Below, one piece after another: positions 1-47,153 of a DNA stretch of 47,153 bases. The notes beneath the pieces are model-generated. The model was not told the origin of the DNA. It ran no database searches and was given only the letters and a program-made list of their open reading frames with translations. Made by a program: the position numbers and the translations under genes. This stretch comes from Diploschistes diacapsis (taxonomy: Eukaryota), in contig JALAIB010000022.1 in the NCBI GenBank assembly GCA_023645945.1, positions 1 through 47,153 on the forward strand, in the 5' to 3' direction. How positions within the stretch are numbered: the first letter of the stretch is position 1; each line of letters begins with the position of its first letter.

Positions 1-149
1 TCCCCCCACTTCTCCCCCCACTTCTCTCTCCTCCTTTGCACGTGGTTCTCGGCCTCTACATCCACCGCTTCATTTCCCCCTTCTTCTATTCATTTAGTCA
101 TGGTAGCTCAGGCTAAATCAAATGAAAGAGCTTAGAAGCAAGTCCGTTT

Positions 150-191
150 CTGTATGAGAGTACGGTAAGCTGTATGAGAGTATGGTAAGCT
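150..191. repeat. 20-bp tandem duplication
   Basis: ctgtatgagagtacggtaag followed by ctgtatgagagtatggtaag(ct). Confidence 0.75.
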
Positions 192-3100
192 TGCGCATGA
201 CATACTTGCACCGGACGAACCACGCCGCTGCAAGGCTACTACTGCATTGTTGGCTAATCTATCGAGACAATCGTGATGCAGTGATGGACGGACAGGTACC
301 TCCAATGGCTCCCCGCATTATCCAGCGCAAGGAGAGGGCAAAGTGACGAAGATGTGATGATGTAACGCGCACATACTCTCCACTATTTGAATCGAGATCA
401 ATACTCGTCTGCGGTATGTGATGAGCATCTCTCAGGGCGCGTACACAAGGCTTTTCTGCACAAACAAACTCACTTTCCACCGCTGCAGCACCACACCAAG
501 TATCGGCTGAAAAGCTGGACGACCTATGAGCGCTTCAGCGCAATATACCACCATACCTCATCGATCGCATGCCGAATCACCAAGAGAGCATACCCACGCT
601 AGAAGACCAATAAGAAGTGCAGTTGCTATTAGCCAACGCCAACGGCGCACTGTACGTTAGGTGCCCCTTCCCACCCCTTTCTGACGAGATGAAACATCCA
701 TCCAATCAGATTGTCGCCTAGTACTTTTTGTTTTCGTGCAACGCACAAGGCTGTTACCCACATCCCACATAAGTACCCAGTAGCTGGTTGTACGAAGTAC
801 GTCTTACAACAGAGTATTTGCTATCATGTAACAACAACCGCAATCGATAGCACCTTCGGACACAAGTCGTCCGAGGTTGCAGCTGAAACGTCCGTATGGT
901 ATGGCGGGACAGATTCTGGTTGGCTTGTTTCGATGCGGGGGCCAAAAGCCTCCGAGGTGGTACGCCCAAACGGGAGGTGTTCCCCTTCAGCAGATAATGA
1001 GAGTGTTTGAAATTACTGCAACGTGGGGACTCCCAACCTTCAGCCGGTGACTTTTCCACAGTATACTACGCCAGCAGCGCCCATAAACGATGTAGCATCC
1101 AAGAAACGGGCGCTGGTTCGTAGGAGGATGCATCGATATCAGGGCCACAAGGCAGCAAGCAGTGTAACTCAAATTACCACTTCTCAATTCAAAATCCCTC
1201 GGGCTGCTTTCCTTATCTCCCCTAATCCCCCCCGCCGAGTTCCCCCTAGCGTCACCTATCGCACACGCCTCCGAGACCTCGGCAACTTCACGTGCAACTG
1301 GAAAAGCAGGATTCGTTCCTGAATTTAGTTCTACTGGGGGGGTATGCTGTCTCGGGTTGGCAGGTGGGCTGGGTAGGTTCTCTCCCACCTTCCTCGGTGC
1401 GCCGTTGCAGTTTTGCCTCATCTATCACTTGGGCCTCGTTCCTCTTCGCCTCGTTCCTCTTCGCCTCTTGCCTCGTGCCTCAGGGGGTTATACTTTGCCA
1501 CTCGTATAAGGATTTTAGTCAAAGGCGAACGGTAAAAGGCAAAGGCAAAAACAAAAAGTCAAAAGACGAAAGGCGAGAGTCCTGTAACCGAGCCGGGCGA
1601 TGACAGGGTGCGGCCGATTTACTTCTGTATATTAGACCATATTACACTGCATACCTGAGATCGGTTACGGGCAACGACGACGCACTTCAAAAGGGAGCGT
1701 GCGGGAGAGACGGGGGGGCAAGCCAGCGAATTGAGCCAGAAAAAAACCCCAAGGGCGCTTACTGTGTCGTCTAGAATGAAAGTATGACCGCATGCCCTTT
1801 TTTTGACAGCGGTCTATCCGAGACCACGCGATAAGTATGTAATGTAATGCAGACAGCTTACGGGAGCAGAGGTTTAAGCAATGTATGTCCCGACCCGGAA
1901 GAAGACCTGGTGATGTCTCTGAAATGAATAATGATAGAGGGGGAGGGGAAGCTCTGGCCTGTCACGAAGGTAGGCTGGTAGTAGACGCTATGCAAGGAAC
2001 GACTTCCAAATCCCGCGCTAAAGATGGGATTCTAAGAAGGCGGCGAGGGGAAAAGGCTTCGGTGTGCCTGCTGATGTCTTCTGAGACAGGGCATCAGGGA
2101 GCAAAGCGGGTGGGTGGGGGACGACGACGATAGAGACTAAGAGGCGGGAAGTAAGGGATCGTGCTGAAAGAATGAAGAGCATGTGGGTGGAGCTGATGGG
2201 CACGTGAAGGCCGCGTGATGATGAGGATGTGATTGTGGAGGGCTTGCAGCGCTTATTGGGGGTGGGGGCACTGCATTGCTTCGAGTTGTAAGACAATCTG
2301 CTAGGTACTAGGCAGTCACGTATTTCGCTTACGATGATGTTGAAAGAAAAAAGGCTAGGATGAAGGGCAATAAACTGCATGGGGCATCGAACCGAGGAGT
2401 AAAGAAGGTAAGAGCGTTAGCAAGCAAGCGGGTCCGGTATTAATTATACAGATGGTGTTCTCTCCACGTCTATTCCTTCTGTTTAAAATGCATGAAATGG
2501 ATATCTGTAATTCTAAACCTCCCAAGCATAAAGTCAGATCAAGGGTGCACGCTAGCTTGAGCAGAACCAGCCCTCCCAAGCAGCGAGCAAAAGTAATCAG
2601 AATGACGCTTTTTCCTTTCCAGCAAAATGGGTATAGCGAATGAAACACGACTCAAAGCCCAGGACAAGCAAGGTAAATAACGCGAGGCTATCAAGCAAGA
2701 GCATTGTCGCAAAAGAGCAGAAGTAAAAATAGCTCTGAGCAGGCCAGCAGGGGGAAACGCCGCTGCCTGCGAGCCTGGTCCTAGTAAATAAGCGGACCGT
2801 TTTTGAAGAGCTCAAAAGCGGCAGCGAATAAGCAACGCTGACCAACACGATGACCCCGGGTCGTCGCGATGTCTTGTAAATTGTCATCGGCGATCAACAA
2901 TATCGGTGATCAGTCGTATGGTCGGGATATCATATCAAAAGCCAAGCAAAAAGTAGGCAACGCAAGACAATGCAAGCGAGTTGGTCGAATAGCTGAAGAG
3001 TTTAAGGGTAAAATCGGCATAAGAGTAGTAGTTCTTGTGGGGGTCTGGACAGAACGGAGAGTCTCAAGAGGAGAAGTCGCTTCCACCAGTCATGTTGAGT

Positions 3101-3255
3101 AGGTCGTGAGACTGCCACTCAAGGTCAGGCGAAAAGGGTGAGTAAAAAAAACCGAAGGCGCCATCCTGGTGTTGCCACCATCCCAAGTTTTATAGTTGCA
3201 TTCTTCAATCACATGTAAATTGTGTATTCCGGTCCATTGTCCAGTCGGGTTTTTT

Positions 3256-4470
3256 TTAGTTGCGCGGCTTGCGCATAATCTCATCGCAGTTGGCATCGAA
3301 GCGCATGATCCAAAGTCGAACATTAGTCATGAGTTTCTCTGTTTTCTCAAGTTCGCGATCGCGGCCGAAGATGCTCTTGACGAATTCGATGCCGCTCTTC
3401 TCTCCCATCACCCTGCCCTTGCCGCCTTCCTTCTTTGCCGCATGCCACATGAACTCCTCGCAAGACTTGAGAAGGTACTTGAGCTTTGCCCAGATACGGT
3501 CACCCGATTCGAGGAAATCTCTGATCATGTCGCGGTTGTCTCGACCGCGAATCCTGGATAGGCACTCTTCAGCTCGCCTCTTCTTGCCAGCGAACCTGAT
3601 GAGTAAAAGCCAGAGTTCGCCAGCGACTTCGGCGAGAGGCGAGTGCGCCTTGTGATGGTATACCGTCCAATCGTAGATCCACTTGCCAAGACTGTTCGCG
3701 TCAAAGACGGACCCTAAGAGAAGAATGGGAGCCTCAGTAGGATCCCAGTTTTTCAGGCAGTAGCCGGCGGGAATCTTGTGTCGAACGGCATCTTCGGCGT
3801 TGGGCTCCCGGGGTGCCTTGACAGGCTTGGCTGGGTTCGGCCGAGTGGCGGTTGAAGAACGGCGGGCTCGAGATCGCGTCGGTGTGTCAGCATCGTCAGT
3901 GGTAGTCTGCGTGAAGAAGAAATAACTGTCAGCTTTACGAGTCTTCTTCGTCGACGTCTGTCGCGTGACGCGGGGCTCAGTGCGGGCGTAGAGCGGCTCC
4001 TCGGCACTGCTGGAGTAATAGTAGCGATCTTCTGCTTTGGCAGGAGCATCTACGGAGATGCGCTGTTTCGGCGATCGAATGGACCCTCGACGCTTGTCGG
4101 CGCTGGTAGGAGCTCCGGCGCCGCCGCTGCTGCCGTGGCCAGACGTTGAATATCGTCTGGTCTTGGTGCGAGAATCTTGTGTACTCACATGCTCGTGTCT
4201 CGCAGCTGACGGCGACGGATAGCCCGGGCTGACCGTGTAATATGAGGGCGCAGGATAGCCAGCAGGCACACCCCAGGTAGCTGTTCGTGGGGGAGTATAT
4301 GAGGCCGTTCGAACATGTCTCTTGCTCGGAATCCGGCCATCGGGGGAAGTTTCAGGACTGCGATATTGTGATACATAGTAGTTGTATGCCTCATCCGGTG
4401 CCGGCGAGTTCGAAGCGGTAGTAGGGTAATCGTAAGGGTATCCCGGCGGGGGGACTTTGTAGTATGCCAT
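3256..4470 (-). CDS. Conserved fungal hypothetical protein (often annotated 'vegetative cell wall protein gp1'-like); Pro/Ser/Tyr-rich N-terminus and conserved C-terminal domain
   Basis: Single 404-aa ORF. The C-terminal block IPAGYCLKNWDPTEAPILLLGSVFDANSLGKWIYDWTVYHH...FVKSIFGRDRELEKTEKLM...RFDANC matches a family I recognise from Pezizomycotina. Confidence 0.85.
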   Translation of the reverse strand: MAYYKVPPPGYPYDYPTTASNSPAPDEAYNYYVSQYRSPETSPDGRIPSKRHVRTASYTPPRTATWGVPAGYPAPSYYTVSPGYPSPSAARHEHVSTQDSRTKTRRYSTSGHGSSGGAGAPTSADKRRGSIRSPKQRISVDAPAKAEDRYYYSSSAEEPLYARTEPRVTRQTSTKKTRKADSYFFFTQTTTDDADTPTRSRARRSSTATRPNPAKPVKAPREPNAEDAVRHKIPAGYCLKNWDPTEAPILLLGSVFDANSLGKWIYDWTVYHHKAHSPLAEVAGELWLLLIRFAGKKRRAEECLSRIRGRDNRDMIRDFLESGDRIWAKLKYLLKSCEEFMWHAAKKEGGKGRVMGEKSGIEFVKSIFGRDRELEKTEKLMTNVRLWIMRFDANCDEIMRKPRN

Positions 4471-7400
4471 GTTAGGGTTTGAGCATTAGAGATAACGAGG
4501 CGTATTTATCTCAGGGTACTCGAGGGCCCGAATCTGGCTGCTTGATCGAGTGTTGCAGGTGTCTTCGTAGTTGCGAGATTTGAATGTCCGACGCGCTCCT
4601 GTCTGAGGAAGAAGGTGAGGAGAAGAAGGAAAAGAGCTCGCTGTTCTTCTCAAACATGAAGACGGTGAATATTGGTGGATTGGTGAGTGTGCAGGCTCCG
4701 TTGACTCAAGGCGCCCTAAATGCGGAACTCCGAAAGAGAAACAGACAGAAATCAGATAGATTTGATGCTTGGTAAGCTTTGTGCGCAATGCGCGTCCTGT
4801 CTTGATAGGCAAGCTCTAGAATAAAGTTGCGAGCAAATTGTGATGTGTGAACATTGAATGGGCGAGGAGAGGGCGAGAAGGCGAGAAGGCGAGAAGGCGA
4901 GAGGGAGTGGGTTGGTAATAATGTACTTGGGCTGGGGAGAGATACACGCTAACCGTGACCCACCCCCCAATGTCCCGTCTCATTTTTATCACTGTTTCTC
5001 TTTCTTGCCTTATTTTATAATGTACGAACTAGGTATTCTACGGAATATGCCTTCTCTCTCATTATCTTTATTTTAGCTCTTTCTCATACTCCCTTCCCGA
5101 CGGTAGTATCAAGCAACTATAGTCCTTTGATTGGGAATCCTGGTCTCCCCCTGTGCCTGCTGACTGTTAATATCGTCCGATATGGACCAGCACTCGCTTG
5201 CCAATGATATGCGAAATAAGACGAAGTCCATGGTCGGTGCTTCGTACTCCACTTCCCATTTCCCTTGCCGTTGCTCCTGCGCCGATTAATATTTGTAGAG
5301 TACGAAGGCGAAGTCTGAAGCATAATCATCTCTCGAAATCGATTCCCCTTTTCAGTCAGTGCGGTGGATTTTGAAGTCCTTTCTGCGCGCAATAGCCATC
5401 AGGTACCAATGGCGCGCCCTATTGGGAGGGCTCGGGTGGCGGGGCTGGGGAGGAAGGATCCAGAATACTACAATTTCTTCGAGTACGGAGCAAACTGTTC
5501 ATGCAATGTGTCAAGAGCGGATAGATGTTCTGAGCAATATTGCGTCTACTTTGAGTGGCTTCGCGTCCGTGCCAGCCAGACACTTCCTAACGACCTAAGA
5601 TGTTCCCCAGCGGCTTCTACGGCCGGGCATTAATCCTCCGGAATGTCCGAGCCGGTCCCTCTGGCAAAATCACGTGAATATCACCGTTCCCGCAGAACTT
5701 GGACGACGGGTCAAGCTGTGTAACGTAGAAGATAGGTCGGACTCGAGAGCAATGATTCACCTCTGAACTATAGCAGATGCACGCAAGATGATTTCAGAAC
5801 TGGAACCTCCCGAGTCATATACCACAAAGGTCGGGATAGATGCACCCATGAAACGATACCCAAACCATACAACCTTCCCGCGAAGCGTGGACATTCCTAG
5901 AAGTTATGCAATGCAAGTAACAACACCGTGTCCTGCGAGATCCTCTGGGAAGGTGGTACCAACACCATTGGCAAGATGGTATGTTAAAGGACATCAGAGG
6001 TTCATACAACTAATCACTTCAGAAGACCTATTGAGGTTCTGTGCCTTGACGTAAGTTAGCAAGTATACTAAAGCACCTAAACAACTGAACGATGCTTGCC
6101 CTAAGATGATCACCATGTTTACAAGCACCCTAACCTTGCCGCTAGAGCTCGGGGTTTGTTAGCCCTTGGATCTTATAAATTAACGAGCAGTGACATGGAC
6201 CAGCTGTGCAAACCCATACATCTGTCGGGATGCTGCAATTTAACGGGCCTCACCTTGCATCTTCGACTGTGCCACAGTCATGCAACTTACCGTTTTGAAA
6301 AATCGGCAGGCATGGAATCTATTCTATTTTGTTTATGGTTGCATGCTCCCGAACTCGGATATCGTACAGTACAAGTACAGCGTATGCTCGTCGCTCTATG
6401 AACATGATTGAATCATGTTCAAGCTACACGGAGCTTCGTATGGACAAAAGATATTTCGATATGAACTGACGCGACAGGACAGGACATGACATGTTTGCCC
6501 ATAATTATCAGTGCCCAATGCTGGTTCTCGATATGCAGCAGGCGTATCGTTTTGTATCGTTTTGTATCGTTTAATCGGGTGCCGGGTCATTGACCAATTA
6601 AGGTTCGTCTTGCCTTTGCTCCAGGGTCGGTTAAATTTGAACCACGAATTCCTTGGTGCCCTTAATCTTGTCACGACTCACGAGCCTTTTAATTATAATT
6701 ACAAAGACCAAATCTCCCGGTTGTCTTTGTTGTGTGTGGCGAGAACATGGGTAGTGAACATTCTTCCGCTGTGCTGCCAGCCGTACTATTGGCTTATTTG
6801 TTGCTCCCTTCATATCAATTTCCACAACGCGTCTAACTTTAGCATGCCACCTTTGCTGGTGGACGGATGGGTGTCCTCACCGCTTTTGGAATCCGTGTTC
6901 ACCGTATTTGTTGTACCAAAGTATAAGGCGAAAGATTTTGCTAAAGTAGCGTACAGAGTACTTCCTTCAATCTAGCCAATGTTCTTATGCTGAGCTGTGC
7001 AGAAGCACTACTGATAAGACTAAATCTTCCCAACTGACAGACAGCAAACCATCGTTGGACGGAACGCGACGAAGGGGAGTGCAGGGCCTTTAGCGTTATT
7101 ATCGGCGCGTAACCGTCTTGAAAGAGCTTGTTCCAAAGTGCCTGATTCCACCAGCTTACGCAGGTATTTGAAAGCGTTGTATTGAACCCGCAAGTCAGCT
7201 GGACCTTGCTTCCAGGACACAAAGGACTACTACTACTACTACTAGAATTTGAGACTATTATATGAGGAATGCACCCGTGAACACGTGTACTGCTCACTAT
7301 GGTGGAGTTATGTAGGCTCAGAGTGCTAATTCCTAGAACTGTCGCACATAAATAGGCAGAGGTGCATAAGGCAAGCAACCAAAGGACGCAAGATCAAAAA

Positions 7401-10344
7401 TTCTTTTTTGTGTGCGCGAAATCTTGGCGAAGGATCAACAAGCGAGCCCGGTCTTGCCGCCCGACAGACAGCGGAAACGTTCCTCCTATACTTTAGTGAA
7501 GTAGTATACATTTGAAATGTTCCTACGAAAGATTGGTTGCTTTCTTCAACAAGTATCCCATTTCTTGTCTCGCTGCTGCTAAGACTATGATAGATGTGCT
7601 ATCCAACAGCTGTTTTTCCGAAAGCCATGATGAAATGGATCTTCGTCACCGACTCTATATAGGTATCAAAGATTTGAAGCAGCTTCCAATGCCTGGTATT
7701 TTTTGATCATATTGCTTCCAGGTCTCCTCTTCCAGCCGTCTAGGACACCAAGAACCGCCGAGTTTGAATGTGCTTTAATTCAAGACTTCCATCGGGCATC
7801 GATGCTTGGAACTACATGCTAGAACAGTATGGTGTCACGGTGAGATGGCCAGAAAACCCGCCTGGACATGATGGTAGCGGTTGCAATCAAGCTTAAATAG
7901 TAGTAACCAATCATGAGCGCTAAGGCTATCTTCCACCCAGGTAAGGGGTATTCTACTGATTGGAAGATGAGAGCTGTATTCGTTTCTGATGGTATATTTG
8001 CAGTCGAGAATATTCGACTTTGAGTTCCAAAGTGGGCTGTGCCTCCACACATCCACTAACCTTAATGCTACCTAGTCACAGCCGTCAAACCTGCAGCGCC
8101 GAGAAAGGCCCATACCATAAGGGCCATAAGGTTGAGCTGCTTTTCACTCGCTCTGTCCGTTTTCCACGTGCTTGATCAACGGCTCCTGTATCATCTACGG
8201 ACGGCTCTGCTTGCCATTTGTTCACGGCCAAGGTTTAGGGCTGGAACGCATATGCAGAAACCAGAACATCGGTACTTAGGAACCTTCCGTAAGGTATGAG
8301 GACCTAACCTAACCTTTGAGTTCATCACACCCCCCAGATTCCTGTGCACAGCAGCACGTTCATATGAGCGATACCACAGCAGTGATCTATGTCTGATACA
8401 GAGCTTTCATTCGGACCTTTTTGTTCTTGCCATTCCCCCTCCTTGAAACTGTGACAACCTCAGCGTGGTATATCTCCGAACGTCACGGCTTTGCAAACGT
8501 ATCGCGGAGATGCTACGCGCTCATGTCTTGCGTAAGCTAGACATCACTCACCGTATGTCTCTCTCACGAAGGTAATTACAGAGCACGCCCAGCTGTAAGT
8601 ACAAACCGTAGCAGCTAGTTGGGGCTCGTGTTGAGTCGGCCCGCACTACTCTCGCCTCTGCAGCCGATCATCATCCTATCTCAAAAGATCTCGACATTCT
8701 TTCTCCGAAGTCTTACCAAAAGGGACGTTCTTTGATCACAATCGGCTTCCTTGATACTCCTGGAAATTCATGTAGAAAATACTTAAGGTTATGGTTGTCC
8801 TTCAACCAGCAGCCATCACGGCATGCAATGAGACACATGCTACTGATCCATGGGCAAAGTGTTTCTTCTTATCACATCAATTTTTAGATTGAGTCGGGTT
8901 TCCCACCGACGGCTTCCCTTGCGGATCTTCGCATCTTTTAGAGTTGATAGAAAGTCAAAACAGCCGTGCTTTTCGTAGATCCCCCAAATGTAGAATCAAG
9001 GCAATGAAATTCCAGGGACGCTATACGGAGTCGTAAGCGACGACACTTTATCGGTTGGAGACGGCAAGGAGCTTTGTCCTTGTATGGTCATCAATGGTGG
9101 TGTTCACTCAATGCACATTTCTCCAAAGCAATCCATTCCAGCTTTTTTTGATGGCGAGCGAAGTCCGATGTTATGAATGATAGACTGCGGAATCCTGAAT
9201 CCATGCAGCGGAGTCGTATCCACATACTCCGACCAACGGCCCAATGATCGCCGCGATAACCTCACTTCAGGCAGTATGTTTCATGACTTGTTCAGCTGGA
9301 TGTGGCGATGATACCCATCGTTTCAAGCACTCGAGAAAGGAAGGCGACAGGTCAGTGCTGTTAGATGGGACGGCTTCTGCTAGAGTGAGCCATCTGATGT
9401 ATCAATCCGAATTCATCAACATTTTCAACAGTCGCTGATAGCCTTGCGCCATGTTCATTCACCCCCCCGTCCCAGAGCAGTCAGCAGCTAGACTTCTGAG
9501 TGTGGGTAGGAAGCAAGTCAAAACGCTGTGAGCTTGGAGGTCTCCACCACTTACTTCAGCAAGCACAAGGAGACCAAAGTAAAGATATTGGAAAGTATAA
9601 GTCAAGAGAGCTTTCTTAACGGACAGGCCTTTCTTGTGCATCAATATGCCTAAAGGAACGAATGCTCTTCGACATCAAAAGAGAGTTTAGAGAAGCATCA
9701 CACAAAAGATAGGGCTGGCCACAGAACCCAGCCTGGAGCCCATCAAGTCAAGGCATGTTTGTCGCTGAGTAACGGTCATAACAAGAACCAATTCCCCGAA
9801 AATTCGCAGTTGAAAGCCGACTGTGCACTGGGTAACCACTTGTGCTAGACAGTTCACTCGAGCGCAAAGTGCAGCCGCTTCCTTGAAGAAAGCTGATATT
9901 GCGTATATGAAACCAGAATTAGCCAACAGCGTTTGGGGCTGCGGAACAGGAGGATCCGCATTCAGTGGAAAGTAATAGCTATCGCTATGATCTTCGGTGC
10001 ATACAGTTCAAGTCCTCAAGATCCGGCTAATGAGGGTGGCCGGTCCTCAGGATGGCAGCCCACCCCCTTAAGAACGTTGGGACTTCTAAGAGGGCCAAGG
10101 GGTCTTGTTGGTTCAGGTCTGGCGGTACAGCACCTTGGAATTCGAGATCCTCCAATGAAGGGTCCAATGGGGTGCTCTTGACAGCAATAATTGCTAGAGT
10201 CGGATGCGTTGAAACAAAAAGGTCAGGCAGAGCGGCGTCTTCTCAAAGGCGTAGAAGGGAGGGAAAGGGGCTGCATAGCCATGCCGGCACATACAACGTG
10301 GTAGCACCTCGACCACGTTTCTGCAGGTACTACTTTACATGTAG

Positions 10345-10362
10345 TATATATATATATATATA
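10345..10362. repeat. (TA)9 microsatellite, candidate left flank of the element
   Basis: tatatatatatatatata read directly from the sequence. Confidence 0.9.
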
Positions 10363-10543
10363 GATGCCCCGAACCTATGGCAACACGTGACGGCAAGCTG
10401 ATTAAGGCGTCGCTGCTTTGCTCCCTCTTTGCTCGCCCTCAGCCCCTCGCTGCTCCCTCGTTGACTAGTTGGCCGCTGTAATTCTCCGGTAACTTTAGAC
10501 GACAGGCTGACAGGGAGTCATTACCGGCTCCATGTTGCAAAGG

Positions 10544-10561
10544 GGAGCCATATATGGCTCC
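10544..10561. promoter_or_regulatory. Perfect 18-bp palindrome with a TATA core upstream of the captain
   Basis: GGAGCCATATATGGCTCC, ending 174 bp before the ATG at 10735. Its function is inferred only. Confidence 0.4.
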
Positions 10562-10734
10562 TTGACCTCCCCACCCCGTCATGTTGTGCCTGCGACCCAT
10601 TGAGCCGCCCAGCTCAACTTGGAGCCCTTCCGTTCTTGTTCGTCTCGCCCTTTATTCATATCACTGCATAAAGTGTCTTGCCCAATTACTGCTCCTTGTC
10701 AATCGTTCAAGTCTAGTCCTTCTCGCAATTCACT

Positions 10735-11633
10735 ATGGGGAAAAAACGAACCGCGGCAGAATTCTTCGATGACGCGGTGACAAACGGTCATGAACCACTG
10801 GCTGTAACTGATCTTAATGCTGATAAAGTTTCCAAGGGGATCGAGGATAGTACTCAGGTAAACTACAGACGAATGCTGGACCTTTGGGACGAGTAAGCTC
10901 TTCGTTTTTACGTTCTCGCACCTTATTTTGGCCCTGCGCAGGCTCGCTGACCGAGTGATGGAATAGATACGAGAAGCGAAACCCTGGTGCCTGTCCTTGC
11001 GATACGAAAACTGCGAAGCATTTTATTGAGGGTGTTGTCCACGGCTGTTCTGCTGGCAAGAAAAGTCCGTCTTTAAACACGATGCTTCAGCAGTGGACAG
11101 ATTTCGGAGCTGGTTGGAAACGACGGCCGGGCAATATGAAGATTTTATCCGAAACTTCAGAATCTATCTACTTCGTAAGTCCCCTAGCCTCTGTTTTACT
11201 CCTTCCTTGTTGCAGACGCAAGATCTAAAAGTCCTCTCAGTATATAGAAACTGAGCTGCGCAAAAAGTTCAATCTATCAATCGATCGGCGAACTCGGCAT
11301 TATATGACGGTGCAGCATTTTGTCATTCTGATGAAACATATGTGGAAGAAGGATTGGCATCAATACAGGCATCCACGAACATTAATACAGGATCTCGCAG
11401 CATACTTGCTATTCATCTACTTCCGCCAGGGTTGGCGAGTGTTTCGAATCCAATATGCGCCGGGCTCCGGTCGTGGGCTATGGTACAAGGTAAGCAACCT
11501 GACTTTCACGGCATAGTCGAGTCGTAGAATTATCACGAACTATGCTAATGGTTGAGAGTAGCACATCGACTTCGTTGTTTTTAAGAGTGAGAATGGGAAG
11601 GCTGAGATCGCGATCCGTGTCACAAGAGACGCA
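10735..11633 (+). pseudogene. DUF3435 tyrosine recombinase (Starship captain-like), frameshifted and 3'-truncated
   Basis: Manual splicing gives exons 10735-10892, 10967-11174, 11241-11489 and 11562-~11633. These read MGKKRTAAEFF...NYRRMLDLWDE/YEKRNPG...KTAKHFIE...QWTDFGAGWKRR.../YIETELRKKFNLS...HFVILMKHMWKKDWHQYRHPRTLIQDLAAYLLFIY-SARVGECFES..R-GSGRGLWYK/HIDFVVFKSENGKAEIAIRVTRDA, the characteristic DUF3435 N-terminal half. Frameshifts occur at ~11421 and ~11463. Confidence 0.85.
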
Positions 11634-11639
11634 CCGCTG

Positions 11640-14600
11640 ATACGCTCCAAGCAGCCTAGATTCCTCCCGGACCCCTACAAAAACTTGTATCGCTGTCCGA
11701 AGGCCACGGGTTGACGGTTTTTTCGACCTTTCTTTCCTTGTAATTGTTCACAGGTTCGTAACATATCAGCGCCAAGTCATTGTGCTAACATGTATAGGTA
11801 CACCGCAACTGCTGACCTAGCAGTGCTGACACCCATATCAATCCGCGGCATGGTACCCGAGACCATCAATGCATATGGAAACATGAGCAGCACAAGCCTT
11901 GTTAGGTCGAAGCTAAATAGCGAGGATACACTGCTATCCTTAGCTCGCAAAACCGCTAAAGCGATCGATTTTGCCATGGACAATGCTTTCGTTCCGCTGG
12001 AAAAGGTCCTTGCCAGCATTGAAAATCAGTCGCACAATACCGGATCTTATTCACGTGGAACGATATATCACAATACAAAGGTCCCATCAATTTTCGGGAT
12101 CGTTCTTCGGAAATGCTTGTGAAGAAGACTACCATGTTTGGAATATGCTTCAATGTATCACTTAAGTTCGACTATGCTATCGCAAGCGTAGAATATGACG
12201 CAGACAGGTTGAGTCCAAATTTCTTGAAACGACTGCTTACAGCTTTTGTTGATCTTGTGCATTCCATCTGTACCACGGAACTGGTGCTACCGCTTCGGTA
12301 TCTGAGCGGATACACCAGCATGGAGCTAGACCACATCCTCCGCTTCTCGAATGCAAATTTGCGAATGGAAGGCGATAGAAACGCCTTGTTACACCAGGGG
12401 TTCGAGCATCAGGCGACGGTTTTGCCGGAAAACATCGCTATAGCCTTTTGGAGTAAAGGTTGTTATCTGTCGACGACATATCAGGGGCTGGACTCTCAAG
12501 TCTGTTTACCGTCCCTTCATATTTATTATTGTTGTGCTGACTTTCTTCAAGTCAACCTAAATTGCAGCTGTACTAAAGCAAAAGTACAATATCGGACTTG
12601 GTCATTGTGTTCCTGTATACCTTGACCAATCGCCAGGACTTCTGGCTGCTATTCTCGGGGTTCTCAAAGCCGGAGCGATTTACACTCCTTTGGCCAGAGA
12701 CGGGAGCTGGTCTTTGAAGCATATTCAACATATATTACAAATCTGTAATGCCAAGGTCATCTTGGGTGATACTGCAATGATGCCAGGACTTAATATGACA
12801 ACATACATGATTTACCAAAAGTTGCGACGGAATCATCAAGAGAATGTATTGCACTTGGTTCAAGCATTGCATACGTGATCTGGACTTCTGGAACTACCGG
12901 GAATCCGAAGGGCATCCCGATAAAGCATTCATCAGCTGCTACTGCAATCTCCAGTATGTCAAAGGATATGTATCAAAGAACCTCCGGAGATCGCGTGTTT
13001 CAGTTTGCCAGTCCTATCTTTGACGCTTCTATTGAAGACTACTTCTCAGCCTTATCAGTGGGAGCTACATTGTGCATGGCGCCTCGTCAAGAATTACTCG
13101 AGGATATTGAATCAGCCATGATTGCCCTCCAACCAACATCGGCGACATTAACGGCTAGTGTGGCCGCACTAATAAACCCAGAAGTAATCCCGCTCAAGAC
13201 GCTGGTGGTAGCGGGAGAACCCTTTACGGAGTCGGTTAAAGAGGCATGGGCCCATAGCTCAACACGTTTAATCAACGCATATGGGCCAGCTGAAAATGCC
13301 ATGCTTTCGTAAGTTACTATACGTGATATCAAAGGAACCCTTAGCTTGTACTAACTTTAATAGGACTTTCAGCGTCGTAGAGACAGATACAGACATACGC
13401 TCAATTGGAATGCCATTTCCAACAGTGCGAATTGTTATACTAGATCCTTTACTTTGTCCGACACCGCTGTTAGTAGAAGGCGAAATCTTCCTAGGAGGGC
13501 CACAGCTTTTTGAGAATTACCTTGGTTTGGATCCGACTTCTCAAAATGTACAGATTGACCACGATCAATTTGGCCGACTCTATCGAACTGGCGATCTGGG
13601 TTACTTCGATGAAGCTGGGCAAATAATGTTTTCTGGTCGCAGCGACAGTCAAGTTAAGTTCAGAGGACAACGCGTTGAGCTGAGTGGTCTGAGCATGATT
13701 ATTGAACAGTGCCCAACAGTCAGCCGAGCTGTCGTCTTGGTAGTGATGAACAAGCTCATTGCATTCGTCGTATGGACAGGTCCCAATAAAAACAATACAA
13801 AAGATTTGACTGTGGACAAACTAAGTGCTTCTACAGACCGGAGATTGCTATTCTTACAGACCTTCCTTGGGACCAAGGTTTCGGTTGCCACTAATCCTCA
13901 AATCTGGCTAGAGCTGTCATATATGCCCTTTACGACCAGCGGCAAAACTGACTATCGCAGGCTGAAGCTTTGCGCAGAAACCTTAGGACATCATCGAGCT
14001 GAGAATAACGTCGAGCCAAAGAGCCCTTTAGAACAAATAATACATGATTGCTGCTCTACAGTACTTGGTTATGTTTCACTAAGTATAACTGCGAATATCA
14101 TCGAATTAGGACTGGACTCCTTTTCTGCTATGGCCCTTTGGTCCAAATTGCGAAATTCAATTCCGTGGCACACCTGGACACTCCACGATCTATTTTCGTC
14201 CTCAAGTCTCCAAGCATTGGTCCCAACATACCCACCAACGCCATTTGAGCTGTGTCCCACCGCAATCAGAATGCCGTTGGTCTCGACCTATGCCAGTGGA
14301 ATGCACAGACCGGTTTATCCGGCAAGTTCAACTCAGGAGCGCTTCTACTCCTGCCAAGAAATCTACAAAGATGCTACTTATAGCTGTCCCTTCGTATTTG
14401 AGCTGAGAGATCTGGATATTGGAGACATACAGCGAGCTGTCAAAGCAATTATCAAGAGAAATAGTATCTTTCGAACCACATTCACGTACGATAATGGAGT
14501 CCAGCAAGTTATTTCGTCAACCCCGAACTCCACCTTTACAGAACACCACTTGGTACAGCCAGACTATACCTCAAACGAGGCGGAGATGAAACGTATTATC

Positions 14601-17600
14601 GGTGACGACCTGGGCACGCCCTTTAATCTCAACAAAGGCCCTCTGATACGATGCCATGGATTTCGGCTTGACGAAGGGAGGCAGTTTATCTCCCTGAATA
14701 TGCATCATATTATTACGGATGAGTAATCGATACGTCTGTTCAAAAGTGAAGTAATACCCCAATGTTTAACCATCACTCCTGAAGACAGGTCCGAGACCGT
14801 AGCCCGACTGCAATATATTGATTATTGCCTGGAAGAGCAGCGATGCCTTTCTAATCCAGCATTTTATAAAGTCGCGGCAAAATTTTGGGCGAATCATTTG
14901 AAAGGCGTGGCTTTGCCACTGCGTTTGCTTCAATTGCGCAAGGCAAATATTGTCACAAAGTAGCAGAGTATCAGACACAAGGTTGAGCCGCAAAAGGGCG
15001 CTTTCAAATGGATTCGAAATCAGGGGGTAACATCGTTCTCGACTTGCCTTGCTCTGCTCCAAATACTTCTACTTCGCCTTTGGGCTGCGCAAGAGCCCGT
15101 TGTTATTATCCCGGTCTCTCAAAGACCTGATGATACGAACTCAGTCTACGGCTGTTTCATTAACACCGTACCGATACGTGCATCAATGGACGGATCATTA
15201 TCCCTTGAGAAAGCTCCCAAAGACACTGCGAAGCAACTATCGAATATTATTCAACATTCGTACCTGCCTTACAAATCTATTCTTCAACATGGAGAACTTC
15301 ATGCGGATGATATTCAAGTTATGTTTACCTATCATGACGCTGGCCAGAAATCGTATATTGGTTTTACAGAAGCAGAGCATATTCTTCCGACGGAGATAGC
15401 GACTGTAGGTGCTAAGTTTCCACTCAGCCTTTCAGTCATTGAAAGCCGGTTAAACAACACCTCAACGCTAGAGATAGTGCTTGATTACGATGGGCACGAA
15501 TTCTCACATGCTGAGATGACGAGTATTTGTTGCCACTATGCCACGTTGCTGCTTTCAGCGTCGAAAGATAACGGAACCACGCCTATTAGCCAACTGGACA
15601 TTCTCAGCCAAGCAGATAATGTTTTCTTGGGGAACAATCGTGGGAGACTAGAGACTGAAAAAGCTTCGGATTTGCTCGTGCATGAGATTATTCTCGCGCA
15701 GTGTCTGAGGTCACCGAACGCTATAGCCTGTTGGTATGAAGGAATAGAAGAAGTTACATAGAGTGAATTATGGTCAAAGGTTGAGAGGCTCTCGCAGCAC
15801 TTTTCGCGCTTTGACATACTGCAAAATAGCAAGGCATGTATCTTCCTAGATGCGGGTATTGAGCGAATTGTTGCAACTGTGGCCCTACTCCACTGTGGAT
15901 TTGCTTATGTGCCACTGGACGTCCATTCGCCAGCAGCCCGGAACGCTACGATCGTGGAAGACCGCAAACCTCAATTTCTCTTGGTCGCTAATAATTGCCA
16001 AGCAGAATACCTCCAGGCTTTGTAGACCCTGAACGAGGAATTATCAAAGGTTGGCAGTATGGTGGATCTCGAGTTCATCGGCAAGGAGGCTGTCCATGAT
16101 CAGCATTTCTTGCCTCACAGGAGTTGTCGAGCAGACGAGAAGTCGATAGCATATGTGCTGTACACAAGCGGTTCAACCGGCAGACCCAAAGGTGTCCAGA
16201 TTGAGCATCGAGCTATTCGAAATTCGCTACAGGAGCACCAACGTTTGTATCAACTGGGCCCAGGAACACGCCTCTTACAATTAGCCCCTTGGACCTTTGA
16301 TGTGTCGGTTGTTGATATACTTGGAAGACTCACTTGTGGCGCAACTCTCTGTCTTGGAAGTAAGGATTATCTACTTACTGACCTTACCAGAGCTATCAAC
16401 ACTATGAAAATATCACACCTGGCAACAACCCCAACAATGATCTCTTTGTTAACCCCAGCCGAAGTCCCCACAATCTTGGTGCTTGCTATTGGCGGAGAAC
16501 CCATGACAAGAGCTTTGCGCGATACTTGGGGAAACGCTGCAATGCTTCTGAATGTGTATGGTCCAACTGAAACTTGCGTTAACGTTCTTAGCTGCCTGGT
16601 GCGACCGCAATCCGATATCAGTGTTATTGGGCGACCCCTCAATAATAACATAGTATATATATTAGATGAACGACTTTACGAGGTTCCACCAGGTACTCCG
16701 GGACAGCTGGCCATAGGTGGGGTACAAGCTTGCTCGAGGTTACCTAAACAGACCTGACGAGAACAAGCTGTTCATAGAGCATGAGAGATTTGGTAGGCTA
16801 TACTTAACCGGTAAGGCGTGACAAGGTGTTTGTGTTCCAGTAACTCATAACTGTTCAGGAGATCGTGTTAAGTTCATGCATGACGGAAGCATCTCATTTC
16901 TGGGCTGAATTGACAATCAAGTCAAGCTCCGAGGCCAAAGAATCGAGCTTGGCGAAATCGAAGCAATTGTTACTGCTGAACCTGGCGTGGAGCAGGCAGT
17001 CGCCCTTCTTTGTGGCAGTGGATCCGCTGAGTGCCTGGCTGTTAGGTATTGCTTGAGAGGTAGATTGCTAGCCAGTAACAGGACACTCCAAACCCAGCAT
17101 ACCAAGGATTCGTTGGCGATGACTGGTAGACTTCATGCGAGACTAAGCGCCGTCGTACCATCATATCTCGTGCCCAAGTACTGGGTACTGTTGACTTTTA
17201 TGCCGATGACCACGAATTGTAAGATAGACCGCCGGGCACTCAGCATGTTTATCACGACACTATCTACTAGAGAGAAAGCTTTATTTACACACGAGATCAT
17301 CCAGCCAGGTATACGTTCGTCTCAACCTTTATCCACCACGAAAGAGAAGATTATCGGACAGTGTGTTCAAGAGGTCTTGGAAACAGATACGGTTTACAGG
17401 GACAGTAATTTCTTCTCACTCTCTGGCGACTCTATATCGGCGATTAGACTATGTGCGCTTCTACGAAATCGTGGCATTATCATCACGGTGAAAGAGATCT
17501 ATCTTCGACCCACCATTGCTCAGCAGGCAGTTTTCGCGAGATACACTTCATATCGTCTTACAGACACTCCAAGCTATCCGTATGGCACTATTCAGAAAAC

Positions 17601-20600
17601 GCCAATCATGAGCTGGTTCCTTTGGTCATGCAAGAAAAATCCTCACTGGTACAATCAGAGCTACGTCTTGAAACTTTCGAAGGCCCAAGATCTCGAAAGA
17701 ATAGAACTGGCATGGGAAACGATCGTAGCTATGCATCCTATGCTCCGATTTCGGACTCACATCGGGCAGTCTGGTATCGAGGTCACAATCCCAGACACAC
17801 CAGGCACTAACGATTTCCGCGTTTTCTGGTGGGATGTCTTGACAGAGCAACAAGTGTTTGATCTCTCCCTTCATGTACAGTCAGGGCTTCATCTTGGGCA
17901 TGGACCCATCTCCGCATTGGACTGTTCATGTTGGCAGGCAGCAGCTATTGTGCGATAGCTGTACATCATTTAGCTATTGATATCGTTTCTTGGCACATTA
18001 TTCTAGACGATCTTGAGAGGACTCTCCAAGGGCAAATGAAACCTATTCCAGAACACAGCAGTTTCTTCGACTGGTCTAAACATGTCTCACAGCTACGCCA
18101 GCACGAAGGTTTATTGATTCAGCGAAACCAGGAAGTCACCGTCTCGCAGTTTAGACACCCGAATACAAAAATCGCTCCGGCATTCGAAGAGATGTCCATC
18201 TACAACACTGTTTTGTCAAGCCGAGTTCTAAGTTTTAACATCGACCCCTCATCAACGAGCTGGCTCCTAATGGAAGCCAATACTGCCTATCGGACTGAAG
18301 CCGTTGACTTATTACTGAGTGGGCTGGTCATGGCCTTTAAGCGATGGCGGAATATGAACAAGATTGAAATTCGTTTCGCATCTCACGGCCGAGACTTTCG
18401 GAACGAGTCTTTGGATGTATCCAGAACCGTTGGCTGGTTTACCTACATGTTCGATATTTTGCTATCATTTCCTGCGAATACACCCCTAGATCAACGCATC
18501 GCTCACGTAAAAGATGCAAGAAGCAATTGTACCGCCAATTCTGGTTTCTCGAAGCATTTTGAGATAATGACAAACCACCCTGTGATATGCTTCAACTACT
18601 CCGGAGCTTATTCCAACTCGAACGTCAATACAACCTCCCCCGTAATAGAGTTAGCCGAAAACCGTCGCGATGAAGACCCTCAAAACTGCCGCTCTGCCGT
18701 GCTTGATATCGGATGTAGTGTGGTTGATGGATCGCTAATTATGGCTATTATTTACAGTACCGCTCTACACGAGGAACACGAGGTGTCTGCCTTATTAAGG
18801 TTATGGCAGCTGTCAATGGCCGACAAATTGAACTTTTGCCGCGAAAGTCACTATAAATATCACTTCACTTCGAGTGACTTATCCTTCTTCACAATTGAAT
18901 ATGCCGATTTGACAAAGCTTGTGGAGACAAGCCTCCTTCCTTATGGTCTCGAACCCCGTATGGTTGAAAATATTCTTGAAGCAACAGATATGCAACGTGC
19001 GATGGTACTCCAGAGTCAAGAAAGCGGGTGCTATATTGAATCATTCTCCTATGATATCGAGGGTGAGATCGATATTCTAATGTTCATCAAAGCATGGTCG
19101 GAAGTTGTGGCGAAGCACAGCGTTCTCAGAACCGTTTTCGTGCCTTGCGGCCTCCAAGGGCAAAATTGGGACAATCAAATGCTGCAGGTCATTTTAAGGA
19201 TGGATAATCTAGAGGAGCGCGTTTTCTTGGAAAAGCCGAATACAAAAACTTTTACTGCTGAGTACGGAAAATCGCTCACTCGATGCTATATCTACGACAC
19301 CAAGGAGAAAGGCTTTCACTTTACTTGGCAATATCATCATGCTATAGTGGACGGATGGTCTAGCAACATTATTTTGCGAGACTTTGAGAGTGCGTACCTC
19401 GGAAAACACATTGCGAGCATCTCTGAGTTCAAGCAAGCAGCAATACAGATAAATGCCTGGTCTAGGTCTTCGGCAACGGGTGCATTCTGGAGGACGCAAC
19501 TGATGGAGGCTCCGCCTACGATCTTGGTTGATTACACCAATGATACTATGAATAACGACAAAAATCAATTTGACTCTCGTTTTGAATGGGGTCTTGATTG
19601 TTCGGTCAGGAAGCTCGAAGACTTTGCAGCGTCCCACAGCCTCACACCTTCTGTAATATTACGTGCTGCGTGAACAATGACCCTGTCATATTACACCGAT
19701 GAGGAAGATGTAATCTTCGGAGCCACTACATCTGGAAGGGCCCTCGATATTATTGGTATTGAAGATATCGTAGGGCCTTGCATCAATACAGTTCCATTCC
19801 GTGTGCAAATAGACTGGGACGATGAAAAAGGAAAATTTCTGGCAAAAGTCCAGGAGAAAAACACCGCGATCATCGAGCACGAAGCCATGTCCTTACATCA
19901 GATCTACAAAGAGTCAAGAACACAGAATCTTTTCAATACCGTCATCGTTTATCAAAATCATCCCAGATTCAAAGCTAATACAGCTTTACCATTCAAAATG
20001 ACACTGACAAACGTTGAGGAGGCTACGGAAATTCCACTCAATGTAATGATAGGCCAGGATGAGAATGCATTATTTCACGTCACGGTCTTATTACATGGGT
20101 GGAAATTCTCGATACAGTTCCTGCAGAACATACTGACAAGCTTCGGCCTTGCTTTGAGTGGATTATGTACAACTGAGGGATCAACCAAGCAGCAATTAAA
20201 GGATGTGGTCATGTTGAGTAAGTCCCATAAAGACAAGATCAGTTCCTTGGGATGTGGTGTCGGTTCTTCCTTATCTGAGAGTGTTGGTTTATGGCAGATG
20301 TTTGAGGAGCGAGCGTTGTCCGCGCCCAGCAGCCACGCTATGGAATTTCGCCAACCAGCCCAGCAACAAGTGTTTACCTACAAACAAGTTCTTTCCTTGG
20401 CCAAACAAGGGTCACAAAATCTCCTTTCCAGAGGCATTCAGATAGGAGACCGAATAGCATTGTATTTGGACAAATCACCAGCTCTAATATTCGCCATCCT
20501 GTCAATCATACGACTTGGCGCCGCTTGTATACCAATTGAGAAGAATATCCCGGCTGATCGTGTAAAAATGATAGTCCAAGAGTCACAGCCTATATTGGTC

Positions 20601-23017
20601 ATTTTAGATGACCTTGAGGAACACGCTTCGTGGAAAGCCCAGTGTAAAACAATCTTCGTCAGAGATTTCCTTAGTCCGCAATCGATTCTGACAAGTCCAC
20701 TTCCTGAACCTCCTGCTGAGAGTGACCCCAATCGACTCACAGCTATCCTCTTCACTAGTGGCACCACTGGAGTACCGAAAGGTGTCCGTATGCCGCAGCG
20801 ACAGCTCGTTGGTTACGCCACTACTATGGCACGTGCTTATCGCTATGACACTAGCAGTCGAATCTTCTGCTTTTCGCGTTATGTATTTGACGTAGCAATC
20901 AGCGATATCTTTGGTGGATTCTACAGTGGTGCGACGATCTGTCTCGCACCTCAACGAGATACAATAAACAATCTCTCGTACCTGCTGAATCAATTTAGAG
21001 CAACGACAGTGAACCTTACTTCTTCTGTTGCATCTCTCCTAGCACCGGGAGAGATACCCAATCTCAGGTCGATGATATTGACAGGCGAGATATTGACAGG
21101 CGAAGCTCTTACGCCCACTCTCATACAGACCTGGTCACCACTCATTCACGTGGTTAACTCCTATGGTGAGTGAGTGAGCGAGCCATGTTATATCTATGTA
21201 CTCACTACGAGCCAGGTCCTACAGAAGCAGCCGTAATCACGTGGACAGATGTTACGCCCAACTCAGACCCTCGATGCATTGGTGAGGTTGTCTCTGGCAT
21301 GGAAGTTGTGATCCTCAACAAGTGGCATCGGAAAACTCCAATCGGAGTCAAAGGCATCATTTTCACTACTGGCAAGTAACTCTCTATGGGATACCTCAAT
21401 CGGCCAGAACTTACGGCAGATCATTTCATCTACAGTCTAGACTCACCAGACACCCTCATGTACAACACAGGTGTGTCGAGTATTGAATGTTTTTCGAGCA
21501 AGACTGACGATATCAAGGTGACAATGGAGCCTATGACTCTGCAGGAAAAGTGTTGCATCTTGGTCGGAAGGACAATCAGCTCAAGCTCCATGGTCAGCGG
21601 ATTGAACTGACTGCTATAGAAAACGTCATGTCGCAGAATGGTCCAAGTGTCACTGTATGCCTTCTAAAACTTCCTGGTGAAGTCACACAGCTTGTCGCTT
21701 TCTTCCGGCTCGACACTTCTCCCTCAAAGTCGTCGTTCGAAGAGCCCGAAGTGATTCTCAGTCAGAAGGCCGAAATTATTTCACTGCAAATGCGATCAAG
21801 GGCTACACGGGTTCTGCCATCATACATGGTGCCTAAAGCAAACGTGGCGTTAACCTGTCTTCCACTGACCGCAAACGGTAAGGTAGATCGAGTTACCTTA
21901 ACTAAGTGTTATATAGAGAAGTTTCTTCCTCTGCAGGCGGAGGCGCTTGTGGTTCAGATCGTAGAACCAACAACTCTTCTTGAACGAAGCATACATGCCG
22001 TTGTTTCTGAGATGTTCAATCTCTCGCAACTGTCGATCGAGACCGATTTATTCACGTTAGTGCTCGATTCATTATCATGCATGAGGCTGGCCAGCACACT
22101 CAGAAGAAAGCTCAAGCTCCCTGTTAACCTCCAGTGTATTATGGAAAATCGCACTGTCAGAGATTTAGCTGGTAAGCTCAGCAGTCATGTAACAAATCAG
22201 AATGACAAGAGGGCCATAACAGATGTATCAATTATGATCCATTTTTCGTCTCTACCGAACGCAGCCGTTCCCACCGTTTTCTGCTACACCCATCATCGGG
22301 ATTATTCTTCGAATACAGGAACATCATTCAGTACCTGCGCGAGATAAGGGTTGTGGGTATCAATAACCCTAGGTTTGGTAGTTCGAAGGGTTTCCGTAGT
22401 ATTGCCGACATGGCCTTTGAATATGTACGTGATGAAAGCACAAGCCCGGTTCAAGCTAATCAGCATAGTACACTGCGATTACTGAATTTCAGCAAAGAGA
22501 GCCCTACCTCATACTAGGATACTCTTTCGGGGCGCATGTGGCGGTTGAGATTGGCCGCCTGCTTCTCCGTAGGAAACCCAGCTGCGTTGTGAAGCTGATC
22601 TTGGTGGATTCCTCTGCAATTCCTCTTTCTGCAAATTATCCAGCCCCTTCCACCGTGGCCACCGTCGTTAGTCGTCTCGGGCTTGAAAGCATGCCTGTTA
22701 CAACATATGGGGAGAGAGACTTCGTCCAAAATCTTGAATAAGAAGTTGAGCGCAACCTAAGACTGATGGCCAATCACGAGCATGTATTCTACCCAGGAGC
22801 GGCTACTTTTCTCAAGGCGTATGCTTCGCCCGACGCAAGGTCAAAGTATCAAGACGACAAAACCAATGGTTACGCTCATCTGATCGGGGACCTGACTTCG
22901 GACACCATCTACGGTGATCATTACAGAGTGTTCAAGGACGGGGAGTATATTGATCACAATGGTGGAGTTCTGAGGAAAGCTCTTGGTCTGGCCGAGATCA
23001 TTCAGAGTCGCGTTTGA
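11640..23017 (+). pseudogene. Non-ribosomal peptide synthetase pseudogene, [partial C]-A-T-C-A-T-E-C-A-T-TE, 5' end missing
   Basis: A-domain motifs: WTSGTTGNPKG (~12880), YTSGSTGRPKG (~16160), FTSGTTGVPKG (~20750), plus YRTGDL and GRxDxQVK. T domains: LGLDS (~14105), LSGDS (~17420), LVLDS (~22057). C domains: MHHIITDE* (~14700), YHHAIVDGWS (~19332). E domain: HHLAIDIVSW, SRTVGWFT, FNYSG (~17960-18600). TE: GYSFG (~22517). In-frame stops at 12558, 14724, 14961, 15759, 16023, 16906, 19671, 21377 and 22739, and frameshifts at ~16728, ~17920 and ~22285. Introns include 16811-16858, 21166-21215 and 21471-21517. Confidence 0.93.
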
Positions 23018-24178
23018 GACAAGTCCTTCGAAAGCAACGAGGCAGTATGTGACGGAAAGAGACATTGTAAAACGATATTCATGTTACTTTTCTAGTTGGC
23101 ATACCTCTAGATAGTTTACCAGCTCAACATGAGACATGACGTACCCGGCATCGCCCTGTTTAATAGTCCATGCATCGCTCCTTCCTTCTCCACGTCTTTC
23201 TTAATACTGCTATACGTAGGTGCCCATTCTAATTGCCGATCTAACATTTTCTTCCATTGCTGTCCAGCTGTCCATGCTTGCAATGACGCCTCCGTGTAGG
23301 CCAAGTTCACCTCTTCAAGCACTCTTTGGCCAGCAAGCCCAAATGCACGCATTCCCACATCTGCTAGACCGGCCTCTTCTCTAGTAAGTGCATCCAACAG
23401 ACTTCAGCAGCATGGACGCCCTCCTTGGGCGGGATGGTACATTGTAGACAGCCACGTCGGTCTCCCAATGTGCCACCAACCACTCCACGACTCGAATAGG
23501 AGCCTACTCGTCTCTGCCACCGCACCTTCAATTTTAAATCTCTGTGGTTTTGTAGGAGCTGCTTCCAGAGTCGGGCCAATCGTTCCCGACTAAAGTGCGA
23601 AGAGCGTAGATGTATTGCAGCCGGATTGGGCCCAGATATCACGACGTCAACGCGAGGCCTAACCGACAAAAATATGCGAGAGCGCCACCTGCACGTAAGA
23701 AGCCGGCGCGCCGTCAATCAAGATCCATTTGTCCTCCACCCAGTTTGGTATGTTGGAGACCTCCTTTGCTCTCTGGTACCAGGGTCGCGGAAGGACGGTA
23801 CGATCTTGCAGTCAATTGTGAATGGAAGGAGCCCTCGCAATCCATAAGCTTTACGCATGAGGAGAACGAGGAGGCCTGGAATATCAGCACGAGCGACTGT
23901 ACATATAGAAAAGCTGGGAGGCTTGGCGGGCCATCGTCATTAGTAATCCGCTTGTATCAATCATGTGATTAAAGCGCAGTGAGCTTGCCAGCAAACTCAG
24001 AAATATATCCCTTCTGAAATCCAACAGCTATATGCTGAATGGAACTGCTGCCATCTATTTCAAAACCAAGACTTACCCAAACAGAGGACAATCCAGCATT
24101 TTCAGATCTCTGAGTGTCAAAATCTCCCTTCTCAGCCGTGTTGGACATCACCGATCTTGACGATGCTCGATCTTCAGA

Positions 24179-25312
24179 ATGGGCACGCCTGCCGATTATC
24201 TCCCCAGGGAGCTATCTCATGCTACGATCAACGCTCTCATAGAATCTATAGGCCTCCCAAAGCCAAGCCAAATAACCATGCCACACGTACTAGCGCAGTA
24301 TCACTCCATCTATATGCTCTCCTTCCCCAGCGAGGATCTGGTCCTTCGTGTCTCCGGGCCCCACCTACCGAAGATCAAGACCGAGAATGAGGCTGCAATC
24401 ATGGCTTGGGTGTCGAAGAACACTTCCATTCCCGTTCCGCGTGCGGTAGGATATAATTCGTCGACTAAGAACGCTCTGGGCTACGAGTACATTCTTCCTT
24501 CGCGCGCGCCAGGCCATGCTCTCAGCGATGTCTACAAGTCTCTCAACGAGGCACGGATCAGCGCTATCATAGATGAGCTAATCGACATGCTCGCTCAGCT
24601 ACATAGTCATGAGTGGCCGCAAATTGGAGGCCTCAGGTTTGACAAGGCTGGAGGATTCGAGGTGGGACCGGTATTGGAGGAGACTTTCTGGCAGGTACCC
24701 GATATCGTCAAGTACTGGCCTGCTGGCGAGAGCGTTGACACGCTTAACATTGCTGGCCCCTTCCCATCATACGTCGAATACATTACCGCACACGTCCGGA
24801 AATATATCTATCTAATTAAGGTTCATGAATCGCTGGCCTTTATGCGAGATATTATACCTAGGCTCGAGATTTTCTTGAATGCGCTTACAAGAGACGCCGA
24901 TGAGTTGAATCAGGTGAAGTTACGTCTCGCTCACAAAGATCTCCATTTTGCGAACGTGTTGTACGACGTTGATGCCCGCAAAATCACTGCTATCCTCGAT
25001 TGGGAGTTTTCAGGCATCGTCCCATTTACAAGATGGAACCCAACCAGAACTTTCTTGTGGAATGGTCATGATAGTGAGGATGATCTTGCGGAGAAACAAC
25101 GATTGTTCCAGATCTTTCTCGATCGATGCCATGTTGGTAATATCAAGATTCCCGAGGATGCAGCGTTCTCGTCTCCAAAGCAAGAAGACATGCAGTTGGC
25201 AGCCAACTTCTTACGGGCAATCACAGAGGTCACTCCGCGCAGTCAGAAAATAGATGTCGTTGGAGGCTGGAAAGATGCGGTACTGCAACGAATATCGTCC
25301 TTCGGGGCATAG
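24179..25312 (+). CDS. Aminoglycoside phosphotransferase (APH)/protein-kinase-like family protein
   Basis: Intact 377-aa ORF with LVLRVSG, KTENEAAIMAWV..NTSIPVP, the Brenner motif HKDLHFANVL and ILDWEFSG. Confidence 0.88.
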   Translation: MGTPADYLPRELSHATINALIESIGLPKPSQITMPHVLAQYHSIYMLSFPSEDLVLRVSGPHLPKIKTENEAAIMAWVSKNTSIPVPRAVGYNSSTKNALGYEYILPSRAPGHALSDVYKSLNEARISAIIDELIDMLAQLHSHEWPQIGGLRFDKAGGFEVGPVLEETFWQVPDIVKYWPAGESVDTLNIAGPFPSYVEYITAHVRKYIYLIKVHESLAFMRDIIPRLEIFLNALTRDADELNQVKLRLAHKDLHFANVLYDVDARKITAILDWEFSGIVPFTRWNPTRTFLWNGHDSEDDLAEKQRLFQIFLDRCHVGNIKIPEDAAFSSPKQEDMQLAANFLRAITEVTPRSQKIDVVGGWKDAVLQRISSFGA

Positions 25313-25776
25313 ACAGGAGTTTGAGCTATCGAACACGCTTTGGTAAAATAAACAATGATCTGAATGACTTGATACTCCAAGATGCTTTCAGCTTCAAGTA
25401 GCTTATTAATAGAAGTAGGATTAGAGAGCTGGTGGACAAGCGACCCTATCTCCCATGAAATGGTATGGAGATCCGAGATTTTATTGTTAAGGCGAAGTCG
25501 AGCTAAATCAAACTCTCCCCAACCAGATCTTTAGACATCCATCCCAGACAGCTATCATCCAGCTTAAAAAGGAGGTGAGCTGCCCGAGGGGTCTGGTATT
25601 TCCTCTTCCTTCCCATGAAAATAGCCATGTACGCCTCTTCTTCCGGTACTCGCAGCCAGTTTGGGACCTGTTTCGTTTGGCCCACCCCTCGACTTCAATC
25701 TCGCTATTCTCTGGTCGGTCCGAAACCGCATATCAACGATACACTGAACCTCCGGTGAGATGGCTTAAGATACTAA

Positions 25777-25958
25777 GGCCCTGTTTGGTGTTTTGTGTAG
25801 AGCATGTGTAGAGCTCCTGCGTAGACTGTACGAGATCACGTGCCCCTATATGCTCCCACTAAACGCGTTACGTAGAGCTGCCTTTACGTAGATGGTGGCC
25901 GTCATCTATGTAGAGCTGCTCTATCGTAGAGCTGCTCTATGTGCAGCCAAACAGGGCC
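25777..25958. mobile_element. 182-bp MITE-like element with PIF/Harbinger (Tourist)-type terminal inverted repeats
   Basis: Perfect 12-bp TIRs: GGCCCTGTTTGG (25777-25788) and CCAAACAGGGCC (25947-25958). Flanks are TAA on the left and TGA on the right (a near 3-bp TSD). GTAGAGC(TGC) is repeated internally. Confidence 0.7.
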
Positions 25959-25960
25959 TG

Positions 25961-25975
25961 ATATATATATATATA
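25961..25975. repeat. (AT)7A microsatellite, candidate right flank of the element
   Basis: atatatatatatata read directly from the sequence. Confidence 0.85.
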
Positions 25976-27092
25976 CACACGTGTTTGACGTTATGTAAGA
26001 TGAAGACCCTAGTACTGTAGGTCTACTTGGCAGCTACCCCGTGCACTTAGTGAGAGCAACGTAGCCTGCAATCCCAGAAAGCATGAGTCCAACATCAAAG
26101 GCTCCTTCGACAGAGACTTGCTGAATAGAGAATGAAACCAAACATCTGATGTATGTCCCAATCACATACTGATAGACAGAGGAGAAAGTGGTAGGCTAAC
26201 ATGCTATTATAGTCCTTCGCTTCGCTTAGGAATGAGTGACGAAGCGTCTTACAGAAATAACTCCTTCCAACAAGTCAGCATTCTAGCTATGTCTCTAACT
26301 TGTCGTGAAGTATTGCGCATGATGACGGTGAATGCGACATGTCTCGCCTGCGCCTCGGAAGGGCTGAAAGGGCGTGGTGCTGAATGGTTTAGAATGGCCT
26401 TTTCACCGACTTACTCTATAGCTACAACGTGCACGTGGCTTGGAGTAAGTATCCATGCTACTATATTTGTGCTATCACTACGCCGAATATCACCTTTGGA
26501 TACTACCCTTCCTGGCGGGCTGTCTATATCTGCTCTGAGATATAAGGCCCCCACGCATTCAACTTGAAGGTTCGTGCTCCACTCCAGCAAAAATTACTGG
26601 GTTGCATCGGACGACTCGCCTCTTCCCAATCATGAACATCAGTCATCAACCAACAAGACTGGTCTGAAGCTGATGCAGTACCGAGAGCCTCTATGAAGAT
26701 GATACCTCCGTCAGAGAACAAACACCGCCCACTATTGTCTGAGGCCCTCCAGAGATGCTACACAGATCCATCCTGCTTTGGTCCAGCCTCAATCCCTCGC
26801 CGTAGGTATGGGGAACACCATTCCGGCTTGGCACTATTGATGATCATGCTGCGTGTTGTAAATATGGGCATTGTTTTCAGCTCTGAGAACGCCGATGGCT
26901 TGGAGTTGGATTCACGCCTGCTTATCAGCTTCTGGAGACCCTGATTGTCCCTTATAAAGACCGTTGATGTCCCACCGACTCCTTCTGGATCTTCCAGTAC
27001 AGTTTCATTCTATACATTGTTACATCCCACGTTATTTCATATTTCGTACAAAAGTTTCGTTTCCATAGTCCCGTCTTTCTTTTATAACGACC

Positions 27093-28399
27093 ATGAGGTT
27101 CCAGCTCCTAGGTCTTGTTGCCCTGCTGGCCGGGAGCGAAGTTGCTCTGGCCAGCACCAAGCAAACCGTTTACTGCCAGGGCTCAGGGAACTGCGACCCC
27201 AAGGCCGGGCCATCCACCACGATCAAGACGACCATCGCCGCTGCCAAGCGTGATGTCCCATGGCTTCACGCCGCCGTCAAGAGGGATGTCGAGGCAATGG
27301 ACACATTGACCTCGCTGTTCCGAAGGGACCCAGACTTCGAGTTTGCCATGTCCATCCTTGGTATGATCTGCAATTGGAGCCCCGAGATTTTCGAACTGCG
27401 ATATTAATACATCCTACAGCACGTAACGCCGCGGCCGCCGACAAGAGCGTCAGTCAGATTGTTGCCGACATCCATGCCGGTACCGTCGACCCCATCATCG
27501 TCGGGGCCGCCAAGGCCAAGGGTCTTATCAAAGGTACTGTGAAAGGTGTCAGCAAGGCACGTCGTGGCCTTGAGGGCCGAGCCCAGAACGCCGCTGCTGG
27601 CTCCAAGAAAGGCGGCAGCGGTGCGCAGGGTAAAAGCATCGGCGGTAACAAGGGCGAAACCCACTCCGCCGCCGAAATCGCCGAGCATATCACCTCCGGC
27701 GGCCACATTCCCGAGAGCATTAAAAAAGCCCTCGCGGAGTCCCCTCATTACAAAACCAATGAGAAGTCTGCCTTGGGCGGCAAAAAGTCCGGCGGGGAGA
27801 ATGGTGCTTCCAAGACTGGTGGCCCCAAGGGCGCAGCCAAGAAGGAGGGCACCAAGGCTCGCCGCGACGCTGGCTCCCTATTCGATTTCGATTTCGAAGA
27901 CATCTTCGCCCGCGCCGACAAGAAGGAGGTGCACCTGGAAGATATCTCCAAACTCGTCGACAAGGCCCAGGATGACCAGAAGGTGGCCGACGAGATCCTC
28001 AAGGACATCAATGCCAACGATAAGATCAAGTACCACGCCAAGAAGCTCGCCGTCAAGTATGGCGATGCCGAGGAGGATGGTGATGTCAGCCTGGACGACA
28101 TCTCCTCCATCGTCAGCGCCGCCAATGACGACGAGAAAGCCAAGAAGGCCGTCATGAAGTTTTTCAACAAGGACAAAGTGCAAGCCGTCACTTCCAAGCT
28201 GATCAAGGACCACGTCACCAAGGATAACAAGGACAAGAAGGACAAGAAGGACAAGAAAGACAAGAAGGGCAAGCGCGATGCCGAGGCCGACACTGACTTG
28301 GAGGATTTCTACCTCGCGGCTCGCGAGGCGGAGGCTGAGCCGGAGTTCGACTTCGACGAGGGACTCTTCGTCCGCGACTTTGACGAGTACAGCTACTAG
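27093..28399 (+). CDS. Secreted multi-peptide precursor with Kex2 (KR/RR) and Ste13 (EA/DA/EP) type processing sites, 415 aa, 2 exons
   Basis: Exons 27093-27360 and 27420-28399. The intron GTATGA...TACAG joins the two track ORFs in frame. It has a signal peptide MRFQLLGLVALLAGSEVALA, dibasic sites AKR/D, VKR/D, FRR/D, ARR/G, ARR/D and GKR/DAEAD, and AAR/EAEAEPE. Codon bias is strongly GC3, with TATAAA at ~26953. Confidence 0.85.
28220..28270 (+). repeat. In-frame 9-bp tandem repeat encoding (KDK)n
   Basis: aaggataac aaggacaag aaggacaag aaggacaag aaagacaag. Confidence 0.85.
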
Positions 28400-30259
28400 A
28401 TGGCTACTTAGCTACGGCACCGGGCGATGGGATACACGGAGCTGGGCTCTGCATACGGCGCTCTCGGTCGGGTATGATTTTTCTTATGTCTATCTATCTA
28501 TTTAACCGTCTTGCACGATACCAAGGAATTGGGCAAAAGGGGAGTTGTGTGGGGAGGGCCACTGCGGGTATTATTGGTATCTGTAGCACAATAGCATGGC
28601 ATGGTGAAGCTGCAGTGTTTTTTCATTAGCGCGGAAATGGGGATTTTGTACAATAGAGTAAGATACCACCGAGAGAAATTCGTGGACATTGTTGTCCGCA
28701 GCGTTGAATTAACATGGGGCATCAATCGCTTTGCTCCTGTGTTCCTGACGCGCAAATTCATTCTGTTTGCTCGTCCACCTAACCCGGAGCAGCGTCTCGG
28801 CTCAAACTTCGGCTCTCCAAGGAAGTCATCATTATCGGGGGGGCCGTTTCTCTTTTCCTTACCTCGCCTCAGTTCAGCCCCCCTTGTTTTCCAACGTCGC
28901 AGAACTTTGTCGTAGTTTTTTGTCACACCGGTTTTGCTTCGCTCGTTGGGGGGGGGGGGCTGAATGCAACGTTGGTATGACCTTTGGATCTCAGCTCGTA
29001 CCAAGGTTTTCCCCCAACTTGCCAGCTGCTCCAGGGACTGGGCGATTGTGCCTTATTATGACTCCATAAATCCGTAACTGGTGGCTTTGAGTTGAGGGAG
29101 AGGGCGGAGTGGTGAGGGGGCGCGGGGGGCGCCATTCTAATTCTAGTTCTGACTCGTCTTGCTTCTGAATCTTGGCCCCCCCTTTGGCTTTTGGGTTGTT
29201 GGGCATCTTTGTGATCTAGTAATCACCCGATCGAGCCCAGCATACAAGAAGTGAACTGGGGGTGTGCGCCTGAAGGAAGCCTACCATATTCTTTTTTCTT
29301 GGGATCAATGGGATGGAGAGAGATGGGAGGGGTAATAGCCCTGCTGTGTAAGAAGGATTCTAGTATGCTATACGACGACGCTATACGACGACAACGTTAC
29401 GTTTCGGGGATTTGCTGTACAGTATGTATGTTGTTGACCACGTGTAGAAAGCCCCCGATATGATGCAGGTACGACAAGGGGGGGAGGAAAGGGGGCCAGA
29501 CAATGCAGAGAGCAGACCCCCTGAACTTGTTCCTATATCGAGCAGGCCGGTGCGATGATGTGTTTAGAGATGGTTGGAGCTGAACGGTTATAACAAGTGA
29601 AAAATCCCCGAGTTTTATACCAGCTGATTTTGCCGGTAAACTTAGAGCCTTACTTACTGCACCGAATCTCTTTTCTGCGCCGTATGAGCATCTTTTCCCC
29701 ATCCATTAGATATTACCCACTTGTCCACTTGTACAGTTCTCTAGAGAGTGTGTGTATCTAATTTCCCCATCCTCCTTGCACCTATCTCTGCTCACATTCC
29801 GCCGACCTTGTGCTATACGATTGCCAGCCTCCTGCTACACCATAAGACACTATAGCCAGTGAATAAGCCATCGACAACCCTAGATGTCGGGAGCACAACA
29901 TGCACCCACTTTGGGATAAGCAGACCTTGTTTAGCTCAGGGTGTGCTTGGTTCAATTATGTCCAGCAGCCATGGGAAGACGAACCAAGTAGAGTAATTAG
30001 ATATGATTCTTAGCTTTCAACTGCCAGTGCCAGGAGAGAAAATGAGGACCCTTGCCTGATTGTTGGCAGTCTAGTATATGATACACAACAGCCCATAATC
30101 AAGCCATGCTGTCAAAATTTCGAATCCTAGCAAGCATCACTCAGCACATAACCCCACCACCATTCAAACAATTTGGGTATCCATCCAAAGTGTTGTATTT
30201 CCTCCATTTCCCGTCCTTCCGACAAACAATCCTTCACAGATGATGTCCAGATTCAGGAC

Positions 30260-32141
30260 CTAAGCAATTCCATCCATGCCAATATCCTCATTGGCGGCAG
30301 CTGCGGGGGCAGTACCGTTAGTGGCAGGGGCAGCTTCACCGTTAGGCGCAGGACCGCCAGTAAAGTAGTCGGTCATCTCAGCGTCCAGCTGATCGGCCGT
30401 CTTCGGCTTGGGGCGGCCGGCGTTCCGACCACGGCGGACACGACCACGGGCACCGCGAACACCACGACCAGCACCGCGAGTAGAGGCATCAATGGCCTTG
30501 GTAACACCAGCTTGCTTGGGTTGGACCCTAGTAGATTTCCTAATCAAGTTCAGCGTTTGTCGAAGATTTTGGAGCTTTGACAACCTACGAGATACGATCG
30601 CCTATGCTCTTAACAGGCTCAACTGTGCGGGAAGCGTCAACAACAAGCTCTATCTATTACGGGGTCAGTGATTGAGGGGTATCATCGAAGACGATGCATA
30701 CCTTCATAGGACGCCCATCAACAAGAAGGCCGTTGAGCTTGGCGACGGCTTCGTTGGCCATGCCTGGCTTGTTGAAGATGATGGTGGCAATGCCACGGCT
30801 AGCACCATTGGGGCCATATTGGAGCGAGACCTTCTTGGTATTGCCTACAGACTTGCTGAAATATTCCTAGAATGGTAAAGATGGCCCAGGTCAGCGGATA
30901 ATTCTCAATTGAAACATCAGAGACTGAAATGCAATCGTCTATCAGGTGGTCAAAGCTTTGAGGGCGATCCCGAAGCAAAAAGACATTGGCATCAACGTGG
31001 ATATCCTAGGCGAGCACCAGCGAGAGCAGCAGCAGCGGTTAGTGAGTCAGCTGAAAAACCTTCGGCATCCATGCGACAAAGTAAGTTCCTAAAGAATCGC
31101 CAAAAAGCCAAGAATCAACAATTCCTCGTCTCAGGACCATGCTAGACGCATCAAACATCACGAAGTCCTGCCCTCTCGCGAAGAGCCTGGACGCTAAGAG
31201 GCGACATGGACCGACTCAACAGTCATGATATATTGAGAGCCCATCCAGGAACGCAATGCATTCCACAATCTCTCAAAACCCATCTCTTGAAGAAGTTTGA
31301 GAATAACAGCCATAGGGCAACAAATTCGCCGGCGCAGGTTCGCCAAAAGATCCACAATAAAAAATTGTTCCTAGAAATTGTACCCCAGATTGCGAGAATA
31401 GACCGGGCGATAGGACCTCGCCGATGTGGACACGCTGCTGCTGGTTGCATTTCTCGCTGATGCTCTAGGAAGTTGCACGTAGAATGTTTGGCGCCGTCGA
31501 GAAAAAACTGTCTTCACCTGACCAAAGTCAAGCTCAAGTTTCACATCTAAGCTTGCTAAGCGTGCTTGCCAGGCAGCTTGTAACGCAGAGCTAGACAGTG
31601 ACAGAACTTGCTTACAAGCTCAACTTCAACATACTCTGCATCAGGCTAATGAACAAGCGAGCGAAAGTTGCGGGAAGGAGCTGCAGGATGATGCAGTAAC
31701 TCAAGCGAGCATACTAGCAATCCTAATGGAAACCCATCTCTTAAGTGTTGTTCCGCAAGATGTCAAGACAAGAACCTGGCGACCGAGAATGGATAAAGCA
31801 TGGTGATGAAAATCGACGTTGTAGCCTCGTGATTCAACATACCTTAATCATAGGCTCACCGACATCTGGAGGCTAAGAAAAGGTTAATTGATGCTCCGCG
31901 TGCGTGTTACCAATCAACGTACCAAGTTGCTCACAATAATCTTCTGATCACCGCCAGTAACAGATGTAGCTGCGGCGACTTTGACTGCAGCAGCCTTAGA
32001 AGTAGCAGCCCGAGTATTTTTTTGGATTCCTCCGGTGGGTGCGGCTCTGGCGCCAGCACGGCGTCCACGCCCACGCCCGCGTCCAGCAGTGCGGCGGTTT
32101 GAGACGATCTCGTCAAGAGACTGGTCAAGTTTTCCAGACAT
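30260..32141 (-). CDS. YRA1: mRNA export adaptor Yra1/ALYREF (THO4 family, RRM)
   Basis: Exons (minus strand) 32141-31923, 31872-31843, 30866-30702, 30653-30589 and 30527-30260. Motifs: N-box MSGKLDQSLDEI, an RGG region, RRM IIVSNL/PPDVGEPMIK/EYFSKSVG...YGPNGASRGIATIIF...LNGLLVDGRPMK/IELVVDA, and C-box KPKTADQLDAEMTDYF. Confidence 0.93.
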
Positions 32142-32905
32142 GCTGGGTGAAAGGATGAGACTAGCCCTTAGTCGTTGGAGAACAAGTTTATGATATACGC
32201 TTGAATGGACAACAAATTTCCTCAAGTAGCTTCGGAACAGCTGGGTTCAGTAGGCGAACAAGTTTTTGATGGGTACTTCAAAGAGACCTTGAGGTTGAAG
32301 GGAATGTGGCTTTTGGGGATCAGCCTTTGTTTTGATTGGCTTTCAAGTAGAGTATCGATTTTGTGGCAATTATTAATAGTATGATTGAAGGCGCAAGTAA
32401 GTAGAGTGAATTCAAAAAGGTCGACACCGTGTTTGATGGTGTTTGATGGATGAAGTATCGGGATGTAGATGTCGGTGGATAGTTGTTGTAAGGAAAGTAA
32501 ATGAGGAAAGGGAGCGCGATTAAAACTTACCATGACTCAGCCCTGCGCATAACTTAACCTTAATGAATCTACTATATCACGTGACAGGTGATCACAGAGC
32601 AACTCATGTGTTTTCGTTATGACAATATTATTGGTTCACACAGTTGATAAAATGTTCCTGTTCAAAGCTACCCATCTGATCGAGTGTAGACAACGTCCGC
32701 AGATACTGATGTCGAAAGTCTCAGGCCCAATTCCTGTAAATTCGGGGCAGTCTCTGAGAAGGGTAAAATTTCCGATGTAAACTGTGGATGGGGCCTGCTT
32801 GCGAAAGCAATTTCTTCCTCCAAAGAACTTGCCAACGACCCAAGCAAGACGCTATATCCGGAGTTTACCAGGTGGTCAGTAGTCTCTCCACAGTCGTCTG
32901 GTTCT

Positions 32906-33598
32906 TCATAAAGCCTCTCCACGAATATTGAGCATCTGCAGATTCCTAAGAATACTAGGACTATACTCGTTAAGGTTGGCAAAATCGAGCCGACTGTTCT
33001 CAGGTTCGAAGAATCGGCCAGCACCCGATGAAAGACTGGTTTGTTTCCATGAGCGCACCGGTATGTCTTGACTCTCCCATACGGACTGCAGCGCCTCGAC
33101 CGCTGCGACATACTCTTCCTCCCTATCAAAAAAACCATTCCGCTGAAGGAGGGTAATGACCGAGTATATCCACCAGCGGCAACCTCCTCCACCGTCGGAG
33201 AATTGGTATCTGTCATATCCGCTTGTTCGAATGAGATGCACAATGTCCGTAACGGTTTTGGGTTGCTTCATCGAAATATGTGCTGTCTTGATCGTGGCAG
33301 GATCCATGAGGTCCCACTCCTTCTGGAAGAGAATTATGGCCCTTTTCCTGTCATTACCGTATGGAACAGCTTCCAATCGTATTGAGGTGGAGTCTGAAGT
33401 TGGCAAGTATATGACCCAGTCGTTGGTTTGCAGTGTCTTCTCACATGATGACATTGACGATGGTAGGTTGACCGGACTAAAAGCACCAAGAGTCACTCCG
33501 AGGACATTGGAAATAGCGCACTTGCGTTCTGCCTCATCTGGAAGCCATCTTATAGACTTGACTGTTGAGTTAACTGGTCTTGTGAATGCTCTAGACAT
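32906..33598 (-). CDS. Fungal hypothetical protein with a conserved W.IYL ... Y.F..GG.GCRWW motif
   Basis: Long ORF with probable ATG at 33598. Motifs NDWVIYLPTSDSTSIRLEAVP and TVTDIVHLI..SGYDRYQFSDGGGGCRWWIYSVI resemble a widespread uncharacterised fungal family. Confidence 0.7.
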   Translation of the reverse strand: MSRAFTRPVNSTVKSIRWLPDEAERKCAISNVLGVTLGAFSPVNLPSSMSSCEKTLQTNDWVIYLPTSDSTSIRLEAVPYGNDRKRAIILFQKEWDLMDPATIKTAHISMKQPKTVTDIVHLIRTSGYDRYQFSDGGGGCRWWIYSVITLLQRNGFFDREEEYVAAVEALQSVWESQDIPVRSWKQTSLSSGAGRFFEPENSRLDFANLNEYSPSILRNLQMLNIRGEAL

Positions 33599-34083
33599 CT
33601 TAGAGCATACCGACAGCATAGGATTGATGTGAATTATTAGCAAGACCCAAGAAAACCCTTTCAATGTATCAGCACACGACTGTTATGATTCATGGGGGAG
33701 GGAATCAAATTCACGTATGTTAATTTCGACTGTTTACATTTTTCCTTGGTGTTCATTGTCTCATGAGAGATCCGGATCTAGTTCAATTGTTTCGCATGCT
33801 TCTGAATAGTCAATCATACAAAACTGTTGACAAGTAGGTAGTGGAAATGCAAGTTTGTCCAGACTAAAGGTGACTCCCCTTGCATACTGGGCAGGATTCA
33901 TCCAAGTTCAAAACTAGAAGCACGTAATGCTCGGGTATCTGCAACCGGTTGCATCCTTCCTCCACCTTTCAGCGCGTAGTCTAGAATTAGAGCCCACAAC
34001 AGCGCCGAAGTGCTCCAAAACGACCTTTCCCAGCAGGAGTGTAAAAAGTCTCAAACTCTTTATGCGATGTAAAGGCCTCCAGA

Positions 34084-34813
34084 TCAGCTCTTCAAAGCCT
34101 CCAACCTTCCCCTCATCTGCGCAAGTGTAGCTTCTTGATCTTCATCCACGGCCTCTTCTGCGAGCTCAATAGGTTCCGCACCAATCTTGGTTTCCGGAAG
34201 ACCTGGTGTCTTGAGCACCTCGCCAAGTACCTTGTCCACCTCCGTCTCCGCTTCTTCGTCCTCTCCTTCCAGTAGGTCTTCATCCGGCAGCATATCGCCC
34301 ACCATCTCTTCGATAATCCCTGCCTTCACCAGCTCCTGACTGAGCTCCCGCATCCTACCTTGAAGCTCCGGCAGCTTCACCAAGCTATTCACATCCTTCA
34401 TTATCCCTGTACTCGCCTTCAAGCTCCCTTCAATCTTCCGTACAGAGAAGGCTTCGTTGACTTGCATCTGCACACTGTTCAGCTGAGCCTTGCTGGTATT
34501 GAGTCGCGCAGTCTGTTTCCGAATTCGTATCAGCTCGCGCGCGAACGTTCGGGTTTCTGCAGCGGCCTGTTTTGCCTGCGAAGGGTTACGCTGGCCTCGC
34601 TTTGAAGCAGAGAGAATATATTGCCGCGTCTTATTTTCAAGCTGCTTTAAGCGCGTGATATCGCGTTCTAGTGTTCGCGCATTTGATCGTAGCAGCTGGT
34701 TGCATTTGCGGATCTAGGGTGAATTAGACCGGGTCATCGTACAGAACAGAGGCCCAAGGACGGACCTGGGCTGCTGGATCTGGCTTCCAGAAGACAGCCT
34801 TCAGTGACTCCAT
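34084..34813 (-). CDS. VPS24: ESCRT-III subunit Vps24/CHMP3 (Snf7 family)
   Basis: Exons 34813-34766 (MESLKAVFWKPDPAAQ) and 34713-34084 (IRKCNQLLRSNAR...SKAQLNSVQMQVNEAFSVRKIEGS...ELVKAGIIEEM...MRGRLEALKS). Confidence 0.93.
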
Positions 34814-35296
34814 GACCAGGAGGTGATGCGGGAGAAATCACGAGTGTCTATGGATTGAAGGCTCAATGAAGAGCATCAGAACAAGTTCAACCGATTGAAG
34901 CCTTGACATAGGGCTTCCATGATCATTCAAGGTGAAACTGGAGGATGACGCGGGGCTGTCGCCAAAAGTCAGTGCGGGCTGCAGGCATCTGAGCTTCGTG
35001 GTGGGCAGCAGATAGACATCGCTCTAAACTTTTGTACAGATCTATAAGAAATTTATTTTGTCTATGAAAGATTGAGCTTTGAATCACTGATAAACAGCTG
35101 GACGCGACGTTTTATCATTCTTTCTGAGTTTCAATTTGTGAGTTGCAGTATCAAAATTCCAGAGCCTTCCACAACCTTCGGCACCACTCAGGCTCCAATT
35201 TATTTTGGGTTTTCACCAAAAACTTTCCCATTACCACCTCCGGATTCCCCTACACAGCAAGCGTAGTAGCTCCCACTCATCCCACATTCCCTCAAC

Positions 35297-36080
35297 ATGT
35301 CTTCTCAAACCACGCCTGAAGGTAAGCAAGCACGACATGTCCCAACCACAAATGCCCAATCCCCACTATCTCAGGGCAGCTGAGCAGCTCGGCTAATAAC
35401 CTTCCTCCTCAAGTAACTTGGGCCCAGCGCTCTTCCTCTAGCACCGCGGATAAGAATATAATATTCCTCACCATAGTTGCACCGGACGTGTCGCCCTCGG
35501 AGCTGAAGGTCGACCTGAAACCCAGCTCCATCACCTTCACCGGCCATTCCGAGACCAAGAAGACGACCTACCATGTCGAACTGGAGTTCTATGCTGAGAT
35601 CGACCCAGCTGAAAGCAAGACACACCACTCACCACGCGACGTTGCCTTCGTACTGCGCAAGAAGGAGATGAAGGATGAGTACTGGCCGCGCCTAACGAAG
35701 GCAAGCCAGAAGCTGCACTTCCTCAAGACGGACTTCGACAAGTGGGTGGATGAGGACGAGCAGGATGCTGTTAACGATGATGATGCGATGGCGAATCTAG
35801 GAGGCATGGGCGGCATGGGCGGCATGGGCGGCGGTGATGGAGGGTTTGGGGGAATTGACTTCTCGAAGCTTGGTGGCGGTGCGGGCGGGATGCCTGACAT
35901 GGGTGATCTTGGTGGAGCTGGTGGTGACGAGGTACGTTTTTTGCCTTGAATGTTCGAGGGCTTGACTAACTAGTCATGCAGGATGATGAGGACATGCCTG
36001 ATTTGGAAGACGAGGACACGAAGGAAGAGGCTGATGAGGAGGTCGGCGGATCTTCGAAGCCGAAGATCGAAGAGGTCTAG
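35297..36080 (+). CDS. SBA1: Hsp90 co-chaperone p23 (Sba1/Wos2)
   Basis: Exons 35297-35321, 35414-35931 and 35982-36080. Motifs PEVTWAQRS, YWPRLTK and LKTDFDKWVDEDEQ, a GM-rich tail and C-terminal KPKIEEV. Confidence 0.95.
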
Positions 36081-36528
36081 TAGAGCAATTTCATGTTCAC
36101 CGATAGCATGCAAGCGACACGTACTATTCATGTTTGGTTGGTCTAAGGACCTCTGGCAGTTCATAATAATAAAATACATGAAGTGAAAGTCATGAAAACA
36201 GTGAGTAATCGCCTCTAGACTATCTACTATGAGAAACAAGTCCATTACTCCTGGCCCAATTTGTCGTCACTCGTGATTGCCGAACGCCGTCCTTGCCATA
36301 CCATGACTGGAGGAAATCGAGCTCCTGGGTATCAACTCTGTGGCTTCGCTATGCCGAACGAAAGAAAAGAAATGCTATGAACGTCTGCTGTATAGCGAGG
36401 CCTAGCCAATCCTTGCGCAATGATGAAGCTGAGCGCGACCAAGAGAATGGTTGGTAATCGAGCCGAATCCATCGATGAAAGATGTCGATTTAATATGCAT
36501 CGTCAAAGATGAAGACTTCAACTTTGTT

Positions 36529-37821
36529 CTACAAGAAGTAGTCATTCCTTCGTCCCGTAGCAGCTGGTACGGCGCGCATAGACGAGTCTACGGCAGAAAA
36601 GATGTCGAACTTCGAAACAAGGTCTTCGCCAACGTTCATAATGGAAGCGACGTTCCCGCAGCGATAGCAGTAGTTGGGTGCACTCCATACCGTGACAACA
36701 GACCTGTCATCGAAATGCCACTTGAAACCCTCGTTGACCAGCTGGTGCGCGCGAGCAATGCGTTCAATGCCATTGACATGGTTGAATTCAGTGGCAACCT
36801 TGTCTCCAAATAACCAACCAGCTCCACGTGGACTCACTGCCCAGGTACCAACTTCTTCTGGGTCGCTCCAAACCAGATCACAGAAGGCGCCCTCATGCGG
36901 AATCTCCTGGGCACGAGCGACAACACGAACCTGATCAAGGGTACGAATCTCGGGACTTAGGCCACCGTGTACACAAAGAACTTTCCCATCGACAAGCGCA
37001 CCGAGCGGCAAAAAGTCGAAGACTTGACAGGCCGCTTTCCAAACAGATGCGTTCCCATACTTCTGCTGACATTCCTCATAGAACCCGTAGACTTGGGTGA
37101 TCTGGCGCGACTCATGGTTCCCACGAATAAGTGTTATGCGGTTAGGATAACTAGAAGGATCAATGGATGATATGTGGATATCTTGGGGCTCACCCTACCG
37201 AGCTTTGAGACAAAGCAGCAAGGTTAAAGTCTCGAGACTAAAGTAACCTCTATCGACAAAATCACCCATGAAGATGAAGTTCTGGTTACCAGGCAACCCT
37301 TGATGGCCTTCCTTAGAGTCACCCATCTCGCGTTCGACATTGCGACTGCGTCCGCGCTGCTCCTCTTCAACATCGTCATCTTCGGTCTCGGTTTCGGTAT
37401 CCACGGCACTGCCGACATTGCTGCTCTCACTCTCCTTGCTCTCTTCTACTTTACTTCCCCTCATCTTTTTCTTAAGCTTAGGGTCGGTAATCTCGCTAGG
37501 AGGTTCGATGTCCTCAGCTCTGATACGCGCACGCGACGGATTTTCCGTCTCCGCTGGCTCCTCACCTGGCATCCCGCCAGCAACACGAAAGAGCTCGAGC
37601 AGGTCGTAGAATTGCCCATGAATATCGCCGCAAATTGTAACAGGAGTAGCGACAGGTTGCACATTCGACTCTTCCATCAACAACTCCTTGCAGATCTCAA
37701 ATAGTTGCTTCATCACCATCTCTGGCAAGTATTTGTTCTTCTTCGCTTGATCAAGCCATTCGTCAAGGTCGGCACGCCGACTCAGCTTAGCTGGTCCTGG
37801 CTGAGGAACCTTTGGTGCCAT
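36529..37821 (-). CDS. SIT4: Ser/Thr protein phosphatase, PP6/Sit4 type
   Basis: Exons 37821-37199 and 37150-36529. PPP motifs GDIHGQ, GDFVDRG, GNHE and [12 protein letters not shown]-terminal DYFL, and [17 protein letters not shown]. Confidence 0.9.
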
Positions 37822-38187
37822 GCCTCTTGTTACAGGTAGGCGGCTTAAAGAAGTTTGAGCTCTTGCAAGCTTGTCGTATGCCTTGGCAATGCTGTGGGCG
37901 TTCTTTAGCAGGGAGTACACAAATGGCATTAAGGAAATAAGGTACCGTTCTTTTGCCAAGCTTCCATGCGGGCCACTTCCGCTGTGTTCATCTATGGCAC
38001 TGTTTGCTGACATTCCCCGTTATCTCCGCACCAACTATCTAGGGCAGCGATGTTGTTTCAGTAATGGAATTGTAGACTTCTTCCACAAGAACAGGCCACG
38101 AATGATAGTGGTAGGAGGTGATAAATATCGACTGTGGTGAAGCTGTGGCAAGTCATACACCGCTGAAAGACCCGGATTGTCCAAAAG

Positions 38188-40070
38188 ATGGCAGCACCAG
38201 CACCTGCGCGTCCAATATCAATCAAGTCTAGAGAGGCTGGTAGGGCAGGTGGTGTTCTTCCTGCACCTTCGATATCCGACAAATCACGTACGAATCATTT
38301 AAACGGTACACCAAGCAGATCAAGTGCGCAGAGACTGAAGGTCATTGTCCGGAGACTTGCCCCTGGACTTACTGAAGCGGAATTTTCTACGTTTCTCGGC
38401 GATGAGTGGAAAGCTGGGAACAGTAGGACTGACTGGATTTCTTACCGGCAGGGCAGGATATCAAAAGAGTAAGAGAGGCACACTTGTCCCTAGTCTATGC
38501 TAAGCTGCATAGTCCATCTAAACCATCCAGGCCGTCGAGAGCATATCTGCATCTTACTGCTGAACAGTATCTTGCCCACCTATCAGATAAGGTGCGCAAG
38601 ACATCATTTACAGATGCCAAAGGATCTTCCAATGACTCAGTCCTCCTTGGGCCACCTATCGTTGAATTTGCACCCTACGGCCGCCTACCTACTAACAAGC
38701 CCCGTCGAGACGCTCGACAAGGAACCATAGATCAAGACCAGGAGTTTATAGAGTTCCTTGAAAGCCTTACAAATCCCATACCCAGGGTGGCGAACATCGA
38801 TGTTACGGCAGAGAAAGAAACCAAAGCTGGTGAAGCAAAGATGGTGACTCCTCTAATCCAGTATCTTAAAGACAAGAAAGCAAATAAAAGTAAGGAGCTA
38901 GTCACGCCAAGTAAGCCTTCAAAGCACGGGCGCCAGGAGTCCAAAGATAATAAAAATCCGCCGCCTGAGAAGAAGGCCCCCCCTAAAGGAGGTAAAGACA
39001 ATACTGGCGGTACAACAGAAAAGAGACCCGCGACTCCCGCAAAAACAGAGAAGGCTGCTCGAGAGACACCCAAAGCTACTGACAAGCAGCAAATGGTCCC
39101 TACAAGGCCGATAACTCCTGCCTCCGCATCTAAGACTACTCCTGAGCCAGCTGCTGCTCAAGCTGCCGCTCAAGCAATGGGGTCGCCAGCGGCTAAACCG
39201 GAAAGGCGAAGAGAAAGGGGGAGTGCTAGTGCTGCTGCCAAAATACTACAAAGGGATTTGGGTATTGTCCAGAGCCCGCAGACTCGGCGTAAGAGAGACA
39301 ACACCCCCAGTGCCGGCGTAGCCTCTTCTGCATTACCTCAAGCAAACTCTGTTACCGCAACTGAGGGCATCTCCGCCAACGCCCCCCCCGCTCAGATGGC
39401 ATTGATGACCCCTAGTCCATCAGGCGCAGCACCGGCTCCCTACCAACCACCGACGGCGCCGGCAGCTGCGAGGAACCAAGCCAAAGCGAGTTCAAGCCAG
39501 ACCATCCACGCTCAAGCTAAGCCGTCTCCGCCAATTGCGCCAAAAAGTGGGCCTCCAGCATCTATTACCCCAGGAGCTACACAAGCTTTTCTCAAGCATG
39601 CAAATCCATCTCAGGGTGTTACAGAATCTCTGCTAGAAGAAGCGTTTGCTCCGTTCGGCATGGTTCAAAGGGTTGAGATTGACAAGAAGAAAGGATTTGC
39701 CTACGTTGACTTTGCTGACTCCGACGGCCTCCAGAAAGCCATTGCTGCGAGCCCAGTCATGGTTGGGCAAGGACAAGTGGTTGTGCTTGAGAGGAAGACT
39801 GGGGCTTCTCTGCACAACCGGAACGCCCGTGGCGGTGGGGCGGTGCCCGCTGTCAGAGGTGGAGTTACACCACCAGCTGCCAAAGGGTCCAGAGGGGGAA
39901 GTGTTCGTGGTAGGGGTGGACGCTCTCAGCAAAGTGTTTCGAAGGCTACAGCGAATCCAGCACCTGCTCCTGCTTCGACAGCACAATCAGATGGCGCGGC
40001 TGCGCAAACTCCAATGAAGCCTAGACCTACGGCTGCAGAAACAAGACCGGCATCAAAACCACCATGTTAA
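38188..40070 (+). CDS. UPF3: Nonsense-mediated decay factor Upf3 (Smg4/UPF3 domain plus C-terminal RRM)
   Basis: Exons 38188-38468 and 38513-40070. Motifs RLKVIVRRLAPGLTEAEF, KDPSKPSRPSRAYL, PIVEFAPY and DARQGTIDQDQEFIEFLESL, with a C-terminal RRM AFLKHANPSQGVTE...KKGFAYVDF. Confidence 0.9.
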
Positions 40071-40650
40071 AGGTCCGACCAGATTTTTGGGACTTTTATT
40101 GTTAAACCCTGCTTATAATCCTCTTAGCAGCCTATGAATAAGATGTTCCGTTAGAAATCAGTGTCCTTCTCATCACTCGTCTTTTCCCCATCCTTTTGTG
40201 TGTATTGACGCATTTTGATCTGGACCATTCATGGTTACCGGACATATATGCCTGCCCTACTTGCAGTAAGCGGAGTCATCCTTACCCATGAGCGTCTGAA
40301 AATCTTCCGGCTCAAGCCATGGAGCTTGAAGTTTGACCAGCTATTCAAGATTAGAAAAGAGTTTGCTGGAGCCCGTAACATTCTTATTGCGCAGATAAGA
40401 CTTTGCAGAGACGAGAAGTGAGCTTACAGGTGACTTCTTGATTGTTCCGTTAGACATAGGGTATGGACACTTTATTAACCCTTCAAAAACAAAACTGTTC
40501 TATCTAAGGACATTGTACAAATCCTTTCCCCACTTGCTTTATCGCTTTGCAATAATGCGTGTCCATGCATCTCCAGATTATCTGTATCTGCCATTAACAA
40601 CTTTATCCAAGGATACTGAAATTCTTCGCCACAACATTATCATTCTAATT

Positions 40651-41714
40651 ATGGCAGCTGCTCAAGCGGTTAAGGAAAAGCTCGATAATACAGGCGAACT
40701 AATATCATGCGGAAACCGCCAAATTCTTTGTTCCTCGAAGGTCATATCACTTGCTTCGCCAGTTTTCGATGCTCTTGAGGCTAGGATCTCGTGAAGGCGA
40801 TGTTCCAAGAAGTACCAAACGTCCACTTGAGCTATCCTTCAACGAAGATGACCTGGGAAAGCCTTCTCACCTCGCTCTCACATTCATTATTCGACTGCAG
40901 AGCTCCCAACAAATCCTACAGAACTCCGAGACGTCCAGCGTCCTAGTGGTTTTGTGGATCTTGCGTACAAATACTCTTGTGTGCACACCGTATCTGATTC
41001 AAGCAACATTGTGCTAGCAGAACTATTGAAGAAGAGTCTCAAAGTTCCCGCTCTCAACTTTGCTGCAAGATGTGCCTGGAAGTTGAACCTGTCAAACCAC
41101 TTTCTTTCAAGCACGACCCATATTGTCAACAAATATACTCTGCAGGACATTGCTGCGATTCAAAGCGCACTTTTGAGACGTCTGTACTTTGACTTTCTGC
41201 TTCCCTTGCCTACGCCAACGATATTTTGACAGGACTGCTACGTCTCAAGGCTCTCAACCCAATTACCGACATAGTCAACAGGAGCTGCGGTTTCCTCAAA
41301 ACTTTAGAGACGAAGTGTACGGGGACTCGAGTGGCCGTTTGTACGATCCGTTGTGGCGAGCTAGTGCCACACAAAGATGCAGATCAAATCTGTCATTGTA
41401 GGAAACGGAAAGAGACACGTGGGGGAAAGATCGTCATGTGTAGCGGAGGGAGCCGCACCCTCAAGCACTTGGATATCTTGGAATCACTATTGACCTGGTT
41501 TTGGAGGGATATGCTCAATCGATCTTTAGAGTCTTCATGGAAGCCAGCTACCGTAGCGACCCTGAACGAAGATCTTGGCCATTGGTGCCCTCGTGGAACT
41601 GACTGTCCTTTGCTGCAAGCCTCTCGAAAGTTGCTTATTCAGTTGGTCCAAGCCTACGATGCAGTCACGCGGATTGAGCTGGACGGATGCAAAGCGTACA
41701 ATGGAAGAAGCTGA
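40651..41714 (+). pseudogene. BTB/POZ-domain protein pseudogene (paralog of the next gene)
   Basis: CGNRQILCSSKVISLASPVFDAL, then a frameshift (~40778) to RLGSREGDVPRSTKRPLELSFNEDD, and later DLAYKYSC. The coding sequence is split across several frames. Confidence 0.72.
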
Positions 41715-42423
41715 CGCGGGGTGGTACCATGATCTTGATGATTGAGGAAAGCCAGTATGGTGGTGGAAGTCGCAACTGCAAACATGTGTATCGATCAAGC
41801 TTGCAAATAGGGTTACTTTGTGTGCAAAGTAATGAGATGGAAAATCCCTAAGCATGGACAGAAACACTGGTGGCTGTGAGTTATGCTGACATCAGGTTTG
41901 TGATGTGTGATTGTTACGCCTTGTCAAATGCGTCCTTAACGCAGCCTCCTGCCCCTTTTTACCTTGTTGTGCATATATAATGAAAAGCTTATGCCTGCCG
42001 TGAGGCCAACCCTGAGCTTCAGCTCCTTCATTGAGGCTCCGTCAGTAACTGTAGGTAAGTTCAATATCTTAGAGTTTCGAGCTTGCATTAACGCTTTCCA
42101 CGCTGATCTTGTATACAAGCCGCTTCTTGATCGTAGGCAAAACAGTGGAGAAATTCCTCAAGCCGTCCGAGACTACAAAGCCATAAGTGTTTGAGAGTAC
42201 CCCATGAACACTGTTGAGCTAACACTACCCTCACCTTGAGCACTAACCAGAGACTACATATAACAATTGGCAAGTCTTAACGTATCTGTTGCGGCGTCCA
42301 CAGTCTTTGGCCTTCAACTCTAACTACTATTTAAGGTCATCCAATCGCCCTTCACGCCCAGCTTCTTTTCCACCCTCATCTCAGCTGAGAGTTCACATTC
42401 ATCAACCATCAACTACCAGAATT

Positions 42424-43488
42424 ATGGAATTCGAAGTCGAAGCTCCCACCAATAGTGTTGACATGGCTTCGGACGACATTGAGATCTTTGCAGGAGGCGA
42501 TGTCGTTGTTACATGCGGCAGTCGTCGTATGCTGGTCTCGTCCCATACCCTGTCAAACAGTTCCCCTACACTTCAAGCACTTCTCAGGCCTGGCTTTCGC
42601 GAGGGCAATTTCGAACGAAGCGCCGCTTCTCCCCTACCCCTGGATCTCCCGGAGGACAACGAAGTCGCCATGGAGATGCTGTTGAAGCTCATGCACTTTT
42701 CTCCAGACGTTTGCTCTGGTAGTCGCGATACAGGGAAGGAGCAAAACCCTTATGGCCGGCTGAGGCAACTGGCCATTCTCGCAGACAAATATTGCTGCAC
42801 ACCTGTTGTTTATCATCTATGCGACACCTGGATGAATTCGTTGGCGGCTGTTGATAATACCATGCAGGAATTGGACGATTTGACGCACGTGGCGTTTTTG
42901 ACACGGAATGACCAGAGATTCTCGACTTTCGTGACGCGAATGCTATCTTTTCGTGAGAGCTCAGATCTCCAACATGTTTCGTCCCTTTGTCTGCGGGGTA
43001 AGAATACCAAGCACTCTTACTACGAGAAGTTAACATTGATGGCTAGCATTGTTGTGCGAGAGAAAGTTGGCTCTGGTCGAACTATGCGAAAAGTTGGTCA
43101 AGGCAGTTGAGCGCGGGTTGAAGAGTATCGAAGAAAGCCACGACGAATCACACTTGAGAGCTGATAGAGCTGATTGGGGGTGACTAAATGTCGTGGAGAA
43201 TTGCGTACAGCTGAGTACAAGGCTATGTTGGACGAGTCTTCCCTAACTACCGAATCGATCCGTGCTCGAGGGCCTCTGGAGCAGGTGGGTGACAAAAGTT
43301 GCTTCAAGCGCCTAAGCAGGGTCCTTCATCGTCCGGTGGGTACCTGCTTCTCGAGTTCTGCGTGTGTGCTCTCCGGGATCAGTGATCAGCTGAAGAAAGA
43401 TATCGCATTTAGCGATCATATCAAAACAACGGTCACTTTGCAGGAATTCCAAGCACTTCTCGCCAATAGAAGCGGCTCCGAATGGTAA
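42424..43488 (+). CDS. BTB/POZ-domain protein, possibly frameshifted near 43160-43180
   Basis: GDVVVTCGSRRMLVSSHTLSNSSPTLQALLRPGFREG...LDLPEDNEVAMEMLLKLMH...LAILADKYCC. Intron at 42998-43046. The spliced frame stops at TGA 43181, while a Cys-containing tail continues in another frame to 43488. Confidence 0.75.
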
Positions 43489-46400
43489 ATTCAAAACCAT
43501 ATCCTCGCCAAATTCGCCATCAATATCTGAGACGTCCTAACAATTCAACTAACCGAACTCTTAACAATCGTGCGAACGTTAGCCAAGCAAGGCTGCTTTA
43601 AAGGCTATAGTCCGGGCAGTTTCGGTGTCAAAAGCCATGGTCGTTAGGATAGAAAAGCAGCCTCGGATGAATCGTGTCTCTTGGCGAGTCATTCGTAGAA
43701 GACATTCTTGATAAGCAGTTCTAAGGAAAGACGCACACAGCCGCAGAGGCCTCAGGTTCATCCGAACCATTCAAATGTTTATTTTATGAACACCTTCAAT
43801 AGATTGAAAAGCTTGCTAGACTTGCCCTATTTACTGCAGAGGTAAGAATCGTTTGACAGAGTTTTTTTCTTCAACAACATTAAAACCTCAACCCCCCTTC
43901 CAACTCTAAGCCGTCAGTCATTCTTGGCCCAAGGCTGCCTCCCTTCGTAGCTAGCTACGATGTATTCAAGTATCGGCGTGTCACCCTCCTTGAAGCTATG
44001 AAAGCGTGCCAACAACTCGTTGTAGGACATCCTTGGCTATAAGATTCTCGTAAGCAGCACGAGAGCACCCTATCGTTCACTCAACTTGACTGCATGTCCC
44101 TTAGCTATATGCTATATAGTAAGAACAAGCAGGCTCATCTTGGACTTGAACATATGTTTTCATGAGAGTGCAATTGGTCCCTCGGCTACGTTTCCTCCTC
44201 GAATTTTGAAAACGTCGACTATCAGGTTCTTGAAAATGATTGATGAGCCTACAGTCTCAGCTTATGTGTGCGCCAACAGTTTCATGGTCGACACTTCTGG
44301 ACGTTGGAGAAATACTCTTCAATGATACGATAGACCCAAAAACCTTGGCCTAGTACGAGTTCCTTCTCACTTTAAGTTTGTTCTTTTCCATACAAAGCAG
44401 ATAAGGTCAGCTTCTTCGATTCACGATGTTGTGACTTGGAGGAATAAACATCCTCTCCCATCACTTTCTCTGCATCTTCAAACTCTTCTCTTACTGCTCC
44501 CTATCGCAGCCTTCTTCAAGCTGCTCAAGGATGCCCTTGCAGTCTCTTCTTAGAAGAGTCTTGCACAGCGGGAAGATTGATGCACAAGAGCCAACACTAT
44601 GGAGACCATGAAGATTGATGCAGAAGGCGACTCTCGGAGGATAATGGGCCAGCCCTGGGGACGCTGCTCAAAGTCATGCATGATTTCTTCGTCGATACCT
44701 TCCCCCGCTAGATGTGCTAGCTCATATCTGCACTCTAAAGAAAGATAGTGTAGGAGATACAAGCACGTCACTACCGAGACACTGCTCAAAGGGGGCCAAG
44801 AGGCTCGAGAGAATTTTTCAAATCTCTGTCCAAAAGGTTACAGTAATGAAGCAAGTCGTGATACTCAAGCCAGCAAAAAGGACAGGGCTCCCAAAAGCCG
44901 TCCTGGGAAGCATCGAGCGTCTATAGGATTGCGAAGATAAAAGCTACACAAGGCCAGGAAAAAAGTAGTAGCTTTTTGTGACCATAGGGTCCCGGGTGCA
45001 AAATACACATGAACAAGTTGAAAAATCTGCGTACTTAAACCACGCAGGCCGTGCGCTTCATGGAGCATTCCTGGACACATCAACTACGGGGAAGCTTGTT
45101 GGCACGAAAAGGTCGCAAAATTGCCGACGTCAGATCTGAGTTGGGAGGCAGAGCTCTGTGAAGGAGTTGTTGCCGCTGGAAGACTTTGAGGCGTTGTGAA
45201 GCAGAACAGGGGCAGCTTGTGGAGATAAGGGTTCAATAATAGAGGACAGGATCAGCTAGACAGGGGCACACTGGGGGGGGGTCTTTCTTCTCGCAATCTG
45301 TACTTGGTACGACTTCTTTGGTAGGTGCCTATATATTTCCCTCCCTCCCTGCCTGCCTGCCAGTAAACATTCGTTCAACACGAACAAGCCATGGTCGGTA
45401 GAAACTTCCATCAGAAGATGTATACAGCAACTGATGGATAAGAGAAGAGTTGGGGGACTTTTTTTCGATCCATGGGGGGTGGCGCAATTCTTGGGGGCTT
45501 GGAAGATGGCGCGACGATGGCTCAATAATAATGGCGCAATGACACGCGAGGAGGGCGAAGTTTGTTTGTTTGTTGGCGGGGGGTGGTAGAACTTTCCCCC
45601 GTCAGCAGCCTCGCTTATGATTCCCCATTGCGCTTTCAACCTTTGGGGACCGGGAGCTGAAGGCTGAAGGTGAAGGGGGCAAACTTGGCCAGCTGAAAAA
45701 AAGCCGGCTGGAGTTTTATAAAAGTAGCCTAGCCCTATAGGCGGCCCCATATTAATGAGGGTGTCGCTGGGGAGAGGGGGTGGGGAAAAGAAGGGCTTGG
45801 AGAAAAAGGAAGAGGGCAAGAGGACTGGATCGCTTGTATCAGGGTAGATTACGATTGGCTTTCCTGCAATTTTTCTAAGTTCAAAAAAAAAAAAAAGCAA
45901 AAAAGCTATTTCGATCAATCGCTGGAGGGGCCTCGAACGCTTCCCTCGAACCGGTTTGGTGCAAGCTATGAAAGGCAAGCCGACATGATGAGATTCCACG
46001 CCTCCATTGTTTATTCAGCACTTTGCCTCGCGGTATCTTTCCGAAAGCAGCAATGTAACTCGGTAAAGCCATCGAAGATGTGTTTTTCTCCTCGAGATAA
46101 CTCCCCCGGACCACATCTCGCCTCGGTAAGGTCGCGATGAGGCTCGGGGCTTTCGCTTCATGTCTTCCAGCATCCCCGCTGCGCATGCCATGCCGTCTGG
46201 AAAGAAGGATGGGGGCTGTTGCTGGCCAGTGCCTGGATCCCGGTCGATAACACAATTAATTGTTGTGGCAGCTGGGGACTTGCCGGGATATGCCGTGTGT
46301 TGCGTGGGGCCCCGTACATGCCAAGGTGCCTTTTGATCGAACATGGGCTTTGCTGCCAAGCCAAAGCATATATGGTTGTGCGATAGAGGCCTTGGATTTA

Positions 46401-47153
46401 TGAAACCTCTGGTGTGCCATTTGGCGGTGTCCGCAAGTGCTTAGTGCTTCTTTCTCACGTCTTCCAACGCCACGCAGCAACGAGACAGTCAGGCATGACA
46501 GACAAGTATACGCCTACAATACGGCATGGAATGGTCTCGGACCAGAAGCAAAAACCGCACAAGCCTTTTGTTGCCCTTTTTGTGCGACAGTGCCGCCTCC
46601 TGGTTCATCGGGCAAAGCCGCACGCATGCAAGCAATCGCGGTAGATGGTCTCGCTCGTACGATGGGAAGGAGGGGGCGGCGGGTGGAGCCTTTCAATGCC
46701 TTCTGTATCGATCCGCCCCAGCAATCAGTATCGGCTTTTCCGTATGCGCCTCCCACTCGATACCCGTGCCCGTATTCGGGTATGCATGTATTCTATCTGA
46801 CTTCCATATTAGAGTTGCGCATTCCACAAGAACTGGGGGGAGTTCGAGCGATGGGGAGCGACTGCGTAGCTGCAGCCAAGCAAGACCTGATAGCTGCACA
46901 TAGATAGATGGTATGGATACAATCTTCAATTCATGGCTGCAATGCTGAGTTGAGTGCTGGTGCAATAATAATGGCAGCTTTTGGAAGTTCTCATATGCCG
47001 TTCCCGTCGACCCTGTGCCAAATGCGGTACGGGGACGGGGAGGGCTGTAGGGCCAGAAGTAGAGTTGCTAGAAGGGAATGGAAGCTTTTGGCACGTGGGC
47101 TAATAAATAATAACACTTGATTGCGAAAGTGAGTGGCGTGCGGGGGCTTTAAG

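Follow-up and report, generated by a model that had tools for sequence, protein, structure and literature searches.

The window (the whole stretch of DNA that was analysed, 47,153 nt) contains a block of 15,598 bp between two TA tracts. The features assigned to the block and its borders were as follows.

10345-10362 (no strand): (TA)9, left border of the variable block (Tandem Repeats Finder and motif scan)
10363-10734 (+ strand): non-coding leader of 372 nt, from the border to the recombinase ATG (no Pfam-matching ORF)
10735-11633 (+ strand): stump of a DUF3435-type tyrosine recombinase, 'captain'-like (tblastn, phmmer and local HMM)
11630-22990 (+ strand): NRPS pseudogene, the 3' 54% of a synthetase of about 6,800 aa (Pfam domains and collinearity with the protein P0119)
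22991-24178 (no strand): unannotated spacer from the NRPS end to the kinase (no Pfam family on either strand at E ≤ 0.1)
24179-25312 (+ strand): APH-like kinase, intact ORF of 377 codons plus stop (Pfam PF01636)
25776-25959 (no strand): MITE-like element of 184 bp (terminal inverted repeats and multi-copy contigs)
25961-25975 (no strand): (AT)7.5, right border of the variable block (Tandem Repeats Finder and motif scan)

The two tracts, which a preliminary description of this DNA had named as limits of a transposable element, are real (Tandem Repeats Finder), and no other long TA tract occurs in the 47-kb window; when (TA)7 was searched for with one mismatch allowed, seven overlapping matches resulted, all at these two tracts (expected number, 0 in 100 shuffles). 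The same description had placed a spliced recombinase remnant as the first inward gene inside the left tract, followed by an NRPS and an APH-like kinase as cargo. This order was confirmed: the remnant is probably a DUF3435-type N-terminal stump (tblastn and HMM), and an NRPS with A, T, C and TE domains and a kinase of family PF01636 follow it as cargo-like genes. As for the spacer, its ORF at 23367-23717 (minus strand) had a best score of 0.87 in an Atlas look-up, which is uninformative and was kept as a lead only. At 23469-23711 on the minus strand, tblastn pointed to a further recombinase fragment (E 0.007), which the profile search did not confirm and which was rejected.

The recombinase reads inward as the first gene of the block; its ATG at 10735 is located 372 nt inside (TA)9, with no family-matching ORF between. 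Four exons were assigned (10735-10892, 10967-11174, 11241-11489 and 11562-11633), and the three introns (74, 66 and 72 nt) all have GT-AG borders. With tblastn, residues 5-59 and 53-232 of the Aspergillus thermomutatus protein XP_026613046 (P0074; 830 aa) were aligned to these exons (E 7e-52); the stretch 11419-11478 of exon 3 is in another frame, and the shifted piece matches P0074 residues 185-204. A phmmer search gave 44 matches at E ≤ 1e-3. The Pfam search for DUF3435 that the preliminary description had proposed as a check matched none of the four exon pieces of the window at E ≤ 0.1. Among 11 relatives scanned, the Pfam DUF3435 threshold was passed by P0074 (E 2.2e-16), P0093 and P0097; the other eight were mostly short fragments, the long P0081 and P0109 also having no Pfam match. 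The assignment of the stump to DUF3435 is therefore transitive, by way of relatives that match Pfam. A local HMM made from five long relatives matched only the recombinase exons among 1,214 six-frame ORFs (E-values of 1e-9, 2e-17, 3e-27 and 2e-6), and profile positions 1-239 were covered. The catalytic motif of tyrosine recombinases consists of Arg, Lys, His, Arg, His/Trp and Tyr. The similarity ends at RVTRDA (11633), the point at which the relatives have RDAK; the equivalent of the invariant R188 falls in the shifted frame, the relatives' columns R335 and Y381 have no counterpart anywhere in the window, and the catalytic domain is not intact.

One recombinase cluster (90% identity), represented by P0079, a protein 62% identical to exon 3, counts 36 members, of which several occur on 3-10 contigs each; the family looks mobile. 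The accessions of P0074 had no match in the available part of the supplement of PMC11162782, and a 22-mer of the 5' leader had none among the JGI metagenome contigs. A profile of five captain relatives gave seven loci in the JGI metagenome contigs, four of them 1.1-1.5 kb long and the longer ones only 33-34% identical; these loci have no bearing on the 10345-25975 element.

The NRPS stump abuts the recombinase stump at about 11630. Its domain order is (C)-A-T-C-A-T-C-C-A-T-TE (Pfam Condensation, AMP-binding, PP-binding and Thioesterase, assigned per ORF). It is collinear with residues 3133-6778 of P0119 at about 40% identity, and the match extends weakly as far as residue 3092 (at 11630; E 0.006). 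P0119 (Peltigera leucophlebia NRPS MCJ1342383.1; 6,793 aa) has the same A-T-TE tail; compared with it, the NRPS of the window is without the first ~3,090 residues and has many stops and frameshifts. At 40% identity, the two are family relatives and not orthologs. The missing 5' half (5' 46%) was absent upstream. There are nine in-frame stops, and at least six frame changes occur where no intron would fit; two stretches (13310-13363 and 21166-21214) are likely introns. The NRPS is thus a 5'-truncated pseudogene with no continuous reading frame. The claim that a peptide-biosynthesis locus was delivered here is overstated: what is present is no working locus, but the 3' 54% of an NRPS with stops and frameshifts.

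The kinase is the only ORF still open within the block. Its translation has no internal stops, carries HKDLHFAN and LDWE, and matches Pfam PF01636 with E 2.5e-18 (67.2 bits against a cut-off of 23.2). There were 330 relatives at E ≤ 1e-10, with a best identity of 68%; fungal APH-family 'kinase-like' proteins (PF01636), such as those of Xylogone, Amylocarpus, Peltigera and Loxospora, have ~383 aa as against 377 here, are 58-68% identical over the full length and keep the kinase motifs. In three other assemblies, relatives of the NRPS and of the kinase were found on contigs of equal size (46,747, 194,402 and 37,404 bp), which suggests that the two genes are a conserved pair able to travel as a unit; these equal sizes are the one observation that points to a role of the kinase in the NRPS pathway. 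No contig common to the recombinase relatives and the NRPS or kinase relatives was found by size match, which is weak evidence either way.

The MITE-like element is bounded by perfect 13-nt terminal inverted repeats (AGGCCCTGTTTGG / CCAAACAGGGCCT) and sits one base from the right TA tract. It is short and non-coding, and multi-copy in all three of the sequencing runs compared below (X1, X2 and X3), in which contigs match the MITE stretch only and continue into unlike sequence past 25772 and 25959; no second copy was found in the window. Outside the block, the housekeeping neighbourhood of the preliminary description was recognised in the right flank alone, and the left flank had no confident Pfam domain.

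The runs used for the comparison were X1, the source run; X2, an independent run from another study, of a relative ~96% identical in the flanks; and X3, a rock metagenome. An empty site joining about 10345 to about 25975 had been forecast and was set beforehand as a test. Contigs of X2 (depth, 65-82; ~3-6% other letters) cover both flanks, at 8732-10176 and 27111-27522, and one X2 contig (depth, 24.5; shorter side, 20 letters; 85% likeness setting; letters between the sides not known) joins 10326 to 25964, skipping 15,637 bases, which is close to the forecast; joints of this kind can come from repeats. The depth of X2 in the bin 10001-10667 exceeds what cover ending at ~10336 would give, and a contig of X3 agrees with the window as far as 10423 and departs from it beyond, its letters behind this point having no match in the window with up to three mismatches. 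Thus, the left breakpoint may lie up to ~100 nt inside the TA tract, or the stretch may be repeated elsewhere. Contigs of X3 were present on both flanks, with none over most of the block and none joining across; a further run, X4, gave no contigs on the window, and neither of these two runs was counted as evidence. X2 contigs of low depth (3.5-4.1) on parts of 20120-25182 may derive from a second strain in the X2 sample that bears the element. In the source run X1, no second copy or second insertion site of the block was seen, and the block appears to be single copy.

The anatomy of the block, the homologies of its genes, the pseudogene state of the NRPS and the contig of a relative that joins the flanks are direct observations; three further points are our inference, namely an insertion as the source of the difference, past movement of the block by the captain, and a cargo role for the NRPS-kinase pair. 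The reading that we prefer, and hold to be somewhat more probable than even, is that the 10345-25975 block is a derelict, immobile Starship-like cargo element of a Lecanoromycetes-like lichen fungus, crippled by one internal deletion. The ancestral element would have had a DUF3435 captain as its first, inward-reading gene, would have carried a large NRPS gene and an APH-like kinase, and would have integrated into a (TA)n microsatellite that now flanks it on both sides; the splitting of one target tract would be expected to leave two border TA tracts. A single internal deletion may then have removed the captain from about residue 233 on, together with the first ~3,090 NRPS codons, and fused the two stumps at ~11630. 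One deletion would explain both truncations, since the stumps share a strand and a single breakpoint, and with the deleted captain and NRPS sequence restored, the ancestral element would have been at least ~27 kb. After the deletion the element would have been unable to move, the NRPS would have gained stops and frameshifts through ordinary mutation and not RIP, and a TA-seeking MITE would have landed at the 3' junction. The decayed Starship proposed earlier is supported as to the captain-first order, the cargo-like genes and the empty site, but is without terminal inverted repeats, accessory genes, a second copy or a polarising outgroup.

Among the alternatives, the one that survives best, which we consider unlikely though not negligibly so, is that the block is ancestral. 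A decaying resident NRPS-kinase cluster and an unrelated dead DUF3435 gene would have been present, nothing would have transposed as a unit, and the X2 relative would have lost the block through a deletion, microhomology-mediated or by slippage, between two TA microsatellites that were already there. The identical TA repeat at the two borders, 15-18 nt long, would suffice as a deletion substrate; this microsatellite is the sole 'direct repeat' flanking the block, is non-diagnostic as a direct repeat, and could equally have mediated a deletion. Neither terminal inverted repeats nor a non-microsatellite direct repeat was found: comparison of 9800-10800 with 25300-26400 gave the TA tracts and chance matches of up to 10 nt only, and the 10363-10734 leader had no inverted match at the right end beyond the TA tracts. 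A Hephaestus-type site, TTAC(N7)A / TTTACA, at 10334-10346 was treated as chance, the motifs being common (31 and 11 matches in the window); TTTACA at 10334 had no direct partner at the right end of the block. The composition of the block matches the flanks as well. GC was 47.1% in the block versus 49.5-49.7% in the flanks, and the GC3 of the kinase (0.56) falls among the values of the flank genes (0.43-0.71); the block shows no contrast with the flanks in GC or GC3, and the measure is uninformative as to a foreign composition. The RIP indices (TpA/ApT, 0.60-0.80; (CpA+TpG)/(ApC+GpT), 1.19-1.38) were alike in block and flanks, with no RIP signature in the block, and RIP was rejected as the cause of the decay. 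None of the Starship accessory genes DUF3723, patatin-like (PLP), NLR and ferric reductase (FRE) was found with Pfam in the 36 ORFs between the tracts on both strands. The window, X2 and X3 make up an unrooted trio without an outgroup, so that insertion and loss are not polarised. In lichen fungi, most DUF3435 genes have no link to a defined element (compare the Peltigera preprint, available part). An ancestral block nevertheless requires two independent rare TA tracts, the sole two in 47 kb, and one of them must have come to lie, by chance, 372 nt ahead of a recombinase gene that reads inward and stands first in the lost block; moreover, the recombinase family is multi-copy elsewhere.

Considerably less probable is the insertion of a captain element into the middle of a resident NRPS gene, in which case the 3' half of the NRPS and the kinase would be host DNA and later deletions would have taken the 5' half of the NRPS and most of the element. 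It would account for the recombinase stump directly abutting NRPS codon ~3092, and Starships are described as inserting into genes and other transposons (PMC11162782, available part); however, at least two deletions would be needed, one of them ending exactly 372 nt ahead of the captain. In the X2 joint, the captain, the 3' half of the NRPS and the kinase are all missing together, as one unit, and the absence of the NRPS 5' half upstream argues against such an insertion. An assembly chimera, in which foreign DNA was joined to a fungal locus at low-complexity TA repeats, is scarcely credible: the window is derived from a lichen metagenome, and the right junction crosses a multi-copy MITE and a TA tract with no single X1 Logan contig spanning it, but the separate contig set of the source run has one contig that runs from 8000 to 15205, across the left junction, with zero differences, so that this junction is no assembly artefact, contig depths are of the same order over flanks and block (76-130), and the flanks are adjacent in X2, so that an insert on the left flank most simply continues to the right flank.

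Returning to the Starship-like element, we regard as improbable a further possibility, namely that the block is the fossil of an undescribed Starship lineage of lichen fungi whose targets are TA microsatellites and which carries a conserved NRPS-kinase pair from one mycobiont to another. The divergence of X3 at 10423, after a match that covers the first ~60 nt inside the left border, and the surplus depth of X2 hint at related copies elsewhere in the genomes of relatives, perhaps intact. If this were true, lichens would have a canonical captain-first Starship with secondary-metabolite cargo. The locus unites a compact captain-first layout and a secondary-metabolite cargo gene with what looks like an empty site in a relative. 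Should the insertion reading be right, natural-product genes of lichen mycobionts have been moved by giant transposons, which decay where they lie and leave 'orphan' cluster fragments. As a practical warning, cluster-mining tools would count this NRPS, though it is dead and truncated.

Starships, the giant cargo transposons to which we compare the block, were reportedly also treated by Urquhart et al. in 2023. Because the element is inactive, the locus is a further example and opens no new field. According to the available part of PMC11162782 (Gluck-Thaler & Vogan 2024), the defining layout of a Starship is a DUF3435 captain as the first, inward-reading gene, the published floor is 15 kb (smallest predicted, 15,020 bp; one curated, 14,634 bp), and curated direct repeats are 4-15 bp (Table S1). 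The block resembles Starships in the inward-reading tyrosine recombinase first at the 5' end, the non-transposon cargo downstream, the presence or absence against a contiguous empty site and the length just over 15 kb, above the floor, and fits the published category 'derelict/degraded'. It differs from them in that the captain is cut to its first ~232 residues and frameshifted, that a TA microsatellite takes the place of a specific direct repeat (2-6 bp or longer), that terminal inverted repeats (an occasional feature), DUF3723, PLP, NLR and FRE (optional) and RIP are absent, and that it is apparently single copy and known from sequence alone. In the available part of the Peltigera super-pangenome preprint, many captain-like genes and few elements are described, with captain-like genes followed by biosynthetic genes for which canonical elements or true cargo were not demonstrable. 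Starships of lichen-forming fungi were first described in 2026 with Tangerine (Tagirdzhanova et al. 2026, PMC13486527, available part), which is 85-102 kb long, over half of it nested transposons affected by RIP, with direct repeats of 4-5 bp, terminal inverted repeats of 10-12 bp and captains mostly without the core-binding domain. The block shares with Tangerine a Lecanoromycetes-like mycobiont host, boundaries set against the empty site of a relative and a captain as first gene close to the 5' end (at 1,390 bp in Tangerine versus 372 nt here; PMC13486527, available part). Unlike Tangerine, it retains only the N-terminal part of the captain, is 15.6 kb long, has one MITE as its sole nested transposon, and carries the remnant of a secondary-metabolite gene.

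The block between the two TA tracts (~10345-25975) contains the stump of a DUF3435-type recombinase (the captain, the first gene of Starship giant fungal transposons), an NRPS remnant, an APH-like kinase and a MITE-like element.

Features of the block and of the right flank
10345-10362, (TA)9 tract, left border
10735-10892, 10967-11174, 11241-11489 and 11562-11633, four exons of the recombinase stump
24179-25309, APH-like kinase, 377 residues, uninterrupted ORF
25776-25959, MITE-like element, 184 bp, with perfect 13-nt inverted ends (AGGCCCTGTTTGG)
25961-25975, (AT)7.5 tract, right border
32909-33682 (-), DUF7770-domain ORF (E 3.5e-25), among the right-flank housekeeping genes
34087-34713, Snf7
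36532-38019, phosphatase

The recombinase stump starts with an ATG at 10735, 372 nt inside the left TA tract, and its introns (74, 66 and 72 nt) are all GT-AG; the preliminary description of a spliced remnant about 370 bp inside (TA)9 agrees with this four-exon reading. With exon 3 alone as phmmer query and 1.84 billion representatives as target, 44 proteins reached E<=1e-3 and 15 reached E<=1e-10; the majority were short fragments. When 11 of the 44 were scanned, the Pfam DUF3435 threshold was passed by three, all long (P0074, the 830-aa Aspergillus thermomutatus XP_026613046, E 2e-16; P0093, 9e-12; P0097, 1e-15), and missed by eight, among them the long relatives P0081 (from a Geoglossum umbratile MAG) and P0109. 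Residues 5-59 and 53-232 of P0074 were aligned to the four stump exons (tblastn, E 7e-52), and with a profile built from five long relatives the stump exons were the sole matches among 1,214 six-frame ORFs, at profile positions 1-239 only. Within exon 3, the frame of the conserved TSARVGECFES stretch (11419-11478) differs from that of the neighbouring sequence. A direct DUF3435 hit, which had been anticipated for the window's own translation, was not obtained by Pfam scan (0 of 4 pieces at E<=0.1). The surviving stump overlaps only the first ~85 of the 418 positions of the Pfam model; the assignment as a DUF3435-type recombinase was therefore made from sequence by transitive homology. Similarity stops at RVTRDA, where five of the five relatives read RDAK, and the remaining ~600 residues, including the relatives' invariant columns R335 and Y381 (presumably catalytic, from tyrosine-recombinase chemistry), were found nowhere in the window. 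The recombinase stump is dead. As a separate observation, two near-identical JGI metagenome loci of 18-22 kb (L004 and L005) contain a distant captain-family relative (34% identity, match at 10001-12053) with 10 kb of flank on either side.

A multimodular NRPS had been proposed behind the recombinase, and Pfam placed Condensation, AMP-binding, PP-binding and Thioesterase domains there in the order (C)-A-T-C-A-T-C-C-A-T-TE, over 14 separate ORFs. The region 11790-22990 is collinear, at ~40% identity, with residues 3133-6778 of P0119 (a Peltigera leucophlebia NRPS of 6,793 aa), and the collinearity is carried further, to residue 3092 at position 11630, by a weak match (E 0.006, small search); this position is three bases upstream of the final recombinase codon. 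The first ~3,090 NRPS residues were sought upstream in the window and were not found. A single deletion running from captain codon ~233 to NRPS codon ~3092 would explain both truncations and, as the captain 3' part and the NRPS 5' part would have been lost with it, would imply an ancestral element of at least ~27 kb. Canonical introns are possible at two of the frame changes (13310-13363 and 21166-21214); outside of them the NRPS chain has nine in-frame stops (14724, 14961, 15759, 16023, 16819, 16906, 19671, 21377 and 22739), as well as frame changes with no room for an intron near 12020, 12560-12625, 12795, 16720, 17916, 21520-21545, 22280 and 22450-22470. The contigs of X1 (a lichen metagenome run, the probable source) are identical to the window letter for letter across the NRPS region, so that these defects were not introduced when the window was assembled. 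Indices of RIP were negative for the region. Low-depth contigs of X2 ('organism A' of another study, ~96% identical in the flanks; depth 3.5-4.1, against 65-82 in the flanks) are 96-99% identical to parts of 20120-25182 (kinase and 3' end of the NRPS), and none is listed for the central NRPS part. Their source may be another strain in which the block has undergone additional deletion.

Downstream of the NRPS, the APH-like kinase was recovered as described, in an open frame that matches Pfam APH (E 2.5e-18) and keeps HKDLHFAN and LDWE. Its closest relatives show 58-68% identity and are equal in length. Contigs of 46,747, 194,402 and 37,404 bp, from three other assemblies, were listed both for NRPS and for kinase relatives (pairs P0001/P0272, P0005/P0278 and P0006/P0284). 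Such identical contig sizes make it probable that the two genes are conserved neighbours in diverse fungi.

Short GT-AG introns in its genes mark the window as fungal, and the best named relatives of the UPF3-like ORF (38433-40067) are from the lichen-forming Lecanoromycetes Lignoscripta, Xylographa, Lasallia and Letharia (~50% identity), with further relatives reaching 60%. The housekeeping neighbourhood previously ascribed to the block holds for the right flank (Snf7, a CS-domain protein, a calcineurin-like phosphatase, UPF3 and a FoP-domain protein) but not for the left, in which 10 kb gave no confident Pfam domain.

Both TA tracts claimed as borders are real, and they are the sole matches in the 47 kb to (TA)7 with <=1 mismatch (0 expected from shuffles). 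When the block ends were compared in either orientation, no common stretch of >10 nt was found beyond the TA tracts. The right tract lies one base from the MITE; contigs of X1, X2 and X3 (the last a rock metagenome) match the MITE stretch alone and then continue into unlike sequence, which indicates that the MITE is multi-copy in these fungi. A further copy was not found within the window. TTTACA / TTAC(N7)A, listed in the curated Table S1 of PMC11162782 as direct-repeat and target motif of Hephaestus-/Phoenix-type Starships, occurs at 10334-10346, 5 nt left of (TA)9. This occurrence was judged to be due to chance, the motif being common in the window; near the right end the sole counterpart of this type is an inverted TGTAA (25994).

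Public runs were searched with 5363-15362, which gave three matching runs, X1 (the sole one to contain the query in full), X2 (share 0.17) and X3 (share 0.07), and the contigs of X1-X4 were compared with 8000-27999 at 85% likeness. A single X1 contig spans 8000 to 15205 with zero differences, so the source reads bear out the left junction. The X2 contigs on the flanks have depths of 65-82, a letter difference of ~3-6% and several small indels; on the left they span 8732-9679 plus 9705-10176, and on the right 27111-27522. A joint close to the predicted empty site (~10345 to ~25975) was seen in X2, running from 10326 to 25964 and skipping 15,637 bases, but in one contig only (depth 24.5); its shorter side measures 20 letters, the likeness setting was below 95, what lies between the two sides is given as 'not known', and the left TA tract (10337-10371) was repeat-masked. 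A 20-letter match <=20 nt from both TA tracts, the sole ones in the window, is unlikely to arise by chance, and the breakpoint position is approximate. The X2 depth in bin 10001-10667 (53.7) exceeds that expected from cover ending at ~10336, and an X3 contig agrees with the window as far as 10423, beyond which its remaining 255 letters have no match in the window. Both would be accounted for by a left breakpoint placed some tens of bases inward of the tract, or by further copies of the block's first ~60 nt at other places in those genomes. Between lineages, intergenic DNA near the site (9771-10070 and 26039-26116) is indel-prone: X3 lacks 9777-10069 (293 nt), where it has 29 other letters, and X2 carries an additional 22 letters behind 9771 and lacks the 76 nt at 26040-26115.

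We lean towards the block being a derelict Starship-like element. The main rival, which we consider rather unlikely, is that the relatives lost an ancestral block when its two TA tracts recombined. The comparison is an unrooted trio (the window, X2 and X3), with which either insertion or loss would be compatible; against this rival, TA tracts are rare in the window, and one of them sits just upstream of the recombinase gene, which reads inward. A scenario in which a captain element inserted into a resident NRPS gene would require more events and is quite improbable, and an assembly chimera, contradicted by the left junction, is the least credible.

For the preferred reading as a decayed Starship, the known elements provide the comparison. 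According to PMC11162782 and its Table S1, Starships begin at the 5' end with a DUF3435 recombinase, carry cargo, and have direct repeats, many of 2-6 bp, and occasional TIRs; they are called by alignment against an empty site, inactive copies are termed derelict or degraded, and sizes go down to 15,020 bp for the smallest predicted element and 14,634 bp for a curated one. The block resembles them in its captain-first layout, cargo, size above this floor and empty site (with the caveats of the joint), and it differs in having neither TIRs nor accessory genes. The TA repeats on its two sides are a microsatellite, which is not diagnostic as a direct repeat. The first description of Starships from lichen fungi dates from 2026 (PMC13486527) and covers Tangerine (85-102 kb, many RIP-affected transposons, direct repeats and TIRs) and a 17.9-kb candidate with a recombinase alone, dismissed by its authors. 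In Peltigera, biosynthetic genes are reported to lie behind captain-like genes, with no canonical elements found (bioRxiv 10.64898/2026.06.16.732702), and biosynthetic clusters have been reported on Starships of other fungi. Beside this already known kind, the block would add a decayed, compact element from a lichen mycobiont, with the captain first and a natural-product gene as cargo.

Follow-up and report, generated by a model that had tools for sequence, protein, structure and literature searches.

A two-exon gene of Diploschistes diacapsis appears to encode a secreted precursor that would be processed by Kex2-, Kex1- and Ste13-type enzymes into Lys-rich folded modules and acidic-aromatic peptides. 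Judging from the sequence and its conservation among relatives, we give this reading a probability of roughly 0.65. The gene lies in the stretch of DNA analysed here, hereafter the window, which is 47,153 nucleotides of contig JALAIB010000022.1. In the scheme that we propose, the signal peptide would be removed in the secretory pathway, and a Kex2-type Golgi convertase would then cut after Arg at six dibasic sites and, less certainly, at five [LI]-x-x-R sites. Trimming would follow: a Kex1-type carboxypeptidase would take basic residues off the C-termini so exposed, and a Ste13-type dipeptidyl aminopeptidase would remove N-terminal X-Ala and X-Pro dipeptides. The predicted products fall into two classes. 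One would consist of three Lys-rich units, namely a module M1, a module M2 with its Gly/Lys linkers, and a duplicated helical module M3; the other would consist of six or seven short acidic-aromatic peptides, about 7-13 residues long once trimmed.

The exon-intron structure is the one proposed in a preliminary description of this DNA, with exact coordinates (Table 1). Without splicing, the exon 1 frame would close after 104 residues; with it, the product is 415 residues long. The predicted splice is backed by homology, because a Xylographa bjoerkii protein, P0005, is contiguous across the junction: it matches exon 1 at E = 3e-12 and runs on uninterrupted into the start of exon 2. Of 14 ORFs in the window whose GC3 was compared, this gene has the highest value, 0.76; the rest range from 0.43 to 0.64. 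The codon bias that had been noted earlier is thus borne out. It would fit the high expression that had been read from it, which is a conjecture from codon usage. The protein is rich in Lys, Ala, Asp and Gly. It has 56 Lys and 15 Arg, one of the latter inside the signal peptide, and the mature form is almost neutral, with a net charge of +1.

Table 1. Features of the polyprotein gene and neighbouring genes, in window coordinates
Feature	Position	Strand	Basis or remark
TATAAA box	26953..26958	+	Read from sequence, ~135 nt 5' of start codon; putative function
Coding exon 1	27093..27360	+	ATG at 27093
Intron	27361..27419	+	59 nt, GT..AG, brings frame back; P0005 unbroken over junction
Coding exon 2	27420..28399	+	Stop at 28397-28399
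Predicted signal peptide, aa 1-20, cut between A20 and S21	27093..27152	+	Hydropathy 2.11; A at -3/-1; ..ALA-STK in P0005
Segment aa 21-53, 2 Cys, KR end	27153..27251	+	Cys pair and KR not conserved in P0005
Two short segments, aa 54-64 (KR end) and aa 65-78 (L-F-R-R end)	27252..27326	+	L-F-[QR]-R then D-P-D-F junction kept in P0005
Acidic-aromatic segment aa 79-91, I-L-A-R end, spans intron	27327..27424	+	Strongly conserved in P0005
M1 segment aa 92-138, net +5, RR end; predicted strand-helix-helix-strand fold ~aa 98-129	27425..27565	+	Model
Five-residue mini-segment aa 139-143, L-E-G-R end	27566..27580	+	Sequence; L-E-x-R/L-E-A-R in most homologs
Segment aa 144-238, net +9: Gly/Lys-rich disordered part, M2 (~aa 171-202), second Gly/Lys-rich part, RR end	27581..27865	+	Model
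Acidic-aromatic segment aa 239-254, net -4, I-F-A-R end	27866..27913	+	Arg in 29/29 homologs
Helical M3a+M3b and KDKK-repeat tail, aa 255-375, KR end	27914..28276	+	pLDDT 94-96
Acidic-aromatic segment aa 376-391, two X-Ala dipeptides at start, L-A-A-R end	28277..28324	+	Arg in 24/25 homologs
Acidic-aromatic segment aa 392-408, three X-Ala/X-Pro dipeptides at start, L-F-V-R end	28325..28375	+	Arg in 12/13 homologs
C-terminal acidic-aromatic heptapeptide aa 409-415 and stop codon	28376..28399	+	Sequence
Multi-module NRPS	about 11715..22741		~4.4 kb upstream of the polyprotein gene
APH-like kinase gene	24161..25312		Between NRPS and polyprotein gene
UPF3 gene	38433..40070		Neighbouring gene

The signal peptide was judged by inspection, from the mean Kyte-Doolittle hydropathy of its core (residues 3-14) and from the residues at -3 and -1 before S21. 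It has a hydrophobic core and an AxA cut motif, its end is kept in P0005, and every segment listed in the preliminary description is present in the translated protein. When the protein is cut in silico at its 11 junctions, 12 pieces result, all different. Four are long and net-basic (33, 47, 95 and 121 residues). The other eight are short, and six of these are acidic and aromatic, with net charges of -1 to -6. M3a and M3b, the two halves of the helical part, are an internal duplication (39% identity over 41 residues, E = 2e-6). No cleavage-type site lies between them in the window protein; in relatives with two M3 copies an Arg site, L-x-x-R or KR, usually separates the copies.

All 14 Arg of the mature protein are confined to the 11 junctions, with the 56 Lys elsewhere. 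Six junctions are of the form [KR]R, with Asp as the next residue in five of them, and five are of the form [LI]-x-x-R. Is such an arrangement to be expected by chance? In none of 20,000 full shuffles of the mature protein did all 11 P1 Arg fit one or the other form, nor did this happen in any of 20,000 trials in which the K and R labels were permuted among the basic positions. In addition, two X-Ala/X-Pro dipeptides directly follow R375 and three follow R391.

These features can be set beside what has been reported of the fungal processing enzymes, as far as the parts of those reports used here extend. In the Kex2 profile, P1 is nearly always Arg, P2 is preferably Lys or Arg, and Leu or another aliphatic residue stands at P4, giving an L-x-x-R motif; non-basic P2 residues are tolerated, and the tolerated P2 residues that are named are Arg, Thr, Pro and Glu, along with Ile (PMC8528282). 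Kex2 sites that are truly cleaved are marked out at P1', P2' and P4' by residues that are acidic or small (PMC2515848), and runs of X-Ala/X-Pro after a Kex2 site are the Ste13 signature of α-factor-like precursors (PMC6339444). The junctions match this profile, the C-terminal ones are followed by Ste13-type runs, and we therefore read the protein as a putative Golgi-processed polyprotein. We consider it likely that the six dibasic sites are cut. The five monobasic sites, where P2 is in order A, G, A, A and V, fall outside the tolerated set that is named; for that reason we are less sure of their cleavage, or a different Arg-specific protease may act there. The monobasic junctions are the most strictly conserved ones in the family.

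What is this family? Pfam has no match for the window protein. Among 1.84 billion representative proteins, phmmer found 16 matches at E<=0.001, and a profile search gave 24 at E<=1e-5, for about 30 relatives found in total. Most are gene calls from metagenome assemblies that are truncated at the N-terminus and start near the intron; the closest are 47-58% identical to the window protein. Three matches have names, all of them hypothetical proteins, from Xylographa bjoerkii, Lambiella insularis and Varicellaria rhodocarpa, and these species all belong to the Lecanoromycetes, subclass Ostropomycetidae. The unnamed family has so far been seen only in lichen-forming Lecanoromycetes, a restriction that is provisional because a low-complexity query can miss distant relatives. 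Pfam searches with 32 family members returned scattered matches only (best E 0.0046), metagenome scans for related DNA loci returned no confirmed relative, and neither tblastn nor the family HMM run on six frames found a paralog in the window.

The family has a common order of parts. The signal peptide is followed by an acidic-aromatic segment ending in [IL]-x-A-R, by M1, by a dibasic site and, shortly after it, by L-E-x-R. A disordered linker then leads to M2 and to a second linker that ends in [KR]R or x-R before Asp. Next come 0-12 tandem acidic units of the form D-x-x-x-L-Y-E-R and one or two M3 modules. The C-terminal part begins with KR and [DE]A, continues with one to three units, each an X-Ala/X-Pro run and a short aromatic peptide ending in L-E-A-R, and closes with an acidic C-terminus; most homologs, like the window protein, finish in an acidic stretch with Tyr or Phe at or near the end. 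In-silico digestion of the homologs gives a uniform M3 unit of 57-58 residues in 19 of 32 sequences and 0-12 tandem acidic 5-10-mers, the 12 being found in P0029.

Are the junctions themselves conserved? Counts were made in the alignment columns of the P1 Arg of the window protein, using for each column only the homologs that cover it. Arg is invariant at R254, before the helical module (29/29, with Leu or Ile at P4 in all 29), and at R375, the KR site after that module (28/28, dibasic in 27). It is found in 24 of 25 homologs at R391 and in 12 of 13 at R408. At R91 it is present in 11 of 13, and the remaining two have an Arg one column off. The dibasic RR columns R138 and R238 have Arg in 14/18 and 21/28, respectively. 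The R143 column has Arg in only 1 of 20 homologs, a matter of alignment offset, as most rows have L-E-A-R a few residues past the dibasic site. Directly after the C-terminal junctions, X-Ala is the next pair of residues in 21 of 28 homologs at R375, 23 of 24 at R391, and 11 of 12 at the third junction. Lys is absent from P1 in all eight junction columns, although the family has 640 Lys and 446 Arg.

A wider count was made over 33 family sequences, with the caution that these residues are not independent events, because the sequences are related and some are near-duplicates. Asp or Glu is the next residue after 243 of the 446 Arg (54%), versus 8% of the 640 Lys. Of the 243 R-[DE] sites, 143 have Leu at P4 and 87 have Tyr at P3; at P2, Glu stands in 82 of them, Ala in 63, and a basic residue, Lys or Arg, in 44. 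Conservation is not uniform along the precursor. The preliminary description had made its reading depend on conservation of the dibasic sites in homologs. The main junctions (R138, R238, R254, R375, R391 and R408) pass that check; the N-terminal pairs KR52/53 and KR63/64 are absent from P0005, the sole relative with an N-terminus. Both Cys of the 2-Cys peptide proposed at that end are also absent from P0005. Column conservation does not separate the modules (0.38-0.52) from the acidic segments (0.48-0.57).

Exon 2 was modelled with AlphaFold from 32 aligned sequences; the mean pLDDT of the model is 71, with confident islands in a poorly predicted background. M1 (model residues 9-40) and M2 (82-113) are each predicted as strand-helix-helix-strand at a pLDDT of about 90, and M3a and M3b as a helical bundle at 94-96. 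The linkers and the flanks of M2 fall below 50, as do 93 of the 326 modelled residues in all. In a separate model of M1 and M2 together (pTM 0.49) the modules reach a pLDDT of 68-80, with M1 at 76-80. The junctions from R91 to R408, at model residues 2, 49, 54, 149, 165, 286, 302 and 319, do not fall within any confident module; those from R138 to R408 are outside the segments with pLDDT >=90 and mostly in stretches below 60. The earlier picture of acidic-aromatic spacers alternating with basic payloads needs to be redrawn: in the models the cationic parts are small folded modules, not simple peptides, and the presumed spacers resemble products.

The folds give no functional clue, because no convincing match was found among solved structures. 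For the whole model, the best Foldseek match had E 5.1 and the best VIA-align match a Z of 4.7, in the range common for helical bundles. Bundles of the CARD/death-domain type, at Z 4.3 and rmsd 3.4 over 73 residues, are within that same range. The model of M1 and M2 gave a best VIA-align Z of 2.8 and no Foldseek match, and the ESM Atlas had no usable match for the window protein or for its relative P0020. One PDB sequence-profile match, to an ABC-transporter binding protein at E 0.027, was taken as noise. M1 and M2 show no similarity to each other by BLASTP, though the order of strands and helices is the same in both models.

Could the protein be secreted and left whole? On this account it would be an intact, hydrophilic, partly disordered protein of the wall, matrix or desiccation type, and the R-[DE] and L-x-x-R patterns would be structural, for example as parts of salt-bridged amphipathic helices. 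The composition is suitable, being rich in Lys, Ala, Asp and Gly, with many modelled residues at low pLDDT and almost no net charge, and the monobasic P2 residues are poor ones for Kex2. In the model, moreover, a single long helix runs through the KDKK tail and the first acidic segment of the C-terminal part, with pLDDT falling from 83 to 46, which could instead mean an intact helical tail. What an unprocessed protein leaves unexplained is why Arg does not drift to Lys in the eight junction columns of a family with more Lys than Arg, why X-Ala/X-Pro runs stand directly after junctions, and why the junctions avoid the folded modules. We consider it unlikely, with a claim of perhaps one in five on belief.

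If the precursor is cut, must the enzyme be Kex2? Cleavage at basic residues might be the work of a yapsin-type aspartyl protease or of an extracellular, trypsin-like one, and the five monobasic sites of the window protein with their non-preferred P2 residues would be natural candidates. Yapsins accept Lys as well as Arg, yet no junction column has Lys at P1, and the Leu or Ile at P4, the acidic P1' and P2' residues and the dibasic KR/RR sites all agree with the Kex2 profile as published in the parts cited above. A protease other than Kex2 thus seems improbable to us.

Returning to Kex2-type processing, one might ask whether the acidic-aromatic segments are more than spacers. In relatives the acidic units are multiplied in tandem with no basic segment in between and are bounded by monobasic E-R or A-R, and their number varies among the close relatives P0011, P0018 and P0019. 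These units therefore look like products, and they are probably genuine ones, amplified in copy number, and not inert. Their behaviour resembles that of the amplified cores of α-factor precursors and of Kex2-processed repeat proteins (KEPs) more closely than that of passive spacers.

Tandem Tyr-containing cores in relatives, together with a signal peptide and Kex2-type sites, also bring to mind a RiPP precursor of the dikaritin/ustiloxin type, in which Kex2 would free acidic Tyr/Phe cores for cyclisation by DUF3328 (UstY) oxidases. Lecanoromycetes are reported to carry DUF3328 genes, with two RiPP clans for which the part of the survey cited identifies no precursor (PMC12048977). This alternative is highly improbable. 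Of the 91 stop-to-stop ORFs scanned in the window, none has a DUF3328, tyrosinase or methyltransferase domain; the scan took in ORFs of >=150 residues window-wide, of >=80 in 22-34 kb and, for 1-12 kb and 40-47 kb, of >=90, apart from a few overlapping ones. The acidic segments of the window protein also differ from one another and are mostly built on Phe, and dikaritin precursors are not known for large folded modules.

The neighbourhood includes a multi-module NRPS and an APH-like kinase gene (Table 1). A functional link between the polyprotein and the NRPS was considered and rejected because the NRPS has an in-frame stop inside a condensation domain. As a separate observation, the best named matches of the UPF3 gene are about 50% identical and come only from Lecanoromycetes, which places the window in that lineage.

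What might the products do? That both classes act outside the cell is a guess by analogy. Going further, one can imagine a prohormone-like system specific to lichen fungi, in which one precursor would yield short acidic Tyr/Phe-rich peptides (in some species in up to a dozen tandem copies) and small Lys-rich folded proteins; outside the hypha these would either signal to the photobiont or other hyphae or, on the hyphal surface, bind cations or calcium oxalate. We regard this as speculative and, on present grounds, doubtful. Were it true, monobasic L-x-x-R precursors would be a class that existing KEP surveys cannot detect. To our knowledge, a role has been assigned to very few secreted proteins of lichen-forming fungi, and the field of peptide signalling in lichens is all but unexplored. 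Here is a family with neither a name nor a Pfam model, yet its sequence predicts exact cleavage sites and products. This suggests that surveys limited to dibasic sites and identical repeats may miss a class of fungal multi-peptide precursors.

How does the precursor compare with known systems? The C-terminal third of the window protein and its relatives has the layout of Saccharomyces prepro-α-factor, with which the precursor as a whole shares a signal peptide: KR, X-Ala/X-Pro runs, then a short peptide (PMC6339444). Precursors of the α-pheromone type are processed by Kex2, Kex1 and Ste13, according to the portion of the same paper used here (PMC6339444). The differences are several. The window protein has no sequence similarity to α-factor, no repeated identical pheromone core and no Pfam pheromone match; its predicted peptides end at L-x-x-R, not at the next KR, and two thirds of it consists of folded Lys-rich modules.

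Like the KEPs (Le Marquer 2019; Umemura 2020), it is a predicted secreted precursor with many Kex2-type sites and several predicted peptides, and its relatives carry near-identical tandem acidic units in variable copy number. Unlike KEPs, its own 12 segments all differ, and the sole internal repeat, M3a/M3b, has no site within it. In the description available to us, KEP pipelines demand at least three tandem repeats, near-identical and at least 8 residues long, between dibasic KR, KK, RK or RR sites (PMC7329392). Lichens are not mentioned in the main text of these surveys, in the parts consulted; a supplementary table includes the lichen fungus Umbilicaria pustulata, by accession only. The repeats in the relatives of the window protein would be missed by such pipelines, because monobasic E-R or A-R separates them.

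Candida albicans Ece1, the precursor of candidalysin, also has a signal peptide and several non-identical peptides separated by KR. Its peptides are similar in size, and they are hydrophobic. Unlike Ece1, the window protein has folded basic modules in alternation with its acidic peptides, and the predicted scheme draws on monobasic sites too. Pfam searches of the window protein and 32 family members, and the names of the 16 phmmer matches, gave no Ece1-type match. Ece1 is a Kex2 substrate, as reported in the section cited (PMC2515848). The Ustilago maydis repellent precursor Rep1, secreted and repetitive, is described as cut by Kex2 into at least eight surface-active peptides (PMC7329392), and it sets a precedent for products of this kind acting in the wall or matrix. 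It has no homology to the window protein, and the Rep1 products are mutually alike, whereas two very different classes are predicted here.

In K2PP effectors, an extended L-x-x-R is found beside KR/RR in disordered regions before a folded domain (PMC8528282, in the part cited), much as it is here. Those effectors have a single N-terminal pro-domain cut; in the window protein about 11 junctions are spread from end to end, and there are three folded units. A 2025 survey of lichen RiPP clusters found in them genes with a signal peptide and Kex2 sites and without repeats, and in the portion available it does not describe this family (PMC12048977). Nor did a full-text literature search on Kex2 processing in lichens and on the Lecanoromycetes secretome return a description of it in the passages retrieved. 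The precursor would thus work like α-factor precursors, KEPs, Ece1 and Rep1, but does not appear to be a member of any of these groups. What is new, the comparison suggests, is a lineage-restricted precursor of mixed products that leans heavily on L-x-x-R sites.

The multi-module nonribosomal peptide synthetase (NRPS) gene, which lies about 4.4 kb upstream of the gene for the secreted polyprotein, has the look, in its sequence, of a nonsense-mutated pseudogene. Its reading is split among at least 10 stop-to-stop ORF pieces, two of which (17862-19673 and 19674-21173) adjoin in the same frame at an in-frame stop, 19671-19673. One Condensation domain spans this stop, matching profile positions 2-257 and then 261-455, and the translation there reads ..LRAA*TM.., with the stop standing where Trp is the usual residue. 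The GC3 of the NRPS is low, about 0.46; that of the 409-aa ORF is elevated, 0.61.

Other features of the window
Feature	Position	Strand	Remarks
ORF, 409 aa	3256-4485	-	no Pfam match
Multi-module NRPS	11715-22741	+	A, T, C domains and terminal thioesterase
ORF	30260-30601	-	match at E=3e-7 to the FoP_duplication domain (Friend of PRMT1 C-terminal duplication)
Calcineurin-like phosphoesterase (Metallophos) gene	36529-38019	-	two adjoining same-frame ORFs
ORF, 287 aa	42247-43110	+	no Pfam match
ORF, 252 aa	45256-46014	-	no Pfam match

The phosphoesterase gene lacks Metallophos profile positions 25-61 between its two ORFs, and appears to carry a stop-containing intron there rather than to be broken. 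The FoP_duplication ORF probably represents one exon of a gene for an mRNA-export adaptor; apart from it, the stretch 28.4-32.6 kb is poor in ORFs.

Among homologs of the polyprotein, a conserved Pro-rich motif, H-Y-L-x-P-G-Q-T-P-x-N-P-T-A-P-P, directly follows the second folded module in most relatives (P0003-P0011 and P0016-P0027). Gly/Lys-rich sequence takes its place in the window protein and in P0001 and P0002, its two closest relatives. Most other family members end in an aromatic residue, unlike two relatives, P0009 and P0013, whose C-termini read ..F-D-D-E-L, an end that resembles an ER-retention signal of the HDEL/DDEL type.
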